Shown here in pieces: positions 1 through 64,000 of a DNA stretch of 64,000 nt. The notes beneath the pieces are model-generated. The model did no database searches and had not been told where the DNA came from. It saw nothing but the letters and a program-made list of their open reading frames with translations. Numbering within the stretch: position 1 is the first letter of the stretch; every line of letters starts with the position of its first letter. A program made the translations under genes and the position numbers. This stretch comes from an uncultured Clostridia bacterium (GTDB lineage: Bacteria > Bacillota > Clostridia > Christensenellales > CAG-138), in contig CAMVNO010000003.1 of NCBI GenBank assembly GCA_947168855.1, positions 155,474-219,473 on the forward strand, in the 5' to 3' direction.

Positions 1-1
1 G

Positions 2-238
2 CTGTTCGGGTACGACCGCGAGGACGTGGATAAATACCTGGACGAGCTTATTGTGCAGCTGATGGAGATGGAGCGGGAACGGAAGGAAATGGCGTCCACC
101 ATTGAATACCTCGTTTCCGAGCTGACCGCGCAGGGCGCGAAGGCGTCTAAAGACGAGCGCGTGGTCGGTCCCGTTTCCCCGCACGCCACGGTCAGCGAGG
201 AAGAACGCAGACGCGTACAGGAGACCGAAGAACCGTGA
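2..238 (+). CDS. DivIVA-domain protein, 5'-truncated by the window edge
   Basis: The frame is open to the window start. The translation LFGYDREDVDKYLDELIVQLMEMERE... matches the DivIVA-domain signature (F.GYd.edVD.yLd) followed by a coiled coil. The stop at 236-238 overlaps the next start. Confidence 0.6.
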   Translation: MFGYDREDVDKYLDELIVQLMEMERERKEMASTIEYLVSELTAQGAKASKDERVVGPVSPHATVSEEERRRVQETEEP

Positions 239-2145
239 ACCGGACCCCGCAAAACACCATACCGCCCATTTCGGCGCAAGAAATGAAAGCCCGCGGAATC
301 GCCGGGCTTGATTTTGTTTATGTGAGCGGCGACGCATACATCGACCACCCGAGCTTCGGCACGGCGATCATTGCGCGCGTGCTGCAAAGCCGCGGGTATT
401 CGGTGGGGATCCTCGCGCAGCCGGACTGGCATGACGTCGAGGCGTTCAAAAGCATGGGCAGGCCGCGGCTCGGGTTCCTTGTTTCCGCGGGCAATCTCGA
501 TTCGATGGTCGACCATTATACCGCCGCAAAACGCCGCAGAAGCGACGACGCCTATACCCCCGGCGGCAGGGCGGGCAAGCGCCCGGACCGCGCTGTGATC
601 GTGTACGCCAACCGCTGCCGCGAGGCGTTTCCGCACGTGCCGGTGCTGATCGGCGGCATCGAGGCGAGCCTTCGCCGCTTTGCGCACTATGATTACTGGG
701 ACGACCGCGTGCGGCATTCGATCCTCTACGACGCCGGCGCGGACATCCTGATGTACGGCATGGGCGAACGCAGCGTCGTTGCGATCGCCGACGCGCTGAA
801 CGCGGGCGTTCCCGTGCACGAGATCCGGGATATCCCCGGCACATGCTTCCGGGTCAACGATCCGGGCGAGGTCCCGGACGCAATCATGCTGCCGTCGTAC
901 ACGGAGGTCGCGACCGACAGGCGCAAGTACGCCGAGGCGTTCCGCATCCAGTTTGAGGAGCAGGACGCGATCCGCGGGAAGCGGCTCATCCAGCCGCACG
1001 AAAAGGGATATCTTGTGCAGAACCCGCCGCAGGCGCCGCTTTCGACCGCAGAGATGGACGCGGTCTACGCGCTGCCGTTTACTCGCCGTCCGCATCCGGA
1101 CTACAAAGAGCCGATCCCCGCGATCGACGAGGTCAGGTTTTCGATCACGTCCTGCCGCGGCTGCTTCGGCGGCTGCAATTTCTGCGCGCTGACGTTCCAT
1201 CAGGGGCGCGTGATCTCGGCAAGAAGCCACGAATCCATTCTCAAAGAGGCGCGGGAGATGACGAGGGATCCCGATTTCAAGGGCTTTATCCACGACGTCG
1301 GCGGACCGACCGCGAACTTCCGCAAGCCCGCGTGCCATAAGCAATTGAAGAGCGGCGTGTGCAAGAACCGCTCGTGCATCGGCTATGAGCGCTGTCAGAA
1401 CCTGGAGGTCAGCCACGAGGATTACGTGGCGCTGCTGAAAAAGCTTCGCGCCGTGCCGGGCGTCAGGAAGGTGTTCATCCGCAGCGGCGTGCGCTTCGAT
1501 TATCTGCTTTACGACAAGAGCGACGCGTTCCTAAAGGAGCTCTGCGAGCATCACATCTCCGGACAGCTCAAGATCGCGCCGGAGCACATCGCGGACCGCA
1601 CGCTGTACTACATGAACAAGACGCCGCACGCGCTGTATGAGGAGTTTATCAGACGCTACGAGCGCATGAACGCGCGGCTCGGCAAGAAGCAGTTCGTCGT
1701 GCCGTACCTGATGAGTTCGCACCCGGGCTGTACGCTTTCCGATGCGATCGAGCTTGCGCAGTATCTCAAGAAGACCGGACACCGCCCGCAGCAGGTGCAG
1801 GACTTCTATCCGACGCCGGGGACGGTGTCGACCTGCATGTACCATACCGGACTGGATCCCAGAACGATGCAGCCGGTGTTCGTGCCGAAAAGTCCGCAGG
1901 AGAAGGCGATGCAGCGTGCGCTGATGCAGTTTTTCCTGCCCGCAAACTTCAACACGGTGCGCAGGGCGCTGCGGCTTTGCGGCCGCGAGGACCTGATCGG
2001 AACCGGCAAAAACGCGCTGGTTCCGCCGGAGCGCACGCAGGAATCCGCAAGGCAGGGAAGAAATCCGCGCAACAGGAGCGAAATCCCGCCAAAAAAGGGA
2101 AAACAAGCAAAGAAATCTGTTGACAAACGGCGCCGGAATGGTTAA
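235..2145 (+). CDS. YgiQ-family (UPF0313) radical SAM protein
   Basis: 636-aa ORF. The N-terminus EMKARG..DFVYVSGDAYIDHPSFG and the cluster motif CRGCFGGCNFC are typical of YgiQ. The C-terminal tail is basic. Confidence 0.9.
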   Translation: MNRTPQNTIPPISAQEMKARGIAGLDFVYVSGDAYIDHPSFGTAIIARVLQSRGYSVGILAQPDWHDVEAFKSMGRPRLGFLVSAGNLDSMVDHYTAAKRRRSDDAYTPGGRAGKRPDRAVIVYANRCREAFPHVPVLIGGIEASLRRFAHYDYWDDRVRHSILYDAGADILMYGMGERSVVAIADALNAGVPVHEIRDIPGTCFRVNDPGEVPDAIMLPSYTEVATDRRKYAEAFRIQFEEQDAIRGKRLIQPHEKGYLVQNPPQAPLSTAEMDAVYALPFTRRPHPDYKEPIPAIDEVRFSITSCRGCFGGCNFCALTFHQGRVISARSHESILKEAREMTRDPDFKGFIHDVGGPTANFRKPACHKQLKSGVCKNRSCIGYERCQNLEVSHEDYVALLKKLRAVPGVRKVFIRSGVRFDYLLYDKSDAFLKELCEHHISGQLKIAPEHIADRTLYYMNKTPHALYEEFIRRYERMNARLGKKQFVVPYLMSSHPGCTLSDAIELAQYLKKTGHRPQQVQDFYPTPGTVSTCMYHTGLDPRTMQPVFVPKSPQEKAMQRALMQFFLPANFNTVRRALRLCGREDLIGTGKNALVPPERTQESARQGRNPRNRSEIPPKKGKQAKKSVDKRRRNG

Positions 2146-2163
2146 AATAGCTGTTGGTTCATT

Positions 2164-2688
2164 TTGAGGTTGCATATGGTTGTATCGGTCAATGAAGCAT
2201 TGCGAAGGGTCGGCGAACCGTTCCCGTTCGCATGGGAAGGCACGCTGGATCCCGAAACGTACGCGGGCGATCCCGTCCGGTTTGTCGGACCGGCGAAGCT
2301 TTCCGGAACCTACGTCTACGACGGAAAGACCTTCCGCGTGGACGCGGAGGCAGAGGCTTCGTACGAAACGACCTGCGCGCGCTGCGGAAAAGCGATGGTC
2401 CAGAAGCTCAGCTTCTCGTTTACGGAGCATTTCGTGCGGTCGATCTACAAGACGCCGGACGACGAGCTCTATCCGTACGAAGGCGAAAAGCTCGACCTTT
2501 CGGAAGCGTTTTTCGACAATCTCTTTCTGGAGATGCCGATGACGACGGTCTGCAGCGATACGTGCAAGGGGCTTTGCCCGATCTGCGGCGCCGATCTGAA
2601 CCGGGGACAGTGCGACTGTCAGAAATCCAAAATCGACGCGCGTTTTTCCGCGCTCGAAGCATTATTGAACGATCATAAGGAGGTGTAA
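2164..2688 (+). CDS. YceD/DUF177 family protein (23S rRNA accumulation protein-like)
   Basis: 174-aa ORF immediately upstream of rpmF, which is the conserved yceD-rpmF pair. It carries C-terminal Cys pairs CARCGK ... CKGLCPICGADLN..CDC. Confidence 0.8.
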   Translation: MRLHMVVSVNEALRRVGEPFPFAWEGTLDPETYAGDPVRFVGPAKLSGTYVYDGKTFRVDAEAEASYETTCARCGKAMVQKLSFSFTEHFVRSIYKTPDDELYPYEGEKLDLSEAFFDNLFLEMPMTTVCSDTCKGLCPICGADLNRGQCDCQKSKIDARFSALEALLNDHKEV

Positions 2689-2690
2689 TC

Positions 2691-2879
2691 ATGGCAGTAC
2701 CCAAGAGAAAAACATCGAAGGCGAGAAGAGATTCGCGCAGAGCGAACAATTCGAAGGCGATCGCGCCCAACCTCGTCGAGTGCCCGAAGTGCCACGAGCT
2801 GAAAGCGCAGCACACGGTCTGCAAGAACTGCGGCTATTATGATGGCAGAGAAGTCATCAACATGGAAGACGAGAAGTAA
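2691..2879 (+). CDS. rpmF: 50S ribosomal protein L32
   Basis: 62 aa starting MAVPKRKTSKARRDSRRA, with zinc-ribbon CPKC...CKNCG. Confidence 0.95.
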   Translation: MAVPKRKTSKARRDSRRANNSKAIAPNLVECPKCHELKAQHTVCKNCGYYDGREVINMEDEK

Positions 2880-2944
2880 TTACCATGATTGCCCGTTCGG
2901 AATGACCGGATCGGAGCTTCCCGAGCGGGAGCACCACAAAGTTT

Positions 2945-2971
2945 GAGGGAGTCAGATATTCTGACTCCCTC
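2945..2971 (+). terminator. Stem-loop after rpmF
   Basis: Perfect 11-bp inverted repeat gagggagtcag-atatt-ctgactccctc. There is no clear T-tract. Confidence 0.45.
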
Positions 2972-3023
2972 GTGATATATGTATGTGATCTGCGGCAATG
3001 CCGCGCGATAAAGGAGCAAGACT

Positions 3024-3509
3024 ATGGAACACAAACTCGGACCCGATCTGTGCATGCCCTGCGGGGAGGGGCTTCTGAACATCCGTGTCGGCGCGATCAT
3101 CATTCAAGACGGCAAGGCGCTGATGGTGAAAAGCAAGTTCGGCGACTACTGCTACTCGGTCGGCGGACGGATCAGGTTCGGCGAAACGGCGCAGGAAGCC
3201 GTCGTGCGCGAGGTCTTCGAGGAGACGGGCGTACAGATGGCGGTCGACCGGCTCGGCTACGTCAGCGAGGTATATTTCTATAACGACAGCCCGAAGCTGT
3301 TCGGCAAGCCCGTCTATGAGCTCGCGTTTTATTTCTATATGAACGTGCCGGCGGACTTTGCGCTTACGAGCGATCACCTCGGCGACGGGGATGAGAAGTT
3401 CGTCTGGGTTGCGCCGGACGATCCGAAAACGCTCTATCCGGGTTTCATGCGCGAGGCGCTTCTGGATCCGAAGCCGTACGTCGTCCACGACGTGCGCGAC
3501 GACCGGTGA
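3024..3509 (+). CDS. NUDIX hydrolase
   Basis: The Nudix box GGRIRFGETAQEAVVREVFEETGV (GX5EX7REUXEEXGU) is present. Confidence 0.85.
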   Translation: MEHKLGPDLCMPCGEGLLNIRVGAIIIQDGKALMVKSKFGDYCYSVGGRIRFGETAQEAVVREVFEETGVQMAVDRLGYVSEVYFYNDSPKLFGKPVYELAFYFYMNVPADFALTSDHLGDGDEKFVWVAPDDPKTLYPGFMREALLDPKPYVVHDVRDDR

Positions 3510-3515
3510 TTTTTC

Positions 3516-3544
3516 TTGCATCCCGGCAGGAATTGGGATATAAT
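3516..3544 (+). promoter_or_regulatory. Candidate sigma-A promoter for plsX
   Basis: TTGCAT, 17-nt spacer, TATAAT, located 55 nt upstream of the plsX ATG. Confidence 0.45.
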
Positions 3545-3598
3545 AAATCGGTTTAAGCGATCGGAAGGATCGTATGATTTTTATGAGCGAGGGAAAAC

Positions 3599-4615
3599 AT
3601 GAAGCTTGCAGTTGACGTAATGGGCGGCGACAATGCGCCGCAGGCGGTGCTGGACGGCGTTCTGGCATTTCTGAACGAGAAGGAAGCGGAGGGCGTGAAC
3701 CTGAAGCTGTTCGGCAACGAGGAAGTTTTGAAGGAATTTGCGGCGGCGCATCCGGAACTTGCGAACCGGATCGAGACCGTCTGTACGACCGAGACGATCG
3801 GCATGGGCGAGCATCCGACCGAGGCGATCCGCAAGAAGAAGGATTCGAGCCTTGTGAAGGCGCTCGAAAGCGTGCGCGATCATGAAACGGACTGCTTCTT
3901 TTCCGCGGGCAGTACCGGCGCGGTGCTGACCGGCGCGACGCTGATCGTGCGGCGGCACAAGGGCATCAAGCGCCCGGCGCTTGCGACGCTGATCCCCACG
4001 ACGGCGGGCACGGTGACTGAGATCATCGACTGCGGCGCGAACACGGACTGCAAGCCCGGGTATCTCGTGCAGTTTGCGCTGATGGGTGCGGCGTATCTCG
4101 AATCGGTCGAGGGCGTCAAGAACCCGCGGGTGGGACTTTTGTGCAACGGCACCGAGGAGGAGAAGGGCAACGCACTCGTCAAGGAAGCGCATCAGCGCCT
4201 GAAGGCGGTCGAGGGTCTGAACTTCATCGGCAACGTCGAGGCGCGGGATCTCACGAGCGGCGCGGTCGACGTGCTCGTCTGCGACGGCTTTGACGGCAAC
4301 GTAATGCTGAAAACGACCGAGGGCGTGGCGAAATGGATCGCGACGATGCTGAAAAAATCGCTGATGGAATCGACGCGCGGCAAGCTCGCGGGACTGATCG
4401 GCAAGCCGGCGTTCAATTCGCTCAGGAAGAAGCTGGACTACACCGAATACGGCGGCGCGCCTCTCTTGGGCATCAACGGCGGCATCATCAAGGGACATGG
4501 CAGCTCGGACGCAAAGTCGGTCAAGGTGTGCCTTCTGCAGGCGACACGGCTCGTGCGCGGCGGTGTGACGGAAAAGATCGGCGCGTTCGCCGAGACGCTG
4601 AACATTGAGGATTGA
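3599..4615 (+). CDS. plsX: Phosphate acyltransferase PlsX
   Basis: 338 aa starting MKLAVDVMGGDNAP, with ...FFSAGSTGA... and ...LGINGGIIKGHGSSD. It lies in the conserved plsX-acpP-rnc context. Confidence 0.95.
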   Translation: MKLAVDVMGGDNAPQAVLDGVLAFLNEKEAEGVNLKLFGNEEVLKEFAAAHPELANRIETVCTTETIGMGEHPTEAIRKKKDSSLVKALESVRDHETDCFFSAGSTGAVLTGATLIVRRHKGIKRPALATLIPTTAGTVTEIIDCGANTDCKPGYLVQFALMGAAYLESVEGVKNPRVGLLCNGTEEEKGNALVKEAHQRLKAVEGLNFIGNVEARDLTSGAVDVLVCDGFDGNVMLKTTEGVAKWIATMLKKSLMESTRGKLAGLIGKPAFNSLRKKLDYTEYGGAPLLGINGGIIKGHGSSDAKSVKVCLLQATRLVRGGVTEKIGAFAETLNIED

Positions 4616-4686
4616 CAAGCGCAACCGGTTTGCGGTAAAATAACCAAGTGATCGAATCGTCCCCGCGGGGACGGAAGGGAGTAATC

Positions 4687-4908
4687 ATGGAATTCGAAAA
4701 AATCTGCGAGATCATCGGCAAACAGCTGGATATCGACCCTAAGACCATCACGATGGAGAGCCACCTCGTGGAGGATCTGCATGCGGATTCTCTGGACGTG
4801 GTCGAGCTCGTTATGGACCTGGAACAGGAATTCGACACCGAGATCCCCGATGAAGAGCTGCCCAAAGTGCAGACCGTCGGCGATATTCTTCGTTATCTGC
4901 AGAAATAA
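4687..4908 (+). CDS. acpP: Acyl carrier protein
   Basis: The phosphopantetheine-attachment motif [20 protein letters not shown] is present. I chose the ATG at 4687, preceded by gggag, over the longer 4648 ORF start. Confidence 0.93.
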
Positions 4909-4932
4909 GCGGAAACAGGCAAGTCGAACCGT

Positions 4933-4960
4933 ACCCGCACGCAATGAGTGCGGGTTTTTT
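4933..4960 (+). terminator. Rho-independent terminator after acpP
   Basis: Stem cccgcac/gtgcggg followed by TTTTTT. Confidence 0.75.
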
Positions 4961-4971
4961 GGTAATAAAAC

Positions 4972-5661
4972 ATGCTGATCAAGGAACATCTCACCGAATT
5001 GCAAAACCGAATCGGCTACGTCTTTTCGGACGCGGCAAAGCTCAGACGCGCGCTGACGCATTCCTCGTACGTCCCCGGCGACGGCGGCGACAACGAGCGC
5101 ATGGAATTCCTCGGCGACGCGGTGCTGGAGCTGTGCGTATCCGAAGAGCTGTTCTTCCGCTTTCCAAAGATGCAGGAGGGCGAGCTGACCAAGAACCGCG
5201 CGTCGATCGTTTGCGAAAACGCGCTCTTTGCTGCGGCAAAGGAGATCGGGCTCGGCGAATATCTGCTTCTGGGACGCGGCGAGGATGCGAACGGCGGGCG
5301 CGAAAAGCCCTCGATCCTGTCCGACGCGTTCGAGGCGGTGATCGCGGCGATCTTTCTGGACGGCGGACTCCCGCCGGCAAAGGCGTTCATTCACCGGTTC
5401 GTGCTTTCGCAGCTCGATTTCAGCAAGCCCGTGTTTGAAAAGGACCATAAGACGCGGCTGCAGGAGCTGATTCACGCGAGAACGCACGGCAGGCAGGTGA
5501 CCTATCGGCTGATCGGCGAATCGGGTCCCGATCACGACAAGACCTTTACGATGCAGGCGGTGCTTGACGGCGAGGTGCTCGGCGAGGGCAGCGGACATTC
5601 AAAACAGAGCGCGGGACAGGCTGCGGCAGCCGACGCGCTTTCGAGGCTGGAAACAACATGA
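4972..5661 (+). CDS. rnc: Ribonuclease III
   Basis: The RNase III signature ERMEFLGDAVLEL is present, together with a C-terminal dsRBD (..GEGSGHSKQSAGQAAA). Confidence 0.95.
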   Translation: MLIKEHLTELQNRIGYVFSDAAKLRRALTHSSYVPGDGGDNERMEFLGDAVLELCVSEELFFRFPKMQEGELTKNRASIVCENALFAAAKEIGLGEYLLLGRGEDANGGREKPSILSDAFEAVIAAIFLDGGLPPAKAFIHRFVLSQLDFSKPVFEKDHKTRLQELIHARTHGRQVTYRLIGESGPDHDKTFTMQAVLDGEVLGEGSGHSKQSAGQAAAADALSRLETT

Positions 5662-8600
5662 GACTTACAAGACTGGACATCTCCGGCTTCAAGTCGTTTG
5701 CGAAAAAGACCGAGCTTCAATTCGGCTCGGGCATTACGGCGGTCATCGGACCGAACGGCAGCGGCAAGAGCAATATCGCGGACGCGGTGCGCTGGGTACT
5801 CGGCGAGCAGAGCGCCCGTGCTTTGCGCGGCTCAAAAATGGAGGACGTCATCTTCAACGGCACGCAGAAGCGCAAGCCGCAGTCGATGTGCGAAGTCACG
5901 CTGACGTTCGACAACGGCGATCATCTGCTGCCGACCGATTTCGACGAAGTCGCGGTGACGCGACGCATGTTCCGCTCGGGCGAGAGCGAATATGTGCTGA
6001 ACGGGCGCAGCTGCAGGCTCAAGGACATCTCCGAGCTGTTCCGCGATACGGGCATCGGCAAGGACGGATACTCGATCATTTCGCAGGGACGCGTCGACGA
6101 GATCCTTTCGAACAAGTCGGGCGATCGCAGAACGGCGCTTGAGGAGGCGGCGGGCGTCATGCGCTACCGCGTGCGCAAGGAGGAAGCCGAACGCAAGCTC
6201 GAGAACACCGAGCGCAATATGGAGCGCATCGCGGACACCTTAAAGGAGCTCGGCGAGCGGCTGGAGCCGTTAAAGGAGCAGAGCGCAACGGCGCGCGTGT
6301 ATCTGAAGCTTCGCGAGGAGCTCAAAGACCTCGAGGTCAATCTGTTCCTCTATAACAGCGACCGCATGAAGGAGCGTATGAAGACGCTTTCCGAGCAGAC
6401 CGCGGCGCTGGAGCACGATCTTGCGCTGAACGAGGAGCGGAATCGCACGCTCGGCGAACAATCGCTGGAGCTCGAATCCCGGGTGCGCGAGATCGACGAA
6501 CGGGCAAGCGCGCAGCAGAACAAGGTCATCGAAATGCTGTCCGGCGTGGAATCGCACGTCGGCGAGAGCAATCTTCTGATCGAGCGGCGCGAGCACGCCA
6601 AAAAGGAAATCGAACGCATCGGCGGCGAGCGCGAAGGCGCGCAGCGCGCGTGCGAGGAATTAAAAACGCAGATCGCGGCAAACGAGCAGGGCGGCACGAA
6701 CGTCGAAGAGCTTGCGGCGCTGACCGAGGCGATCGCGACAGAAACCGAAGCCCTTCAAAGCATGGATGAGGCGATCGCAAACCGCGAGAAATCGCTTGAG
6801 GAACAGAAGGCTGCGGTCATGGAGGCCATGAACCGCCTTGCCGACGCAAAGAGCGATCTCAGCCGCTTCGATACGATGGCGGCGGCGCTCAAGGACCGTC
6901 TCACCGCGATCGACGGCGAGGAAGCCGAAGCAAATGCAAAGGTCGAAGCGCTGAAGGCGGAGGCGGAGACCGCTTTGAAAGCCGTCGACACACAGGCGGC
7001 GAGGATGAACGAGCACGTTGCGGCGCGCAAGGAAGCGCAGCGCGAGCGGCTTGAAATGGAATCGGATTTCCTTGCCATGCAGGCGGAGCTCAGGATCGCC
7101 GAACAGAACGTCGGCGCGCTGTCCTCGCGCGAGCGAGTGCTTTCCGAAATGATCCGTTCGCACGAAGGCTATCAGAACAGCGTCCGCGCGGTGCTGGGCG
7201 CAGCGGAGAAGGACAAAACGCTGTCGGGCTGCATCATAGGACCCGTTGCAGAGCTCCTGAAAGTGCCGAAAAAGGTCGAAACGGCAATCGGCATGTCATT
7301 GGGCGGGGCGCTGCAGAATATCGTTACAAACAGCGCTGAGGACGCGAAAACGGTCATCGAGTACGCGCGGAAGAACGATCTCGGCAGGGTCACGCTGCTG
7401 CCGATCACGCTGCTCGTGCCGAACCCGCTGTCCGATAAGGAGCGCGCGCTTCTTTCGGAGCCCGGCGTGGTCGGGCTTGCAAGCGAGCTCGTCACCTGCG
7501 ACAAGCGCGTATCGACGGTGGCGGAATATCTTCTGGGGCGCACGGTCATCACCGAAACGCTGGACGCGGCGATCGCGCTGCGCAAAAAGTCCCGGAACGC
7601 GTTCCATATCGCAACGCTTTTGGGCGATTTCCTGTCCACGGGCGGCACGATGACGGGCGGCAGTATGAAAAAGACCGGCTTCTCGCTCCTGGGCAGGGAG
7701 CGCGAGGTCGAGGAGATCAAAAAGCAGATCAGGACCGCGGAAAAGGCGGTTTCCGAAAAACAGGCGGAGATCGAAGCGCAGAAGAAGCAGATGCTTCTGA
7801 AGGACACGCAGATCGACGGGTTCCTGGGCGCCGCGCACGAGGACGAGCTTGCGCTTGTCCGGTTGAAGGAGCAGCACGAGATCATCGAACGCGATCTCAA
7901 AGACGCCGAGGAAGCGGTTGAGGAGCTTATCGACGAGCGCGGCGACGTGAACGAAAGCATTGCGGACATCGCGAAGCGGCGCGCGGCGGCGGCGTCCGAG
8001 GAGGACGATATTCGCCGCAGAAACCTCTTGAGCACCGAGGACATCCGCAGGGAACAGCTTTCGATCGCGGAGGCGAAGAACGCGCGCGAGGACCGCGTGG
8101 CGGCGCTGACCGAAAGCCGCATCAAACTCACCGCTTTGGAAAAGGAAGCGGATGCGCAGCGCGCCGAGCATCACAGGCTTTCGCGCGATCTGGCGCTGAC
8201 CGAACAGCGTATGCAGTCGTTTGAGGCAGAACTCAAAACGCTCGAAGCGTCGGTTGAATCGGCGAATGCGCGGCTTTCCGAGATGGAACAGAGCATTTCG
8301 GGCGAGCAGGCGGAGCTTTCCCGCGCGAAGGAGGAGCAGAGCAAGCTCGAGGCGGAGCGCACGCGGCTGAACGAGCTTCTGAGCCAGTACCGTCGCGAAC
8401 GCGACACGCTTGCGGACGCGTACCGGACGCTCGGCGAGCGCAAGCACAAAAACGAGCTTTCCGAAAGCCGTATGGAGATGGAGCTCAAAGCGAGCGCGGA
8501 TCGCATTTGGGAGGATTACGAACTGACCTACGAAAATGCGCAGGCGCTAAGGCACGACATTGCGATCGGCGCAACGCAGCAGCGGGTCAACGCGCTGAAG

Positions 8601-9218
8601 GGCGAGATCAAGGGGCTGGGAGACATCAACGTTTCCGCGATCGAGGATTACCGCACGGTGTCCGAGCGCTATGAATCACTTTCGACGCAGTACGGCGATC
8701 TTGAGAAGGCGAAGGCGGACCTGTATACCCTGATCGGACAGCTCGTCAAAACGATGGAACACACGTTCGTGACGGAGTTTGAGAAGATCCAGCAGAACTT
8801 TACCGACGTATTCACGGAGCTGTTCGGCGGCGGTCACGCGGAGCTGCGGCTTTCGGACAAGAACGACGTCCTAAACTGCGACATCGACATCATTGCGCAG
8901 CCGCCGGGAAAGAAACTGCAGCTTCTGTCGCTGCTTTCGGGCGGCGAACGCGCGCTGACGGCGATCGCGCTGCTGTTCGCGATGCTGAAACTCAAAGCGC
9001 CGGCGTTCTGCGTACTCGACGAGATCGAGACCTCGCTCGACGAGGCGAACGTGTCGAAGTTCGCAAACTATTTGAAGGCGTATTCGGAGGGGACGCAGTT
9101 CATCATCATCACGCACCGCAAGGGCAGCATGGAGGTGTGCGACACGCTCTACGGCGTCGCAATGGAGGAGAAAGGCATTTCGAGCATCGTCTCGGCGAGA
9201 TTCGGAGAAACGGCATAA
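5658..9218 (+). CDS. smc: Chromosome segregation protein SMC
   Basis: 1186 aa with an N-terminal Walker A (GPNGSGKSNI), long coiled coils, a hinge, a C-terminal LSGGE signature and Walker B (FCVLDEIE). Confidence 0.95.
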   Translation: MRLTRLDISGFKSFAKKTELQFGSGITAVIGPNGSGKSNIADAVRWVLGEQSARALRGSKMEDVIFNGTQKRKPQSMCEVTLTFDNGDHLLPTDFDEVAVTRRMFRSGESEYVLNGRSCRLKDISELFRDTGIGKDGYSIISQGRVDEILSNKSGDRRTALEEAAGVMRYRVRKEEAERKLENTERNMERIADTLKELGERLEPLKEQSATARVYLKLREELKDLEVNLFLYNSDRMKERMKTLSEQTAALEHDLALNEERNRTLGEQSLELESRVREIDERASAQQNKVIEMLSGVESHVGESNLLIERREHAKKEIERIGGEREGAQRACEELKTQIAANEQGGTNVEELAALTEAIATETEALQSMDEAIANREKSLEEQKAAVMEAMNRLADAKSDLSRFDTMAAALKDRLTAIDGEEAEANAKVEALKAEAETALKAVDTQAARMNEHVAARKEAQRERLEMESDFLAMQAELRIAEQNVGALSSRERVLSEMIRSHEGYQNSVRAVLGAAEKDKTLSGCIIGPVAELLKVPKKVETAIGMSLGGALQNIVTNSAEDAKTVIEYARKNDLGRVTLLPITLLVPNPLSDKERALLSEPGVVGLASELVTCDKRVSTVAEYLLGRTVITETLDAAIALRKKSRNAFHIATLLGDFLSTGGTMTGGSMKKTGFSLLGREREVEEIKKQIRTAEKAVSEKQAEIEAQKKQMLLKDTQIDGFLGAAHEDELALVRLKEQHEIIERDLKDAEEAVEELIDERGDVNESIADIAKRRAAAASEEDDIRRRNLLSTEDIRREQLSIAEAKNAREDRVAALTESRIKLTALEKEADAQRAEHHRLSRDLALTEQRMQSFEAELKTLEASVESANARLSEMEQSISGEQAELSRAKEEQSKLEAERTRLNELLSQYRRERDTLADAYRTLGERKHKNELSESRMEMELKASADRIWEDYELTYENAQALRHDIAIGATQQRVNALKGEIKGLGDINVSAIEDYRTVSERYESLSTQYGDLEKAKADLYTLIGQLVKTMEHTFVTEFEKIQQNFTDVFTELFGGGHAELRLSDKNDVLNCDIDIIAQPPGKKLQLLSLLSGGERALTAIALLFAMLKLKAPAFCVLDEIETSLDEANVSKFANYLKAYSEGTQFIIITHRKGSMEVCDTLYGVAMEEKGISSIVSARFGETA

Positions 9219-10138
9219 TGGAGAGCAAAGAAAAGAAAAAAGGCTGGCTTTCCCGGTTGAAGGAAGGCATGCACAAAACGAGCAACTGGTTTTCGACCCT
9301 GTTCAACAAGGACGGCATCAACGATGACTTCTATGAAGAACTCGAAGAGGCGATGATCCTTGCGGACATGGGCATGGAGACCGCGGAACGGCTGCTGGAC
9401 GGACTGCGCGACAAGGTCCGGGCGGAAAAGCTTACCGAGCGCGCAGACGCGAAAAAGGCGCTGGAAGGACTGATCGCGGACGCGGTGAAGACAACAAAGC
9501 CCTTTATGGGCGACGAAGGTCCCGCCGTGCTGCTGATCGTCGGCGTGAACGGCGTCGGCAAGACGACCACGATCGGCAAGATCGCAAACGAATACGCATC
9601 AGCCGGGCGGAAGCCCATGATCGCGGCGGCGGACACCTTCCGCGCGGCGGCGGCGGAGCAGCTCGGCGAATGGGCAAACCGCGCGGGCGTACCGATGGTG
9701 CGCCATCAGGAGGGCGCGGACCCTGCGGCAGTCGTGTTCGACACGATCGCGTCCTATCGCGCAAAGGGCTGCGATCTGTTGCTCGTCGATACCGCGGGGA
9801 GACTCCACAACAAGAAGAACCTCATGAACGAGCTCAACAAGATCCGCCGCGTCATCGCGCGCGAGCTTCCGGACGTGCCTTGCGAGGTACTTCTGGTGCT
9901 CGACGCCACGACCGGGCAGAACGCCGTGGCGCAGGCGGAGGCGTTCCTTGAGGTATGCGAGCTGACCGGCGTCATTCTCACCAAGCTCGACGGCACCGCC
10001 AAGGGCGGCGTGACCGTGCAGATAAGCGACATGCTCAAGGTCCCGATCCGGTTCATCGGCGTGGGCGAGGGCATCGACGATCTCAGGCGCTTCGACGCGG
10101 ACGACTTCGCGGCGGCGCTTTTGGAAACGGAGGAATAA
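9218..10138 (+). CDS. ftsY: Signal recognition particle receptor FtsY
   Basis: SRP GTPase motifs GVNGVGKTTT, DTAGR and TKLDG are present. The ATG at 9218 overlaps the smc stop (TAATG). The upstream extension to 9137 lies inside smc. Confidence 0.93.
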   Translation: MESKEKKKGWLSRLKEGMHKTSNWFSTLFNKDGINDDFYEELEEAMILADMGMETAERLLDGLRDKVRAEKLTERADAKKALEGLIADAVKTTKPFMGDEGPAVLLIVGVNGVGKTTTIGKIANEYASAGRKPMIAAADTFRAAAAEQLGEWANRAGVPMVRHQEGADPAAVVFDTIASYRAKGCDLLLVDTAGRLHNKKNLMNELNKIRRVIARELPDVPCEVLLVLDATTGQNAVAQAEAFLEVCELTGVILTKLDGTAKGGVTVQISDMLKVPIRFIGVGEGIDDLRRFDADDFAAALLETEE

Positions 10139-10140
10139 AG

Positions 10141-10390
10141 ACTCGGAGCTGCAGCAGCTCCGATGAATTCTCGCTTCGCTCCGTGAATTGTCCGACGGAC
10201 ATGAATTGTGCCTATCGGCACATGAATTGACGGAAAAGCCGTCATGATCGTTGATTTTCCGAACGGAAAATCTTCATACATGACAACGGAGTTGTCAATT
10301 CATGCCGAAGGCAATTCATGGCGAAGCCGATTCATGCGGCAGAACCGCAATTCATGGAAAAGAAGCTGTCAAAATGCAGCTTCTTTTTTG
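10141..10390 (+). repeat. Mirror-word hairpin array L1 (word CATGAATTG / CAATTCATG), ending in the ftsY terminator
   Basis: Four forward words start at 10163, 10184, 10200 and 10221. Four reverse-complement words start at 10296, 10312, 10329 and 10348. Short hairpins lie between them. The final hairpin plus T-tract is at 10358-10389. Confidence 0.7.
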
Positions 10391-10437
10391 AAATGCGATG
10401 TAAGATTTTCCGATCCCGTGCGTCCTATAAAGGGAAG

Positions 10438-10926
10438 ATGAAACCGATGGAGACATTTGAGCAGATTTATCGCGCATATTTCACGGACGTTTACCGCTAC
10501 TCGTTGAAGCTTTGCGGAAACGCCGATGAAGCCGAGGAGCTGACTGCCGAGACCTTCTTGAAGGCTCTGCAGGCGTTAAAAAGCTACCGCGGCGAGTGCG
10601 AGCTGCGCGTCTGGCTCTGTCAGATCGCCAAAAACAAGTACCTTTCCGAACAGCGAAAGCACAAGCCGGAACCGCTTTCGGACACGCTCGAAAGCGCCGA
10701 GCCTTCGCCGGAGACGGTTGCGGTCCGGACCGACGAAGCGGAACGGGTCAGCGAGGCGGTGCACCGCCTCGACGAGCCGTACAAGGAGGTATTTCTGCTG
10801 CGCGTGTACGGCGAAATGCCCTTCGAGAACATCGGAAAGCTGTTTTCAAAAACCGCGAACTGGGCGTGTGTCACCTTCCACCGCGCGAAAGCGAAAATCA
10901 AAGCCGAACTGGAGGAAAACCCATGA
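10438..10926 (+). CDS. ECF-type RNA polymerase sigma factor (sigma-70 family)
   Basis: Region 2 (YRAYFTDVYRYSLKLCGNADEAEELTAETFLKA) and region 4 (PYKEVFLLRVYGEMPFENIG) are present. I chose the start at 10438 because the longer ORF from 10318 begins inside the repeat array. Confidence 0.88.
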   Translation: MKPMETFEQIYRAYFTDVYRYSLKLCGNADEAEELTAETFLKALQALKSYRGECELRVWLCQIAKNKYLSEQRKHKPEPLSDTLESAEPSPETVAVRTDEAERVSEAVHRLDEPYKEVFLLRVYGEMPFENIGKLFSKTANWACVTFHRAKAKIKAELEENP

Positions 10927-11771
10927 AAGACTGCGGGATCGTAAAGGATCTTTTGCCGCTTGTTGCGGAAGAACTGGCGAGCGAGGAATCGACCGCCTTT
11001 GTCAAAGAACATCTCAAAACCTGCGCGGATTGCAAAGCCGCGCTGGACGCCATGCAGGCGCCGGTGGAGGCCGAGCCCGCCGCGCCATTGAAAACCGTGC
11101 GTAAGGCGGTGAAAAAACGCGGGCTTCTGATCGGGGGACTGATCGCATGTCTGGTCGCCGCGCTGATCTTCGGCGTATTTGCAAGGCTCACAAAGCCGAT
11201 CGTCATTCATTCAGCGTACGAAGCGTTTGAATCCATACAGATCGACAAGAATCAGGTGCGCTTGTATCCGACGCAAAACACGCGGCTCATGCAGGAAAAC
11301 GAGACCGGCACGGTGCACATCGGCGCATACACAACGCTCTGGGATCTATGGACAGAGGGACCGGACCGGTTCCATTCGTACGAAGTGAACCTGAACGGCG
11401 TCGACGCGATCCTGTTCGAGCCGTATGACAATACGGATCACGAGATCCTCTATCAGCGCGAGGGCTATCCGGTGGAGGCGGGCTTTGCGCTGCCGCGGCT
11501 GGTGATGAACTATTACTTTTTGATGGCGCTTGCGGGCACGGCGATCCTTGCCCTCGTGTGGTTTGTGCTGCGGCTCCTTAAAAAGGAGAAGGCAAGCCGC
11601 GTGCTCGGCGTACTGCTGATCCTTGCGGGAAGCTTTGTGATCGCGTTCCTCGCGGCGGGGTTCCCGGCGACGACGATCGCGCCGGCGCGGGAGCTTGCGT
11701 TCGTGCTCGTGATTGCGCTGCTTCTGATCGGCGCGGGGCTGTGCGGACGGAAGCTGCTGCGAAAAGAATAA
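10923..11771 (+). CDS. Anti-sigma factor, zf-HC2 type, membrane-spanning
   Basis: The start overlaps the sigma-factor stop (ATGA). The N-terminal H-x3-C-x2-C motif (HLKTCADCK) is followed by TM segments. Confidence 0.75.
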   Translation: MKDCGIVKDLLPLVAEELASEESTAFVKEHLKTCADCKAALDAMQAPVEAEPAAPLKTVRKAVKKRGLLIGGLIACLVAALIFGVFARLTKPIVIHSAYEAFESIQIDKNQVRLYPTQNTRLMQENETGTVHIGAYTTLWDLWTEGPDRFHSYEVNLNGVDAILFEPYDNTDHEILYQREGYPVEAGFALPRLVMNYYFLMALAGTAILALVWFVLRLLKKEKASRVLGVLLILAGSFVIAFLAAGFPATTIAPARELAFVLVIALLLIGAGLCGRKLLRKE

Positions 11772-11779
11772 CAGAGGAT

Positions 11780-12706
11780 TCAGCGGTTCCGGACCCTTCT
11801 GCCGAGCAGGCGGGGGAACGGGACCGTTTTATGATGCATTCGGGATCGCAGCGCGCAGCCGATCTCGTACTCTGCCGAGTATGGTGGGAGCACGAACTGC
11901 AGCGCTTCAAAGACGCCGGCATGCCATACATACCAGGTATGACCGAAACGGTATTCGAGATACAGGGATTCGTCCGCATACGGACGGAGCAGCTCGTATG
12001 ACTGTACGGTCATACGGTAGTAATCCGTATCTTTGGCGCCGACCGCCGTGAACAGCTTCCGGATGCGGACGTGTTTGGCTTCCAGCGTGTCCGGGATCGC
12101 GGTGTATGGACCGGCGGCGGACATGCAGATGTAGTTTCCGGCGAGCTCGGGCGTGACGGATAAGAACCAATGCGTCATCATGGAACCGCGGGACAAACCG
12201 CCGACGGTGATATGATCCCGGTGCGCGATCAGGGAATCGACGGTCCCCTTCGGATAGACGCGGTAGCGGTCCGCGACGAACAGCAGCGCGTCCGCGATAT
12301 CCTGCACCATGATATCCGGTCTGTCCGGCTTGTTGTTCAGCGTCACGACGATGAACGGGACGGTGCGCTTTTCATACGTCATCCAATCGAATACGTTCCT
12401 GCCCTCGATCGCTTTTTCAAACAGATGGTGACGCTCCGTCAGCCAGGAATCCGACGAGCCGTAATCGCCGTGCATCAGAAGAACAAGCTCGTAGAGCCCG
12501 GATTCGCTGTAACCGTAGGGCGTCCAGACCTTCAGCTCTTCATGTTCCTTGTAGTTGTGGACCGTGATCGTTCCCTGCTCCGGACACGCGTCGAAATAAT
12601 GATCCGGCAGCGTATCGGTTTCGGGCACGTCGGCAATGCTTGCAGGCAGAACCGCGCAGAGCAGGAGGATCCCTGTTAAAATCAGGCAAAACCGTTTTCG
12701 AGTCAT
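11780..12706 (-). CDS. Secreted alpha/beta-hydrolase (putative esterase family)
   Basis: I start at MTRKRFCLILTGILLLCAV, a signal peptide. The protein has a GGLSRGS nucleophile-elbow-like motif. Only the lower third of the 659-aa track ORF is taken as real. Confidence 0.7.
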   Translation of the reverse strand: MTRKRFCLILTGILLLCAVLPASIADVPETDTLPDHYFDACPEQGTITVHNYKEHEELKVWTPYGYSESGLYELVLLMHGDYGSSDSWLTERHHLFEKAIEGRNVFDWMTYEKRTVPFIVVTLNNKPDRPDIMVQDIADALLFVADRYRVYPKGTVDSLIAHRDHITVGGLSRGSMMTHWFLSVTPELAGNYICMSAAGPYTAIPDTLEAKHVRIRKLFTAVGAKDTDYYRMTVQSYELLRPYADESLYLEYRFGHTWYVWHAGVFEALQFVLPPYSAEYEIGCALRSRMHHKTVPFPRLLGRRVRNR

Positions 12707-12883
12707 ATCGTTTCCCCGATGCATCGTGAGGATTCGCGTACAGTATACAACAGGATCGCCCGTTTGTAAATCGGATCCGGCGCAGAGGATCGCAGGTTGT
12801 GAAAAACATGTGGAGTTTTTTGCAACCTCTTTTCTTTTTGCAAAGTATATGGTATACTGAATGGCATAATGGAGGATTGTGGG

Positions 12884-13576
12884 ATGAAACGTGTTTTGAT
12901 CAAGGTTTCCGGCGAGGCGCTTTCGAGCGCGAACCAGCCGGTCTGTTTTGAAAAGGTCGAGGAGACCGCGAAGGAGATCAGGCTGCTCTACGACGCGGGG
13001 CTGGAGATCGGCATCGTGGTCGGCGGCGGCAATATCGTGCGCGGACGCGACACGGTCATGCAGGAGCGCTCGCGCATGGACAGCATGGGAATGCTTTCTA
13101 CCGCGATCAACACGCTCGCGCTGCAGGACTGCCTGGAGCGGCAGGGCATGCCGACGCTTGCCATGAGCGCGATCGCCATGACGCGGTTCATCGACGAGTA
13201 CACCGCCCGCGGCGCGCGGAAAGCGCTCGATGAGGGCAAGGTCGTGCTGTTTGCCTGCGGCACCGGCTGTCCGTATTTTTCGACGGATACGGCGTCCACG
13301 CTGCGCGCGCTCGAGATCGGCGCGGACACGCTTCTGATGGCGAAGAACGTCGACGCGGTGTACAGCGCGGATCCGAAGGTCGATCCGAACGCGATCCGGT
13401 ACGATCACCTGAGCTACGACAAGGTGATCCGCGACAATCTGAAGGCGATCGACATGAGCGCGATCACCATGTGCCGCGACAACAACCTGCCGATCCTGGT
13501 GTTTGCAAGGAGCGAGATCGACAAGGTCGCGAGAGGCGAGACCGTCGGCACGCGCATCGACGGAAATGATGCTTGA
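12884..13576 (+). CDS. pyrH: UMP kinase
   Basis: Starts MKRVLIKVSGEAL, with ..GIVVGGGNI.RG. GGAGG lies 8 nt upstream of the ATG at 12884. Confidence 0.95.
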   Translation: MKRVLIKVSGEALSSANQPVCFEKVEETAKEIRLLYDAGLEIGIVVGGGNIVRGRDTVMQERSRMDSMGMLSTAINTLALQDCLERQGMPTLAMSAIAMTRFIDEYTARGARKALDEGKVVLFACGTGCPYFSTDTASTLRALEIGADTLLMAKNVDAVYSADPKVDPNAIRYDHLSYDKVIRDNLKAIDMSAITMCRDNNLPILVFARSEIDKVARGETVGTRIDGNDA

Positions 13577-13637
13577 ACCCGACGGGGAAACCGTGATATA
13601 GTACTGATTTGAACGACACAATAAGGAGGGATCCGAT

Positions 13638-14195
13638 ATGCCGATGGAACTGATCGATGAAACCAGAGAAAAAATGACAAAGACGCTGAACGTTCTGAAA
13701 GCGGAGCTTTCGAGCCTTCGCGCGGGCCGCGCAAACGCGCAGGTGCTGGACCGCATCACCGTAGACTATTACGGCACGATGACGCCCATCAACCAGCTCG
13801 GCAACATCTCCACGCCCGAGCCGCGCATGCTGATCATTGCGCTGTGGGATACCAAGATGATCCCCGCGGTCGAGAAGGCGATCCAGAAGTCCGATCTCGG
13901 CATCAACCCGGCGAACGACGGCAAGATCATCCGTCTCGTGTTCCCGGAGCTGACCGAGGAGCGCAGAAAGGACCTTGTCAAGACCGTCCGCAAAAAGGGC
14001 GAGGAGAGCAAGGTCGCGATCCGCAACATCCGCCGCGATCTGAACGACCAGATCAAAAAGCAGAAGAAGGACAGCACGATCACCGAGGACGACCAGAAGC
14101 GTCTCGAGGAAAAGGGACAGAAGATGACCGACGAGTTCATCAAGGACATTGACGCCATCCTTACCGCGAAGGAAAAGGAGATCCTTTCGGTTTGA
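13638..14195 (+). CDS. frr: Ribosome recycling factor
   Basis: 185 aa with ...[20 protein letters not shown]... and ...IRNIRRD.... Confidence 0.95.
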
Positions 14196-14386
14196 CGAAC
14201 GTGCTCGGACTGGACCTCGAAACGGCTATGAAGCTTCTTAAGGCGGAGGGGAAGCCCGTCCGCCTTGTCGAGGTACGCTCGAAAAAGGGCGGCAGGGGCA
14301 GCGACCGGCGCGTGATCAAAACGACGGAAGCCGAATCGGAAACGGTTGTGTACTGGTCCGCGTTCAAAACGGAAATCGACGCGTAA
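14192..14386 (+). CDS. Hypothetical small protein (64 aa)
   Basis: The TTG start overlaps the frr stop. The composition looks coding and the protein is not Arg-rich like the shadow ORFs. I recognise no family. Confidence 0.3.
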
Positions 14387-14463
14387 CGGCGTCACATGAA
14401 AAAAACAAAGGGGGGCGTTGCGCGTTGACGCGACAGCCCCTGCTTGTTCCATAGGAGAACGAC

Positions 14464-15192
14464 ATGAAGAAATATACGGATCGGGAGATCGCGGCGTTCG
14501 GACTGGACCCCGCGCGCATCCCGAAGCATATCGCGATCGTCATGGACGGCAACGGACGCTGGGCGACGGCAAAGGGGCTGCCGCGTGCGGCGGGACACCG
14601 TGCGGGCATGAATTCGGTCAAGGAGATCATCCGGTTTGCCTCCGATATCGGCGTGGAATCGCTGACAGTGTACGCGTTTTCGACGGAGAACCGCAAGCGC
14701 CCGAAGGAGGAGATCGGGATCCTGTGCGGGCTTCTCATCGAGTATATGAACCGCGAGATCGACGAACTGCACGCAAACGGCGTACGCATCACAAGCATCG
14801 GGGATCTGAGCTGGTTCCCGACCGCGGTGCAGGAGACGGTTCGCGCGGCGGAACAGAAAACGGCGAACAATCCGGGGATGCGGTTCAACATTGCGCTGAA
14901 CTACGGCGGCAGAGCCGAGCTCGTCCGTGCGATGCGACTGGCGTTTTCGGAGACCGACGAACCGGACGAGGATGCGATCTCACGCAATCTGTACATCGCG
15001 GATTCCGGCGACGTGGACCTTCTGATCCGCACCGGCGGCGACGTGCGCGTGTCGAATTTCCTGCTGTGGCAGATCGCGTATGCCGAGCTGTACTTTACCG
15101 ATGTGAAATGGCCCGATTTTACGCCGCAGGAGCTCATCAAGGCGCTCAAGGACTTTGCGGGACGCGAACGGCGGTTCGGCGGACTGAAATGA
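14464..15192 (+). CDS. uppS: Isoprenyl transferase (undecaprenyl diphosphate synthase)
   Basis: Carries HIAIVMDGNGRWA, ...FSTENRKRP... and ...RTGGDVRVSNFLLWQ. Confidence 0.95.
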   Translation: MKKYTDREIAAFGLDPARIPKHIAIVMDGNGRWATAKGLPRAAGHRAGMNSVKEIIRFASDIGVESLTVYAFSTENRKRPKEEIGILCGLLIEYMNREIDELHANGVRITSIGDLSWFPTAVQETVRAAEQKTANNPGMRFNIALNYGGRAELVRAMRLAFSETDEPDEDAISRNLYIADSGDVDLLIRTGGDVRVSNFLLWQIAYAELYFTDVKWPDFTPQELIKALKDFAGRERRFGGLK

Positions 15193-15208
15193 ATCGGGGC
15201 GAAATAGA

Positions 15209-16354
15209 ATGAAAAAAGAGGTTTTGCTGCTGGGCAGTACCGGCTCGATCGGAACGCAGACGGTCGATGTGCTGAAAAAGCACGCCGACCGGTTTTCCGT
15301 GCGCGGACTCTCCTGCAGGGGCGACGTCGAAACGCTTTATCGGCAGGCGAACGAGCTTCACCCGGAATTCGTTGCGGCGGAGGCGCCGCTCGATCCCGAA
15401 CGGCTGCCGAAGGGCACGGAGATCTTTACTGGAGCCGACGCCGCGGAACGGCTTGCGGAAGCAGCCGACGCGGACGTCACGGTGCTTGCGATCTCGGGCT
15501 ATGCGGCGCTTCGTCCGCTGCTTGCGGCGATCAAACACGGCAGGCGCATTGCGATCGCAAACAAGGAAAGCCTCGTTTGCGGCGGGCGCCTGGTCGACGC
15601 GGCGCTTTCGGCGTACGGCGCGGAGCTTTTGCCGATCGACAGCGAGCAGAGCGCGATCTTTCAGGCGCTGCAGAACGGCAGGCGCGACGAGGTGAAGCGG
15701 CTTATTCTGACGGCATCCGGCGGTCCGTTCTTCCGCAAAACGCGCGGGGAATTGCAGGATGTGTCGCTTTCCGACGCGCTCAATCATCCGACGTGGAAGA
15801 TGGGCAAAAAAATCACGCTCGATTCCGCGACGCTGTTCAATAAGGGGCTGGAGATCATCGAGGCGAGCCGGCTGTTTCACTTCGGCGCGGAACAGATCTC
15901 GGCGCTGATCCATCCGCAGTCGATCGTGCACAGCATGGTGGAATACCGCGACGGCACGATCATGGCAAATCTCAGTAAGCCCGACATGCGGCTGCCGATC
16001 CAGTACGCGCTGACGTATCCGGAACGCACGGAGAGTCTGTGCGAGCCGTTAAAGCTTGAGCTCAATCATCCGCTGGAGTTTTATCCGGTCGATCCCGAAC
16101 GCTTTCCGGCGATCCGCATGGCGTACGACGCGCTCAGGGCGGACGGCGTCATGCCGACGGTGTATAACGGCGCGAACGAGCGGGCGGCGGAGCTGTATTT
16201 TGCGGGACGCATCGGGTTTACCGACATCGAGGACTGTGTGGAAGCGGCGCTGAACGCGATCGAAAACCGCCCGGCGGATTCCGTCGATGCGATTGCGGCG
16301 GCAGACGCCGCGGCGCGGTATGCCGTCGACCGGCATGCGGGAAAGAAACAATAA
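15209..16354 (+). CDS. dxr: 1-deoxy-D-xylulose 5-phosphate reductoisomerase
   Basis: Carries LLGSTGSIGTQT, ..LPIDSEQSAIFQ.. and ..NHPTWKMGKKITLDSATL. Confidence 0.95.
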   Translation: MKKEVLLLGSTGSIGTQTVDVLKKHADRFSVRGLSCRGDVETLYRQANELHPEFVAAEAPLDPERLPKGTEIFTGADAAERLAEAADADVTVLAISGYAALRPLLAAIKHGRRIAIANKESLVCGGRLVDAALSAYGAELLPIDSEQSAIFQALQNGRRDEVKRLILTASGGPFFRKTRGELQDVSLSDALNHPTWKMGKKITLDSATLFNKGLEIIEASRLFHFGAEQISALIHPQSIVHSMVEYRDGTIMANLSKPDMRLPIQYALTYPERTESLCEPLKLELNHPLEFYPVDPERFPAIRMAYDALRADGVMPTVYNGANERAAELYFAGRIGFTDIEDCVEAALNAIENRPADSVDAIAAADAAARYAVDRHAGKKQ

Positions 16355-16364
16355 GGGAAACGAT

Positions 16365-17573
16365 ATGACATTCTGGTACATTTTACTGGCAATTTTAGGG
16401 CTTTCGGTGCTCGTCATCACGCATGAGCTCGGTCACTACCTGATGGGCAAGTGGCTGGGCTTCACGATCACGGAGTTTTCCGTGGGGCTCGGTCCGAAGA
16501 TCTTCGGCATCAAGGGCAAGGAGACGGAGTTCACCCTCCGCGCGCTGCCGATCGGCGGTTCCTGCCGCTTCTTCGGAGAGGACGGCAAGGAGGACGACAA
16601 GGACAAAAAGCATCCCGAGGCGTTCTCCGAGGACATCGAACAGCCGGAGGAACCGAAGGAGCCGGATCCGCGGCTGTTCAGCTCGAAGCCCGCGTGGAAG
16701 CGGTTTCTGGTCGTGCTGGCGGGGCCGCTCACCAACATTCTTACCTGCGCGGTGCTGTGCTTCGTGATGCTGATCGGCGCGGATGTGCTGCTGGAGCAGA
16801 GCCCGCAAGAGCTTCTGATCGTCGAAACCGTGGACGAAAACGGACCGGCGGAGAAGGCGGGCATGAAGCCGGGCGACGTGATCCTTACGATCGACGGGAC
16901 GGCTGTCTTCAATGCGGAATCGCTTGATGCGGCGCTGAAAAACGCGAGCATGGACGGTATGACCGTGACGGTGCAGCGGAATGCGGCGCTCGAAACGGAG
17001 CAGACGACGGAAGGAAAGCTGACGACGACCGCGTTTCATTACAGCGGCGGCACGACCGAGACGCTGCAGTTCGGGAGCCTGCTGGATCAGCAGACCGGCA
17101 ACAAGCGCATGCACATCTCGTTCCGCATGCTGCCGTGGTCGCAGGTGACGGAGAAGTATACCGTCTGGAAAGCGGCGTACATGGCGTTCCCGGAGACATG
17201 GACCCTGGGAAAAACGGTCTACCAGTCGCTCGGCATGCTGATCTCCGGACAGGCGAGCTGCCGCGACGTGACCGGCGTGGTCGGCACTGTGGATTTCGTG
17301 TCCGATGCAATGGCGCAGAGCGAAACAGCTTCGGACGCGTGGGAAATGTTCCTTTGGTTCATGGCGCTGATCGCCGTCAACCTCGGCATCATCAATCTTT
17401 TGCCGCTGCCCGCGCTGGACGGCGGACGGCTCGTGTTCATCATCATTGAGATGATCCGCAGAAAGCCCGTGCCGCCCGAAAAGGAAGGCATGGTGCATCT
17501 GATCGGCATGATCGCGCTGCTTCTTCTGATGCTGGCGCTGACGATCAGCGATATCATTCGGTGTTTCCACTGA
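16365..17573 (+). CDS. rseP: RIP metalloprotease RseP (M50 family)
   Basis: HELGHYLMG zinc motif, an internal PDZ domain (GMKPGDVILTIDG) and the LLPLPALDGG motif are present. I chose the start at 16365 because the track start at 16287 overlaps dxr. Confidence 0.9.
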   Translation: MTFWYILLAILGLSVLVITHELGHYLMGKWLGFTITEFSVGLGPKIFGIKGKETEFTLRALPIGGSCRFFGEDGKEDDKDKKHPEAFSEDIEQPEEPKEPDPRLFSSKPAWKRFLVVLAGPLTNILTCAVLCFVMLIGADVLLEQSPQELLIVETVDENGPAEKAGMKPGDVILTIDGTAVFNAESLDAALKNASMDGMTVTVQRNAALETEQTTEGKLTTTAFHYSGGTTETLQFGSLLDQQTGNKRMHISFRMLPWSQVTEKYTVWKAAYMAFPETWTLGKTVYQSLGMLISGQASCRDVTGVVGTVDFVSDAMAQSETASDAWEMFLWFMALIAVNLGIINLLPLPALDGGRLVFIIIEMIRRKPVPPEKEGMVHLIGMIALLLLMLALTISDIIRCFH

Positions 17574-17586
17574 GCAGGAGGACGGT

Positions 17587-18633
17587 ATGGCGGATTTTGT
17601 AAAGGTCGGAGCCGTGCAGATCGGCGGCGGCGCGCCGGTCAGTGTGCAGTCGATGTGCAATACGGACACGCGAAACGTCGACGCGACGGTCGAACAGATC
17701 CTGCGGCTCGAACAGGTCGGCTGCGAGATCATCCGCGTTGCGGTGTTCGACGAAGCGGCGGCGGAAGCGGTCCGTGGAATCAGGGAGCGGATCCATATCC
17801 CGCTCGTTGCCGACGTGCATTTCAACTATCGCCTTGCGATCAAAGCCGTCGAAAACGGCGTGGACAAGCTGCGCATCAACCCGGGCAACATCGGAAGCGC
17901 GGAGCGCGTGCGCATGGTTGCGGACTGCTGCAAAGCGCATCACGTGCCGATCCGCATCGGCATCAACGGCGGCTCGATCGAAAAACAGTTTCTGCCGCTG
18001 TACCGCGAAAATCCCGCGGAGGCGATGTGCCGGAGCGCTCTGGGACACGCAAAGCTTCTGGAGGACTGCGGATTTTCGGACATTGTGATTTCCCTGAAAT
18101 GCACGACCGTGTCCGAAACCGTGCACAGCTACCGCATGGCGCAGGCGCGGATGGATTATCCGCTGCACATCGGCATCACCGAGACCGGTCCGATCGAGAC
18201 CGGCATCATCAAGAGCGCGGCGGGGCTCGGCGCGCTGCTTTTACAGGGCATCGGCGACACGATGCGCGTCTCTCTGACCGGCGATCCCGTGCGCGAAGTG
18301 GAGACCGCGCTTGCGATTTTACGCGCCTGCGGGCTTCGGAAGGACGACGTGGAGATTGTCTCCTGCCCGACCTGCGGACGGACGCGCTGCGACGTCGAAA
18401 AGGCGGCGGCGTATGTGAACGAGCACGTTGCGCACAACAAGGGCTATCTGAAGATCGCCGTTATGGGCTGCGCGGTCAACGGACCCGGCGAAGCGCGGGA
18501 GGCCGACATCGGCGTGGCGTTCGGCGACGGCAACGGCGTGCTGATCAAAAAAGGCGAGATCGTCGGACACGGCGGTTATGAGGAGATTTTACGGCGTCTG
18601 GTCGACGAGGCAAACGCGATCCTGGGCGCATAA
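17587..18633 (+). CDS. ispG: 4-hydroxy-3-methylbut-2-en-1-yl diphosphate synthase
   Basis: Carries VQSMCNTDT, ..RINPGNIG.. and the Fe-S cysteines SCPTCGRT..GCAVNGPGE. Confidence 0.95.
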   Translation: MADFVKVGAVQIGGGAPVSVQSMCNTDTRNVDATVEQILRLEQVGCEIIRVAVFDEAAAEAVRGIRERIHIPLVADVHFNYRLAIKAVENGVDKLRINPGNIGSAERVRMVADCCKAHHVPIRIGINGGSIEKQFLPLYRENPAEAMCRSALGHAKLLEDCGFSDIVISLKCTTVSETVHSYRMAQARMDYPLHIGITETGPIETGIIKSAAGLGALLLQGIGDTMRVSLTGDPVREVETALAILRACGLRKDDVEIVSCPTCGRTRCDVEKAAAYVNEHVAHNKGYLKIAVMGCAVNGPGEAREADIGVAFGDGNGVLIKKGEIVGHGGYEEILRRLVDEANAILGA

Positions 18634-18650
18634 GGAAACACAGGGGCGGC

Positions 18651-21600
18651 ATGAAGGAAGAACTCAAGGCGGCATACGACGCGGCGCATCTCACGTCCGA
18701 CTGGCTGACGATCAAAAACGTCAGTCTCTCGCGTGAAACGCAGACGCTGACGGTTACCGCGGACCGTATGAAAAATCTGGTCTCGGACGAAGCGATATCC
18801 GCATGGGAGGCGGCGATCCGTTCGCTGCTTTCGGCGTATACCGTCCGGTTTGCGTACCGCGACGTCGAGCCGGAGCGCGTCGTTTCAAAGCCTGCGCCGC
18901 AGAAAAAGAACGAGGTCGATGTGCCGCTGCCCGAGAACGGCATCCTGATGGGCAAGCCGATCCCCGAGGGAGAGGAGCTGCTTCCGGTCTATGCGCTGAA
19001 CGGCGAGGAGGAAACCAAAGCCGCGTTTTCCGGCAGGCTCGTTTCCGTCGAGATCCGCGACGACTGGTCGATGCGTCAGAAGCGGTCGAACTGCCGCGTG
19101 CTGTTCAACGTGACCGACCTCAATGATTCGATCTACTGCACGGCAAGCTTTCCGGAGGAATGGCAGGCGGCGCGGTTCGCACACTGGCTTTCCGAAGCGT
19201 CCAAGAGCGGGAAGGACCTGAAGATCAAGGGCGTTTGCCGGATCGTGAGAAAGACCGGCGATCGCAGCGTTTACGTCGATTCCGTCGGCGTTTTGCCGCG
19301 CGCGCTCCGCAGCGACGACGCGGAGGAAAAGCGCGTTGAGCTGCATCTGCATTCGCGCATGTCCACGATGGACGGCATCACGAACCTCACCGAGGCGTTC
19401 CGCACCGCGAAGCGCTGGGGGCACAAGGCGCTTGCGATCACCGACCACGGCGTCGTGCAGGCGTTCCCCGAAGCGGCAAAGGCGGCAAAAGCGACCGGCG
19501 TCAAGGCGATCTTCGGCGTGGAAGGGTACCTGATCCCGGACTGCGAATCCATTCCGACGGACGGCGATTTTACGGTCTTTGACATCGAGACGACGGGGCT
19601 CAAGGCGGACCGCTGCGACATCATCGAGATCGGCGCGGTGCGGCTGCATGACGGCAGGGTTACGGAGCGGTTCCAGTCGTTCATCGACGACGGCGTTGTG
19701 ATCCCGAACGAGATCACCAAGCTCACCGGCATCACGCAATCCATGCTCGAGGGCGCGCCGTCAACGCGCGAGGTGCTCGAGCGGTTCCGCGCGTTTGCAA
19801 AGGACAGCACGCTCGTCGCGCACAACGCCGGCTTCGACACGGGCTTTATCACACATCACGGCGACCGCTTCGGGATCACGGTCCCGATGCCGTACGCCGA
19901 TACGCTGATGCTGTCGCGCTATCTGCTGCGCGACGAACTCGAGAACCACAAGCTCGATACCGTTTCCGCCTATTTCAACATCGACATGGGCAGCCATCAC
20001 CGCGCGGACGACGACGCAAACACCTGCGCCGAGATCCTGCTGCGGTTTATCGGCATGCTCAGGGAGCGCGGCATCGACCGCATCCCGGTCGTGCCGAGCG
20101 CGCACGAGGCGTACCTCCGCCGCGCGGCGAAGGAGAAGCGGCAGACGAACCATATCATCCTGCTTGCCCGCACACAGAAGGGCATGAAGGACCTGTATAA
20201 GCTCATCAGCTGGTCGCATCTCGATTATCTGCACGGGCGTCCGCAGATCCCGAAATCGCTGCTGATGCTGTATCGGAGCGATCTCGTTGTCGGCTCCGCG
20301 TGCGAGGCGGGCGAGCTGTTCCGCGCGATCCTGAACGGAGAAAGCGAGGGGCAGGTTGAAAAGATCGCTTCGTTCTATGACTATTTCGAGATCCAGCCGA
20401 TCGGCAACAACGCGTTCCTGAAGCGCGAAGGCAGGGTACAGGACGACGAGGGACTCCGGGATCTGAACCGGAGGATCGTCGCGCTCGGCGAACAGATGCA
20501 AAAGCCCGTTGCGGCGACCGGCGACGTGCATTTTCTGGAGCCGACCGACGCGATCTACCGCGCGATCCTGATGAGCAAGCTCGGCTTCGAGGACGCGGAG
20601 CAGCAGGCGCCGCTGTGGTTCCATACGACTGCGGACATGCTCGAAGAGTTTTCCTATCTCGGAGAGACGAAGGCGCACGAGGTCGTTATCGACGTGCCGA
20701 ACCGCATTGCGGACCTGTGCGGCGAACTGAAGCCGTTCCCGGACGGCACGCATTCCCCGACGATCGAGAACGCAGAGGAGGAGCTCAAAAATACGGCGAT
20801 CAACCGCGCGCACGAGATCTACGGCGATCCGCTGCCGCCGATCGTGCAGGCAAGGCTGGATAAGGAGCTCAATTCCATCATTGGCAACCATTACGCGTCG
20901 CTCTATCTCATGGCGCAGCGGCTGGTCAAAAAATCGCTGTCGGACGGCTACCTTGTAGGCTCTCGGGGCTCCGTCGGCTCGTCGGTCGTGGCGATGCTTG
21001 CGGGCATCACGGAGGTCAACGCGCTTGCGCCGCACTACGTCTGCCCGAACTGCAAATTCTCCGACTTTGACATCGACAAGGAAAAATACAGCGTCGGCGC
21101 CGACATGCCGAACCGCGCGTGCCCCGTCTGCGGCACCATGCTCAAAAAGGAAGGCTTTGAGATCCCGTTCGAGGTGTTCCTCGGCTTCAAGGGCGACAAG
21201 GTCCCCGATATCGACCTGAACTTCTCCGGCGAGTATCAGCCGGTCGCGCATAAATACGTGGAGGAGATGTTCGGCAAGGGACACGCGTTCCGCGCGGGCA
21301 CGATCTCCGGCCTTGCGGAGCGAAAGGCGTTCGAGTGCGTCTATTCGTTCGCGGAGGCGACGGGACGCACGTTCTCACCGGCGGAGGTCCAGCGGCTCGA
21401 AAAGGGCTGCGAGGGCGTCAAGGTCACGACCGGACAGCACCCGGGCGGCATCGTCATCGTGCCGCGCGATCACGACGAATACACCGAGGTCTATGACTAC
21501 ACGCCGATCCAGTATCCGGCGGACAAGATCGACAAGGATACGATCACCACGCACTTCGACTTCCACGCCATGGACGACCGCCTTGTCAAGCTCGATATCC

Positions 21601-22661
21601 TCGGACACGACGATCCGACAGCGCTGCACATGCTCGAAGCGCTGACGGGGCTGAACCCGCGCGAGATTCCGCTCGACGATCCGGACACGCGCATGCTGTT
21701 CTCGACGGTGGAACCGCTGCATATCGACCTCACGGACATCGGCTGTTCCCTGGGTACGCTCGGCGTGCCGGAATTCGGCACGGGCTTTGTGCGGCAGGTG
21801 CTTGAGAACACGCGCCCGACGACGTTCGAGGAGCTGATCCGCATCGCGGGGCTGACGCACGGCACGGACGTGTGGCTGAACAACGCCGAACCGCTCGTTA
21901 TGGGCGGCATCGCAAAGCTCTCCGAGGTCCTCTGCACGCGCGACGACATCATGAACTACCTCATCGCGCACAACATGGAGGCGTCGCTGTCGTTCAAGAT
22001 CATGGAACGCGTCCGAAAGGGCAAGGGACTGACCGACGAGATGGAGCAGGCGATGGTCGACGGCGCGATCCCGGCATGGTTCATCGACTCGTGCAAGAAG
22101 ATCAAGTACATGTTCCCGCGCGGACACGCGGTGGCGTATTCGATGTCGTCGTTCCGCATCGCGTACTATAAGGTGCATTATCCGCTGGCATTCTACGCGG
22201 TCTATTTTACCGTGCGCGCCGACACGTTCGACATCACGCGAGCGGCGGGCGGTCCCGAAGCGGTCAGACGGCAGATCGAAGCGATCGAAAAGGACAGCAA
22301 TCCGCAGAAGACCGACAGCGAAAAGAAAAAGGACAAGGAGCTTGTCACGATCCTGGAGCTCGTCTATGAGATGAACGTGCGCGGGATCGAACTGCTGCCG
22401 ATCGACATCTACAAGTCCGACGCGACGAAGTTTTTGATCGAAGGGAACGCGCTCCGTCCGCCGTTCGACGCCATTCCCGGGGTCGGCGCGGGGCAGGCGA
22501 TCGCGATCTGCGAGCGCAGAAAGCCGGGGGTCAGATACCCAACGATCGAGGACTTTGCGAACGAGACCGGCGCGAACACCGGCATCGTCTCCATGCTCGA
22601 GCAATGCGGCGCGTTCGGCGATATGCCGAAGAACAAGCAGATCTCGCTGTTCGATTTCTGA
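18651..22661 (+). CDS. polC: DNA polymerase III, PolC-type
   Basis: 1336 aa with a PHP domain (HLHSRMSTMDG), an inserted DEDD exonuclease (FTVFDIETTGL ... HNAGFDTGF ... HRADDDA), a zinc module (CPNC...CPVCG) and a polymerase core. Confidence 0.95.
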   Translation: MKEELKAAYDAAHLTSDWLTIKNVSLSRETQTLTVTADRMKNLVSDEAISAWEAAIRSLLSAYTVRFAYRDVEPERVVSKPAPQKKNEVDVPLPENGILMGKPIPEGEELLPVYALNGEEETKAAFSGRLVSVEIRDDWSMRQKRSNCRVLFNVTDLNDSIYCTASFPEEWQAARFAHWLSEASKSGKDLKIKGVCRIVRKTGDRSVYVDSVGVLPRALRSDDAEEKRVELHLHSRMSTMDGITNLTEAFRTAKRWGHKALAITDHGVVQAFPEAAKAAKATGVKAIFGVEGYLIPDCESIPTDGDFTVFDIETTGLKADRCDIIEIGAVRLHDGRVTERFQSFIDDGVVIPNEITKLTGITQSMLEGAPSTREVLERFRAFAKDSTLVAHNAGFDTGFITHHGDRFGITVPMPYADTLMLSRYLLRDELENHKLDTVSAYFNIDMGSHHRADDDANTCAEILLRFIGMLRERGIDRIPVVPSAHEAYLRRAAKEKRQTNHIILLARTQKGMKDLYKLISWSHLDYLHGRPQIPKSLLMLYRSDLVVGSACEAGELFRAILNGESEGQVEKIASFYDYFEIQPIGNNAFLKREGRVQDDEGLRDLNRRIVALGEQMQKPVAATGDVHFLEPTDAIYRAILMSKLGFEDAEQQAPLWFHTTADMLEEFSYLGETKAHEVVIDVPNRIADLCGELKPFPDGTHSPTIENAEEELKNTAINRAHEIYGDPLPPIVQARLDKELNSIIGNHYASLYLMAQRLVKKSLSDGYLVGSRGSVGSSVVAMLAGITEVNALAPHYVCPNCKFSDFDIDKEKYSVGADMPNRACPVCGTMLKKEGFEIPFEVFLGFKGDKVPDIDLNFSGEYQPVAHKYVEEMFGKGHAFRAGTISGLAERKAFECVYSFAEATGRTFSPAEVQRLEKGCEGVKVTTGQHPGGIVIVPRDHDEYTEVYDYTPIQYPADKIDKDTITTHFDFHAMDDRLVKLDILGHDDPTALHMLEALTGLNPREIPLDDPDTRMLFSTVEPLHIDLTDIGCSLGTLGVPEFGTGFVRQVLENTRPTTFEELIRIAGLTHGTDVWLNNAEPLVMGGIAKLSEVLCTRDDIMNYLIAHNMEASLSFKIMERVRKGKGLTDEMEQAMVDGAIPAWFIDSCKKIKYMFPRGHAVAYSMSSFRIAYYKVHYPLAFYAVYFTVRADTFDITRAAGGPEAVRRQIEAIEKDSNPQKTDSEKKKDKELVTILELVYEMNVRGIELLPIDIYKSDATKFLIEGNALRPPFDAIPGVGAGQAIAICERRKPGVRYPTIEDFANETGANTGIVSMLEQCGAFGDMPKNKQISLFDF

Positions 22662-22679
22662 CGCCATTCGGCGCAATCA

Positions 22680-22710
22680 AAAAGCAGACACGCGCGTGTC
22701 TGCTTTTTTG
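22680..22710. terminator. Bidirectional rho-independent terminator (polC / dtxR-like)
   Basis: aaaaagcagacacgcgcgtgtctgctttttt is a perfect hairpin flanked by an A-tract and a T-tract. Confidence 0.8.
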
Positions 22711-22720
22711 CGGGAAAATG

Positions 22721-23098
22721 TTACGTATCCGAGCCGTATTTCATCATGTGCGCCTTGATGGCGTTGAATGTCTGATCGCTGATATAGTGCTCGATCCGGC
22801 AGGCGTCGTCCGCCGCGGTTTTCTCGTCCACGCCGAGATTGATCAGAAGGCGGGTCAGAACGGTGTGGCGTTCGTAAATGCTTTTCGCCTTTTCTTCGCC
22901 CGCCGCGGTGAGCGTGATGAGTCCCGCGCTGTCCGTTTCCACAAGTCCGTTCTTCTTCAGAAGCCCGATCGCGCGGCTGACGGAGGGCTTTGAATACGAC
23001 ATCATCTCCGCGACGTCGATCGAACGGACGGATTGCTTCTGCATGGAAAGGATCAGGATCGTTTCAAGATACATTTCGCCGGATTCAAACAGAGACAT
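22721..23098 (-). CDS. DtxR/MntR-family metal-dependent transcriptional repressor
   Basis: 125 aa starting MSLFESGEMYLETILIL, with a wHTH (SIDVAEMMSYSKPSVSRAIGLLKKNGLV) and a dimerisation helix. GAGGAA lies upstream of the chosen ATG. It is divergent from the feo operon. Confidence 0.85.
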   Translation of the reverse strand: MSLFESGEMYLETILILSMQKQSVRSIDVAEMMSYSKPSVSRAIGLLKKNGLVETDSAGLITLTAAGEEKAKSIYERHTVLTRLLINLGVDEKTAADDACRIEHYISDQTFNAIKAHMMKYGSDT

Positions 23099-23194
23099 TT
23101 GCGATTCCTCTTTCTGTGGATTACAGATATTATAGCGAACTCGATCCGATTTTGCAAGCAAACCGTATATTTTCAAAAAAGACGAGGAAGATAC

Positions 23195-23223
23195 TTGACA
23201 TTTCCCCGGAGAACCACTATACT
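23195..23223 (+). promoter_or_regulatory. Candidate sigma-A promoter of the feo operon
   Basis: TTGACA, 17-nt spacer, TATACT, immediately upstream of two palindromic operators. Confidence 0.5.
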
Positions 23224-23232
23224 GTGTGCAAA

Positions 23233-23250
23233 GGTTAGCGGAAGCTAACC
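23233..23250. promoter_or_regulatory. Palindromic operator 1 (DtxR-box-like)
   Basis: GGTTAGC-GGAA-GCTAACC. The half-sites equal the core of the classical DtxR/IdeR box TTAGGTTAGCCTAACCTAA. Confidence 0.55.
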
Positions 23251-23266
23251 GATTGTTTGGGTAAAA

Positions 23267-23284
23267 GGTTAGCTTGTGCTAACC
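23267..23284. promoter_or_regulatory. Palindromic operator 2 (DtxR-box-like)
   Basis: GGTTAGC-TTGT-GCTAACC. It has the same flanks (aaa...gatt) as operator 1, 34 nt downstream. Confidence 0.55.
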
Positions 23285-23337
23285 GATTATCGCTGCTTTC
23301 GGTCGGAAAAGCTGACCCGATCAGAAGGAGGAACGGT

Positions 23338-23550
23338 ATGATGCCTCTGGTATTTGCAGACGACGGCGAGATCAATGTGATCCGTGCCATCAAGGGAACG
23401 GACGAGATCCGTCACCACCTCAGCAACCTGGGATTTGTGGTCGGCGGAACGGTGCAGATCATTTCACGGATGGGCGGCAACGTGATCGTCAACGTCAAGG
23501 AGAGCCGCATTGCCATCGACGAGAAGATGGCGCAGAAAATTATGGTTTAA
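23338..23550 (+). CDS. feoA: FeoA-family protein
   Basis: 70-aa SH3-like FeoA pattern (..IRAIKGTDEIRHHLSNLGFVVGGTVQII..). GGAGGA lies upstream of the ATG at 23338. Confidence 0.85.
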   Translation: MMPLVFADDGEINVIRAIKGTDEIRHHLSNLGFVVGGTVQIISRMGGNVIVNVKESRIAIDEKMAQKIMV

Positions 23551-23560
23551 GGAGGAAGCA

Positions 23561-23785
23561 ATGAAAACGTTAAGAGACGCAAAGATCGGCGAAACGGTCA
23601 AGGTCAAAAAGCTCACGGGCGAAGGCGCGGTCAAACGCCGCATCATGGACATGGGCATCACGAAGGGTATCGAGGTGTATGTCCGTAAGGTTGCGCCTTT
23701 GGGCGATCCGGTCGAGGTCACGGTGCGCGGGTATGAGCTTTCGCTTCGCAAAGCCGACGCGGAAATGATCCTGATTGAAGAATAA
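23561..23785 (+). CDS. feoA: FeoA-family protein (second copy)
   Basis: MKTLRDAKIGETVKVKKLTGEGAVKRRIMDMGITKGIEVYV... is canonical FeoA. Confidence 0.9.
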   Translation: MKTLRDAKIGETVKVKKLTGEGAVKRRIMDMGITKGIEVYVRKVAPLGDPVEVTVRGYELSLRKADAEMILIEE

Positions 23786-23825
23786 CACAAAACGAAAGGC
23801 TGACGCCTGTTTTTTTCAAAGCATA

Positions 23826-23843
23826 GGTTAGCAGCTGCTAACA
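23826..23843. promoter_or_regulatory. Palindromic operator 3 (DtxR-box-like) just upstream of feoB
   Basis: GGTTAGC-AGCT-GCTAACA, 15 nt before the feoB ATG (23858), directly upstream of its RBS GAGGAGG. Confidence 0.5.
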
Positions 23844-23857
23844 ATAGAGGAGGTATT

Positions 23858-26365
23858 ATGAGTATTCGCATTGCCCTCGCGGGCAACCCGAACAGCGGCA
23901 AAACGACCCTGTTCAACGCGCTGACCGGCTCGAACCAGTTCGTGGGCAACTGGCCGGGCGTCACGGTCGAGAAGAAGGAAGGCAAGCTGAAAGGTCACAC
24001 CGACGTGATCATCACCGACCTTCCCGGTATCTATTCGCTGTCGCCCTATACGCTCGAGGAAGTCGTAGCCAGAAACTATCTGATCAACGAACGCCCCGAC
24101 GCGATCCTGAACATCGTGGACGGCTCGAACCTTGAACGCAACCTGTATCTTACCACGCAGCTTGTCGAGCTCGGCATTCCGGTGGTCGTGGCGATCAACA
24201 TGATGGACGTCGTGAAAAAGAACGGCGACAAGATCGACACGAAGCGGCTTTCTGAGCAGATCGGCTGCCGGATCGTTGAGATCTCCGCGCTGAAGGGCAC
24301 GGGCATTCAGGAAGCCGCCGAGGAAGCGATCAAGGCGGCGCAGGGCACCAAGACCGTGCCGCAGCATTCGTTCTCCGGTCCGGTCGAGCACGCGCTCGCG
24401 CACATCGAGGAAGCGGTCGTGCACGGACTGCCCGAAGAGCAGCAGCGCTGGTACGCGATCAAGGTCTTTGAGCGCGACAGCAAGGTCATGGAGCAGCTCG
24501 ACCTTTCGGAAGGGACAAAGACGCATATCGAACAGGATATCGCAGCAGCCGAGAAGGAGCTGGATGACGACGCGGAGAGCATTATCACCAACGAGCGCTA
24601 TGTCTGGATCGGCAACGTTATCAAGACCTGCTATAAGAAGAAGGGCGCGGGCAAGCTGTCGACCTCCGACAAGATCGACCGCATCGTGACCAACCGCTGG
24701 CTGGGACTGCCGATCTTCGCGGTCGTGATGTTCATCGTCTACTGGGTCGCCATGGTCGGCGTCGGCGCGCCAGCAACCGACTGGGCGAACGACGGGCTGT
24801 TCGGCGACGGCTATCACCTTATCGGCATCGGCGACAGGCAGGCGGAGGAGGCGGCGGACGATTATTCCGCAGCGTCCAACGCGCTCGAGGCGTACGGCTT
24901 CGAGTTCGACACCGAGGATGAAGCGTTTGACGGCGACGCGCTGATCGCGGAGCTCAAGGCGTTTTCGACCGACGAGAAGACCGCGGTCGTCGAGGTGCAG
25001 GACGAGGAGAACCTCGCGCTGTCCGACGTGACCGTATACTTTGACGAGGTTCCCGCGGATGCGGACGAGGACGTCAACGCGATGTCCTTCAAGGATGCGA
25101 TCGGGTACTTTGAGGAGAATGGCTTTGACGAGCCCGATCCCGCCGATTACGGCGTATGGGTGCCCGGTATTCCGGCGCTGATCGACAAGCTGCTTCTGGA
25201 CGCCGAGGGCAACCCGAAGGTTCCCGAATGGCTGTACGGGCTCATTATGGACGGCATCGTCGCCGGCGTCGGCGCGGTGCTCGGCTTTGTGCCGCAGATG
25301 TTGGTCCTGTTCCTGATGCTCGCGTTCCTCGAAGCGTGCGGCTACATGGCGCGTATCGCGTTCGTGCTCGACCGTATCTTCCGCCGGTTCGGTCTTTCCG
25401 GCAAGTCCTTTATCCCGATGCTGATCGGCGCAGGCTGCGGCATCCCCGGCATCATGGCGTCGCGTACCATTGAAAACGAGCGCGACCGCCGTATGACGAT
25501 CATGACGACCACGTTCATTCCCTGCGGCGCGAAGCTGCCGTTCATCGCCATGATCGCGGGCGCGATCTTCCACGGCTCGCCCTGGGTCTCCGTTTCCGCG
25601 TACTTCATCGGCGCTGCGGCAATCATCGTCTCCGGCATTATGCTGAAGAAGACGAAGATGTTCGCGGGCGATCCCGCTCCGTTTGTTATGGAGCTGCCTG
25701 CGTACCATTGGCCGACGCTCGGCAACGTGCTCCGTTCGATGTGGGAGCGCGGCTGGTCGTTCATCAAGAAGGCGGGCACGATCATCCTGCTGTCCACGAT
25801 CGTCATCTGGTTCCTGTCCCGCTTCGGCGTCAATCCCGAAACGCACGCGTTCGGCATGCTTTCGGAGGACGCGATCGAGTACTCGATCCTCGGCACCGTC
25901 GGCAGAGCCGTTCAGTGGCTGTTTGCACCGCTCGGCTGGGGTGAATGGCGCGCGGTCGTCGCGTCCGTCACGGGCCTCATCGCAAAGGAGAACATCGTCG
26001 GCACGATGGGCGTTCTCTACGGCGGCAAGGAAGCCTATGCGGCGCTCGGCGCGGCAATGCCCGGCGTGATCGGCTTCTCGTTCCTCGTGTTCAACCTGCT
26101 GTGCGCACCGTGCTTCGCCGCGATCGGCGCGATCCGCCGCGAAATGAACAGCGCAAAGTGGACGTGGTTCGCGATCGGCTATCAGACGGTGTTCGCCTAC
26201 GCGATCTCACTGATGATCTATCAGTTCGGCCGTCTTTTCAGCGGCAGCGTCAGCGTGATCGGTCTGATCGCCGCGATCCTCGTGCTCGGACTGTTCGTCT
26301 ACATGCTGTTCTTCAAGAAGTATAAAGAAGCGACGACGCTGACTCAGAAGGTTCGCGTCAAGTAA
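23858..26365 (+). CDS. feoB: Ferrous iron transporter FeoB (with an extended acidic loop)
   Basis: G-domain motifs GNPNSGKTTLFN, DLPG and NMMD are followed by a polytopic permease. At 835 aa it is longer than typical FeoB. Confidence 0.95.
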   Translation: MSIRIALAGNPNSGKTTLFNALTGSNQFVGNWPGVTVEKKEGKLKGHTDVIITDLPGIYSLSPYTLEEVVARNYLINERPDAILNIVDGSNLERNLYLTTQLVELGIPVVVAINMMDVVKKNGDKIDTKRLSEQIGCRIVEISALKGTGIQEAAEEAIKAAQGTKTVPQHSFSGPVEHALAHIEEAVVHGLPEEQQRWYAIKVFERDSKVMEQLDLSEGTKTHIEQDIAAAEKELDDDAESIITNERYVWIGNVIKTCYKKKGAGKLSTSDKIDRIVTNRWLGLPIFAVVMFIVYWVAMVGVGAPATDWANDGLFGDGYHLIGIGDRQAEEAADDYSAASNALEAYGFEFDTEDEAFDGDALIAELKAFSTDEKTAVVEVQDEENLALSDVTVYFDEVPADADEDVNAMSFKDAIGYFEENGFDEPDPADYGVWVPGIPALIDKLLLDAEGNPKVPEWLYGLIMDGIVAGVGAVLGFVPQMLVLFLMLAFLEACGYMARIAFVLDRIFRRFGLSGKSFIPMLIGAGCGIPGIMASRTIENERDRRMTIMTTTFIPCGAKLPFIAMIAGAIFHGSPWVSVSAYFIGAAAIIVSGIMLKKTKMFAGDPAPFVMELPAYHWPTLGNVLRSMWERGWSFIKKAGTIILLSTIVIWFLSRFGVNPETHAFGMLSEDAIEYSILGTVGRAVQWLFAPLGWGEWRAVVASVTGLIAKENIVGTMGVLYGGKEAYAALGAAMPGVIGFSFLVFNLLCAPCFAAIGAIRREMNSAKWTWFAIGYQTVFAYAISLMIYQFGRLFSGSVSVIGLIAAILVLGLFVYMLFFKKYKEATTLTQKVRVK

Positions 26366-26431
26366 AAGAACCGAAGCCGCCGCTCCGGCGTACGGGGCGG
26401 CGGCAATTTCTGTTGGAAGGAGGAGATTGCT

Positions 26432-26620
26432 GTGCTCGAATGGCTGAAGGACAATCTTCTGACGATCGGCATTCTGCTTGTGCTTGCGGCGGCGGTGATC
26501 GTCGTTGTTTTCTCGCTGATCCGCGATAAGAAGAAGGGGCAAACCTCCTGCGGCGGCGGATGCGCGCATTGTCCGATGGCGGGCAAATGCCATCAGCAGG
26601 CGTCGGCGGCGAAGAAATGA
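26432..26620 (+). CDS. FeoB-associated Cys-rich membrane protein
   Basis: 62 aa with one TM followed by CGGGCAHCPMAGKC, directly after feoB. The start codon is GTG. Confidence 0.7.
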   Translation: MLEWLKDNLLTIGILLVLAAAVIVVVFSLIRDKKKGQTSCGGGCAHCPMAGKCHQQASAAKK

Positions 26621-26710
26621 TCCGGGCTGCCGACTGACGCCGCTGCAGTCCCGATCCGGGAACGCAAAAGATATATTATACAGGACGACGTATTTTATGC
26701 AGTTCGGTCC

Positions 26711-26739
26711 TTGACTTTGCGGGAAAATACGTTTACAAT
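26711..26739 (+). promoter_or_regulatory. Candidate sigma-A promoter of rny
   Basis: TTGACT, 17-nt spacer, TACAAT. This implies a ~170-nt 5' UTR. Confidence 0.5.
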
Positions 26740-26916
26740 ATTATCGAGTAATCCTGCACTGCCAAGTGCGTTCATCATAGTATTGGAAGATAGATTTGCG
26801 GAACGCTTTACCGCACCTTTTCGGTGCGTTGAACTTTTTCGAAAACTTGAATCAGATTATGCGGAATAGCCGGGCAGTTTGCTCGGTTATATTCATATAG
26901 ATTGGAGTAGAATATC

Positions 26917-28464
<1,548 letters not shown>

Positions 28465-28472
28465 AGAATGCG

Positions 28473-28680
28473 GAAGGGTGTTAAGAGCTTCTTAACACCC
28501 TTCGTGATATACTCCTTCGGAGTACGATATTCCTTCGAAACGATATGCTCTGCGGAGCACGGGGATTTAAATCATATCGTGCGGCAACCGCTGCATATCG
28601 TGCAGGCGCAAAGCGATTGCATATCGTGCTTGCGTCAGCAAACATATCGTGCTGTAAAGCATATCGTAAAGTAGAAATAA
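28473..28680 (+). repeat. Mirror-word hairpin array L2 (word ACGATAT / CATATCGTGC)
   Basis: A 14-bp hairpin sits at 28473-28503. Three forward words start at 28504, 28524 and 28540. A central palindrome ggatttaaatc follows. Five reverse words start at 28573, 28594, 28620, 28643 and 28660. Confidence 0.65.
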
Positions 28681-28737
28681 CCTTCCCGAAAACAGCGATC
28701 CGGAACACCGAAGGAGTTTGAATAACAGGAGGATCAA

Positions 28738-29664
28738 ATGCAGTTTTTCGCGGCTGACGCGCATTGCGATTATCTGTTCGGCGCGATGGATTACGGCTGG
28801 ACGATCGACACACAGAAGCGGAACCAGACGATCACGCTGCAGAACCTGCAAAAAGGCGGGGTAGCGCTGCAGTTTCTGGCGGCGTGGGCGGACACGAAGC
28901 TCAAGGTTCCGCCGCTCGAGCAGGTGCTGATCATGATCGACCGGTACTACGCAATTCACGAAACGCATCCGGAATTTGTGCCGCTCACAAAGGAGTTCGA
29001 TCCGCGCTCCGGCAAGATCGCCACGGTGCTCGCCGTGGAGGGCGCGGAAGCCTTAGGCGCGTCGCCGTCGATCCTTCGGGATCTGTATCGGCTCGGCGTG
29101 CGCGCGATGACCTTCACCTGGAACTCGGACAATGAGCTTGCGGGCGCGGGACAGGGCAAAAAACGCCGCGGGCTGTCCGCGGCGGGGCGCGAGATCCTTC
29201 AGGAAATGAACCGGCTCGGGATCGCGTTCGACGTGTCGCATCTTTCCGACAAAGGCATTGAGGATGCTTTGGCACTTTCCGCGCAGCCGATCTTTGCGTC
29301 GCATTCGAACTGCCGCGCGCTCCAAAATGCGCCGCGCTGCCTCGAAGATGACTACATCCGCGCGATCGCGAGGAAGGGCGGCGTCGTCGGGATCAATTTC
29401 TACGGTCCGCAGCTTACGGAATCCGGGCATGCCATGATCAGGGACATCGTGCGGCATATCTCGCATGCGATTTCGATCGGCGGCGTCGAGCACGTCTGCA
29501 TCGGTTCGGATTTCGACGGTATGCAGCAGTATCCGAAGGACCTCAAAAACCCGTCCGATCTGCCCGCGCTGTTTGACGCGCTTCTTGCGGAGGGCTTTAC
29601 CCCCGCCGAGGTCGAGCGCATCGCGTACCGCAATCTGCACGACTATATCGTGCAATTCGTATAA
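28738..29664 (+). CDS. Membrane dipeptidase (peptidase M19)
   Basis: Carries DAHCDYL, ...FTWNSDNE... and ...DVSHLSD...GSDFDG, which are M19 zinc-ligand motifs. Confidence 0.88.
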   Translation: MQFFAADAHCDYLFGAMDYGWTIDTQKRNQTITLQNLQKGGVALQFLAAWADTKLKVPPLEQVLIMIDRYYAIHETHPEFVPLTKEFDPRSGKIATVLAVEGAEALGASPSILRDLYRLGVRAMTFTWNSDNELAGAGQGKKRRGLSAAGREILQEMNRLGIAFDVSHLSDKGIEDALALSAQPIFASHSNCRALQNAPRCLEDDYIRAIARKGGVVGINFYGPQLTESGHAMIRDIVRHISHAISIGGVEHVCIGSDFDGMQQYPKDLKNPSDLPALFDALLAEGFTPAEVERIAYRNLHDYIVQFV

Positions 29665-29669
29665 GACAC

Positions 29670-29707
29670 AAAAACGCCCTGCACCGTTCTGATGCAGGGC
29701 GTTTTTT
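29670..29707. terminator. Bidirectional terminator closing the phosphonate operon and the dipeptidase gene
   Basis: aaaaacgccctgca-ccgttctga-tgcagggcgtttttt. Confidence 0.8.
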
Positions 29708-29711
29708 CTTT

Positions 29712-30224
29712 TCAGTTGTTTTTCGGAGCGGCGGAACGGACGAGTCTGCCGAGGATCGTCTCCGGACGAACGACGCCTACCTGCGGATAGCGGCTGTCCT
29801 TGCTCTCGGCAATGTTGTCGCCGATCACGATATACTCTCCGTCCGCAAGCGTGATCTCGCGGTCCAGAAGACCGGCGAATCCGAATGCGCCTTCCCGATA
29901 AAGGGGCGTCGGCGTTCCGTTGACAAGAAGCGTTCCGTCCGCGATCACGACCGTATCCCCGGGACCTGCCGCGATCCGCTTGATCAGCACGGTATCGAAT
30001 CCCTCGCAGCGGAAAGCGATCACATCGCCTGTGCGGTACTCCTGCACGCACTTCTCCAGCAGAACGAGCTGCAGAGGATGGTACGTCGGCATCATGGATT
30101 TGCCCCGGATCAGGACGAACTGATACCAGTATGCGGAGACATACCAGCAGAGACAAACGATCAACAGGATCGCCGCAAGCAGCGGGATCGCTTTTTTCCA
30201 ATTGATTTTGCGCGGATCCTTCAA
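29712..30224 (-). CDS. lepB: Signal peptidase I (S26)
   Basis: N-terminal TM, GKSMMPTY (catalytic Ser box) and GDNIAESKDSR box. It is the last gene of the operon. Confidence 0.85.
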   Translation of the reverse strand: MKDPRKINWKKAIPLLAAILLIVCLCWYVSAYWYQFVLIRGKSMMPTYHPLQLVLLEKCVQEYRTGDVIAFRCEGFDTVLIKRIAAGPGDTVVIADGTLLVNGTPTPLYREGAFGFAGLLDREITLADGEYIVIGDNIAESKDSRYPQVGVVRPETILGRLVRSAAPKNN

Positions 30225-30228
30225 GGCG

Positions 30229-31353
30229 TTATGACAGCGTTCCGAGGTACGCCATGAAATTCTGCTTGTTCTCCAAAGCGGTGGTCGTCGGTCTTCCGAG
30301 GTTCTCGCGCGCGCCGATGGAGCACTTGACCTCGATCAGGCTCAGCGCATTTCTCCGCTTCGCCGCCTCCAGCTCGGAATCCAGCGCTTCAACACTGTCC
30401 ACGCATACGGCGTACGGGTATCCGCATGCCTTGGCGACGCCGACCAGATCGATCTGTCCGGCAACGGTCGGCATGCCTCCGACCGTTTCATGCGCGCCGT
30501 TGTTGATCACGACATGAATGAGATTCTTCGGCTTGTTTGCGCCCAGAACCGCCATGGAGCCCATGTGCATCAACACGGCGCCGTCGCCGTCGATGCACCA
30601 GATCCGCTGATCCGGCTTGTTGACGGCTACGCCCAACGCGATGGAGCTGCTGTGCCCCATCGAGCCGACGGTCAGGAAATCGTATTTATGGCTCTGCCCG
30701 TTCGAAACGCGGGTCTCAAACAGCTCGCGGGACGCTTTTCCCGTGGTGCTGATGATCGGGTCCTCGCCGCTCGCCTTTACAATGTGCTGAATGATCTCCT
30801 CCCGCAGCATGGGGTGATCGTTTTTGTACGTGACCTTTCCGTCATACGTCAGGGCATTCTTTCTGACGACGAACGCGACGTCCTTTCCTTCAAGAAGAAT
30901 CGCGCGGAAACGGTCCATGGCAGCGGAGAGCGCCTCTTCGGTCGTTTCCTTGTCGATGATGAAGGTGCGGACGTCCATATCCTCCAGAAGTTTTACCGTG
31001 ACCTCGCCCTGATAGATGTGCTGGGGCTCGTCGTGAACGCCCGGCTCACCGCGCCAGCCGACGATAAAGATCATCGGGATGGCGTAGACCTTGTCGCTGA
31101 GAAGGCTTGCGAGCGGATTGATGATGTTGCCCTCGCCGCTGTTCTGCATGTAGACAACGGGGACCTTTCCGGTTGCGAGATGATACCCCGCGGCGAGCGC
31201 CGCGCAGTTGCCTTCGTTTGCGGCGATGACATGATGCCGGGGATCGATCCCGTACGTTGCCATCAGGCAGTTGCAGAGCGCTTTCAGCTGGCTGTCCGGA
31301 ACGCCGGTATAGAAATCGGCGCCGATGATGTTCATGAGACTTTCAACTTTCAT
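30229..31353 (-). CDS. ppd: Phosphonopyruvate decarboxylase (TPP-dependent)
   Basis: 374 aa with ..ADFYTGVPDSQLK.. and the TPP-binding motif CIDGDGAVLMHMG..NNGAHETVGG. This is the size and architecture of AepY/Ppd. Confidence 0.88.
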   Translation of the reverse strand: MKVESLMNIIGADFYTGVPDSQLKALCNCLMATYGIDPRHHVIAANEGNCAALAAGYHLATGKVPVVYMQNSGEGNIINPLASLLSDKVYAIPMIFIVGWRGEPGVHDEPQHIYQGEVTVKLLEDMDVRTFIIDKETTEEALSAAMDRFRAILLEGKDVAFVVRKNALTYDGKVTYKNDHPMLREEIIQHIVKASGEDPIISTTGKASRELFETRVSNGQSHKYDFLTVGSMGHSSSIALGVAVNKPDQRIWCIDGDGAVLMHMGSMAVLGANKPKNLIHVVINNGAHETVGGMPTVAGQIDLVGVAKACGYPYAVCVDSVEALDSELEAAKRRNALSLIEVKCSIGARENLGRPTTTALENKQNFMAYLGTLS

Positions 31354-31357
31354 GTTC

Positions 31358-32455
31358 TTACCTCAGAATGGAATGATAAAGCGTATCGATGTCTTCCTCG
31401 CTGAGCCGGATCGGGTAATTCTTCAGCCTGACCGGATTCACCGAGCCGCAAAGGATCGCGTAGTCTTCCGGCGCCGCCTGCGGAACGGGCAGGGCGAGCT
31501 TATCAAAGAGCGCGTTCAGCTTGTCCGCGGCTGCTTCCGGGCAATCGCAACCCATCGCAAGCGCGATCTTTTGAAGCGCGTCCGTAAGATACTGTTTGCC
31601 CCGCGGATCAATGCAGGCGTCCGTATGCCGGATCGTCCACGGGAGCAGCACCCGGTTGCACAGAAACGCGGCGTGCCCGTGCGCGCAGCCGTACAGGCTG
31701 GTCAGCTTGTAGCACATGGCGTGCCCGGCTGTCGTCTGCGTGATGTTGATCGCCTTGCCGGCGGTGTTGGCGGCAAGAAGCATGTTCCTGCGTCCCTCTT
31801 CCGTATTCGCAAGGTAACCGTCCATATGGGCGAGGATCGTGCGGATCGCGTCAAAGCTGTAGGTCTGGCTCTCCTCGGTGCTGTTCACCGACCAGAGGGA
31901 TTCCATGGCGTGGCAGAAAGCGTCCATCATGGTGGATTTTTTCTGGTATTCCGGCAGCGTCTTCAGAAGACCGCTGTCCAGAAAGACGGCAGCGGGAATA
32001 CAGCTGAGATCCGCAACGGACTGCTTGACGCCCTGATAATAGATGACCGCAAAGCGCGTTGCTTCCGAACCGGTTCCCGCCGTGGTGGGGACGGCAAGGA
32101 AGGGGATGTCGTTCGGAACGATCGTCTGCTCGAGATAGTTCCGCTCGGGATCCATGTCGGAGTACAGCTTGATGCACTTTGCCACGTCCATCGCAGACCC
32201 GCCGCCGACCGCAACGATGGCGCTGCATCCCTCGGCGTGAAATCTCCGAACGCCGTCGACCACGGATTCATACTGCGGATTCGGCGTAAAGTCCGTAAAG
32301 AGGCTGACGCCGATCCGCGGTCCGAGCGTGAGAAAATGGCGGACGATGTCGTGCTGCTCCAGAAATTTGTCGCAAACAAGCATCAGCTTTGCTGCGCCGG
32401 AGCTTAAAAGCCAATCGTCAAGCCCCGCGTAATCGGTGATGATTCTCTGGTCCAT
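31358..32455 (-). CDS. Group III iron-containing alcohol dehydrogenase, probable phosphonoacetaldehyde reductase
   Basis: Fe-ADH motifs GGGSAMDVAK and PTTAGTGSE, plus His-rich metal site residues (HAMES.., AHGHA). It sits between ppm and ppd. Confidence 0.7.
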   Translation of the reverse strand: MDQRIITDYAGLDDWLLSSGAAKLMLVCDKFLEQHDIVRHFLTLGPRIGVSLFTDFTPNPQYESVVDGVRRFHAEGCSAIVAVGGGSAMDVAKCIKLYSDMDPERNYLEQTIVPNDIPFLAVPTTAGTGSEATRFAVIYYQGVKQSVADLSCIPAAVFLDSGLLKTLPEYQKKSTMMDAFCHAMESLWSVNSTEESQTYSFDAIRTILAHMDGYLANTEEGRRNMLLAANTAGKAINITQTTAGHAMCYKLTSLYGCAHGHAAFLCNRVLLPWTIRHTDACIDPRGKQYLTDALQKIALAMGCDCPEAAADKLNALFDKLALPVPQAAPEDYAILCGSVNPVRLKNYPIRLSEEDIDTLYHSILR

Positions 32456-32461
32456 GGGGGC

Positions 32462-34471
32462 TTACATCTCCTCCGGAATCAGGCGAATAATCTCCTTGAA
32501 CGGCATGAGAATGCTGTCGCATTCCTCCGCCCTGTGGTTTTCGAGGATCATTCGGGCGGCCTTCTGGATGGCGGGCACCTGCGCGCGCATCAGCTGATTG
32601 GCGTAGATGATGATGTTTGCGCCGATTTCTTTCCATTCCTCTTCGCGGACCGAGTTGAAGCTGGTCGGCACCAGTACGATCGGCGTGGTTTTGTTTTCCG
32701 CGCGGAATTTGCGGATGAATTCGATGATTTCGGACGGATCCTTTTTCCGGCTGTGGATCATGATGGCGTCGGCGCCGGCTTCGACAAAGGCGAAGGCGCG
32801 GGTCAGCGCATCCTCCATGCCGCGCTCCAGGATCAGGCTTTCGATTCTGGCGCAGATCATGAACTCTTTGGTTCGCTGTGCTTTCTTGGCGGCGCGGATC
32901 TTCTCGCTGAAATGCTCAATGCTGTCCTGCGTCTGCACGACCTCCGTACCGAAAAGCGAGTTCTTCTTGAGACCGGTCTTGTCCTCGATGATGACCATGC
33001 TGACGCCGAGCCGCTCCAGGGAACGGACGGTATACACGAAATGCTCCGTTTTTCCGCCGGTATCGCCGTCGAAGATGATCGGCTTTGTCGTGACTTCCGT
33101 AATGTCCTCGATGGTGCGGAAGCGGGAGGTCATGTCCACAAGCTCGATATCCGGCTTGCCTTTTGCCGTGCTGTCGCACAGGGAGGAGATCCACATGGCG
33201 TCGAATTGATGCGCGCCGCCGTCCTGATAGGAGATCGTGTTCTCAACGACGAGTCCGGTGAGACCGTCATGCGCTTCCATAGCCGTGATCAGTCCCTTTG
33301 CATCCAGCATTCTTCTGAGCCTTCCGCGGCGGACGTCCGGCATGGACAGGTTTGCGCGCGTACGGTTCTCCAGCTCCTCAAAACGGTCGTCCTTCGAATA
33401 CGGATACTCGACCAGCTTTCCGCCGTAGGACGCCAGAACAGCCGCAGCCTCGTCTCTCACCGGCTTCTGGAATCCGGTGCACCAGTCGTCGCCGTGCACC
33501 AGGATCGCCGGGTGATACGTTTCCAGATTCTCCCGATAGGACAGCGTTTTCTGTTCCACGACCTTGTATACGCCCGCAATGCTTTCCAGCATGGTTTTCC
33601 GGTCGGCATAGCCGACGAGCGGGAAGCGCTTGTAGGAAGCGACCGCCTCGTCGGAAAGAACGCCGATCATCAGACGGCCGAGCCGCTGCGCCTTCTTGAT
33701 GATGGCGATATGCCCGCCGTGCAGGATGTCGGTGGAGAAGCACATATAGACCAGGCGATCTTCCACCTCTTTGAGCTTGGCGGAAACAACGGCAAGATCT
33801 TCCTGATTGTCGATCTCCGCGCAGAGCAGATTCTGCACGTCCAGCGCCGCAATATCCGCGCGGCCTTCCAGCACGTTCAGCGCGTTTTCCGCATAGACCT
33901 TGTCGTTTCCGCTTTCGCAGAAGGCGGAGATCTGATCCAGCCAGAGCATCCAGCTTTCCCTGGTCAGCTTATACAGCGCCTGCGCCGCCATCGCGTCGTT
34001 ATACACGTCGACGCCGACCCGCAGGACCTTGCCGCCGCACACCTGCGCCTTGAAATCCTTTTCGGGAAGGGGCAGGGTGGAGGAGACCGTCATGCAGGAG
34101 CCGGGGAACGCCATGACCTGATCCAGCACCTCGTTTTCGAAAACAAGGTCTCCGTGCAGAAGCAGGATATCGTCCTCGAGATACGCTTTTGCACAGTAGA
34201 TGCTGTAGATATAGTTGGTCTCCGCGTAGCGCGGATTCTTGACGAAGGTATAGTGGAGCGGCAGTCCGAGGCTGAGACAGTAGTTCACAAGAACCGTGTC
34301 GAACAAACCGGTGGTCATAACGACCTCTTCGATCCCCGCTTCCGCCAGCTGGCGAAGCTGACGCGACAGGATCGTTTCCTTCGGATTCAGTTCCGTCATG
34401 CATTTCGGATGTTCGGAGGTCAGCGCGCCCATGCGGGAGCCGAGGCCGGAATTCAGAATAAGAGCTTTCAT
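32462..34471 (-). CDS. Tri-domain LicC-like nucleotidyltransferase / HIGH-motif cytidylyltransferase / phosphoenolpyruvate mutase
   Basis: The N-terminal domain has LILNSGLGSRMG. The middle domain has CFSTDILHGGH (HxGH). The C-terminal domain carries the PepM-diagnostic EDK-X5-NS (EDKTGLKKNS, nt 32957-32986). I prefer the start at 34471 (GAGGA upstream). The track ORF extends to 34495. Confidence 0.9.
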   Translation of the reverse strand: MKALILNSGLGSRMGALTSEHPKCMTELNPKETILSRQLRQLAEAGIEEVVMTTGLFDTVLVNYCLSLGLPLHYTFVKNPRYAETNYIYSIYCAKAYLEDDILLLHGDLVFENEVLDQVMAFPGSCMTVSSTLPLPEKDFKAQVCGGKVLRVGVDVYNDAMAAQALYKLTRESWMLWLDQISAFCESGNDKVYAENALNVLEGRADIAALDVQNLLCAEIDNQEDLAVVSAKLKEVEDRLVYMCFSTDILHGGHIAIIKKAQRLGRLMIGVLSDEAVASYKRFPLVGYADRKTMLESIAGVYKVVEQKTLSYRENLETYHPAILVHGDDWCTGFQKPVRDEAAAVLASYGGKLVEYPYSKDDRFEELENRTRANLSMPDVRRGRLRRMLDAKGLITAMEAHDGLTGLVVENTISYQDGGAHQFDAMWISSLCDSTAKGKPDIELVDMTSRFRTIEDITEVTTKPIIFDGDTGGKTEHFVYTVRSLERLGVSMVIIEDKTGLKKNSLFGTEVVQTQDSIEHFSEKIRAAKKAQRTKEFMICARIESLILERGMEDALTRAFAFVEAGADAIMIHSRKKDPSEIIEFIRKFRAENKTTPIVLVPTSFNSVREEEWKEIGANIIIYANQLMRAQVPAIQKAARMILENHRAEECDSILMPFKEIIRLIPEEM

Positions 34472-34491
34472 TGCATTCCTCACAAGAACCG

Positions 34492-34794
34492 TCAATCGTT
34501 GTTCTCTTCCGGAGCCGTTTCCGTCGTGACCGTTGCCGTTGCTTCCGGAGCCGCTTCGATCTCGTCGCTTTCAACCTCTTTGTTGCGATTCTCGTCGATT
34601 TTGAGCTTCTTCTTTGCTCTGCGGAAATAGATGCCGATCACGGCGCCGACGGCGATCACCAAGCCGGAGATGGCGGTGATCAGGGCGCCGCCGACGGACG
34701 GGTCGATATACGCCGAACCGTCGATGCCGAAGAAGAGCATTGCGCAGAACGCGACCGCTGCGCAGAGAGCCAGATGTTTGAACAGTTTTTTCAT
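34492..34794 (-). CDS. Small membrane protein with an acidic C-terminal tail (100 aa)
   Basis: Starts MKKLFKHLALCAAVAFCAMLFF (signal peptide or TM), followed by AYIDPSVGGALITAISGLVIAVGAVIGIYF (TM), a KKKLK segment and an acidic tail. It is tightly packed between operon genes. Confidence 0.5.
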   Translation of the reverse strand: MKKLFKHLALCAAVAFCAMLFFGIDGSAYIDPSVGGALITAISGLVIAVGAVIGIYFRRAKKKLKIDENRNKEVESDEIEAAPEATATVTTETAPEENND

Positions 34795-34798
34795 GGTT

Positions 34799-36676
34799 TT
34801 ATTTCTCCTTTTTTTCTGCAATTTTATTCCGGATTGCCTGGAAAATATAGTTTCCGCCGACCTCGGCGGCATGGTCCAAGTGATAAAGGTATTCATGCGC
34901 AAGCGCATTGATCTGTTCCCGATACACGTCCTTTTTCGCAAGAAGATCCGCAACCGCTTCCGCCGTTCTGTCGAGCTGATCCGGATCGATGCTGACGCCG
35001 AGCTTGTCCCGGAGGCTGAGATTGATGGATTCGGTCTTGATCTCTTCGTAATCGGGGTTCATGACCTTCATGGGCGTGTTGATAAACAGGACGGGGCGCA
35101 GCGTGGTAAACGCGTATTCCCAGCTGATGCCGGACCAGTCGGTAATCAGCAGATCCGCCTCCATGACGGGATTGTCGGAGGTGAAATCCGTCTGGATCAT
35201 GATGCCGCTGCCCTCATATTTGGCTTTCAGCGCGTTCATATACTCGCGCTTCAGGCGCACCTCCTGCGGATGCGGACGCACGACCACATCATACCCGTGT
35301 CCGGTCAGCTGGTCCAGCAGTGTTTCGAGACAGCTGTCGATGAGATTGTCCTTCTGCCAGGAGGGCGCGATCAGGATCTTGGGCTTTGCATGCGCCTCGT
35401 GCGCCGCGGACCGGAACTCCGCACGCAGAGCGTCGATCAGCGGGTAGCCGACCTCGACGAGCGTGCGCGGCTTCAGCTGATAGACGCGCTCGAACTCCAG
35501 CTCTTCCGCCTTCTGATGCTTGCCGGCAAGGAAGATCGTGTCAAAATGATCGGTGCAGCCCTTGCGCATCAGCATGGCGTGATTGTTCATGTCGTGCTGC
35601 ACAAAGATGTATTCGACGTCGTCCCGGATATAGCTCTTTTTGATATGGTAGTTGTTGAGATCCGGCATCGTCATCATGACCACGTCGGCGTCCATCTTCA
35701 TCATCAGCGTGATCAGACGGTTTTCGCCGATATAGTAGGCGCGGATGCGCGGGTTCTGCTCTGCCGTTTCAAAGATGCGGTCGTTTGGATCGCTGGTGAC
35801 GTAGTGGACCGTCAGATTCGTTTTTGCGAGGATGTACTCGATGTAATCCTTGAAATACTTGTAGAACCCGCTGCGCTCGGAATACACGACGAGATGCTTG
35901 TTTACGACGGAGAAGAAGCGCTTGTAGTCCGCCTTTTCTCTCTGCTTGTCCTCACGGGAGACTTTGCTCTTCAGCCCGTCCAGCTCCGCCAGCTCTTTTT
36001 TGCTCGCCGCCAGCTCTTCGTAGTCCACGTATTTCTTCGGCGGCATCATGACGTTCAAAAGAAGCTGCTGGAGGATCGTGAAGAGATTGCTTGCGATCCA
36101 GTATAAGCCGACGCCCAACGGTACGAACGCACCGAGGAAAAGCGAGATCGCGATGGATACGCCGCTCGTCAGCCATTGATTCGCCTTGGACTGTTCGCGC
36201 TGCAGGGGGTTCAGCTCGTTCTGCGCGAGACCGAGGATCAGCGCCGAAAGCCCCGCAGCCAACGGCATCAGAAGGCTGATCCCGCCCTTTTCAAAGGGGG
36301 TCACGGCAAGCACGCTGTCGCTTCCTTCAAGCCACGATCTGACGGCGCCGATGACGCCGAGCAACAGAATGACCTGAATAAACAGCGGCAGGGTCCCCAG
36401 AAGAGGCCTGTAACCGTTTTGTTTATAGATGGTCCGCGTTTCCTCGCCGATGGCGTCCTTGTCCCCGTAGTATTTGACCTTCATGCGGTTGAGGGCGGGC
36501 ATGATGGAGACCATCTTGAGACTGTTTTTGTTTGTCCACAGGCTGACCGGAAACACGATCACCTTGGTCAAAAGCGTAAAGAGCAGGATGGCGACGGTAT
36601 AATTCCCCACCCATTGATAGCACAGCCGCATCAGTACGGCAAATACGTTTCCGATGGCTGTCATGACTGCCTGCAT
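34799..36676 (-). CDS. Fusion of a YidC/Oxa1-family insertase domain and a CDP-glycerol glycerophosphotransferase (TagB/TagF)-like domain
   Basis: Residues 1-212 carry GNYTVAILLFTLLTKVIVFPV...LPLFIQVILL...GVGLYWIASNLFTILQQ (YidC hallmarks). Residues ~255-625 carry VVVRPHPQE and LLITDWSGISWEYAF (TagF-family HP and TDYSS-like motifs). It is a single uninterrupted ORF. Confidence 0.8.
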   Translation of the reverse strand: MQAVMTAIGNVFAVLMRLCYQWVGNYTVAILLFTLLTKVIVFPVSLWTNKNSLKMVSIMPALNRMKVKYYGDKDAIGEETRTIYKQNGYRPLLGTLPLFIQVILLLGVIGAVRSWLEGSDSVLAVTPFEKGGISLLMPLAAGLSALILGLAQNELNPLQREQSKANQWLTSGVSIAISLFLGAFVPLGVGLYWIASNLFTILQQLLLNVMMPPKKYVDYEELAASKKELAELDGLKSKVSREDKQREKADYKRFFSVVNKHLVVYSERSGFYKYFKDYIEYILAKTNLTVHYVTSDPNDRIFETAEQNPRIRAYYIGENRLITLMMKMDADVVMMTMPDLNNYHIKKSYIRDDVEYIFVQHDMNNHAMLMRKGCTDHFDTIFLAGKHQKAEELEFERVYQLKPRTLVEVGYPLIDALRAEFRSAAHEAHAKPKILIAPSWQKDNLIDSCLETLLDQLTGHGYDVVVRPHPQEVRLKREYMNALKAKYEGSGIMIQTDFTSDNPVMEADLLITDWSGISWEYAFTTLRPVLFINTPMKVMNPDYEEIKTESINLSLRDKLGVSIDPDQLDRTAEAVADLLAKKDVYREQINALAHEYLYHLDHAAEVGGNYIFQAIRNKIAEKKEK

Positions 36677-36715
36677 AGGCGATGATACCTCCCGATATGA
36701 TACGTTCTCAAAGGA

Positions 36716-38827
36716 TCAGTCTTTGTTGATCTCGATCGATGTGAAAGAGATGGTTCGCGTTCTCTTCCCGACGGAGATGGTCATTTCGTTCGGATCGATC
36801 TCGTCAAACTCAAACGAAAGGACCAGAACGTTGGTGCCCTTGAATACGGTCGGAATGTCCAGCGTGAAATGGATCCCGTTGTCCTGGATGTTCTTTGAAT
36901 TCGCGCTGTCGTTCTCAAAGGCCGGAATGTTGTTGGCATATGCGATAAAGCTGGTGGAGTTGTACAGCTTTCCTACGCCGATATCCACCTGAAGCGTTCC
37001 CGTTTTGGGAAGGTTTTCGATCGGGATCTCGATCTGCGCATGCGGTCCGTACAGACGGGTCAGCCAGCCGGATGTGTTGCCGAAGCCGTCCGTGCAGTAT
37101 TTGTTTGCTGTGGCGTCCATATCGAACGTCAGCTTGGTGCCGAGCTTGTACGGCGTATCTTTTCCTTCGGTGTCGATATAGGTCTCAACCAGCTCGAGAG
37201 AACCCGGGTCGCCTGCGTGGGAGAACGAAACATATTCCTTAATGGCGACCTTGGAACGGTTGGTCGTGTTATAGAAGAAATGCCGCTCGCGGACCTGATC
37301 CTCGGTCAGGCTGAACAGATCCTCGCTGTAGACGCCGGTCTTTCCGCTCTTGCCCGCAATGCCGTACAGAACTCCCGACAGATCAAACATGGAAGCGGGA
37401 ACGTCGGTTTCGGTCATCGCGCCCTTGGCGCCGGGCGCCTTATAGAGGAACATCATGTGTTCGCCGATATGCAGATCCCCGTGGTCGGCGGTCAGAATGA
37501 TCAGCGAGGAATCATACATGCCCTTTGCCTTCAGGTCGTCCAGAAGCGATTTCACAATCGCAAAGCTGCCTTCCACCTGTTCCTCGAGAGAGGTTTTCTT
37601 TTTGTTGTGCAAACCGTCGCTTGTCAGCGTGTATGCGGAATGCGCGCCCTTCAGCAGGTAGAAACGGAAGGCTTTATTGCAGGACGTGTTGACGGTGTAT
37701 CCGTTGCTCGAAAGGAAATTCGTATGGAACAGCGCGTCGTCGGGCGCGTATGCCGTTTTGTCCGACGCGACCCCGGCAAAAGCCTTCGCTTCGTCAAACT
37801 CCGAGGTGGAAAGCCAGAAGAACCGCTTCAGAAGATGCGGCGCAAAGCGGAAAGCGGAAAGCTTATACAGCTTCGCTCCCAGAATTCCGTACGAACCGAC
37901 TTTTTCTGCGCCGTTGTCAATGTTTTCAACATAATCCGCCGCGCCGCTGCCGTAAAAATCGGATTCCGAGAAGCAGCGCACGTCCCAGCCGCTCTTGTTC
38001 AGAGCGGACAGAGGGTTCTCCTGCGACCAGATGGTGTCGACATACTGTGAATACGTTGTGTCCCTCGTAAAGGGCTTTCCGGTGAGCAGGGACGGAACCG
38101 CGATGATGGTTCTCGCGCCGCTTGACATCATGTTGGTGTAATGGACAAAGCCGTCCAGATTCTCGACATAATCCGGATGATTGTCGAGGTATTCCATGAA
38201 ATAATCTTCGTCCATCGTATCCAGAGCGATGATGAGGACATTTTCTTCTTTGCCCAGATCATACATGCCTTCCGTCGTAACGGTCAGATAGGCCTTGTCC
38301 GCCGGCTTGTAGTTTATGATGTCCACGGTCAGCGCCGGCAGCTGGATCACGGTGAGGAAAAGGGAGGCAAACAGGATCGCTTTTTTCCACTTGTCCTTCA
38401 GGAAGATGGAAACGACAAAGGGCAGGGCGATGCAGACCGCCCAGACCAGTGTATCGATCACGGCGTATCCCTTATAATCGGACCACTTGATTTCCGTTCC
38501 GTCCAGAACGCCGTTGCCGTAGCTGATGTTGATGAACGTGCCCTGCAGATACATTCCCAGGAAAATGCCGAACAAAAGCTTGACATAGATCGAGTATGCC
38601 TTCTCCGGCAGCAGCATGCCTGCAAGGAACAGGACTGCGAATACGATCAGCGATCCGATGATCGTTACGAGCAGGGTATCGCTGATGCGGAACCAGAATT
38701 CCCCGGTATTTTCAAGGAACATGGATAGGGGACCGTAGAAAAAGGCCGTAAATACGCCGAAAAAAACAAGCGCCAGCAACACGGGGATTCTCTTTTTTCT
38801 TTCTTTCATTCTGACTCTTTCCTCCAC
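36716..38827 (-). CDS. LtaS-like sulfatase-family (alkaline-phosphatase superfamily) membrane transferase
   Basis: About five N-terminal TM helices precede an extracytoplasmic sulfatase fold (VLIIALDTMDEDYF ... LKGAHSAY ... ILTADHGD) and a ~150-aa extra C-terminal domain. An alternative start MKERKK lies at 38809. Confidence 0.78.
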   Translation of the reverse strand: MEERVRMKERKKRIPVLLALVFFGVFTAFFYGPLSMFLENTGEFWFRISDTLLVTIIGSLIVFAVLFLAGMLLPEKAYSIYVKLLFGIFLGMYLQGTFINISYGNGVLDGTEIKWSDYKGYAVIDTLVWAVCIALPFVVSIFLKDKWKKAILFASLFLTVIQLPALTVDIINYKPADKAYLTVTTEGMYDLGKEENVLIIALDTMDEDYFMEYLDNHPDYVENLDGFVHYTNMMSSGARTIIAVPSLLTGKPFTRDTTYSQYVDTIWSQENPLSALNKSGWDVRCFSESDFYGSGAADYVENIDNGAEKVGSYGILGAKLYKLSAFRFAPHLLKRFFWLSTSEFDEAKAFAGVASDKTAYAPDDALFHTNFLSSNGYTVNTSCNKAFRFYLLKGAHSAYTLTSDGLHNKKKTSLEEQVEGSFAIVKSLLDDLKAKGMYDSSLIILTADHGDLHIGEHMMFLYKAPGAKGAMTETDVPASMFDLSGVLYGIAGKSGKTGVYSEDLFSLTEDQVRERHFFYNTTNRSKVAIKEYVSFSHAGDPGSLELVETYIDTEGKDTPYKLGTKLTFDMDATANKYCTDGFGNTSGWLTRLYGPHAQIEIPIENLPKTGTLQVDIGVGKLYNSTSFIAYANNIPAFENDSANSKNIQDNGIHFTLDIPTVFKGTNVLVLSFEFDEIDPNEMTISVGKRTRTISFTSIEINKD

Positions 38828-38876
38828 ATAAAAACGACTTGCGTCAAAATAAAAATGTCTGATTATAACTTTATTA

Positions 38877-38905
38877 ATTATAGCACTGTCGATTCAATTA
38901 ATCAA
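38877..38905 (-). promoter_or_regulatory. Candidate sigma-A promoter of the phosphonate operon
   Basis: On the minus strand: TTGATT, 17-nt spacer, TATAAT, inside a markedly AT-rich ~100-nt stretch. Confidence 0.5.
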
Positions 38906-38925
38906 TAGCAATTGTGAAGGGGAAG

Positions 38926-38985
38926 GGAAGACCTCTCTCATCAAGCCGAATAAGAGGCCGCCCATGCGGGCGGTCTCTTGTATGG
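38926..38985. repeat. Terminator-like repeat element (third copy of the family found next to tRNA-Trp)
   Basis: cctctctcatcaagccgaataagaggccgcccatgcgggcggtctcttgtatgg aligns with 42169-42230 and 42374-42435. The hairpin arms change in a compensatory way (ccaccc/gggtgg versus ccgccc/gggcgg). Confidence 0.5.
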
Positions 38986-39074
38986 ATGCAGGTTTTATGG
39001 GCTTGTTTCTGACAGCAAACCCGTGAACGCGTTCGTGAACGGATCGTCATTCAGATCCATTCGCATTCCCGCGG

Positions 39075-40511
39075 TCAGAGGTTGCATCTGATCAGCGCTT
39101 TGTAGTAGTCGACTGCGCCGGGCAGACTGTATGTGTCGAGATACTCGTTGAGCCCGTGCATGCCCTTCATCTGCGCGGGTCCGTATACGACCGGCGAGAA
39201 GCGCACACAGGTATCGCAGATCCTCTGATAGTGTCTCGCGTCCGTCCCGCCCGTCATAACGTACGGGATACACGGAAGATTCGGGAAGACCTCGCTGATC
39301 ACCCGCTCAACGAGCCTGTACGCTTCGGTGCGGGTATCGACCGGCTCGCAGAAGTCGTACGCGTCGATCACCCGAACGTCCAGATCGTATTTCTTTGCAT
39401 ACCGTTCGATCGCGGCATTGCTCTCCGCCATGCCCTGATGCGGGATGTAGCGCAGATTCAGCGTCAGCGTCGCCTCCTGCGGGAGCACATTGCAGCCGTC
39501 GGAACCGGTCTGCATCGTCGGCGCGACGGTCGTTCTGAGAAGCGCCGCCGCCTGCGGGGAGATGGAGGGCATCAGCTTGACCAACAGCGGTTTGAACAGC
39601 CACAGATTGCCGAACAGCAGCCGCATCCAGAACGGCCCGTACGGCGCCATCGCGGAAAACATTTCCTTCGCCTGCCGGTTCATCGCAGAGCGCATCGGGC
39701 TGTGTTTTGAGAGGTCGACCATAAACTTCGACAGCCGCACGATCGGGGAGTTTTTCGGCGGATAGCTCGAATGCCCGCCGTTCGATTTCGCGGAGATCAG
39801 AAGATTGCCCTGTCCCTTTTCAAGCACGCCGATCATGGCGTAGTTGCCCTTGACGCCAGCCATCGGCTCGGTCACGATCGAGCCGCCTTCGTCATTGACC
39901 AGATACGGCTTCACGCCGCGGCGCTCCAGCTCCTGCACAAGCTTCGGGCATCCGGGACCGCCGACCTCCTCGGTGTTCGAGGTCGAAAGCCAGACGTCCT
40001 GCTCCGGCACGTATCCTGCTTTCAAAAGCTCCTCGACCGCCTGAAAGAACGCCATCACCGAGCACTTTGTGTCGGCGCTGCCGCGTCCCCAGATCCTGCC
40101 GTTCTCAATGTCTCCGGAAAACGGCGGATGCTCCCATTGCCCCTCGGCAGGAACGACGTCCTGATGCCCCATCAGAACGAGCGGGCGCGCATCCGACGTT
40201 CCCTTCCAATGAAAGAGCAGGCTTCCGTCGATCTCGATCTTTTCGAGATTCGCGTGCACGAGCGGGAACAGCTCTTCGAGGATCCTGTGGAAGCCGAGGA
40301 ACTTCTCACGCTGTGTTTCGCCTTTTTTCGAAACGGTTTCGTACCGCACCATTTTCGCAAGCGTTTCGGCATACGCACGCTCGCGCGCCGGATCGCGCTC
40401 CGGCTCCCACGCGGAGGTCTTTTTCGGCGTGAGAAGCGTCCGGATCGCGGCGATCGGCACGAGCAGCAACAATACGCCGAGCAATCCCAGAACGATGTAC
40501 AGAGCGATCAT
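39075..40511 (-). CDS. Membrane-anchored M20-family metallopeptidase (carboxypeptidase-like)
   Basis: The N-terminal TM (MIALYIVLGLLGVLLLLVPIAAI) is followed by LVLMGHQDVVPA...GRGSADTK (M20 metal and catalytic motifs). I chose the start at 40511. The track extension is Arg/Cys-rich and overlaps the upstream gene. Confidence 0.85.
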   Translation of the reverse strand: MIALYIVLGLLGVLLLLVPIAAIRTLLTPKKTSAWEPERDPARERAYAETLAKMVRYETVSKKGETQREKFLGFHRILEELFPLVHANLEKIEIDGSLLFHWKGTSDARPLVLMGHQDVVPAEGQWEHPPFSGDIENGRIWGRGSADTKCSVMAFFQAVEELLKAGYVPEQDVWLSTSNTEEVGGPGCPKLVQELERRGVKPYLVNDEGGSIVTEPMAGVKGNYAMIGVLEKGQGNLLISAKSNGGHSSYPPKNSPIVRLSKFMVDLSKHSPMRSAMNRQAKEMFSAMAPYGPFWMRLLFGNLWLFKPLLVKLMPSISPQAAALLRTTVAPTMQTGSDGCNVLPQEATLTLNLRYIPHQGMAESNAAIERYAKKYDLDVRVIDAYDFCEPVDTRTEAYRLVERVISEVFPNLPCIPYVMTGGTDARHYQRICDTCVRFSPVVYGPAQMKGMHGLNEYLDTYSLPGAVDYYKALIRCNL

Positions 40512-41197
40512 AGACCGCCACCTGCTTTCTGCTGCTTGCGGAAGGCGAGATAGGCAAGAACGATCGCCAGCGCACCGCTCGGAATGACCATCATGCTGGT
40601 CGAGCCGATCAGCGACGGCACAAAGATGAACAGAAGCGACATACAGGCGAGCACGATCAGCGCAACCGTGCGGTTCATGCGGTAATACTTGCATGCCATC
40701 GCGCCGAACAGCGCCGGAACGACGTTTTCAAACGCGGGCTGCAGCGTCGGCGACTGCAGCACAGGCTGCAGCGGGATCATCAGAAGAACGCCCACGGCAA
40801 GCACCAGGATCGTAACGAGCGAACTGGTTGCGATCGAAAGCGTCGAGATGATCTCGTTCTCCGGCGTCCCGGACCTGACGCCCACGATGTCGCGCGCGTT
40901 GATCGCGCAGGGGATCTTCATATTGATGAGATTGCCGGTGATGAACGCGAGGTAGCTGCCGCCCGCGCCGAGCATCGGCACATAGATCAGGTATTCGACG
41001 ATCCCGCTGACGAGATACACGAGCCCGACGCCGAGGAACGCCTTTGCGGCGGCGGCGAGGTTCGGCATTGCGCCGAGAAACAGACCGATTGCAAAGGGCG
41101 CCGCCAACAGCAGGATCAGAACAAGGACGGTCAGCCAGCGACCGAGCTTATGCGTTGCGGAAAGGTATGCTTCGTATTGCGTGTTTTTCTGTTCCAT
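40508..41197 (-). CDS. Uncharacterised polytopic membrane protein
   Basis: 229 aa with ~6 predicted TM helices. Its stop overlaps the M20 start (ATGA). Confidence 0.6.
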   Translation of the reverse strand: MEQKNTQYEAYLSATHKLGRWLTVLVLILLLAAPFAIGLFLGAMPNLAAAAKAFLGVGLVYLVSGIVEYLIYVPMLGAGGSYLAFITGNLINMKIPCAINARDIVGVRSGTPENEIISTLSIATSSLVTILVLAVGVLLMIPLQPVLQSPTLQPAFENVVPALFGAMACKYYRMNRTVALIVLACMSLLFIFVPSLIGSTSMMVIPSGALAIVLAYLAFRKQQKAGGGL

Positions 41198-41207
41198 AGC
41201 GCACCTC

Positions 41208-41990
41208 CTAACCGATCTTTCCGAGGAAGATCGCGGCGGTCATGGCGATCAGCATGCTGCCTGCGATCGAAAAGCTGTCGATCCAGTCCGCCTTTGCCTT
41301 TTCGCGGATGAGCAGAAAACCCGCCATCGCCAGCGCGGACACGCAGGCGACCGCCAGCGGCAGCCAGCTGCCCGTGAAGGTAAAGAGCCCGTTTGCGGAT
41401 ACGATCTGCCCGATATAGCTTGCTATGTACGCCGAAACCAATCCGATGAACATGGCGGTCATTGCCGTGTCGCCGAACGCTTTCAGATTCAGCTTTTTCT
41501 TTTTTCCGTTCGTTTCAACGGTCTCGGGCTTCGGCAGCACAAGCTTGGTCGAATACGCCTTGCCGTTGAAAATCATCAGTACCATGCCCCAGATGATGCC
41601 GAAGCTCATCAGCAGCGCGATCGTGGAAAAGCTCGACGCCGTCATCGCCGACGCTGACAGCTTTTCCATGCCGACCGCCTCCGCCGCCGCTTCCGCGACC
41701 TGTGTTTCATAGTGCAGCGCGCCGATGACCGAAAGCCGCAGCCACGGCCACGGTGTGCCGAGACTGCCGGACAGCGCGATAACGCCGAGCAGGATCCCCA
41801 CGCTCGGCAGCACGGCAAACGTTGCGCTTGCGATGATGACGCGCTTCATCTTTGAGACGTTGATTCCGATCGCCTTGCCCGCGCGATACGCACGTACGGC
41901 AAAGACCATGCAGATGATCGCAACAAGCAGCACAATGCCGCCGCAGATCAGATACATGACCGGGCTGTTCAGCTTTGCCAAGACTTCCAT
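41208..41990 (-). CDS. Uncharacterised polytopic membrane protein
   Basis: 260 aa with multiple TM helices. It is the first gene of the three-gene unit, with a 10-nt gap to the next gene. Confidence 0.6.
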   Translation of the reverse strand: MEVLAKLNSPVMYLICGGIVLLVAIICMVFAVRAYRAGKAIGINVSKMKRVIIASATFAVLPSVGILLGVIALSGSLGTPWPWLRLSVIGALHYETQVAEAAAEAVGMEKLSASAMTASSFSTIALLMSFGIIWGMVLMIFNGKAYSTKLVLPKPETVETNGKKKKLNLKAFGDTAMTAMFIGLVSAYIASYIGQIVSANGLFTFTGSWLPLAVACVSALAMAGFLLIREKAKADWIDSFSIAGSMLIAMTAAIFLGKIG

Positions 41991-42142
41991 ACTGTTCCTC
42001 CTTTATCCGAATGCCGCGGCATCCCTCTTTACATAGTATATCATATCGGAAAACGTTTGAAAAGCGGAGCGTGCATACAAAATCGGCATCGTCAAAGGAG
42101 ATTGATTCCAATCAATGGGGCAAGGATCACGAGAAGAATATG

Positions 42143-42243
42143 CGACCGAGTCGGCGCCGCGGCGTTCGAGTCCTCTCTCATAAAGCCAAACAAAAAACCA
42201 CCCGTGCGGGTGGTCTTTTGTTTGGCAGGGGCAGAAGGACTCG
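42143..42243. repeat. 101-nt direct repeat, distal copy (contains a 21-nt tRNA-Trp 3'-end fragment)
   Basis: 97 of 101 positions are identical to 42348-42448. It ends with tggcaggggcagaaggactcg, the reverse complement of the tRNA 3' end. Confidence 0.85.
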
Positions 42244-42347
42244 CCTGCTCCGCTTGTTCAGACTCGGCTGCTTGCGCTCCGCGCATCGCAGCCGGTCTTG
42301 CGCTCCGCAGCATCCGCTGAAAACGCCGCACCGCGGCGTTTTCGCGC

Positions 42348-42448
42348 CGACCGAGTCGGCGCCGCGGCGTTCGAGTCCTCTTTCATAGAGCCAAACAAAA
42401 AACCACCCGCACGGGTGGTCTTTTGTTTGGCAGGGGCAGAAGGACTCG
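42348..42448. repeat. 101-nt direct repeat, proximal copy (overlaps the 3' end of the intact tRNA-Trp and its terminator)
   Basis: See the distal copy. The four differences are C/T, A/G and TG/CA in the hairpin loop. Confidence 0.85.
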
Positions 42449-42501
42449 AACCCTCAAGAACGGTTTTGGAGACCGCTATGTTACCATTACATCATGCCCC
42501 T
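42428..42501 (-). tRNA. tRNA-Trp (anticodon CCA), CCA-3' encoded
   Basis: Hand-folded cloverleaf of 74 nt: acceptor AGGGGCA/TGCCCCT, D-arm ATGT/ACAT, anticodon stem GCGGT/ACCGT with loop CTCCAAA, T-arm GAGGG-TTCGAGT-CCTTC, discriminator G. Confidence 0.9.
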
Positions 42502-42530
42502 AATGGCTGCGATTTTGATTCGCGAAGGTT

Positions 42531-42559
42531 ATATTACCATACCCCCGGGAAAAAAGCAA
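42531..42559 (-). promoter_or_regulatory. Candidate promoter of tRNA-Trp
   Basis: On the minus strand: TTGCTT, 17-nt spacer, TAATAT, ~30 nt upstream of the tRNA 5' end. Confidence 0.45.
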
Positions 42560-42636
42560 GCATTTTTTATAAATATCGGAACCGCTCGCGCGGCACTGAT
42601 CGTCCGGCGGAATCACAGCGCCGCGGCACGGGACGG

Positions 42637-42665
42637 TTGAAATGCGCCTGGTTTTCAGGTATAAT
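42637..42665 (+). promoter_or_regulatory. Candidate sigma-A promoter of the GNAT::methyltransferase gene
   Basis: TTGAAA, 17-nt spacer, TATAAT. This leaves a ~108-nt leader. Confidence 0.55.
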
Positions 42666-42779
42666 CAATCTGGTTCAGTACCGGAGATTCGTATGGAGAT
42701 CACATGACGCGGGAGATCACCGCTGTATCAAGGGATACGAAAACGGTAAGGCGTTCAAAAATGAAACGGGAGGATCGGC

Positions 42780-44120
42780 ATGAAACAGATCTTTGAATCG
42801 GAGCATATTTGCTTTGTTGAGCTGTCGGAGCAGCTTGTTCCGGATTATCTTGTGATGATCAACGACGACGAGCACGTCGCGCGGTTCATCGCAAGGCGGA
42901 GCGGACCCGTCACCGAGGAACAGGAGCGGCAATGGGTGCGCACGAAACTGGAGAACCGGGAACCGATCTTTTCGATGATCGAAAAGACGACCGGGGCGTT
43001 TATCGGGAACTTCAATCTCACGGACACAGCGGAGGGCGAAGCAGAGTTCGGGATCGCGATCACCGCCGCGATGCAGGACAGGGGATTCGGCACGGAAGCG
43101 GTTTGCGCAATTCTGAAATACGCGGCGCGGCGCGGACTGCGCCGGGTCACGCTGAAGGCGTTTCCGTTCAACACCCGAGCGCTCCATGTGTACGAAAAGA
43201 GCGGATTCAAAGAGTATGACCGCAATGAAAATGACGTATTTATGGCATATGTGCCTGCGCCGGCGTTCGATCCGGAAACCGTATGGTCGGAGCATGTGCA
43301 GGGCGTGATGACCCTGTATCTCAGCCGGAAGCTGCGGTTCGACGACCGGTTCTTTGCGCAGTACGACAACGTGTTCGGACTTGACCGGAACGAAAAGCTG
43401 CGGATCCTGGAGATCGGCTGCGGACCGGGGGCGCTTGCGGAGGCGCTGAAGCTCCGGTATCCGAACGCGGAGATCACCGCGATCGACCGGGATAAAAACT
43501 TTATCGCATTTGCCGAGGCGCACGTGCCGGGCGTTACGTTCCTCGAAGGCGACGCGACAAAGCTCCCGTTTGCGGACGGATCGTTTGACGTGACGATCTC
43601 CTATACGGTCTCGGAGCACGTGGAGCCATCCGCGTTCTTCGGCGAGCAGCGGCGCGTTCTGAAGCCCGGCGGCGTTTGCCTGTGCCTGTCCGCAAGAAAG
43701 AGCATTGTATGCACCGCGCCGTGTCTTGCGACGACGGCGGAGGAAACGGCGTTCTGGGACAGCGTATCGGAGGAGGAAAGCGACATTACCCGTTACGGCG
43801 TACGCCGGTATGCGATGACGGAAGCAGAGCTGCCCGCGGCAATGGAACGGAACGGTTTTACGGACGTTACGACCGGCTTTGCCGTTGCCGATCTGACGCC
43901 GGACGCGCCGAAATTCGACGCAAAAACGGCGGAAAGCATGATCGAAGCGGAGCGGCAGAACGATCTCGAGGCGATCGCGTCGGCGTATTCGGAGCATGAC
44001 GAAGCGGCAATCGCGGCGGTGAACCGCAAGTACGACGAGCGTCTGCGCCTGTATCGCGCGGGCGAAAAGCAGTGGGACACCTCTGTTTCCGTGACGATGA
44101 TCGTGCGCGGGATCCGGTGA
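42780..44120 (+). CDS. GNAT acetyltransferase fused to a class I SAM-dependent methyltransferase
   Basis: The N-terminal ~170 aa are GNAT-like (..IAITAAMQDRGFGTEAVCAILKYAARRGLRRV..). The central domain has SAM motif I LEIGCGPGALA and ..FADGSFDV... A C-terminal ~120-aa extension follows. Confidence 0.78.
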   Translation: MKQIFESEHICFVELSEQLVPDYLVMINDDEHVARFIARRSGPVTEEQERQWVRTKLENREPIFSMIEKTTGAFIGNFNLTDTAEGEAEFGIAITAAMQDRGFGTEAVCAILKYAARRGLRRVTLKAFPFNTRALHVYEKSGFKEYDRNENDVFMAYVPAPAFDPETVWSEHVQGVMTLYLSRKLRFDDRFFAQYDNVFGLDRNEKLRILEIGCGPGALAEALKLRYPNAEITAIDRDKNFIAFAEAHVPGVTFLEGDATKLPFADGSFDVTISYTVSEHVEPSAFFGEQRRVLKPGGVCLCLSARKSIVCTAPCLATTAEETAFWDSVSEEESDITRYGVRRYAMTEAELPAAMERNGFTDVTTGFAVADLTPDAPKFDAKTAESMIEAERQNDLEAIASAYSEHDEAAIAAVNRKYDERLRLYRAGEKQWDTSVSVTMIVRGIR

Positions 44121-44144
44121 GGAGCGAGAGACAGGGAAACGGGC

Positions 44145-44831
44145 ATGACCATCGAGGAAAAGGCTTTTCAGCGAAAGCGCTTCGTGACGGAAGCCATGGA
44201 GACCTTCGGCTTCCGGAAAACGGACGGCGGATACCGATACGAAACGGCGTTTCTGAACGGCGACTTTTCCGCGTGCGTCCTTGTGACCGAAAGCGGCGTG
44301 GTTTCCGGAACGGTGATCGATAACATGAACGGCGAAGAATACGCGCCGCTTCGCGCGCAACGTTACAACGGCGCGTACGTGAACGAGGTGCGGTCCGCCT
44401 ATGAAGAACTGCTCGCAGAGATTGCGGAGGCGTGCTGCCGCGAGGTGCCGTTTGCGTCCGATCAGGCGAACCGGATCGCGGACCGGATCTTCGCGGCATA
44501 CGGCGTGCATCCGGATTTTCCGTGGGGACAAAGCCCGTACGACAGCGCGGGTACGTTCCGCCACGCGGACAGCGGCAAGTGGTTTGCGCTCATCATGCAT
44601 ATCCGCAGAGGAGCGCTCACAAAGGACACGGACGGAACGATGACCGACGTGATGAACCTGAAGATCGACCCGGGCGCGGAAAGCCCGCTCGGGAACGGCG
44701 TGTATCCCGCGTTCCATATGAACCACAAGATGTGGATCACGGTCACGCTGGACGATACGATCGCGGATGAGACGATCATGTCGCTTGTTGAGACGAGTTT
44801 CCGCATGACGGGGAAGAGAGGAAGCAGATGA
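44145..44831 (+). CDS. MmcQ/YjbR-family protein with an N-terminal extension
   Basis: The C-terminal half has DFPWG...FRHADSGKWFALIM...MNLKIDP...PAFHMNHKMWITVTLD, which is the YjbR pattern. Confidence 0.72.
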   Translation: MTIEEKAFQRKRFVTEAMETFGFRKTDGGYRYETAFLNGDFSACVLVTESGVVSGTVIDNMNGEEYAPLRAQRYNGAYVNEVRSAYEELLAEIAEACCREVPFASDQANRIADRIFAAYGVHPDFPWGQSPYDSAGTFRHADSGKWFALIMHIRRGALTKDTDGTMTDVMNLKIDPGAESPLGNGVYPAFHMNHKMWITVTLDDTIADETIMSLVETSFRMTGKRGSR

Positions 44832-45352
44832 AACTGATCGAACCGACAATGGAATATGACCGCGAGATACAGGCGTTCCGGAGCGAATTTCTGCATCCCG
44901 GCATGTCGATGGACGGCGGCGGCTCGCTGATCCGCTTTGCAAACACCGCGGAATGGCTCGAGCGTGTCGAAGCGTGCAGGCGACCGGAGACCGTGCCGGA
45001 GGGGCGTGTGCCGTCAAGACAGTTCATTTTCGTCAGGGAAGAGGACCGGAAGGTCGTCGGCATCATTCAGATCCGGCATCCGCTGAACGATGCGCATCTG
45101 AACTGGTTCGGGCACATCGGCTATTCCGTCGCGCCGAGCGAACGGCTCAAGGGCTGCGCGACGCAGATGCTCGGGCTGGTCCTGCCGATCTGCCGCGAGA
45201 TGGGCATCCGCAGGGTCCTGATCACGTGCATCGAGGGCAACGAAGGCAGCAAACGGACGATCCTGAAAAACGGCGGGGTCTATGAATCGACGGTTTATCA
45301 GGCGGAGATGGATCGGTATCTGGAACGGTACTGGATCGATCTCGGAGCGTAA
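44828..45352 (+). CDS. GNAT-family N-acetyltransferase
   Basis: 174 aa with ..FIFVREEDRKVVGIIQIRH...GHIGYSVAPSERLKGCATQML.... Its start overlaps the upstream stop. Confidence 0.78.
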   Translation: MKLIEPTMEYDREIQAFRSEFLHPGMSMDGGGSLIRFANTAEWLERVEACRRPETVPEGRVPSRQFIFVREEDRKVVGIIQIRHPLNDAHLNWFGHIGYSVAPSERLKGCATQMLGLVLPICREMGIRRVLITCIEGNEGSKRTILKNGGVYESTVYQAEMDRYLERYWIDLGA

Positions 45353-45362
45353 CGTCAAACAA

Positions 45363-45385
45363 AGCGGCCGAACGGCTGCTTTTTT
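45363..45385 (+). terminator. Rho-independent terminator
   Basis: agcggcc-gaac-ggctgct followed by TTTTT. Confidence 0.6.
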
Positions 45386-45446
45386 GAATTGAAAACGGAA
45401 CGGGATCGTGATATAATGCGGGCAGATTCGTGAAAGAGGCAGGGAC

Positions 45447-46874
45447 ATGGGGTATCGGCGGCTCCCGTTTGAGGAGTATTTCATCAACACCAGCGAAGAT
45501 TTCACGCACACCGGGCGGGTGACCTATCCGGTGAAATATACCGCGGTCAAATACAATACCACCAAGTTTTTCAAGCTCTTCGGCATCTCGCACGAGGTCA
45601 ATTACGAGATCCACTACGAGCCGGACCGCGACGTGATCCAACTGCATTTTCAGCGGACGTTCGGCATGATTGACTGGGTCGCGAACATCTTTGAGTTCGC
45701 GAGCCGCTATTATCACGCGATCGAGTTTGAGGGCGAGCGGCTGCAGCTGCGCGTCCATCACGGCTGGGGCAATATGTACCTTGCGATCAAGCGTGAGGTG
45801 CGCGAAAAATGGAAGGCGCTCAAGGATGCGCATCCCGACGCGGCGACGGAGATCCTCGGCTGGTCCCTGGGCTCCGGCATTGCCTGCCTTTGCTGTCAGG
45901 ATCTGAACTACAATTTCGGGGTCAAGCCGTATCTCTACACGTTCGGGAGCGTGCGCCCGTTCAAGTGCACGCCGCTGAACAAAAAGCGCATGCACCGGTA
46001 TCTTGCGACGCTGTACACGGATTGCGAGAATTTTGCCGACGTCAACGATCTGATCACCTATATGCCGCCGTTCCGCGGGTTCACGATGATCCGCCGCGTC
46101 AACGTCGGCACGGACCTGAAGCGCTCGTTCTTCCGGCTGATCCACCCGCTTCGCTACCATGTGCATTACGATCTGCCGGAGCTGTATCGGGCGATCGTTG
46201 AACGGACGGCGGAGGAGCCGAAGCCCGGCAGGACGGACGTGTACCTTGCGCTGATCCCGGATCCGATCGACTACCGGCCTGTCCTTCCCGCGGAGCGGCA
46301 GGCACAGCTCGATGCGACGCGGAACGAACAGGTCAGAGCGCAGCGCTATACCGCGTGGCAAACGCTCTTAGCAGGACTGCGGCACAGCCGGGGAATCGGC
46401 GCGGAGGAAGCCGGGCTGAAACGATGCGAAAACGGCAAGTGGATCTCGGAAGCGTGCGGCGTTTCGATCTCGCATTGCAGAACGGCGGTTGCGGCGGCGG
46501 TTTCGGACGGCGCGGTCGGCGTCGATATCGAGCCCTATGAGGACGCGCGGTATCGGGAAGCGCTGCTTTCGAGGATCGCGTCGGAGCCGGAACGCGGGCT
46601 GTTTCCGTCGCTTACGATCGGGCAGAGGATTGCGGCGCTGTGGACGCGCAAGGAGGCGGCGTTCAAGCGCGGCACGGGTAATACCGCTTCGCCGATCGGG
46701 GAGAACGCGGCGGCAAACGGCATCCGCACGGCGGTGATCCGGCTCGGCGATCGGGACTATGCGGTTTCCGCTGCGGCAGAGGAAGGGACGGCGCTGCGCA
46801 TCTTTACGGTCTCGGGTGAAACGATCACGGAACGGACCGATTTTACGCTGCTTGAAACGCAGGATCCGGTATAA
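45447..46874 (+). CDS. Lipase class 3-like domain fused to a 4'-phosphopantetheinyl transferase (Sfp-type) domain
   Basis: The N-terminal domain has RVHHGWG..., the nucleophile elbow GWSLGSG and TFGSVRPF. The C-terminal domain has GVDIEPY... and WTRKEAAFK (PPTase motifs). Confidence 0.68.
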   Translation: MGYRRLPFEEYFINTSEDFTHTGRVTYPVKYTAVKYNTTKFFKLFGISHEVNYEIHYEPDRDVIQLHFQRTFGMIDWVANIFEFASRYYHAIEFEGERLQLRVHHGWGNMYLAIKREVREKWKALKDAHPDAATEILGWSLGSGIACLCCQDLNYNFGVKPYLYTFGSVRPFKCTPLNKKRMHRYLATLYTDCENFADVNDLITYMPPFRGFTMIRRVNVGTDLKRSFFRLIHPLRYHVHYDLPELYRAIVERTAEEPKPGRTDVYLALIPDPIDYRPVLPAERQAQLDATRNEQVRAQRYTAWQTLLAGLRHSRGIGAEEAGLKRCENGKWISEACGVSISHCRTAVAAAVSDGAVGVDIEPYEDARYREALLSRIASEPERGLFPSLTIGQRIAALWTRKEAAFKRGTGNTASPIGENAAANGIRTAVIRLGDRDYAVSAAAEEGTALRIFTVSGETITERTDFTLLETQDPV

Positions 46875-46903
46875 TATACGCGAAAAACGCGCATGCTTTC
46901 GGT

Positions 46904-48496
46904 ATGAAGCATGCGATTCGGACACTTTTTCAATTTGATCAGCCGTATCGGCGGTTTGAACTATTAGAGACGGAGCCCAGGGGGACGCCGTCCTTTTTTG
47001 CGCGCAGACAGACAAGGCGGGCGAAGATCAAAGCGGCGCACGGGCGGATGGATCAACGCCTTACTGCGAATCTTGCGTGGATCAGGGAGCGGTTTCATAC
47101 GGACGTCAATACGGACGTGATCCTGCGCCCGTTCAAGCTCGGCGGAACGGTCGACGCGCTTGCGGTCAGCATGAACGGGATGGCGGACGATTCCAAGATC
47201 GCCGAGTTTATTCTGCGTCCCGCGTTCCGCGTCGCCGTCGACGGCGTAGCGCGCGCAAAGCTGCCCTCGTATTTTCGCGAGCATGCGCTCTCCATGCATG
47301 AGACGGAGCTGACCGACCGGCGTGAAGCGGTGGAACAGGCGATCACGGAGGGGCGTACGGCGATTTTGCTTGACGGCGTAAAGGAAGCGATCCTGTGCGA
47401 TACGCGCGGATTTGTGTCGAGACCCGTCGGCGAGCCGCAGAACGAAATGACGATCATGGGACCGAAGGAGGCGTTTACGGAGAATATCCGCACCAATGTC
47501 ACGCTCCTGCGGCGCATCGTGAAGCGGTCGGATTTCGTCTGTGAATTCCGCGATTCGGGCGGAACGAACCGCACCCGGCTCGCGCTGTGCTATCTCGACG
47601 GCACGGTGAACCCGGCGCTGCTCGACGAGGTCAGACGAAGGCTCGACACGATCTCGACCGACATGCGGCTGACTGTCGGACGCGTGGAACAGCTCATAGA
47701 GGATTATACCTATCTGCCGCTGCCGCAGATGCTGAAAACGGAGCGCCCGGACCGCGCGGCTTCGGCGGTGATGGACGGGCGGATCGCGCTGCTCGTGGAG
47801 GGATGCCCGCAGGCGGGCGTGCTGCCGATCACGATCGGGACGCTCATGGCAAGCGGCGAGGATCTGGATATGCGCCAGCCGGTCGGCACCGTCGTGCTGC
47901 TGATCCGCATGATCGGCGCGCTTTTGTCGACCTATCTGCCGGCGTACTTTCTGGCGCTGGCGCTGCACCATCCGGGACAGCTTTCCGGCGAGATCCTCGA
48001 AACGGTCGTCGCGTCCCGCGCCATGGTATTTCTGCCGCTGTGGATGGAGATGATCTTTCTTCTGCTGGTGTTTCAGCTCGTGCGCGAAGCGGGGCTCAGG
48101 GTGCCGGGCTCGATCGGGCAGGCGATCGGGATCATCGGCGGACTGCTCCTGGGGCAGGCGGCGGTCTCCGCAAACATCGTATCGACGGTCGTGCTCATCA
48201 TCGTCGCCCTGACGGGGCTCGGCAACTTTGCCATTCCGGATTACAGTGCGCAGGTCGCCGCCGCGTATTATCGGCTGCTGCTGTGTATTGCGGCGTCGCT
48301 TGCGGGGCTTTTGGGAATCATGGTCACGGGACTTTGCGCAACCGCCGTGATGTGTTCGGCAAAGTCGTTCGGCGTGCCGTTCTTTGCGCCGTATTCACCG
48401 GTGACAACCCATTCGGAGCACCTCCGGTTCCGTACGCGGATCCGGAATCGCGCCGGGACTTCCGATCCCTTAAACCCCGAAGGGAGGCGCGCATGA
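46904..48496 (+). CDS. Spore germination protein, GerA (A-subunit) family
   Basis: Carries ..DVILRPFKLGG...AVSMNGM... and C-terminal TM helices. An alternative start at 47048 (MDQRL) is plausible because 46904 lies inside a hairpin. Confidence 0.85.
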   Translation: MKHAIRTLFQFDQPYRRFELLETEPRGTPSFFARRQTRRAKIKAAHGRMDQRLTANLAWIRERFHTDVNTDVILRPFKLGGTVDALAVSMNGMADDSKIAEFILRPAFRVAVDGVARAKLPSYFREHALSMHETELTDRREAVEQAITEGRTAILLDGVKEAILCDTRGFVSRPVGEPQNEMTIMGPKEAFTENIRTNVTLLRRIVKRSDFVCEFRDSGGTNRTRLALCYLDGTVNPALLDEVRRRLDTISTDMRLTVGRVEQLIEDYTYLPLPQMLKTERPDRAASAVMDGRIALLVEGCPQAGVLPITIGTLMASGEDLDMRQPVGTVVLLIRMIGALLSTYLPAYFLALALHHPGQLSGEILETVVASRAMVFLPLWMEMIFLLLVFQLVREAGLRVPGSIGQAIGIIGGLLLGQAAVSANIVSTVVLIIVALTGLGNFAIPDYSAQVAAAYYRLLLCIAASLAGLLGIMVTGLCATAVMCSAKSFGVPFFAPYSPVTTHSEHLRFRTRIRNRAGTSDPLNPEGRRA

Positions 48497-49584
48497 ATCT
48501 TCGCATCGGTGCGTTCGGACGGCAGGAGAGCGCCGCGGTCGTGCTGATCGCCGCGTTTTTCAGCGGGTGCTTCGGCATAGACAGCGGTGTGCTGTACGCG
48601 CGCGGGAACGCGTCGTGGATCGTGCAGATCATAGCCGTCGTGCAGGCGCTGCTGCTCTTTGAAGGCACGGTCTGGGTGCTCAGAGTGCGCGGCGGGAACG
48701 ATCTTTCCGCGCTGATCGGGACGTCGCGGATCAAACGGTTCCTGGCGATCCCGCTGATCCTTGCGCTGATCCTTGCCGCCATGCAGCCGCTCGAAAGCTT
48801 TTTATTCACGATCACGCAGTACGTCTTTACGGATTCGAAACAGGTCACGGCGATGCTGTATCTGGCGCCGTGTTTGTTCCTTTTGACGGCGCTCGGCGCG
48901 GAAACGCTGGTGCGGACCGCGCGGATCCTGCTGCCGATCCTGCTTCTGTCTGTGGCGGAAGCGCTGCTTTCGGGGATCGGCGAGTATCATCTGTACCGCA
49001 TCCATCCGATTCCGTTCGGAGAGCCCTTGCAGATCTTTACGCAGGCGGGCAGCGCGCAGATCCGCGCGGCGGCGCCGCTGATCGCGCTTCTGTGCATCGG
49101 CGAGGGCACGCAGGACCGGATGGCGATGCGCAGCGCCGGACGCATCGGCATGATCGCGGGAGGGCTGCTTGCCGCGACGGCACTGTTTGCGCTGTCGATG
49201 ACGTTTACCTACACGCAGCTTAAGGATATGCCGTCGCCGTTCTACCGGATGCTCGTAGAGGTCCGCGCGGAAAACCCGACGCTGCGGCTCGATCGCGCGG
49301 TGCTGTTTCTGTGGCTTTCCGGCGCAATTCTTTCGGCGGCGTTTTATCTGTACGCCGCATCCGTGCTGTACGCGAAGACGTTCGGCGTGCGGGACGTGCG
49401 TCCCGCCGCGCTGTGCATGAGCGGGATCGCCGTCACGCTGATCCTGGTGCTGTATTATGATTCGGAGATTACGGAGACGATCCGGGAACACCTGTACCGG
49501 GACGCGTGGGTACTTATCGCAGTGCCGTTTCCGCTGATCCTGCTGCGGTTCAAAAGGAGGAAACCATGCGCCGCTTCATCCTGA
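48493..49584 (+). CDS. Spore germination protein, GerB (permease-like B-subunit) family
   Basis: 363 aa with ~10 TM helices. The ATG overlaps the gerA stop (ATGA). Confidence 0.8.
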   Translation: MNLRIGAFGRQESAAVVLIAAFFSGCFGIDSGVLYARGNASWIVQIIAVVQALLLFEGTVWVLRVRGGNDLSALIGTSRIKRFLAIPLILALILAAMQPLESFLFTITQYVFTDSKQVTAMLYLAPCLFLLTALGAETLVRTARILLPILLLSVAEALLSGIGEYHLYRIHPIPFGEPLQIFTQAGSAQIRAAAPLIALLCIGEGTQDRMAMRSAGRIGMIAGGLLAATALFALSMTFTYTQLKDMPSPFYRMLVEVRAENPTLRLDRAVLFLWLSGAILSAAFYLYAASVLYAKTFGVRDVRPAALCMSGIAVTLILVLYYDSEITETIREHLYRDAWVLIAVPFPLILLRFKRRKPCAASS

Positions 49585-50711
49585 TCCTGCTTTTTCTTTT
49601 GCTGCTTTCGGGCTGCATGCAGTCCAAGAACATCGACGAATACGCCTATGTGCTGAACGTCGGCGTCGAGCGCGGAACGACGATGCCGTACCTTGTGACC
49701 GTGCTGATCTCTGTTCCGGGCGGAACCGAGGACACGAAGGTCGAGAACACGGTCGTTTCCGCAGAGGCGCGATCCTTTTCCGAAGCGTATGAAACGCTGA
49801 ACGCCGCGTATCCGAGCAGACTCAGCTTCGCGCGCGCGTCGCTTCTGGCGATCGGCGAGGACCTTGCAAAGGACGGGGCGCAGACGGCGTTTCTGGATTT
49901 TGCGTTCGGCAAGCCGGACCTTTGGCAAAACCTGCGCGTCGTCGCGGTAAAGCCGCCGGTCCGCGACGTTTTCGAGGGCTGGATCTCGGACGCCGACCCT
50001 TCGCTCAGAAAGATCAAGACGGCGGTGGGGGACCTTTCGGACGAATCCGGCATGACCGCGGATACGGGCTTTGGCGCCTATACGGAAGCGATCGGAGACA
50101 AGCGCTTCGATGCGATGCTGGCTTACGCGGGCGCGAACGAATACAGGCTGAATCCGGACATTGTCGGCGGGGAGACCTATCCGTACACCGGGGGATCGCT
50201 GCTCGTCGAGAGTACGCTGAAGACCTCGACCGCGGGCAGCGCGGTATTTGACGGAGACCGCATGGTCGGCGTGCTGGACGGAAGGCATACGATGGAGACG
50301 CTGATGGTGACGGATGCGTTTCGAAAGGGTGAAATGCACTTTACGCTGCCGGACGGGAGCACGATGCGCGCGGCGCTGTACCGCATGCGCGCGCCGAGAA
50401 TCCGGCTCAAAAACGGCGAGGCGACCGTTGAGCTCCGTCTTGAGGCGGACGTGCTCGAACCGAAGACGCTGCCGATGGAGCGCAATGCGCTGAAGGCGTA
50501 TCTTGAAACGCAGTTGGAAACGGAGCTTGCGGCGGTCCTCAAGGCGCTGCAGCGCGTAAACTGCGACGCAATGGGCTTCGGACGGTTCCGCGCAAAGCAG
50601 TTCAGAAGCGCGGCGGACTGGGAAGCCTGCGACTGGAAGGCGGAATACCGGACGCTCAGGGTTTCGTTCTCGGTGACGCTGATGCTTTCGCACGGCATGA
50701 AGGGAGCGTGA
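49566..50711 (+). CDS. Ger(x)C-family germination lipoprotein
   Basis: Lipobox LLLLSGC followed by MQSKNIDEYAYVLNVGVE. The chosen start is 49566. Confidence 0.85.
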   Translation: MRRFILILLFLLLLSGCMQSKNIDEYAYVLNVGVERGTTMPYLVTVLISVPGGTEDTKVENTVVSAEARSFSEAYETLNAAYPSRLSFARASLLAIGEDLAKDGAQTAFLDFAFGKPDLWQNLRVVAVKPPVRDVFEGWISDADPSLRKIKTAVGDLSDESGMTADTGFGAYTEAIGDKRFDAMLAYAGANEYRLNPDIVGGETYPYTGGSLLVESTLKTSTAGSAVFDGDRMVGVLDGRHTMETLMVTDAFRKGEMHFTLPDGSTMRAALYRMRAPRIRLKNGEATVELRLEADVLEPKTLPMERNALKAYLETQLETELAAVLKALQRVNCDAMGFGRFRAKQFRSAADWEACDWKAEYRTLRVSFSVTLMLSHGMKGA

Positions 50712-50715
50712 CGGA

Positions 50716-50886
50716 ATGGTCCTGTATTTCGGCATGCAGCTTATTCCGATCGCATTCGGAGTCCTGTATCTCGTTCACAGCTTCAGACGGAAGCGGCGGG
50801 GGCAGGGGATCGCAGCACTTTCGCTGCTGCTCGTTCTGCTGGCGTCGCTTTCGGTGCTTCTGTGGGAATACTTCGCTGTGCCGTAA
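50716..50886 (+). CDS. Possible 56-aa two-TM membrane peptide (not in the ORF track)
   Basis: The translation is MVLYFGMQLIPIAFGVLYLVHSFRRKRRGQGIAALSLLLVLLASLSVLLWEYFAVP. It starts 5 nt after gerC and is followed by a terminator. Confidence 0.35.
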   Translation: MVLYFGMQLIPIAFGVLYLVHSFRRKRRGQGIAALSLLLVLLASLSVLLWEYFAVP

Positions 50887-50888
50887 CG

Positions 50889-50915
50889 AAAAAGCCGCCC
50901 TCAAAGGCGGCTTTT
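50889..50915. terminator. Bidirectional terminator (ger operon / gntR)
   Basis: aaaaagccgcc-ctcaaa-ggcggctttt. Confidence 0.75.
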
Positions 50916-50927
50916 GCATGGAACAGA

Positions 50928-51596
50928 TTACTGTACGTTGTCGGGGATCAGCGCTGCGGCGTCCATGATGTGCGCCTGCAGGAGCTTCACCGCTTCGTCC
51001 ACATTGCCCGCTTTGCAGGCGTTGAGGATCTTCTCATGCTCGACGACGGAGTTTTCGCGGTCCGCCGCGTCGCTGTAGAAACCGGTCCGCAGATAGCGGT
51101 CGATGTTCGCGTGGATGATCTCCATAAGCATGTCCGCAACCGGGTTGTTCGCCTTTGCGGTCAGGACCTCGTGGAAGCGGATGTTCAGATTTTCGGTGGC
51201 GATCATTTCGGTTGTGCCGCGCTGTTCCTCCAGGATCGCGTCAAGCGCACGGAAGTCCTCTTCGGTCATGCGAGGAACGGCGACGGCAAGCATGGCGACG
51301 GAGATCGCAGCACGCACCTGCATGGTATTGATGAGCATATCACGCGAGAGCTCTGTGACGGTTGCGCCGCGGTTTGCATGGATCGTGACGAGCTGCTGTG
51401 CTTCGAGCTGACGCAGCGCTTCACGAACCGGGATGTGGCTGACGTTCAGGGCGGAGGAGATCTCGTCCTGTTTCAGCTGCATGCCGCCCGGCAGGGTGCC
51501 GTTCACAATGCCTGCGCGCAGAACACGATAGACCCATTCCTGCGTTCCGAATCCCTCACGATTCTCTACATTGGCTGCTAATGCCTTGTAATCCAT
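50928..51596 (-). CDS. GntR-family transcriptional regulator (FCD domain)
   Basis: The N-terminal wHTH (..LKQDEISSALNVSHIPVREALRQLEAQQLV) is followed by an all-helical FCD-like C-terminus. Confidence 0.88.
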   Translation of the reverse strand: MDYKALAANVENREGFGTQEWVYRVLRAGIVNGTLPGGMQLKQDEISSALNVSHIPVREALRQLEAQQLVTIHANRGATVTELSRDMLINTMQVRAAISVAMLAVAVPRMTEEDFRALDAILEEQRGTTEMIATENLNIRFHEVLTAKANNPVADMLMEIIHANIDRYLRTGFYSDAADRENSVVEHEKILNACKAGNVDEAVKLLQAHIMDAAALIPDNVQ

Positions 51597-51647
51597 TTTT
51601 TCTCACTCTCCATTCGAATTTTACGGCAAATATGTTTACCCATGTAT

Positions 51648-51676
51648 AATATAATATAAATTCGTTCATTCGTCAA
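51648..51676 (-). promoter_or_regulatory. Candidate promoter of the gntR-family gene
   Basis: On the minus strand: TTGACG, 17-nt spacer, TATATT. Confidence 0.35.
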
Positions 51677-51702
51677 CCTTCGATTTGCAGATTCCCGGTA
51701 AA

Positions 51703-54048
51703 TTACGGAGAAAACGGGATCGTATGCTGCACATAGATGCGTCTTTTCCCGCCGGTTCTGCCGCAGACCGGCTCGCCGCCGACCGAAAGCGCGGGATGGA
51801 CGGGGACGACATAATAGGAAAAACCGCCGTTCAGACGATCGACCGGATCGGAGAAACGAACCGGATACGCGGCGTTTTCAAAGGTTGCGAGCAGGATCGC
51901 AAAGCCGTCGCCATCCTCGCGGTACAGCCGGTAGGTCATATAGCGCGAGGGCGGGGTAAACGTGATCTCGGCGACGTCGTCGGCGAGCGTCACCGAAAGG
52001 TCGGTCGGCGGGTCCGGGATCTGCCAGTATTCCGTAACGGCCTTCGGCTCCGTGCCGCGCACAAAGTATTCCCAGACGGTCGACTCCCGCGGGGTCAGGC
52101 TTCCCGCAAGAACGGGGATATGCTCGTTTTCGAGCGTGACCTCGTCAAGCGCAACGGCGACGACGCTGTCCGGAACGGCAAAACGCGGTGCGTTTCCGTC
52201 CGGATACAGCGCCGAAAAGACCTCCGAAAGCAGCATGGCGGGGTAGGTCCCGCCGCCGCAGTCCTTCGGAAGGCACCGCCCGTTTTCCGCGTCGTCGAAG
52301 CCCATCCAGACGACGGCGGCGTAGTCGGGATTGCAGCAGGCAAGCCAGATATCGCGATTGCCTGTTTCATCGCCGACGGTGCCGGTCTTGGCGGCAAGCC
52401 GGATCGGCAGCGCGGACAGCAGACTTGCGGTGCCCTTCTGCGCAACGCTTTCAAGCAGCGAGGTCAGGATAAACGCGTTGCCCTCGGACATGACGCGCGT
52501 TTCCTCGGGCACATGCCGGTAAAGCTCGGTCCCTGCGCGGTCGGTGATCCGCGTCACCACATACGGCGCGCGGTAAATGCCGCCGGAAGCCAGCGCCGCG
52601 TACGCGCCGCACAGCCGGTACGGAGACACGCCGTAGGTAAACCCACCGAGCGCAAGCGTCAGCGAGTCGTCGCGCACGTCAAACGGAATGCCGAACCGCG
52701 ACGCAAACGACTTGCAGCGTTCGACGCCGAGCTCGCGGAACAGCAAAACGGCGGGGATGTTCAGCGACCGCGTGACCGCCTCGCGCATGGTGATCCATCC
52801 CGCATAGCGTCCGTTGGCATTTTTCGGCGTATAGTCGCCGAAATCGACGGCGTCGTCCAGCAGCATGGACGCCGCGGTATAGCCCGCTTCGAGCGCGGGT
52901 GCGTAGACGAGGATCGGCTTGATCGCGCTGCCGGGCTGCCGGCGGATGCGCGTCGCCCGGTTGAACCCGAGCGCCGTTCCGTCGTCGCGCCCGCCCATGA
53001 TCGCCGAAACGCCGCCGGTCTTCGCGTCGATCAGCACGAGCGCGCCTTCGGCGGATTCGTTCCCGTACATCGGGAAATACGCGTCGTTTTTGAACACGGT
53101 CTCGGCGATGCGCTGCGCGTTCGGGTCCATGGCGGTTTCGATCGTCAGCCCGCTTGTCAGCAGCGTGTCGAGATCGCAGCCGAGCAGCGTACAGGCTTCG
53201 GTCATGGCAAGGTCGATGTAGGAATCGTGCTTCTGCTTCTGCGTGTCGGAGATGAGGACCAGCGGTTCCGCCTTTGCCTGCGCGGCGGAGCTCGCGTCGA
53301 TCATGTCATATGAGACCATCAGATCCAGAATGACGCCGCGGCGGCCGACGGACGCTTCGGGGCGGAGATGCGGCGCATAGGTCGCCGGGGATTTCAGCAC
53401 ACCCGCCAGAAGCGCGCTCTGCGCAAGGCTCAGCTCGCTTGCGCGCACGCCGAAGTATCCCTGCGCCGCCGCTTCGATGCCGTAATATCCGCCGCCGAAA
53501 TACACGCGGTTCAGGTAGCAGGTCAAAATCTCGTCCTTTGTGAGAAGCTGTTCGAGACGGTAGGAGAGGATCGCCTCGTCGACCTTGCGGTTGAGCGTTT
53601 TTTCCGAACTCAGGTGCGTGAGCTTGATGAGCTGCTGCGTGATGGTGCTGGCGCCCTCCACATAGGAGCCCGCCTTGAGATCGTTCAGCGCGGCGCCGGC
53701 AATGCGGATCAAATCAAATCCGGGATGCGAATAAAACCGCGCGTCCTCGGCGGCAAGGAACGCGTTCTTGACGTGATCGGGCAGCGCGTCGAGTCCCACC
53801 GAAACGCGGTTTTCGTGCAGATACAGCCGGGACACGACCGCGCCGCCACGATCCGTGATCAGCAGCGTTTCGTCGGTCGAATAGATTTTTTCAAGGTCGA
53901 GCATATGCCATGCGTCCTGCGAAAACAGCCATACCGCGCCGCAAATCAACGGCGTGAAAAGCAGCAGCATGACGGCGCGCAAAAAACGCCGACGGCGGCG
54001 TCGGCGATACAGGCTTTTATAGGTTCGGAGGACTTTTTGCTCGCACAT
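51703..54048 (-). CDS. Class A penicillin-binding protein (glycosyltransferase + transpeptidase)
   Basis: GT51 motifs (AAEDARFYSHPG, ..GASTITQQL..) and transpeptidase motifs SAIKP, SLN and KTGT are present. The C-terminal domain is extended. Confidence 0.92.
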   Translation of the reverse strand: MCEQKVLRTYKSLYRRRRRRRFLRAVMLLLFTPLICGAVWLFSQDAWHMLDLEKIYSTDETLLITDRGGAVVSRLYLHENRVSVGLDALPDHVKNAFLAAEDARFYSHPGFDLIRIAGAALNDLKAGSYVEGASTITQQLIKLTHLSSEKTLNRKVDEAILSYRLEQLLTKDEILTCYLNRVYFGGGYYGIEAAAQGYFGVRASELSLAQSALLAGVLKSPATYAPHLRPEASVGRRGVILDLMVSYDMIDASSAAQAKAEPLVLISDTQKQKHDSYIDLAMTEACTLLGCDLDTLLTSGLTIETAMDPNAQRIAETVFKNDAYFPMYGNESAEGALVLIDAKTGGVSAIMGGRDDGTALGFNRATRIRRQPGSAIKPILVYAPALEAGYTAASMLLDDAVDFGDYTPKNANGRYAGWITMREAVTRSLNIPAVLLFRELGVERCKSFASRFGIPFDVRDDSLTLALGGFTYGVSPYRLCGAYAALASGGIYRAPYVVTRITDRAGTELYRHVPEETRVMSEGNAFILTSLLESVAQKGTASLLSALPIRLAAKTGTVGDETGNRDIWLACCNPDYAAVVWMGFDDAENGRCLPKDCGGGTYPAMLLSEVFSALYPDGNAPRFAVPDSVVAVALDEVTLENEHIPVLAGSLTPRESTVWEYFVRGTEPKAVTEYWQIPDPPTDLSVTLADDVAEITFTPPSRYMTYRLYREDGDGFAILLATFENAAYPVRFSDPVDRLNGGFSYYVVPVHPALSVGGEPVCGRTGGKRRIYVQHTIPFSP

Positions 54049-54077
54049 AGCAACAGTATGCCGCGCGAGCGCCGCGC

Positions 54078-54608
54078 CTATGCGCGCGGGAGCAGAAAGC
54101 GCCGGATGCCTTTCTGATAGGCGCGCAGCATGATCTGATACGCGGCGTCAAGCAAAAACAGGAAAAAAACGAGACCGAGCGCAATGAGCGCCGTCACAAG
54201 CGGCGGGAACAGGGTGAAAAGTTCGATCCCGATCAGATACAGAACGAACAGCACGAGCGCAGTCCACAGAACGGTGATCCCGAGCGGCAGAAGCGTCGCC
54301 AGATACGCGTTCTTCCGGTTTCGCAGCGCATGGCGCAGCGGAACGTACGGCGCGAGCACGCAGACAAACGCAAGCCATGCAAAATGCGGCACGGGCAAAA
54401 ACAGGACGATCACAGCGATCAGAAGGTCGCAGACGATCGCATATCCCCAGAGACGCTCCTCGCACAGCGGCAGCATGCACAAAGCGATCGGCAGGAAAAA
54501 GAGCAGCGCCCAAAGCCCCGTGAGCTCTGCGGCGCAAAGCAGCAGAAGACAGAGGAGCGCGCACATCGGCACAAGCCGTTTTACGGATGCGGTTCGATCG
54601 TTTGTCAT
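54078..54608 (-). CDS. Uncharacterised polytopic membrane protein
   Basis: 176 aa with ~5 TM helices, wedged between the SLOG gene and the PBP gene. Confidence 0.55.
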   Translation of the reverse strand: MTNDRTASVKRLVPMCALLCLLLLCAAELTGLWALLFFLPIALCMLPLCEERLWGYAIVCDLLIAVIVLFLPVPHFAWLAFVCVLAPYVPLRHALRNRKNAYLATLLPLGITVLWTALVLFVLYLIGIELFTLFPPLVTALIALGLVFFLFLLDAAYQIMLRAYQKGIRRFLLPRA

Positions 54609-54609
54609 C

Positions 54610-55074
54610 TCAAATCCGAAGGACCGTTAAGCCCTTCGCCTCCGCCATTTGCATGGTCTGCGCCGAGCCGCTGGGGCTTTTGCGCACGTAGGCAATGCAG
54701 AACCGGGAATCGTTTACCATGCGCGCGTTTCGGCTGCGCATGCATCCGGGACGATATGTCTCGGAAAGATACAGGACTTCGTCCGCGGCGTCCAGAAGCG
54801 CCTGATATCGCTGCCGGTCGGCGGGGGAATAGGCGTGCGCCTGTCCCCGGTACGGAACGTAAACGGACAGCGTGACGGACGGATCGACCTTCTTCACGGC
54901 AAGGATCCATTCGCCCGCCAGAAGATCGAAGCCCTTTGCGCCGCCGACCAGAAAATGCCGGCAGCCTTCGCGGATCGCGTCGTTGACCGAGGCTTCCAGC
55001 GCGGAAAGCAGCGCGGCGTAGTCCGGCGTGTCAAACGCCGGCAGATCGCGGTGTCCGGTAAAGCAGCAGGTCAT
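54610..55074 (-). CDS. SLOG-fold DUF1273 (YpsA/YoqJ-like) protein
   Basis: Starts MTCCFTGHRDLP, with ...FLVGGAKGFDLLAGEW..., the typical DUF1273 N-terminus and Rossmann-like core. Confidence 0.78.
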   Translation of the reverse strand: MTCCFTGHRDLPAFDTPDYAALLSALEASVNDAIREGCRHFLVGGAKGFDLLAGEWILAVKKVDPSVTLSVYVPYRGQAHAYSPADRQRYQALLDAADEVLYLSETYRPGCMRSRNARMVNDSRFCIAYVRKSPSGSAQTMQMAEAKGLTVLRI

Positions 55075-55913
55075 AGGAGCGCTCCTTTCTGCATGGTTCG
55101 TCCGCGAAGCAGGCGGGACAGCGCTTCGCGATCGTTTGCGTCGAACGCCGCAAACAGCGCAGCGGCAAGCTCTTTCGCCTCGTCAAAGAGCATCGGGACG
55201 CTTTCATCCCGCACGCGGTCCGGTTCCCACGGGGAGGTCCAGGCGCGGCGCGAGCGGTTCATGCAGTCTTCAGGATCCTCGTGATCCGGTCCGATCAGCA
55301 GATCGGAAAGGAACCCGGGTTTTCGGATCCGGCGCTCGAAAAACCGCAGAAAGCGATAGCGCCGGTTTTCGGGATCGAACATCAGAGGCGCAAGCCTGCG
55401 GTATTTCCGGAAGCCGCGCATATAGGCGCCGCGGACGTTTTTATTCAGGAGCGCTTCGGAAACGTCGGAAAGAAGCGCGTCGATTTTTGCGGTGTCCGCG
55501 CGCATCCGCAGCATGGTGCGGAACGGGAATTCATGACGCGTTTGCGCATAGACGATCGAGTCGATCACGCCCTCGAAACGGGCATGCGCGATCCCGTGAT
55601 GCGCGCTCTCGATATAGGGATGCAGCGTGCTGTCCAGCGCAATGTGCGTCAGAAACCCGTACAGGTACGGACGGAGCGCGGCGTCGGCATGATCGCAGAG
55701 CGCGGAAAAGAGCACGCCGCAATCGAGCCCGTGCAGGGCGTTGCCGTGCTTTTTCTGGTGGGGAATGAACGGCGTCGGCGGAAGGCGGTCGTAGAAATAA
55801 TAATCCGGACCGAGGCAGCCGAGCAGATACATTTCCCCGAGCGAATCGAGCGGCTTTCCCGCCGCTTCGGCGACGCGCGCGCCGAATACGAGATGCGTGC
55901 AAATGTTTGGCAT
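55071..55913 (-). CDS. Zinc-dependent phospholipase C-like family protein
   Basis: Starts MPNICTHLVFG, with ...His-rich (HGNALHG, THIALDSTLHPYIESAHHGIAH). Its stop overlaps the next start. Confidence 0.6.
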   Translation of the reverse strand: MPNICTHLVFGARVAEAAGKPLDSLGEMYLLGCLGPDYYFYDRLPPTPFIPHQKKHGNALHGLDCGVLFSALCDHADAALRPYLYGFLTHIALDSTLHPYIESAHHGIAHARFEGVIDSIVYAQTRHEFPFRTMLRMRADTAKIDALLSDVSEALLNKNVRGAYMRGFRKYRRLAPLMFDPENRRYRFLRFFERRIRKPGFLSDLLIGPDHEDPEDCMNRSRRAWTSPWEPDRVRDESVPMLFDEAKELAAALFAAFDANDREALSRLLRGRTMQKGALL

Positions 55914-56061
55914 AGGTATATGATACCATATTTTCCGGATTTTGTATGCGTTTTATACGCGTTTTTTTATCTTTTTGTAAACGAAATGCAAAATCTCTTC
56001 CGATTTGCAAAATGCGTGATAAAATGTCGGCATAGAAATGATCGCGGAGGTGGAGCGACCG

Positions 56062-56967
56062 ATGAAACGCATCAAAAACAGAAAAAAGCATTTTCGGATC
56101 ACAAATCCGCTGGGATTCTCGCTGTTCTGCGCAATGATCATCCTGGTCGCAGGACTGGTCGTCGGCACGGTGTTTCTTGTCAAGGGCGGATATGTCCGCG
56201 AGATGCTGAACTGCGCAAAATCGGAGCTGAACGGAGAGCGTTCGACGCCGACGCAGGAGGCGGAGGCTACGCCGGAAGCGACGGACGAACCGTCTCTCAC
56301 GCCGACGGAATCCGCAGAGGAAACGCCCGATATCGGCACGCCTGTACCGGAGACGCCCACGCCGCCGCCGCTGGAACCGGAAACGCCGGATCCCGAGGCG
56401 ACCTATGATCCGAGCAAGGACCCGAACGCGCCGCTTGCCGGCTTTACGATCGGACTGGACCCGATGCGCGGCGGTTCGAAATACAAATCCGAAGGCGAAT
56501 TCGATCTGGCGTTTTGCAAGGAGCTCGGCGCGTATCTCGAGTCCAAAGGCGCGACGGTCGTCATCACCCGCAACAGCAACAATGATCTCGGGACAAGCAA
56601 ACGCGCGAAGATCATCAAAAATGCGGACTGCGACGTTGCGCTCCGGATTCTGTGCAACCACATCTCCGCCAATTCCTCCGGCTGCTACGTACAGGCAACA
56701 AAGAAAAACACGGGTTACGGACAGATCCTGATCGACTCCTATTCCGAAGCGACCGGAATCAAGAAGCAGAGCGGCAAAAAGAACGGCGTCGATAAGATCA
56801 GCACCGATAAAGTGGGGTCCGCCTGCGGCTGTCCGTGCGTACGTCTGGTCCTCGGCAACTGGAACAATAAAAAGGAACGCGCGAAACTCCAGGATGAGGC
56901 GTTCCGGCAGAAGATGCTCGAATCGATCTACGAAGGGCTTCTGAAACAGCTGAAGCCGCAGGGATAA
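56062..56967 (+). CDS. N-acetylmuramoyl-L-alanine amidase-like (Amidase_3) protein with TM anchor and P/T/E-rich linker
   Basis: TM segment (FSLFCAMIILVAGLVVGTVFLV), a linker rich in TPE repeats, then IGLDPMRGG...E...VITR...CNHIS resembling the Amidase_3 core. Confidence 0.7.
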   Translation: MKRIKNRKKHFRITNPLGFSLFCAMIILVAGLVVGTVFLVKGGYVREMLNCAKSELNGERSTPTQEAEATPEATDEPSLTPTESAEETPDIGTPVPETPTPPPLEPETPDPEATYDPSKDPNAPLAGFTIGLDPMRGGSKYKSEGEFDLAFCKELGAYLESKGATVVITRNSNNDLGTSKRAKIIKNADCDVALRILCNHISANSSGCYVQATKKNTGYGQILIDSYSEATGIKKQSGKKNGVDKISTDKVGSACGCPCVRLVLGNWNNKKERAKLQDEAFRQKMLESIYEGLLKQLKPQG

Positions 56968-56981
56968 CTGAGAAGCGAAAC

Positions 56982-57013
56982 GGCGCGCGGGGATTGGCTA
57001 CGCGCGCCTTTTT
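56982..57013 (+). terminator. Rho-independent terminator after the amidase gene
   Basis: ggcgcgcg-gggattggcta-cgcgcgcc followed by TTTTT. Confidence 0.75.
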
Positions 57014-57108
57014 CCAAAAAACGGAAGCGGACTTTTCGGAAACAGACGCGTTTTGCCGCAACCGAATCCGTCTCTTTCCGGTATTATATGTGAGGAGCGA
57101 AACAAACG

Positions 57109-57621
57109 TTGGAACACAGCATGCAATTTGAGCAGATTGAGCCCGTCAACAACGACCTCGACGCCCTGTTTGAAACGTACGGCGACATGGTATATCGCCT
57201 GGCGCTGGTGCGGACCAGAAGCATTGCCGACGCGGAAGACGTCGTGCAGGAGGTCTTTTTGCGGTGTCTGAAAAACAACCCCGTTTTCCAAAGCGCAGAG
57301 CATCAGAAGGCGTGGCTTCTTAAAGTCGCGGTCAACTGCTCCAAAACGCTGCTGGGGAGCGCGTTCCGGCGGCACAGCGTGCCGGAGGACGCAATGGGCG
57401 AGCTGGTTTCGGAGGACGATTCGCCGGATTCGACTGTGTACGACGCTGTTTTGAAACTCCCGGAAAAATACCGTACGGCAATCCATTTGTACTATTACGA
57501 GGATTATTCCGTCAAGGAGATCGCGAGCCTCATGCGAACGACCGAATCGACCGTGAAATCGTGGCTGCACCGTGCAAGAGGAATGCTGAAAGAGACGCTC
57601 GGAGGAGAATATGATGTTTAA
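57109..57621 (+). CDS. ECF-type RNA polymerase sigma factor
   Basis: Region 2 (YGDMVYRLALVRTRSIADAEDVVQEVFLR) and region 4 (KYRTAIHLYYYEDYSVKEIASLM) are present. Confidence 0.88.
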   Translation: MEHSMQFEQIEPVNNDLDALFETYGDMVYRLALVRTRSIADAEDVVQEVFLRCLKNNPVFQSAEHQKAWLLKVAVNCSKTLLGSAFRRHSVPEDAMGELVSEDDSPDSTVYDAVLKLPEKYRTAIHLYYYEDYSVKEIASLMRTTESTVKSWLHRARGMLKETLGGEYDV

Positions 57622-59689
57622 GGATGCATATCGCAGAAAGAACGACGCCGTCCACGCGCGGGAAGGCTTGCTGGATGAAATCAGAACGGCGCATGCCGTA
57701 CAGTCGCGCGGGGAACGGCAAAAGACAAATCGCCGCAGACAATGGCTGATCGCGATCCCCACGGTCGCCGTCGCTGCCGCAGCATGCGTTGCGGTCGTGA
57801 TCGGGATCAACGCGGGCGGCAAAAAGAATTACGCATCCGAAGTGAAATCTGCGGAAGCGGGTTATACGAGCATGCTCGACGCGTCCGAAGCATCCGTACA
57901 GATGCAGGCAGAAGCGCCCGTTGCCGTCGAATCCTATGAAGAGCTCGGCAAGATCATGGAAGCCCGCGGCGAAAAGAGCGGCCTCTGGATCTACAAAAAC
58001 AGCGACGCCGTTGCGGAAAGTGCGCCGACAGAGGCAGAAGAGCCTGCCGCCGTGCAGTCCGACACGGTGATGATGAAGGGCGAAAACGGCATACTGACGG
58101 CCGACGCAAGCGGACGAAGCTATACCGGAACGAACATTCAGGTCGAGGGTGTCGACGAAGCGGATATCGTCAAGACGGACGGAACCTGGATCTATACGCT
58201 GAATCAGGCGAACAATAAAGTCTATATCCTTTCCGCGGAGGGCAAGGAAACCGCCGTCGTCGGCACGATCAAGCTCAAGACCGCGTCCGAAAAGGACACA
58301 TACTGGTGCTATTACAGTGAAATGATGCTGTACGGCGATCGCCTCTACATCCTCGGCACGCGTTCCGACTGGAGCGACAAGATCAGCGACGAGGATCGCA
58401 CCTATGCGTTCGCGGAGGTCTATGATCTCAGCGACCGCACCGCGCCGAAGCATCTGACCTCGCACAAGCAGCAGGGCGAATACCGCACCGCGCGGCTTTG
58501 CGGGGATCTGCTTGTGATCGTTTCGGATTACCGCATCTGGTCCTGGCATCCTCTGGACGGCGGCCCGATCATGTACTGTCCGAAGGTGGTCACGAACGAC
58601 AGCACCTCGGTACTGGAACCGAAAGAGATCTATGTCAATCCGGATTCCGAAGAAAACGGATTCACCGTTGTGACGACGATGAACGCCGCGGACGGAACCG
58701 CGTTTGATTCGCACAAGGCGGTGCTCGGCGGCTGCAGCACGGTCTACTGCAACGGAGCGGATCTCCTGGTCGCATCCGAGGAATGGACCAGCGATCAGAG
58801 TGAGGAACAGACCGACGCAAACGGCAAGCATTTCGTCAGGATCATATCCGGATCGAGCACGAACCTGTTCCGCTTCACGATTGAGAACGGCGAGATCGAA
58901 GCCGCCGCCAGCGCGAAGCTTCCCGGATCGCTTCTGAACCAGTTCAGCATGGACGCATACAACGGCTATTACCGGCTCGTGGTGACGCGTTCCGACAGCG
59001 AGGAAACGATCTGGACGGACGGCATCGACACATACGAATGGAACAACAGCAGCAACTGCACGCTGTATGTGCTCGACGGCGATCTGAACCCGGTCGGTCA
59101 GATAGACGATCTTGCGAAGGACGAGCGCGTGCAGTCCGTGCGGTTCATGGGCGATGTCGCGTACTTTGTGACCTTCCGGCAGGTCGATCCGCTGTTCTCG
59201 GCGGACCTGTCCGATCCGGAGAATCCGAAGATCCTCAGTACGCTCAGGATCCCGGGATTCTCGGCATACCTGCATCCGTTCGGCGAAGGAAAGCTCCTGG
59301 GCATCGGCTTCGACGCGGATGAGGAGCACGGCTGGACGGAGAACGTCAAGCTTTCGATGTACGACGTTTCCGATCCGGCAAACGTCACCGAAGCGTTCAA
59401 GCTGTCCTTGAAGGACGTCAACTATACGTCCGTGCAGTACAACCATAAGATCTTGTTTGTCGACGTCGACACGCAGACGATCGCGTTCCCGGCGGACGAC
59501 GCATACTATGTGTTCCGCGTGGAGAACGGCGCGTTCAAACAGATCGGGAAGATCGAAACCGGCGAGTACTGGTACGACGGCGGACGCGGACTGTTTGTGG
59601 ACGACGCGTTCTATGTCATCGGCACGGAAGCTGTCACGGTGCTGTCCTTTGAAACGATGAAAAAGCTTGCTTCGATCAAGCTGAAATAA
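57611..59689 (+). CDS. Membrane-anchored beta-propeller domain protein, probable cognate anti-sigma or sensor
   Basis: Overlaps the sigma gene by 11 nt. It has a short cytoplasmic N-terminus, one TM and a large extracytoplasmic domain with NIQVEGVDEADIVKTDGTWIYTL, typical of the 'beta propeller' family common in Clostridia. Confidence 0.78.
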   Translation: MMFKDAYRRKNDAVHAREGLLDEIRTAHAVQSRGERQKTNRRRQWLIAIPTVAVAAAACVAVVIGINAGGKKNYASEVKSAEAGYTSMLDASEASVQMQAEAPVAVESYEELGKIMEARGEKSGLWIYKNSDAVAESAPTEAEEPAAVQSDTVMMKGENGILTADASGRSYTGTNIQVEGVDEADIVKTDGTWIYTLNQANNKVYILSAEGKETAVVGTIKLKTASEKDTYWCYYSEMMLYGDRLYILGTRSDWSDKISDEDRTYAFAEVYDLSDRTAPKHLTSHKQQGEYRTARLCGDLLVIVSDYRIWSWHPLDGGPIMYCPKVVTNDSTSVLEPKEIYVNPDSEENGFTVVTTMNAADGTAFDSHKAVLGGCSTVYCNGADLLVASEEWTSDQSEEQTDANGKHFVRIISGSSTNLFRFTIENGEIEAAASAKLPGSLLNQFSMDAYNGYYRLVVTRSDSEETIWTDGIDTYEWNNSSNCTLYVLDGDLNPVGQIDDLAKDERVQSVRFMGDVAYFVTFRQVDPLFSADLSDPENPKILSTLRIPGFSAYLHPFGEGKLLGIGFDADEEHGWTENVKLSMYDVSDPANVTEAFKLSLKDVNYTSVQYNHKILFVDVDTQTIAFPADDAYYVFRVENGAFKQIGKIETGEYWYDGGRGLFVDDAFYVIGTEAVTVLSFETMKKLASIKLK

Positions 59690-59703
59690 ACGAATGCCGC
59701 AAG

Positions 59704-59889
59704 AAAGAGGGCGTTAAGAAATTTCTTAACACCCTCTTTATGAATTCCCGCTTCGCTCCGCGAATTGTCCTTTGGACATGAATTGCGCCTTCCGGCGCAT
59801 GAATTGACGGCAAAGCCGATTCATGCAGCCATGCTGCAATTCAAAGGGAATGTTAAGAAATGCAAAACACTTTCTTAACATCCTCTTTT
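59704..59889 (+). repeat. Mirror-word hairpin array L3 (homologous to L1), bracketed by two gttaagaa/ttcttaac hairpins
   Basis: Forward words start at 59740, 59761, 59777 and 59798. Reverse words start at 59818 and 59837. The first ~80 nt align with L1 at roughly 85% identity by eye. Confidence 0.7.
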
Positions 59890-59905
59890 GATTGGGTTTT
59901 GCGGA

Positions 59906-61240
59906 TCAGTATCCGTACTTTTTGCGCTTGACCGCCATAAACAGGAATGAGAGCGCGGTCGCCATGAATTCCGCGACGACAACCGACAGCCACAGTCCGT
60001 TGATGCCGAACAGCAGAGGAAGCAGCAGGATCGCGCCGAGCTCGAAGACCAGCGTCCGCAAAAACGAAATGATCGCCGAGGTCACGCCGTCGTTTAAGGC
60101 GGTGAAGAAACTTGAGCCGAAGATCGCAAAGCCGATGAAGAAGAAGGACAGCCCGAAAAAGCGGAACCCGGATTCGGTCAGCAGCATCAGCTCCGCGTCA
60201 TAGCCGACGAACAGCAGCGCCAAAGGTCGGGCAAGCAATTCCGCAGCCGCAACCATCAGCACGCCGCCGAGCAGCAGCAGGAGCAGGCTCTTTTTGAGCA
60301 GGTTTTTGAGTTCGGCGCCGTTCTGTGCCCCGAAATGGAAGCCGAAGACCGGCGCGGTGCCGATGGAGTAGCCGATGAAGATCGCGGCGAAGATCATATT
60401 GACGTACATCATGACGCCGTATGCCGCCACGCCGTTTTCGCCCGCGTATTTCAAAAGCTGCAGGTTCATGACGATGCCGACGATGCTCATCGAAGCGCTG
60501 CTCACAAGCTCCGACACGCCGTTGGTCGTCGCCTTCCAGAGCGCGCGCCCGTCGAAGCGCGTCCTGCCGAGCCGGAGGATGCTGCTGTTTTTGCGGAAGA
60601 AATAGATCAGCGGAACGCCGCCGCCAACGAGCTGCCCGAGTGCGGTCGCGATCGCTGCGCCCGTGAGCTTCAGCTCCTGCGGCAGCAGCGTGACCAGCAC
60701 GGCGTCGCCGATCATGTTCGCGACGCCGCCCGCGACGATCACCCAGAAGCCGAGGTTCGGCTTTTCCGCGGCGACGAAGAAGCTTTGAAACAGAAGCTGC
60801 AGAATGAAGAACGGCATCGCCGCAATGACGATCCTGCCGTAGATCACGCAGTTGTCAAGGAGCGTGCCCTCCGCGCCCAAAAGCCTTGCGATCGGACGAA
60901 GAAAGACGACGCCGAGGACGGAGAACAGCACGCCGAGCACGAACGACGCATAGACGAACAGCGAGAAATACCGGTTCGCGCGCTCTGGATCGCCCTCGCC
61001 GAAGGTTTTCGAGACGAGCGCCGTGCCGCCGGTGCCGAACATAAAGCCCACGGTTGCCACGACCATGATGAACGGCATGATGAGATTGACCGCCGCGAAC
61101 GGCTCCTTGCCGGCAAAGTTGGAAACAAAATACCCGTCGACCACGCCGTAGATTGAGGTAAAGATCATCATGGCGATGGACGGCAGGGTAAATCGCAGCA
61201 GCTTCCGGTAGGTAAAATGATCGGAAAGCCGGATACTCAT
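59906..61240 (-). CDS. MATE-family efflux transporter
   Basis: 444 aa with 12 TM helices and N-terminus ..YRKLLRFTLPSIAMMIFTSIYGVVDGYFVSNF. The chosen start is 61240. Confidence 0.9.
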   Translation of the reverse strand: MSIRLSDHFTYRKLLRFTLPSIAMMIFTSIYGVVDGYFVSNFAGKEPFAAVNLIMPFIMVVATVGFMFGTGGTALVSKTFGEGDPERANRYFSLFVYASFVLGVLFSVLGVVFLRPIARLLGAEGTLLDNCVIYGRIVIAAMPFFILQLLFQSFFVAAEKPNLGFWVIVAGGVANMIGDAVLVTLLPQELKLTGAAIATALGQLVGGGVPLIYFFRKNSSILRLGRTRFDGRALWKATTNGVSELVSSASMSIVGIVMNLQLLKYAGENGVAAYGVMMYVNMIFAAIFIGYSIGTAPVFGFHFGAQNGAELKNLLKKSLLLLLLGGVLMVAAAELLARPLALLFVGYDAELMLLTESGFRFFGLSFFFIGFAIFGSSFFTALNDGVTSAIISFLRTLVFELGAILLLPLLFGINGLWLSVVVAEFMATALSFLFMAVKRKKYGY

Positions 61241-61857
61241 GCTTTGCTCTCGAAATACCGGTTGGCAAAGTCGGCGACGGCGGCGGCAAGCGTCTTCATG
61301 TCCCAGTCGCCGGTGTTGACGGTGAGGTGGTAGCTTTCGCACTTGCCCCATTCGCTGCCGGTGAGAAACTCACGGGTCCTTGCGCGCGCTTTGTCGATCT
61401 CCTTCATCTTGCGGACGATCTCGCGGTCGGTCAGCTTTTCGTCCTCCCGCGCGCGGGCGCGGCAGCGGGCGATCTTCGCTTCGCGGTCGGCGCAGACGAA
61501 GATGCTGAACGGATTGAGAGCCTTGAGGATCGCGTCGGCGTTTCTGCCGATGATCACGCAGTCCTTGCCGAGCGCGGCGATCCCTTCGATAACCTTTTTC
61601 TGCTGGATCAGGAGGTCGATCTTCGACGCGTTCATGTACGCGACCGAATGCATCGTGCCGCCGAAGGACACGGGGAAGTCCTGCCAGCCGTGATTGTCCA
61701 GCGTGGTTTCGACAAAGTTCGGATCCAGTCCGCTCTTTTCGGCGATCGCGGAGATGATTTCGCTGTCGTAGTAGTCAAACCCCAGAAGGTCGGCGATGCG
61801 CTTGCCGAGCTCGCGCCCGCCCGAGCCGAATTCGCGGCTTACGGTAATGATTCTCAT
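61237..61857 (-). CDS. Cytidylate kinase-like (AAA/P-loop) family protein
   Basis: Starts MRIITVSREFGSGGRELGKRIADLLGFDYYD, characteristic of the cytidylate-kinase-like family. Confidence 0.8.
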   Translation of the reverse strand: MRIITVSREFGSGGRELGKRIADLLGFDYYDSEIISAIAEKSGLDPNFVETTLDNHGWQDFPVSFGGTMHSVAYMNASKIDLLIQQKKVIEGIAALGKDCVIIGRNADAILKALNPFSIFVCADREAKIARCRARAREDEKLTDREIVRKMKEIDKARARTREFLTGSEWGKCESYHLTVNTGDWDMKTLAAAVADFANRYFESKA

Positions 61858-61981
61858 GATTGATCTCCTTTCCGTGACGCTCCGTTGCGGAACGCCGCAC
61901 AGATCATATATGAAATATAGTACATTTCGCGCGAAAAGTCAATCGAATCGGCAGAAATCGACACGAGCTGCGGAAAGACTC

Positions 61982-62010
61982 TTGCAAGCGAAAGCCGTTT
62001 GCGGTACAAT
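61982..62010 (+). promoter_or_regulatory. Candidate sigma-A promoter of udk
   Basis: TTGCAA, 17-nt spacer, TACAAT. Confidence 0.5.
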
Positions 62011-62041
62011 ACAATCAATCATTCCGGAGGGGGACGCATTT

Positions 62042-62716
62042 ATGATCATCGTGGGCATCTGCGGCGCATCGGGCAGCGGCAAAAGCACGCTTGCCAAAAG
62101 GATTCAGGACAGTCTTTCGTGCAGCTGCGTCATCATCGGACAGGACTGCTATTACAAGAGCTTTCCCGAGCTGCCGTTTGAGGAACGCGTACACATCAAC
62201 TACGACGAACCGAACATCTTTGACTACGACGAGATCATCCGCGATCTTGACACGCTCGAAAGCGGCAAGCCGATCACGAAGAAGGGATACGACTACGCCG
62301 CGCATCTGAGAGCCGATTCGGACGAGCTCATCGATCCGCCCGAGGTGCTGATCATGGAAGGCATCCACATGTTCTACGACCACCGCCTTCTGGATCGCAT
62401 GGTGCTGAAGGTCTATATGCACGTCGACACCGACATCTGCCTGCTGCGACGCATCAAGCGCGACATCAAGAGCCGCGGCAGAACGATCGACAACATCGCC
62501 GAGCAGTACATCGAAACGGTCAAGCCCATGTATGAGAAATACATTGTGAACTACATCACCGACGCCGACTTTGCGATCATGCGCGGCGGCAAAAACAAGA
62601 TGGCGATCGACTGCATTTCCGCGTATCTCACGACCAAAGTCCTTGCCGAGCGGTTTGAAAAGGAATCCGGCGTGCGGCAGGCGGCGCCCGCGGAGCCGGA
62701 AAACGACGAAGAATAA
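62042..62716 (+). CDS. udk: Uridine kinase
   Basis: Starts MIIVGICGASGSGKSTLA, with ...NYDEPNIFDYD... and ...RRIKRDIKSRGR.... Confidence 0.9.
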   Translation: MIIVGICGASGSGKSTLAKRIQDSLSCSCVIIGQDCYYKSFPELPFEERVHINYDEPNIFDYDEIIRDLDTLESGKPITKKGYDYAAHLRADSDELIDPPEVLIMEGIHMFYDHRLLDRMVLKVYMHVDTDICLLRRIKRDIKSRGRTIDNIAEQYIETVKPMYEKYIVNYITDADFAIMRGGKNKMAIDCISAYLTTKVLAERFEKESGVRQAAPAEPENDEE

Positions 62717-62729
62717 CTCAGATCCGAAC

Positions 62730-62784
62730 GGGGACGGAGCGATCCGTCTCCTTTTTTATGCCGGGGGAAGCCCGGCATTTTTTG
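62730..62784 (+). terminator. Two tandem rho-independent terminators after udk
   Basis: gacgga-gcga-tccgtc followed by TTTTTT, then atgccggg-ggaa-gcccggcat followed by TTTTTT. Confidence 0.7.
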
Positions 62785-62860
62785 TATATTTGCAGAAACC
62801 GGCGCGATTCGGCAAAATAAGTGTTGACAAAGCAGGGGGAATATGGCACTATATGTGCAG

Positions 62861-62891
62861 AAAGTTTAGTGATCGTAAACTTTAAGTTTAG
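62861..62891. promoter_or_regulatory. Candidate operator upstream of the XRE/cupin regulator
   Basis: Palindrome AAAGTTTA-gtgatcg-TAAACTTT followed directly by a third half-site AAGTTTAG. Confidence 0.3.
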
Positions 62892-62905
62892 AAAGGATAG
62901 ACACG

Positions 62906-63460
62906 ATGGAAACGGGCAGACCGGAGATCGGAAGAAAGCTCAAAAGGCTCCGCGTGAAGCTCGGGCTGACGCAGGAGGAGCTTGCGGCGCGCACCGAACT
63001 CACCAAGGGCTTTATCTCGCAGCTGGAAAACGACATCACCTCGCCTTCGATCGCGACGCTGATGGACATTCTGGAAGCGCTCGGCACCGATATTTCCGCG
63101 TTCTTCAACGACCGCTCGGACGCGCGCGTGGTGTTCACGCCGGACGACACGTTCGAAAAGGAGGACGACGAGGCGGGGAACGCCATCCGCTGGCTCGTGC
63201 CGAACGCGCAGAAGAACGCTCTGGAGCCGATCCTTGTCACGATCGCGCCCGGCGGTCAGACCGAGGAGCTCGACCCGCACGAGGGGGAGGAGTTCGGGCT
63301 GGTGCTTTCCGGCGCGGTCACGCTTGCCGACGGCGACGTGAAATACCGCGTTAAAAAGGGCGACAGCTTTTATCTGCATCCGCAGGGGGTGCATTATCTT
63401 TTCAACAACGGAAAAACACCGGCGAAGGTGCTCTGGATCAGCACGCCGCCGTCATTTTAA
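62906..63460 (+). CDS. XRE-family HTH regulator with C-terminal cupin domain (PuuR-like)
   Basis: HTH (LKRLRVKLGLTQEELAARTELTKGFISQLEND) plus a cupin (..HEGEEFGLVLSG...GDSFYL..). It lies upstream of potA. Confidence 0.85.
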   Translation: METGRPEIGRKLKRLRVKLGLTQEELAARTELTKGFISQLENDITSPSIATLMDILEALGTDISAFFNDRSDARVVFTPDDTFEKEDDEAGNAIRWLVPNAQKNALEPILVTIAPGGQTEELDPHEGEEFGLVLSGAVTLADGDVKYRVKKGDSFYLHPQGVHYLFNNGKTPAKVLWISTPPSF

Positions 63461-63469
63461 GGGGGAACT

Positions 63470-64000
63470 ATGAGCGATAAGCATTTGATCGAGCTGATCG
63501 ACATCAGCAAGGATTACAACGGGGATGTGGCGCTGGATCACGTCAATCTGTACATCAACGACGGCGAGTTTCTGACCCTTCTGGGTCCGTCCGGCTGCGG
63601 CAAGACGACGCTTCTCCGCTGCATTGCGGGGTTCATCACGCCGTCCTCCGGCATGATCAAAATGAACGGCGTCGACATCGCGAAGGTCCCGCCGCACAAG
63701 CGCGAGATCAACACGGTCTTCCAGAAATACGCGCTGTTCCCGCACCTCAACGTGCGCGACAACATCGCGTTCGGGCTGAAGATCAAGAAGACGCCGAAGC
63801 CCGTCATCGAGGAGAAGGTCGAAAAGATGCTCAAGCTCGTCAACCTCGAGGGTTACGGCAAGCGCTGGATCGACCAGCTTTCCGGCGGTCAGCAGCAGCG
63901 CGTTGCGATCGCCAGAGCGCTTGTCAACGAGCCGAAGGTCCTTCTCCTGGACGAACCGCTCGGCGCGCTTGACCTCAAGCTCCGGCAGGAGATGCAGGTG
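63470..64000 (+). CDS. potA: Spermidine/putrescine ABC transporter ATP-binding protein, 3'-truncated by the window edge
   Basis: Walker [11 protein letters not shown]-loop, [15 protein letters not shown] and Walker B LLLDEP are present. The frame is open to the end of the window. Confidence 0.88.

Follow-up and report, generated by a model that had tools for sequence, protein, structure and literature searches.

The window analysed here, a stretch of 64,000 nt from an uncultured Clostridia bacterium, taken to be a spore-forming Clostridium of the gut or rumen, contains seven co-directional minus-strand genes (29712-38809), and the question raised by this locus is which phosphonate its enzymes would make and by what route that phosphonate would reach the cell envelope. 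Our working answer, to which we give about an even chance of being right, is that the operon consists of a donor half for hydroxyethylphosphonate (HEP) and an installer half, which together would yield a HEP-decorated envelope component. What the analysis shows is which genes are present, the families and folds to which their products belong, the conservation of catalytic residues, the co-occurrence of the genes and their fusion in nature; every substrate, the order of the steps, the role of the YidC domain and the acceptor are inferred.

Gene order and signals of the operon

The preliminary description had proposed seven minus-strand genes spaced by 4-39 nt. All seven ORFs were recovered in place, and with the likeliest starts the successive intergenic gaps were 39, 4, 20, 6, 4 and 4 nt. 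For the first gene, ATG 38809, preceded by GGAGG, is a likelier start than GTG 38827; ATG 34794 is the most likely start of the small gene (giving 100 aa), and ATG 34471 that of the tri-domain gene, on which the gene calls of relatives concur. The domain assignments made at first reading were all reproduced by HMM searches (Pfam, TIGRFAM). The features are collected in Table 1.

Table 1. Positions of the genes, domains and signals of the operon within the window.
Feature	Position (nt)	Strand	Basis
LtaS/EptA-type membrane phosphotransferase (predicted)	36716..38809	-	Pfam Sulfatase 28.6 bits (weak), profile, AF2, Foldseek
YidC::TagF fusion	34799..36676	-	PF02096 (60KD_IMP) 105.8 bits, PF04464 (Glyphos_transf) 45.9 bits
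YidC/Oxa1 insertase core (aa 26-208)	36053-36601	-	PF02096; TIGR03592 96.1 bits, cut-off 84.3
Cytoplasmic TagF-like phosphotransferase domain (aa about 258-625)	34802-35905	-	PF04464, Foldseek
100-aa two-TM hairpin protein, nearly invariant AYIDPSV loop, cytoplasmic tail RKAKKKLGIDENKNKEVESD	34492..34794	-	alignment of 75 homologues
Tri-domain enzyme: LicC/PntC-like NTase, Fom1-type HxGH cytidylyltransferase, PEP mutase	32462..34471	-	Pfam NTP_transf_3, CTP_transf_like, PEP_mutase
LicC/PntC-like NTase domain	about 33776-34471	-	NTP_transf_3
Fom1-type HxGH cytidylyltransferase domain	about 33392-33757	-	CTP_transf_like
PEP mutase domain	32465-33325	-	PEP_mutase
Group III Fe-alcohol dehydrogenase, probable phosphonoacetaldehyde reductase (PnAA -> HEP)	31358..32455	-	Pfam Fe-ADH, ADH_Fe_C
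Phosphonopyruvate decarboxylase	30229..31353	-	TIGR03297 464.6 bits, cut-off 312.5
Signal peptidase I	29712..30224	-	TIGR02227 90.8 bits, cut-off 47
Promoter-like site TTGATT-17-TATAAT, extended TG, 10/12 matches	38877..38905	-	sequence read; position
Bidirectional intrinsic-terminator-like hairpin, 16-bp stem, eight G-C pairs, T-runs on both strands	29670..29706	.	signal scan

Both signals that had been noted at the ends of the operon, the promoter-like site and the bidirectional terminator, were present. The promoter-like site sits in the intergenic region, past the terminator-like hairpin of the upstream gene (38973-38958). As promoter-like matches in the region were not enriched (6 found, 4.8 expected from shuffles), its position is the sole argument for this site. 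The hairpin at the other end reads as a strong terminator for the operon and is terminator-like on the plus strand too. The flanking genes are of a housekeeping kind (M19 and M20 peptidases, DUF5058, RNase Y, FeoB, GerAC and a PBP), and the domain scan, which covered the operon and ten flanking ORFs, turned up no family of aminotransferases, LicD proteins or glycosyltransferases. The complete operon was syntenic in one relative, with 81 % identity.

The predicted phosphonate donor

The tri-domain enzyme scored 395 bits against TIGR02320 (cut-off 319.55), carries the motif EDKTGLKKNS in place and matched the PepM structure 1m1b (E=2e-41); the calls of both PepM and phosphonopyruvate decarboxylase (Ppd) lie above curated equivalog cut-offs. 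PepM was present in 18 of 80 related loci. Eight of these 18 had the Fe-ADH, seven had an AEP transaminase (TIGR03301 457.5 bits, cut-off 360.8) and none had both, counts that are not corrected for kinship. The Fe-ADH fills the slot held by the AEP transaminase in the sister loci, and among the 80 loci it was never seen without PepM. NCBI gives the name "phosphonoacetaldehyde reductase" to homologues that share 63-65 % identity with it, and all three homologue contexts that were looked up showed the same cluster. A cultured bacterium with a locus of the HEP type is Anaerotruncus sp. G3(2012). Because the two enzymes are mutually exclusive, the ADH occurs only with PepM and its homologues bear this name, HEP rather than AEP is the best reading of the operon's product at the sequence level, and the original proposal of HEP is thereby supported.

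It is highly improbable that this is an ordinary AEP-decoration locus in which the ADH stands outside the pathway and AEP comes from a transaminase encoded elsewhere. Such a reading could appeal to the score of the ADH against TIGR03405, which was only 140.6 bits (cut-off 423.7) and was equalled by its score against ErcA. It is opposed by the strict exclusivity and the PepM dependence described above, by the concurring NCBI names, by the spacing of only 4-6 nt between the ADH and its PepM and Ppd neighbours, and by a second, unrelated ADH lineage, nearer to TIGR03405 (248.6 bits), which takes the same slot in two loci (L034 and L061).

The HxGH domain scored 128 bits against the Fom1 cytidylyltransferase (5x3d) and 38 bits against TagD, a glycerol-3-phosphate cytidylyltransferase. 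Its identity to Fom1, a HEP cytidylyltransferase, was 49 %, and the two grouped in a tree in which Fom1 was nested within the ADH-type clade, whereas identity to the counterpart domains of AEP-type loci of related bacteria was only 32-38 %. CMP activation of the phosphonate is a well-founded prediction, as was first proposed; the credit for it, which had gone to the LicC-like domain, needs correcting, the HxGH domain being at least as good a candidate for making CMP-HEP. The donor half (PepM, Ppd, Fe-ADH and the two fused nucleotidyltransferase domains) would convert PEP to phosphonopyruvate, phosphonoacetaldehyde and then HEP, and HEP with CTP would give CMP-HEP, just as fosfomycin biosynthesis begins with Fom1, Fom2 and FomC.

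This likeness raises the alternative of a diffusible, fosfomycin-type natural product in place of an envelope decoration, the enzymes resembling Fom1, Fom2 and FomC being those of fosfomycin steps one to three (PMC6697681; general knowledge). We regard it as scarcely credible: the operon and the scanned flanks yielded neither a methyltransferase nor an epoxidase, ligase or exporter, and the products of the remaining four genes are without exception proteins of the membrane or of secretion.

The membrane proteins and the conserved, putative installer cassette

The LtaS-like protein has five N-terminal TM helices, an extracytoplasmic domain of the alkaline-phosphatase superfamily and a C-terminal beta-sandwich (about aa 500-697). 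A profile built from 34 homologues matched LtaS (2w5q, E=3e-9), and D197, D200, T234, H390, D442 and H443 were invariant among them. When the AF2 model (pLDDT 86.8) was searched with Foldseek, full-length PbgA/YejM came first, followed by LtaS, EptA, MCR-1 and BcsG. With LtaS, EptA, BcsG and PbgA the protein shares the five TM helices, the extracytoplasmic AP fold, the Thr nucleophile and the Asp/His metal ligands; it differs from them in its very low identity (12-17 %), its extra beta-sandwich and its dedicated hairpin partner.

For the YidC::TagF fusion (AF2 model, pLDDT 85.1), Foldseek returned TagF 3l7l first (E=1.5e-10) and YidC 6al2 and 3wo7 at rmsd 3.4-3.8 A; phmmer found no match of the TagF-like domain among PDB sequences. 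K38, H361, R467-P468-H469-P470 and T512-D513-W514-S515 were invariant, and the invariant motifs QH(D/G)M, RPHP and TDWS are similar to those known in the PF04464 family, a His motif and TDYSS. TagF/TarF (PF04464; PDB 3l7i-3l7m) is the best fold match and shares the Pfam membership, but the operon domain is only 17 % identical and is fused to a YidC core, and its donor is probably other than CDP-glycerol. Profile and Foldseek results therefore bear out the TagF-like and LtaS-like proteins, in place of LicD, as the candidates for transfer. Natural fusions of the 100-aa protein, with the LtaS-like protein or with the entire cassette, occur in other genomes. In the signal peptidase translation the motifs SMMPT, KRIAAGPGD and GDNxxxSxDSR are readable.

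The gene set had been described as atypical, but it is not unique: the operon is one variant of a cassette found in hundreds of species. The cassette, namely the LtaS-like protein, YidC::TagF and the 100-aa protein, often with the signal peptidase, was found in at least 579 species genomes of Clostridia, Coriobacteriia and Saccharibacteria. Within 10 kb, the LtaS-like protein was present in at least 54 of 80 loci, the small protein in at least 70 and the signal peptidase in at least 29, lower bounds because many contigs end early, with kinship among the loci uncorrected. Single ORFs of the order LtaS-like::YidC::TagF (L003, L009 and L014) and YidC::TagF::small::LtaS-like (L075 and L082) were observed, and both orders are compatible with the predicted topologies. 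Three kinds of donor module stand beside the cassette, for HEP, for AEP, and an NTase::CobD-like module (a cytidylyltransferase fused to a CobD-like decarboxylase) whose product is probably an amino-alcohol phosphate; in all three the module directly adjoins the fusion gene. No paper describing this cassette was found in the literature. Widespread and uncharacterised, it is a specific candidate for the transfer reaction that is still missing from the picture of how bacteria tailor their surfaces with phosphonates.

In the proposed mechanism, the installer half would be a self-contained envelope-modification machine, used by many gut and rumen Gram-positives with varied activated head groups. 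The cytoplasmic TagF-like domain, anchored by its YidC core, would take the HEP-phosphonyl group off CMP-HEP, release CMP and join the group to a hydroxyl of an acceptor in the membrane, for which a lipid or glycolipid is the simplest choice. The intermediate would then get to the outer leaflet; the hydrophilic groove of the YidC domain may serve as its path, a scramblase role that is conjecture. The alkaline-phosphatase-type domain would then shift the head group, via its conserved Thr nucleophile, to the final envelope acceptor, as LtaS does with phosphatidylglycerol and EptA with phosphatidylethanolamine. The end product would be a HEP-decorated envelope component and no HEP homopolymer. 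The model needs one nucleotidyltransferase domain where the operon has two, and it gives the signal peptidase no part to play; both points count against it.

The preliminary description had raised, as possible in principle, a TagF-type polymerase making poly(hydroxyethylphosphonate), a teichoic-acid analogue with C-P bonds. On this reading the TagF-like domain would work processively on the hydroxyl of HEP itself, and the LtaS-like enzyme would anchor or extend the polymer. TagF is the nearest fold, PF04464 contains polymerases and HEP bears a free hydroxyl; moreover, a distinct clade-A YidC domain, present in all ten HEP-type loci, could mean a different, anionic and perhaps polymeric cargo. 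However, AEP donors and modules for a probable amino-alcohol phosphate also accompany this cassette. AEP has no free hydroxyl and could not polymerise in this way, nor could the amino-alcohol phosphate if it is rightly assigned, so a head-group transferase is likelier. The TagF family also includes single-addition enzymes such as TagB and TarF, and the nearest relatives of the operon's TagF domain lie in AEP-type or donor-less loci. The polymer is thus disfavoured and in our view very unlikely.

The TagF-domain tree did not track donor type, so the domain could take a constant donor, which likewise counts against our model. The TagF-like domain would then use, for example, CDP-glycerol and build or prime the acceptor, while the phosphonate would be attached by a transferase encoded elsewhere or by the LtaS-like protein, which would draw on a lipid donor of its own. 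Many cassette loci have no donor genes inside 10 kb, and the second nucleotidyltransferase domain could supply a second activated substrate, which would suit this arrangement. Yet no other CMP-HEP-using transferase was found in the operon or the scanned flanks, the HxGH domain favours Fom1 over TagD, and donor modules of every type adjoin the fusion gene; we hold this arrangement to be unlikely.

Also unlikely is a phosphonolipid as the functional end product, made by the TagF-like domain from HEP and a membrane lipid, with the LtaS-like protein in a separate or regulatory role like the pseudo-enzyme PbgA/YejM. PbgA/YejM is the best full-length structural match, an LtaS-like gene is missing from the 9 kb around some HEP-type loci (L086 and L088), which counts against our model as well, and the literature has placed PepM clusters that contain sulfatase-family genes with putative phosphonolipids (PMC8942020). 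A pseudo-enzyme, however, need not keep D197, T234, H390, D442 and H443 invariant across the homologues, and the natural fusions of LtaS-like proteins with YidC::TagF speak for one pathway.

Comparison with known systems

The fosfomycin system of Streptomyces wedmorensis (Fom1 CyTase::PepM, Fom2 Ppd, FomC Fe-ADH) has the same enzymes and the same predicted CMP-HEP, and the fusion order of Fom1 is that of the operon's HxGH and PepM domains. Unlike it, the operon lacks the downstream fosfomycin genes, has an extra LicC-like NTase and carries membrane transferases in place of tailoring enzymes.

With the Pnt clusters and PntC (Rice et al. 2019, PMC6697681) the operon shares the logic of nucleotidyl activation and the cell-surface destination, and the fusion of PepM to both PF12804 and PF01467 has been recorded before, in 2.9 % of the Ppm surveyed (PMC6697681). 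The characterised clusters make CMP-AEP via an AEP transaminase and lie near LicD-like transferases or glycosyltransferases, whereas the operon has the ADH for the transaminase and the YidC::TagF and LtaS-like cassette for LicD.

Ten HEP-type cluster families are recorded, with an isolated product in only two, one of them that of Stackebrandtia nassauensis (PMC8942020); the YidC::TagF cassette is not described there. The HEP-bearing exopolysaccharide of this organism, as cited in PMC8942020, is a precedent for HEP as a substituent of an envelope or glycan, although that system belongs to Actinomycetes with glycosyltransferase-rich clusters.

Compared with the Lic pathway (LicA/B/C/D) for phosphocholine in Streptococcus pneumoniae, the operon has no LicA, LicB or LicD, and its transferase has a TagF-like GT-B fold as opposed to that of LicD; the two are alike in their chemical logic, in which a head group activated by a cytidylyl moiety would be transferred onto an envelope polymer while CMP leaves.

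Operon layout and flanking sequence

Seven open reading frames were confirmed on the minus strand of the window, where the preliminary description had placed them, and with the starts chosen here they are separated by gaps of 39, 4, 20, 6, 4 and 4 nt, in keeping with the tight spacing that it had reported. In transcription order, they encode an LtaS-like protein, a YidC::TagF fusion, a small protein, a tri-domain protein (a LicC/PntC-like nucleotidyltransferase or NTase, an HxGH cytidylyltransferase of the Fom1 type, and the PEP mutase PepM), an iron-dependent alcohol dehydrogenase (Fe-ADH), phosphonopyruvate decarboxylase (Ppd) and signal peptidase I. Every domain call made earlier was reproduced with Pfam and NCBIfam. 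The proposed promoter is present as a site and its intergenic position supports it, but promoter-like matches did not exceed those in shuffled sequences (6 vs 4.8), so that the call is carried solely by its location beyond the hairpin of the upstream gene. At the other end, the proposed bidirectional terminator was found as a hairpin followed by T-runs on both strands. The positions of these and all other features are listed in the table.

The G+C content of the operon (∼58%) is the same as that of its surroundings. The ten flanking ORFs scanned represent the housekeeping genes of a spore-former, including M19 and M20 peptidases, DUF5058, RNase Y, FeoB, GerAC and a class A PBP; two of them lacked a Pfam match. 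No aminotransferase, LicD or glycosyltransferase was detected by Pfam among the seven operon proteins and the ten flanking proteins, which bears out the absence noted earlier for this stretch of genes. Against Rfam, the window gave a single match, to a tRNA, and none to a riboswitch or leader. Synteny of all seven genes extends to a relative with 81% identity, in which the M19 peptidase and RNase Y genes also adjoin the operon.

Two further observations were made in the flanks. A gene for a 475-aa protein, with the unusual combination of a class 3 lipase and a 4'-phosphopantetheinyl transferase (ACPS) domain, is kept beside the operon in the same relative. Moreover, a 101-nt direct repeat (96% identical copies, 205 nt apart) overlaps with its second copy the 3' end of tRNA-Trp, the only tRNA gene of the window, and it may be an integration remnant (att-like duplication) at this tRNA gene.

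Features of the window and of loci of other genomes with a gene related to the YidC::TagF fusion gene
Feature	Position	Strand	Remark
LtaS-like gene (first gene)	window 36716-38809	-	likely start ATG 38809; GGAGG upstream
YidC::TagF fusion gene	window 34799-36676	-
Small gene	window, start ATG 34794	-	encodes 100 aa
Tri-domain gene	window, start ATG 34471	-	same start called on close relatives' contigs
Promoter-like TTGATT-17-TATAAT, extended TG	window 38905-38877	-	intergenic, after the upstream gene's own hairpin
Terminator-like hairpin, 16-bp, G+C-rich	window 29706-29670		T-runs on both strands
Lipase::ACPS gene	window 45447-46874	+
Direct repeat, two copies	window 42143-42243 and 42348-42448
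tRNA-Trp	window 42428-42501	-
LtaS-like::YidC::TagF single ORFs	L003:7475-11875, L009:8270-11878, L014:888-4484
YidC::TagF::small::LtaS-like single ORFs	L075:10007-14170, L082:9950-14155
NTase::CobD-like loci	L038:11925-13736, L004, L024, L033, L039, L042, L043, L047, L050, L060, L071
Third kind of PepM locus	L001:12159-15521		Huintestinicola sp.
NTase::RmlD-like::phosphoribosyltransferase gene	L022:11833-14022

Head-group synthesis: probably HEP rather than AEP

The PepM domain reached 395.4 bits against the TIGR02320 equivalog cut-off of 319.55 and contains EDKTGLKKNS, corresponding to the EDKxxxxxNS motif, in its translation. Likewise, Ppd reached 464.6 bits against the TIGR03297 equivalog cut-off of 312.5, with both TPP_enzyme_N and TPP_enzyme_C found. 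The ADH has the Group III Fe-ADH fold (PF00465, 116.5 bits; PF25137, 84.2 bits), but it failed the curated model of phosphonate-associated ADHs, TIGR03405 (140.6 bits vs a cut-off of 423.7), and its ErcA score was about equal (143.9 bits).

For a comparison of gene neighborhoods, 80 loci encoding a protein related to the fusion were taken from GTDB species genomes. Six-frame ORFs were searched with the domains of the window, the loci were annotated by phmmer and Pfam runs, and co-occurrence was counted within 10 kb. PepM was present at 18 of the 80 loci. Eight of these 18 carry an Fe-ADH, six of the window type and two (L034 and L061) of another lineage with TIGR03405 as the best model, and seven carry a class V aminotransferase, that is, the putative aminoethylphosphonate (AEP) transaminase, AEPT; the one scanned against NCBIfam, from L007, reached 457.5 bits against the PhnW/AepZ equivalog cut-off of 360.8. 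ADH and AEPT were never found together (0 loci with both), and no ADH occurred without PepM in the 80 loci. Two unrelated ADH lineages thus occupy the slot that is filled by AEPT elsewhere, as expected of alternative fates of phosphonoacetaldehyde. Homologues of the window ADH at 63–65% identity are named "phosphonoacetaldehyde reductase" by NCBI, and in all three homologues looked up the gene order was YidC::TagF, small protein, tri-domain PepM, ADH and Ppd.

The mutual exclusion of ADH and AEPT beside PepM and the constant company of PepM agree with the earlier proposal that the operon makes 2-hydroxyethylphosphonate (HEP) rather than AEP. The more specific claim, that the ADH is of the PhpC/FomC/DhpG type, stands as regards fold, linkage to PepM, replacement of AEPT and NCBI naming, but not as regards membership of TIGR03405; since that cut-off was missed, the assignment as a phosphonoacetaldehyde reductase, which would reduce phosphonoacetaldehyde to HEP with NAD(P)H, rests on context and not on equivalog membership. 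A HEP group accounts for 8.5% of ppm neighborhoods (Li and Horsman 2022), and HEP-bearing glycans have already been described from Stackebrandtia (PMC8942020).

The preliminary description had assigned the formation of CMP-HEP to the LicC-like domain. CMP-HEP formation by the operon is well supported at the level of sequence comparison, but we conclude that the direct precedent belongs to the Fom1-like HxGH domain. This domain (PF01467, 48.4 bits), fused N-terminally to PepM, matched the Fom1 cytidylyltransferase structure 5x3d with 128 bits and 49% identity, whereas TagD scored merely 38 bits, and the Fom1 domain makes CMP-HEP in fosfomycin biosynthesis (PMC6697681). In a neighbor-joining tree of HxGH domains, Fom1 was nested among those of ADH-type loci, and the HxGH domains of AEP-type loci from related Clostridia formed a separate clade at 32–38% identity. 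The LicC-like domain has the MobA-like NTP-transferase fold (PF12804, 39.8 bits, cut-off 27) and only weakly matched LicC 1jyk (36 bits) and PntC 6pd1 (30 bits). This domain, too, follows the HEP type, an indirect hint that it may prefer a phosphonate substrate: among the 80 loci, its strong homologues (at least 228 bits) were confined to ADH-type loci and L020, a PepM locus with this domain in which ADH and Ppd are both absent within range; AEP-type loci have a different PF12804/PF00483 enzyme instead. The fusion of PepM to both NTase domain types is a recorded architecture, found in 2.9% of Ppm (Rice et al. 2019, PMC6697681).

A widespread cassette with interchangeable donor modules

The proposed YidC::TagF-like identity of the second protein was upheld by Pfam, NCBIfam and Foldseek, which recovered both domains and both folds. 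Its N-terminal part is a YidC core (PF02096, 105.8 bits; TIGR03592, 96.1 bits, cut-off 84.3) and its C-terminal part scored 45.9 bits with PF04464 (gathering score 22.1). A fold comparison was needed for the TagF-like domain because it had no phmmer match in the PDB: with the AlphaFold model (pLDDT 85.1), the best Foldseek match was TagF 3l7l (E = 1.5e-10; GT-B fold), and YidC matched the N-terminal half with an rmsd of 3.4–3.8 Å. K38 in TM1 of the YidC core is invariant, and we infer that it is equivalent to the Arg of the YidC groove.

In the first protein, the Pfam Sulfatase match is weak (28.6 bits), but D197, D200, T234, H390, D442 and H443 are invariant in an alignment of 34 homologues. 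The profile of these sequences reached LtaS at E = 3e-9, with just 38.7 bits and with choline-sulfatase, phosphonate monoester hydrolase and PbgA scoring close to it, and it paired GAHSPY with NHYPF and ADHGD with GDHYG. The AlphaFold model (pLDDT 86.8) comprises five TM helices, an alkaline-phosphatase (AP)-fold domain and a C-terminal beta-sandwich; Foldseek placed full-length PbgA/YejM on top, followed by LtaS, EptA, MCR-1, BcsG and sulfatases. The fold, TM count and catalytic residues thus agree with the LtaS-like membrane protein described earlier, and the LtaS-type architecture is present (five TM helices, extracellular AP-superfamily domain, Thr nucleophile, Asp/His metal site), although the modeled protein is better filed as LtaS/EptA-like than as LtaS. 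Two of its homologues, P0125 and P0133 (∼1040–1050 aa), have an extra Acyl_transf_3 (PF01757) domain, and the AEP-type locus L029 has a separate Acyl_transf_3 gene, which hints at O-acylation of the same acceptor.

The LtaS-like, YidC::TagF and small proteins form a cassette that is often accompanied by signal peptidase I. Thousands of fusion-protein homologues share the same two Pfam domains, and at least 579 species genomes encode a relative; carriers include Oscillospiraceae, Lachnospiraceae (among them Lachnospira eligens), Anaerotruncus, Erysipelotrichaceae, Coriobacteriia (among them Gordonibacter) and Saccharibacteria. Within 10 kb, the LtaS-like gene was found at at least 54, the small protein at at least 70 and signal peptidase I at at least 29 of the 80 loci, these being lower bounds because many contigs are short. 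Natural fusions tie the parts together. Single ORFs of 1198–1466 aa join them in two different orders, small::LtaS-like fusions are the rule in Coriobacteriia, and several database homologues of the fusion protein are also long (830–1081 aa). Both orders fit the expected topologies, in which the AP domain and the N-terminus of YidC face outward, the TagF domain and the N-terminus of the LtaS-like protein face inward, and the small protein is a two-TM hairpin. The small protein is conserved as AYIDPSV..IQAVAGVVIA..GIYxRKAKKKLGIDENKNKEVESD. It was also considered as a possible secreted peptide cleaved by the signal peptidase, against which the four-part fusions speak in that they imply an uncleaved two-TM hairpin. 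The signal peptidase I itself (90.8 bits vs the TIGR02227 cut-off of 47) shows the Ser/Lys dyad motifs as SMMPT and KRIAAGPGD in its translation. Since LtaS of S. aureus is processed by signal peptidase, a comparable role is suggested for the enzyme of the operon.

Three types of donor module were found beside the cassette, namely HEP modules, AEP modules (CT::PepM, Ppd, AEPT and an NTase) and an NTase::CobD-like fusion. The last, of ∼600 aa, joins a LicC-like NTase to a PLP enzyme of class I/II that resembles threonine- or serine-phosphate decarboxylases; it lies directly beside the cassette at 11 loci, with L. eligens and Saccharibacteria among the carriers. It best matched the threonine-phosphate-decarboxylase-like structure 6oux (153 bits) and CobD TIGR01140 (171 bits, below cut-off), and the fusion probably makes a CDP-amino-alcohol such as CDP-ethanolamine. 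Two other neighbors were observed. The PepM locus of L001, which lacks both ADH and AEPT and may yield another phosphonate head group, encodes a metallophosphoesterase, a hexapeptide-repeat acyltransferase, a DUF6564 protein and a saccharopine-dehydrogenase-like protein. In L022, a 729-aa protein with NTP_transf_3, RmlD-like reductase and phosphoribosyltransferase domains may be another donor module.

The fusion family comprises two clades, A and B. The fusion proteins of the window and of its nearest relative, L003, are chimeric: the YidC domain scored 300–334 bits with clade A members and at most 216 with clade B, whereas the TagF domain, which is clade B-like, scored 580–611 bits with clade B and 358–444 otherwise. 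A clade-A YidC domain was present in all 10 HEP-type loci and none of the 50 clade-B loci was of the HEP type (Fisher p = 1.8e-5, in a test that ignores phylogenetic kinship). A TagF-domain phylogeny following the donor type was rejected, as the TagF-domain tree does not track donors. The HEP donor therefore co-varies with the YidC part and not the TagF part of the fusion. Handling of the head group by the YidC groove would fit this pattern, because HEP carries negative charge only, whereas AEP and phosphoethanolamine are zwitterions; the co-variation could equally reflect shared ancestry.

Proposed mechanism and comparison with known systems

A head-group transferase system is the simplest reading of a cassette that handles AEP as well as probable amino-alcohol phosphates. 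Its reading as a head-group installer, of which the window would hold the HEP version, has in our view about an even chance of being correct. In this reading, the TagF-like domain would move the HEP-phosphonyl group from CMP-HEP onto the hydroxyl of a membrane-bound acceptor, a step assigned to it because it is the only cytoplasmic enzyme of the operon from a family using CMP-linked phosphoryl donors. The intermediate would then cross the membrane, for which the obvious candidate is the YidC core of the fusion, in which K38 is invariant. LtaS, EptA and BcsG take a head group from a lipid donor onto Thr and then pass it to the acceptor; by analogy, the LtaS/EptA-like enzyme, with its catalytic domain outside, would transfer the head group from a lipid donor to its own Thr and on to the final acceptor. 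The weak points of this mechanism are the independence of the TagF-domain phylogeny from donor type, the presence of two NTase domains, the HEP loci with no LtaS-like gene nearby and a signal peptidase to which it assigns no step.

The preliminary description had raised the possibility that the TagF-like domain builds poly(hydroxyethylphosphonate). This is now disfavored and appears very unlikely, mainly because the same cassette serves AEP, which, like the putative amino-alcohol phosphate, has no free hydroxyl; the context argues for donors other than CDP-glycerol and against obligatory polymerization by the TagF-like domain. In its fullest form, to which we give similarly little credence, the YidC::TagF fusion, the hairpin protein and the LtaS-like enzyme would together be a previously undescribed machine for envelope assembly. 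In its HEP version, a teichoic-acid-like oligomer or polymer of HEP with C-P bonds would be built by the TagF-like domain on an anchor in the membrane, the fused YidC domain would do the exporting that is otherwise the task of an ABC transporter or flippase, and attachment on the outside would fall to the LtaS-like enzyme. A cargo that is purely anionic would then account for the HEP-specific clade-A YidC domain.

For phosphonate tailoring of cell surfaces, the steps that follow C-P bond formation and nucleotide activation "remain enigmatic" (Rice et al. 2019, PMC6697681). The locus and its relatives point to a testable transferase system for this gap, made up of a TagF-like enzyme that YidC anchors in an unusual fusion, an enzyme of the LtaS/EptA type and a small partner, and they make the transfer step directly accessible to experiment. 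Carriers of the cassette are common among gut and rumen Clostridia, Coriobacteriia and Saccharibacteria, and its head-group modules are interchangeable (HEP, AEP and probable amino-alcohol phosphates). If the installer reading is correct, Gram-positive envelopes would have a new way of acquiring charged head groups, whose importance lies in host recognition and in resistance to cationic peptides. A YidC domain would be seen in a non-insertase use, and there would be cultured organisms to search for envelopes modified with HEP.

No description of the cassette as a system was found in the literature, including two phosphonate survey papers, and YidC, Glyphos_transf and teichoic acid are all absent from the inventory of PMC8942020. 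The individual proteins of the installer half belong to known families. The donor half belongs to the same, known kind of chemistry as Fom1/Fom2/FomC, and the mechanism proposed for the cassette would mirror the three-component logic of the extracytoplasmic glycosylation of teichoic acids.

Follow-up and report, generated by a model that had tools for sequence, protein, structure and literature searches.

The stretch of DNA analysed here encodes, in one reading frame, a protein in which a YidC/Oxa1 insertase core is fused to a TagF/TagB-like domain for the transfer of phospho- or phosphono-headgroups. Comparison across genomes shows that the fusion protein is real, that both of its domains are intact and under purifying selection, and that its gene is co-inherited with those of a microprotein, an LtaS/EptA-like ectoenzyme and a type I signal peptidase (SPase), next to precursor genes that are interchangeable cassettes. 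The probable function of this five-part module is to add phosphonate, phospho-amino-alcohol or phosphocholine groups to the cell envelope. Our preferred, still tentative reading of the YidC domain is that of a specialised paralogue that inserts or holds the microprotein and thereby ties the cytoplasmic transferase to the ectoenzyme. The features found in the window, i.e. the whole stretch of 64 kb, are listed in Table 1.

Table 1. Fusion gene, its domains and the surrounding operon, in order of transcription
Feature	Positions	Strand	Basis or remark
Promoter-like site (TTGATT, 17-nt spacer, TATAAT, TG extension)	38877..38905	minus	Consensus match only
LtaS/EptA-like ectoenzyme	36716..38827	minus	703 aa from GTG; alternative ATG at 38809
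YidC-TagF fusion ORF	34799..36676	minus	625 aa + stop, ATG start, uninterrupted
YidC/Oxa1 core, aa 1-212	36041..36676	minus	Pfam and TIGR03592 above threshold, profile alignment, fold match
K38 codon (groove position, TM1)	36563-36565	minus	
Helical linker, aa 213-257	35906..36040	minus	AF2 helices 213-216, 219-237, 241-256
TagF/TagB-like GT-B phospho(no)-headgroup transferase domain, aa 258-625	34802..35905	minus	PF04464, fold match, hhalign
Procoat-like microprotein, 100 aa	34495..34794	minus	Start codon 4 nt after fusion stop
Triple fusion NTP_transf_3 (LicC/PntC-like) + CTP_transf_like (Fom1-type cytidylyltransferase) + PEP mutase	32462..34495	minus	Pfam
Fe-dependent alcohol dehydrogenase (Fe-ADH)	31358..32455	minus	Pfam Fe-ADH
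Phosphonopyruvate decarboxylase (Ppd)	30229..31353	minus	TIGR03297, 464.6 bits vs cut-off 312.5
Type I signal peptidase (S26)	29712..30224	minus	Pfam Peptidase_S26, 95.9 bits
Strong bidirectional terminator-like hairpin closing the operon	29670..29706	.	16-bp stem, 8 GC pairs, then T-run

The initial annotation had described a single 625-aa frame with a YidC-like N-terminal half and a TagF-like C-terminal half. Both points were borne out: the frame, preceded by a GGGAGG ribosome-binding site (RBS), contains all the motifs then quoted, and the two halves are supported by HMM thresholds as well as by fold matches. The N-terminal domain, whose possible failure against YidC HMMs had been raised as a danger, exceeds the thresholds of both Pfam 60KD_IMP (PF02096; aa 26-208, 105.8 bits for a cut-off of 35) and NCBIfam TIGR03592 (yidC_oxa1_cterm; 96.1 for a cut-off of 84.3), and the C-terminal domain matches Pfam Glyphos_transf (PF04464) over aa 258-532 (45.9 bits for a cut-off of 22.1; profile positions 11-292 of 367). 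The structure prediction suggested at that stage recovered the five-TM YidC fold and the TagF fold, in an AlphaFold (AF2) model with a mean pLDDT of 85.8 but a pTM of only 0.64. The linker is called helical because AF2 places helices within residues 213-256, with a pLDDT going down to 63 at residues 231-240. A search for the combined 60KD_IMP and Glyphos_transf architecture, likewise suggested, found fusion relatives in at least 542 species genomes, mostly of gut and rumen Clostridia; the more than 120 clusters, with 51-100% identity, all carry PF02096 and PF04464. Cultured carriers include Lachnospira eligens, Angelakisella massiliensis and Anaerotruncus sp. G3.

The YidC core comprises an amphipathic N-terminal helix, TM1 with K38, a cytoplasmic C1 hairpin and TM2 to TM5. 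The AF2 helices (26-40/42-68, 73-86, 91-116, 132-155, 164-184 and 187-210) and the Foldseek matches of the AF2 model reveal a core of five TMs in which TM1 and TM2 are separated by a cytoplasmic hairpin of helices. This core superposes on the YidC structures 6al2 and 3wo6 at 3.2-3.7 Å over ~210 columns, the target-normalised TM-score being 0.70 for 3wo6. Furthermore, a profile of the domain aligns with the YidC proteins of E. coli and B. halodurans across all five TMs. In this alignment, K38 faces R366 of E. coli YidC and R72 of B. halodurans YidC2, so the positive charge of the groove is kept, with the Lys in place of Arg that had been noticed from the start. K38 is invariant in 21 diverse family members, and the distant fusions P0121, P0126, P0136 and P0153 likewise have Lys in the groove. 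The 35 invariant columns among the 212 of the domain include those of K38 and of Q152, N153, Q159, E161 and Q162, polar residues located where TM3 ends and in the loop that joins it to TM4. Mean identity reaches 48% in the YidC domain, 56% in the TagF domain and 28% in the LtaS-like partner.

In the TagF-like domain, the invariant residues include H361, A437-P438-S439, R467-P-H469-P and T512-D-W-S515. Its two-lobe GT-B-like fold resembles that of TagF, which is the top PDB match of the AF2 model by Foldseek (3l7k_D, E 9.8e-10); TarL (8va1) and a capsule polymerase (8a0c) are also among the matches. As phmmer and profile searches of the domain against the PDB sequences gave no TagF or TarL match, the link with TagF rests on Pfam, on Foldseek and on an hhalign alignment with a canonical Glyphos_transf domain encoded at another locus (L004), in which APSW corresponds to APTF, H469 of RPHP to the His of RDHN, and TDWS to SDYS. 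TagF reportedly has two conserved catalytic histidines, H444 and H584; H361, the candidate for the first of them, is invariant but lies outside the region aligned by hhalign.

The gene context argues for donors other than CDP-glycerol or CDP-ribitol and, because the neighbouring genes make such other donors, the TagF-like domain is probably a single-headgroup transferase rather than a polymerase. The synthesis of poly(HEP) was considered as a general role of the domain; although possible in this window, it is unlikely, because the clade also pairs with amino-alcohol and choline cassettes, i.e. with headgroups devoid of a free hydroxyl. The same clade of TagF domains is also found in the phosphonate operons of L082 and L085.

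In the window, the likely true start of the triple fusion is the ATG at 34471, and its PEP mutase part scores 395 bits against TIGR02320 (cut-off 319). This triple architecture is described in passages of PMC6697681, according to which Fom1-type domains make CMP-HEP. The Fe-ADH, for which TIGR03405 (phosphonate-cluster Fe-ADH) is the second NCBIfam match with 140 bits, below its cut-off of 423, is presumed from gene context to reduce phosphonoacetaldehyde to 2-hydroxyethylphosphonate. Judged from their sequences, the precursor genes of the window match the set that would make CMP-2-hydroxyethylphosphonate. Across the loci, the precursor cassettes are of the PepM (11), NT-CobD-like (14) or LicC/A only (2) type, and PepM and CobD-like cassettes never occur together at one locus. 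Other neighbours concern wall polymers, such as a canonical GT-TagF polymerase at L004 and Wzt and GT4 genes at L016.

By tblastn, 74 of 80 loci encode the microprotein, 51 the LtaS-like protein and 44 an SPase. Among the 41 well-flanked loci (at least 5 kb on both sides of the fusion), these numbers become 37, 28 and 24, with the three partners occurring together at 19. Some of the partners are even joined in one chain. Indeed, P0121, P0130 and P0133 are Sulfatase-YidC-TagF fusions, and P0126 and P0136 are four-part fusions of YidC-TagF, microprotein, 5TM and Sulfatase that do not include the SPase. Conversely, the YidC part can be detached or missing. At L085, it is encoded by a separate gene located beside the TagF-like and microprotein genes, and this YidC has Asn at the groove position. 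L082 and L086 carry microprotein, TagF-like and LtaS-like genes and no YidC in the visible contig; the enzyme has a plain 2-TM anchor at L082 (P0147) and stands alone at L086. The enzyme domain of P0147 is 43-44% identical to that of the fusion, P0150 keeps only a remnant of YidC TM1, and further close relatives of this domain, about 380 aa long, are free-standing.

The microprotein gene has its AAGGAG RBS within the end of the fusion ORF. Its product starts with MKK and a hydrophobic stretch; next come a predicted SPase I site (GSA|YIDPS), a TM rich in Gly and Ala, the basic motif RRAKKK and the conserved tail IDENRNKEVESD. Members of the family are typically ~90 aa long and share a conserved predicted signal-peptidase site, A|Y-x-D/E-P, with Ala at position -1 in about 66 of 75 members and G, S or A at position -3 in 59 of 66; A|Y-x-x-P is shared without exception, distant members included. 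No Pfam or NCBIfam family matches the microprotein, and a homology search retrieved 4419 clusters, all of unannotated small proteins. Substrates that depend on YidC only are small, have one or two TMs with a short connecting loop and are recognized post-translationally (PMC7618853). The microprotein, small, with 1-2 TMs, a short exposed segment beginning at YIDPS and basic flanks, has the features of such substrates. The operon also encodes what would be the cognate peptidase for the predicted site, an SPase whose Ser/Lys boxes are intact (GKSMMPT, KRIAAGPGD and GDNIAESKDSR); in 23 of the 44 loci with an SPase homologue, its gene directly follows that of the microprotein. An argument for an uncleaved N-in/C-in hairpin, drawn from the four-part fusions, was dropped after the SPase site and the SPase gene had been found, because polyprotein cleavage fits these fusions equally well.

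The ectoenzyme has ~5 N-terminal TM helices followed by an ectodomain of the alkaline-phosphatase/sulfatase superfamily. It barely passes the Pfam Sulfatase threshold (28.6 bits for a GA of 25), and a profile built from 19 partner ectoenzymes matches eLtaS (2w5r, E 3e-8), the LtaP primase, YejM and, weakly, MCR-1. Residues D197, H390, D442 and H443 never vary among the partners, and T234 hardly does. Such a layout, with several TMs and an ectodomain containing a putative Thr nucleophile and predicted Asp/His metal ligands, is that of LtaS/EptA-type membrane phosphotransferases. LtaS, EptA/MCR-1 and OpgB all take lipid headgroups as donors.

The following scheme can be proposed for the preferred reading. 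The PepM, Ppd, Fe-ADH and Fom1-type cytidylyltransferase of the window would provide CMP-2-hydroxyethylphosphonate, and the TagF-like domain would move the phosphonyl headgroup to a hydroxyl of a membrane-bound acceptor with release of CMP, by the chemistry that TagF uses with CDP-glycerol. The YidC domain would insert the co-encoded microprotein as a hairpin, which the SPase of the operon would cut at A|YIDPS, and would probably keep hold of it, forming a membrane complex that links the cytoplasmic transferase to the LtaS-like ectoenzyme. Finally, the ectoenzyme, with its Thr nucleophile and metal site, would hand the headgroup to an extracellular glycopolymer of the wall or membrane. Such ordinary YidC work on a dedicated client is what the LtaS-like partner, the procoat-like microprotein and the module's own SPase, all three missed in the initial annotation, together point to. 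Some observations speak against this reading, namely the Asn in the groove of the L085 YidC and the absence of the SPase from about 40% of the well-flanked loci. In addition, the target of the SPase could be the LtaS-like protein instead, LtaS of S. aureus being cleaved by SpsB. YidC is not indispensable for the pathway, since the L082 and L086 modules do without it; their microproteins would have to rely on the housekeeping YidC, and it may be asked why the fusion loci then have a dedicated copy. A role of the YidC domain as insertase of the LtaS-like partner was rejected as its main role, because this partner is translated ahead of the YidC domain in the Sulfatase-YidC-TagF fusions.

Two other readings of the YidC domain are possible but less likely. 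According to the first, which can be given only a modest chance and which extends to the ectoenzyme the lipid-carrier translocation or scrambling proposed in the initial annotation, the module is a headgroup relay: the TagF-like domain loads a lipid of the inner leaflet, the YidC groove flips it and the ectoenzyme moves the headgroup onto an extracellular polymer. The groove would then be a dedicated conduit or scramblase for a lipid-linked phosphonate or phospho-amino-alcohol intermediate on its way from the TagF-like loader to the ectoenzyme, a proposal with the same modest chance. It is plausible because the partner, whose profile reaches LtaS, YejM and MCR-1 and which keeps the putative Thr nucleophile and metal ligands, belongs to a class of enzymes using lipid-linked donors, and because purified E. 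coli YidC scrambles NBD-phospholipids in vitro, while B. subtilis MisCB scrambles in simulations (PMC11047089). The invariance of the groove Lys and of the polar residues named above also speaks for it, as does the association of a cytoplasmic transferase and YidC in one chain with an ectoenzyme, which fits sequential steps on both sides of the membrane. Furthermore, neither the operon of the window nor the annotated flanking genes encode a flippase or an ABC exporter, in agreement with the initial annotation. However, the L082 and L086 modules lack YidC, a Wzt ABC exporter is encoded near the fusion at L016, no lipid is known to serve such a TagF-like enzyme as acceptor, and in vitro scrambling, being general among insertases, does not establish a physiological role. 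A relay also leaves the conserved microprotein and the dedicated SPase unexplained.

The second reading, to which we give a comparably small chance, reduces the YidC fold to a passive anchor or scaffold that just keeps the TagF-like enzyme at the membrane by its partners, with a functionless groove. In its favour, close relatives of the enzyme domain have a 2-TM anchor (L082), a TM1 remnant (P0150) or no anchor at all, and TagF itself is a peripheral membrane protein. A purely passive anchor is nevertheless weakened because conservation of the YidC domain comes close to that of the catalytic domain and greatly exceeds that of the LtaS-like partner, because K38 of the groove is invariant, and because the separate YidC-like protein of L085 cannot anchor the enzyme covalently. 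The invariance of several polar residues also speaks against it, and a complete five-TM insertase core would be unusually elaborate for anchoring.

It is very improbable that the protein is simply the housekeeping YidC with an appended domain. NCBI does label family members 'membrane protein insertase YidC', and a second YidC was found neither in the 64-kb window nor, at any of the 80 loci, in the 10-kb flanks of the fusion. However, none of the 19 NCBIfam YidC equivalog models listed passes, all being far below their cut-offs (77 bits against 479 for the best, NF002357), the gene lies in an envelope-decoration operon and not in an rnpA-yidC-jag context, and one MAG has two copies of the fusion on different contigs (L060 and L076). 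Moreover, the groove residue is Lys throughout the fusion family instead of the canonical Arg, and a 400-aa domain takes the place of the C-terminal tail, which in YidC2/Oxa1 is the ribosome-binding region. Finally, the merging of two adjacent genes by a frameshift, as a sequencing or assembly artefact, a possibility raised in the initial annotation, is ruled out by the conservation of the same single ORF, with 48-100% identity and a conserved linker, across hundreds of genomes assembled independently.

YidC/Oxa1 proteins are regarded as general insertases. A literature search found no paper describing the YidC-TagF architecture or its gene module, and no description was found in the searchable literature of a YidC paralogue hard-wired to an enzyme and provided with its own client, SPase and ectoenzyme. 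The module that the fusion defines is widespread: it occurs in at least 542 species, many of which are abundant gut and rumen Clostridia. In other bacteria, envelope modifications of this kind shape immune recognition by the host and resistance to cationic peptides. The TagF-like domain is also a candidate for the missing transferase downstream of the activation of phosphonates as CMP derivatives. If the groove did act as a conduit or scramblase, this would be the first natural recruitment of the Oxa1 superfamily for the translocation of small molecules or lipids in biosynthesis, and would give physiological evidence for lipid scrambling by insertases in vivo. As cultured carriers exist, both the physiological role of insertase scrambling and the supply of extracytoplasmic phospho-headgroup decoration in Gram-positives are directly testable.

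The module can be compared with several known systems. With the YidC proteins of Gram-positive bacteria (B. subtilis SpoIIIJ/YidC2; B. halodurans YidC2, 3WO6/3WO7), the fusion shares the five-TM core, the cytoplasmic C1 hairpin, a positive charge in TM1 of the groove and an N-out, C-in topology, and its fold superposes on theirs at 3.2-3.9 Å. It differs from them by the lack of a lipoprotein signal peptide, an invariant Lys instead of Arg in the groove, an enzyme of 400 aa in place of the C-terminal tail and a location outside the housekeeping context, and all equivalog models fail on it. With the TagF/TarL polymerases and the TagB primase (PF04464; 3L7K, 8VA1), the TagF-like domain shares the GT-B-like fold, TagF being its top structural match, and the APxW, RxHP and TDxS motifs, which align with those of a canonical family member. 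The chemistry is expected to be common too: a cytidine nucleotide would donate a phosphoryl-type group to a hydroxyl, and CMP would be released. However, the domain is very diverged in sequence, no sequence or profile match reaching a solved structure, and is membrane-integral through the fusion rather than peripheral, and its neighbours produce CMP-HEP, CDP-amino-alcohol or CDP-choline instead of CDP-glycerol or CDP-ribitol.

The precursor genes recall the cytidylyl activation by PntC/Fom1 followed by LicD-type transfer (Rice et al. 2019, PMC6697681), whose described parts share with the window a PepM fused to PF12804 and PF01467 nucleotidyltransferase domains, a Ppd and a cell-surface target. 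In the corresponding passages of this source, the next step is assigned to LicD-like phosphotransferases or glycosyltransferases, and glycerophosphotransferases, sulfatases and YidC are not mentioned; in the present module, a TagF-like domain is the candidate transferase, accompanied by YidC, a microprotein, an LtaS-like protein and an SPase. The microprotein recalls the insertion of M13 procoat or Pf3 coat by YidC with subsequent cleavage by leader peptidase: it displays a basic N-terminus, a short acidic exposed segment, a basic C-terminal anchor and a conserved AXA-type site (PMC7618853); it is, however, co-encoded with a YidC module and an SPase I, all three parts being chromosomal and belonging to one operon with biosynthetic enzymes, and its insertase is fused to an enzyme. 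With LtaS, EptA (MCR-1) and OpgB, the partner ectoenzymes share ~5 TMs and an ectodomain, the context of the Thr nucleophile and the Asp/His metal ligands, but they are only about 22-43% identical among themselves and have an additional C-terminal part of ~160 aa that is not conserved.

The whole arrangement also evokes the three-component systems of extracytoplasmic modification, CsbB/GtcA/YfhO, ArnC/ArnEF/ArnT and DltABCD-DltX, with which it has a common logic: genes for a cytoplasmic loader, a small membrane component and an ecto-transferase lie together. DltX provides a precedent for a conserved microprotein partner. The protein families of the module are unrelated to those of these systems, without any polyprenol-phosphate glycosyltransferase, GT-C or MBOAT enzyme, and the module is not assigned to them.

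The initial annotation had claimed a single uninterrupted ORF joining a YidC domain to a TagF domain, and both points are borne out. The ORF encodes 625 aa, starts with an ATG preceded by a GGGAGG ribosome-binding site and includes all the peptides then quoted; HMM thresholds, PDB fold matches and profile alignment confirm the fusion. Residues 26-208 match Pfam 60KD_IMP (105.8 bits for a gathering score of 35) and residues 258-532 match Glyphos_transf (45.9 bits for a gathering score of 22.1). The NCBIfam YidC/Oxa1 core model TIGR03592 scores 96.1 (cut-off 84.3), and all the NCBIfam YidC equivalog models are far under their cut-off.

The AlphaFold2 model, built from an alignment of 21 homologues (mean pLDDT 85.8, pTM 0.64), displays the expected YidC-core helices, joined through a helical linker (213-256) to a C-terminal domain of alpha/beta type. 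In the PDB, the structure that ranks first is TagF, a teichoic-acid polymerase (3l7k, E 9.8e-10); TarL and TagF-like capsule polymerases are also among the matches listed. Over about 210 columns, E. coli YidC (6al2) and B. halodurans YidC2 (3wo6/3wo7) superpose on the N-terminal part at 3.2-3.9 A. The family profile spans the whole core of both YidC proteins and places K38, the groove lysine, on Arg366/Arg72. In the 21-sequence alignment, K38, the polar residues Q152, N153, Q159, E161 and Q162 (end of TM3 and TM3-TM4 loop) and the TagF-family motifs APSW, RPH469P and TDWS are all invariant. A residue-level alignment of the TagF-like domain to TagF itself was sought and none was obtained; of the family histidines, the second alone aligns to a canonical relative.

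A homology search with the fusion recovers more than 120 clusters (51-100% identity), each with both Pfam domains and, where named at all, called 'membrane protein insertase YidC'; when every species is represented by a single genome, a scan finds relatives encoded in at least 542 species genomes. The recurrence of the same two-domain form on this scale leaves practically no chance that the fusion is an artefact. The carriers are chiefly gut and rumen Oscillospiraceae, Lachnospiraceae, Christensenellaceae and Erysipelotrichaceae, including the cultured Lachnospira eligens, Angelakisella massiliensis, Anaerotruncus sp. G3 and Lachnospiraceae bacterium COE1. PolC, RNase Y and GerA show the window genome itself to be that of a spore-forming Bacillota. 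Four loci (L041, L054, L058 and L080) are labelled Paludibacteraceae, Saccharibacteria or Nanosyncoccaceae and carry fusions 48-53% identical to Clostridial ones; these odd MAG labels could result from binning contamination or horizontal transfer. One MAG (JAKSQO01) harbours two copies of the fusion on separate contigs, one (L076) accompanied by microprotein, LtaS-like and signal peptidase genes, the other (L060) by none of the three within its flanks. Nine variants of 830-1081 aa (P0005, P0020, P0035, P0038, P0042, P0048, P0059, P0066 and P0072) carry, ahead of the YidC core, an N-terminal signal-anchor and an extracytoplasmic domain of 200-450 aa without Pfam match; this extension is not LtaS-like, and the order of parts is reminiscent of TM1+P1 in Gram-negative YidC.

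In the window, the fusion belongs to a seven-gene operon of 9 kb. The initial annotation recognised an operon but did not see the LtaS-like partner, the microprotein and the signal peptidase that share it with the fusion.

Features of the operon encoding the YidC-TagF fusion
Feature	Coordinates	Strand	Remarks
Promoter-like site	38905-38877		Upstream of the operon
Gene 1, LtaS/EptA-like protein	36716-38827		About 5 TMs and a sulfatase-superfamily ectodomain
Gene 2, YidC-TagF fusion	34799..36676	-	
Gene 3, membrane microprotein	34495-34794	-	100 aa; start 4 nt past the fusion stop codon
Gene 4, NTP_transf_3 + CTP_transf_like + PEP mutase triple fusion	32462-34495	-	677 aa
Gene 5, Fe-dependent alcohol dehydrogenase (Fe-ADH)			
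Gene 6, phosphonopyruvate decarboxylase (Ppd)			
Gene 7, type I signal peptidase	29712-30224	-	Last gene
Strong terminator	29706-29670		Operon end

The listed TTG start of the triple fusion gene overlaps the microprotein stop, and the ATG at 34471 is more likely to be the true start. Fusions of PF01467 to PEP mutase (Ppm) are of the Fom1 type, which makes CMP-2-hydroxyethylphosphonate (CMP-HEP), and PF12804+PF01467+Ppm triple fusions are a known minority (2.9% of Ppm enzymes) (PMC6697681). From the functions of these families, the Fom1-type PEP mutase (PepM) fusion, Ppd and Fe-ADH would constitute the enzyme set for CMP-HEP. The triple fusion bears two different nucleotidyltransferase domains, for which a second activated substrate is one possible explanation. 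Upstream of the operon, the same strand (39075-41990, -) encodes an M20 peptidase, a 229-aa ORF that matches no family and a membrane protein with DUF5058; in 80 related loci, not one of the three is conserved beside the fusion. Long antisense ORFs overlie the real genes (32534-34630, +, 698 aa; 34631-36106, +, 491 aa; 37040-38050, +, 336 aa) and are read as by-products of coding sequence with about 55-58% GC, not as genes.

When the window neighbours are searched by tblastn in the same 80 loci, 74 match the microprotein, 51 the LtaS-like protein and 44 the signal peptidase. In the 41 loci whose flanks reach 5 kb or more on both sides, these partners are found in 37, 28 and 24, respectively, and all together in 19. 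The adjacent genes vary: 11 of these 41 loci carry a PepM cassette, 14 a nucleotidyltransferase fused to a CobD-like phospho-amino-acid decarboxylase (three of them together with LicC/LicA, a nucleotidyltransferase fused to a choline kinase), two LicC/LicA alone and 14 no recognised cassette. PepM and CobD-like cassettes never occur at one locus of this subset. The loci with no recognised cassette sit within wall-glycopolymer clusters, which contain GT2/GT4 genes, a GT-TagF polymerase of the canonical type or a Wzt ABC ATPase. So the constant core would process any CDP- or CMP-activated small headgroup supplied by the adjacent cassette. Such a core with swappable cassettes argues that the TagF-like domain would transfer a single headgroup and would not be a polymerase. 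At the Lachnospira eligens locus (L066), the module is followed (14081-17393) by genes for an AMP-binding enzyme, a PLP-dependent Orn/DAP-type decarboxylase and small ORFs (74 and 166 aa), which might provide the same polymer with a second tailoring route, amino-acyl or amine.

The microprotein family (about 90 aa) comprises 4419 clusters, none of them annotated. In the consensus, MKK and about 18 hydrophobic residues precede G/S/A-x-A|Y-I-D-P-S-V, after which come a TM rich in Gly and Ala (IQAvAGxxIAxGA), R-x-AKKK and IDENxNKEVESD, the near-invariant tail. About 66 of 75 members have Ala at position -1, and 59 of 66 have G, S or A at position -3; the A|Y junction is predicted to be a canonical signal-peptidase I site. 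The hallmark of the family is this site together with the invariant Y-x-[DE]-P that would begin the mature protein. The cytoplasmic tail characterizes the YidC-fused clade; distant members (loci L082, L085 and L086) keep A|Y-x-x-P, the only motif invariant across distant microproteins, and not the tail. The S26 peptidase of the operon has intact Ser and Lys boxes, and in 23 of the 44 loci having a signal peptidase its gene starts 270-540 nt past the fusion, right behind the microprotein gene. Either the microprotein or the LtaS-like protein could be what this peptidase cleaves. The microprotein resembles M13 procoat in its small size, basic N-terminus, hydrophobic segments and predicted signal-peptidase I site. 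After insertion, M13 procoat is cut by leader peptidase. It is the paradigm of YidC-only substrates, which are small, have one or two TMs with a short loop between and are recognized post-translationally (PMC7618853).

An exhaustive search for the TagF-like domain yields 415 representative clusters at E<=1e-30, which fall into four kinds: YidC-fused proteins, larger fusions, forms with a plain 2-TM anchor (P0147) or just a remnant of YidC TM1 (P0150), and free-standing enzymes (about 380 aa, 30-40% identity). The larger fusions include Sulfatase-YidC-TagF (P0121, P0130 and P0133) and YidC-TagF-microprotein-5TM-Sulfatase (P0126 and P0136), in which the embedded motifs AYIDPSV and IDENxxKEVE reveal the microprotein, fused directly to the N-terminus of the ectoenzyme. 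P0150 (458 aa, loci L083 and L084) is a TagF-like protein whose N-terminus resembles a YidC TM1 remnant only (FALFIKFVFF...MVKTQPRLN); encoded in an unrelated context without microprotein, LtaS-like gene or cassette, it is perhaps an orphaned, decayed fusion. Three distant loci display other arrangements. L082 encodes a microprotein, a 2-TM-TagF, Ppd, NT, CT-PepM, Fe-ADH and an LtaS-like protein (start only), without YidC. L085 encodes a Sulfatase, CT-PepM, Ppd, Fe-ADH, a free TagF-like enzyme, a microprotein and a separate YidC-like protein (224 aa, PF02096 at 71 bits, Asn in the groove position). L086 also lacks YidC; its microprotein and TagF-like enzyme are accompanied by a divergent multi-TM protein with no Pfam match, LtaS-like in motif only. 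Thus, the microprotein, the TagF-like enzyme and the LtaS-like protein form the broadest triad; YidC is fused in a large Clostridial clade, encoded separately at least once and absent from some distant relatives.

We tentatively favour, as the best fit to all the parts, a specialised YidC paralogue serving a dedicated client and assembling a transmembrane complex. The YidC domain would insert the microprotein and probably retain it, the signal peptidase would mature it, and the resulting assembly would join the cytoplasmic transferase to the ectoenzyme across the membrane. In this scheme, we infer the acceptor and how the membrane is crossed, as well as the true substrate of the signal peptidase. 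The initial annotation had proposed a scramblase or an anchor. Movement of a lipid-linked headgroup intermediate through the YidC groove would fit the donor habits of LtaS/EptA enzymes, the operon without flippase and the lipid scrambling by YidC in vitro (PMC11047089); however, it leaves the microprotein and the peptidase unexplained and L082 and L086 do without YidC, so that we consider it unlikely, albeit compatible with client insertion. A passive anchor is also doubtful: it should have drifted, but the YidC domain retains a mean identity of 48% to the window protein (against 56% in the TagF domain and 28% in the LtaS-like partner) with 17% of its columns invariant, and L085 retains YidC as a separate gene. 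That the fusion is the housekeeping YidC with an appended domain is very improbable.

Each of the two domains of the fusion belongs to a known family. The literature search found no paper describing the YidC-TagF combination, and databases label these proteins simply as YidC; what is new is an insertase-enzyme fusion inside an undescribed five-part module. In the excerpts of Rice et al. (PMC6697681), cytidylyl activation is followed by LicD-like phosphotransferases or glycosyltransferases, and these excerpts mention neither glycerophosphotransferases nor sulfatases nor YidC, whereas the window operon pairs PepM with a TagF-like domain, YidC and an LtaS-like protein.
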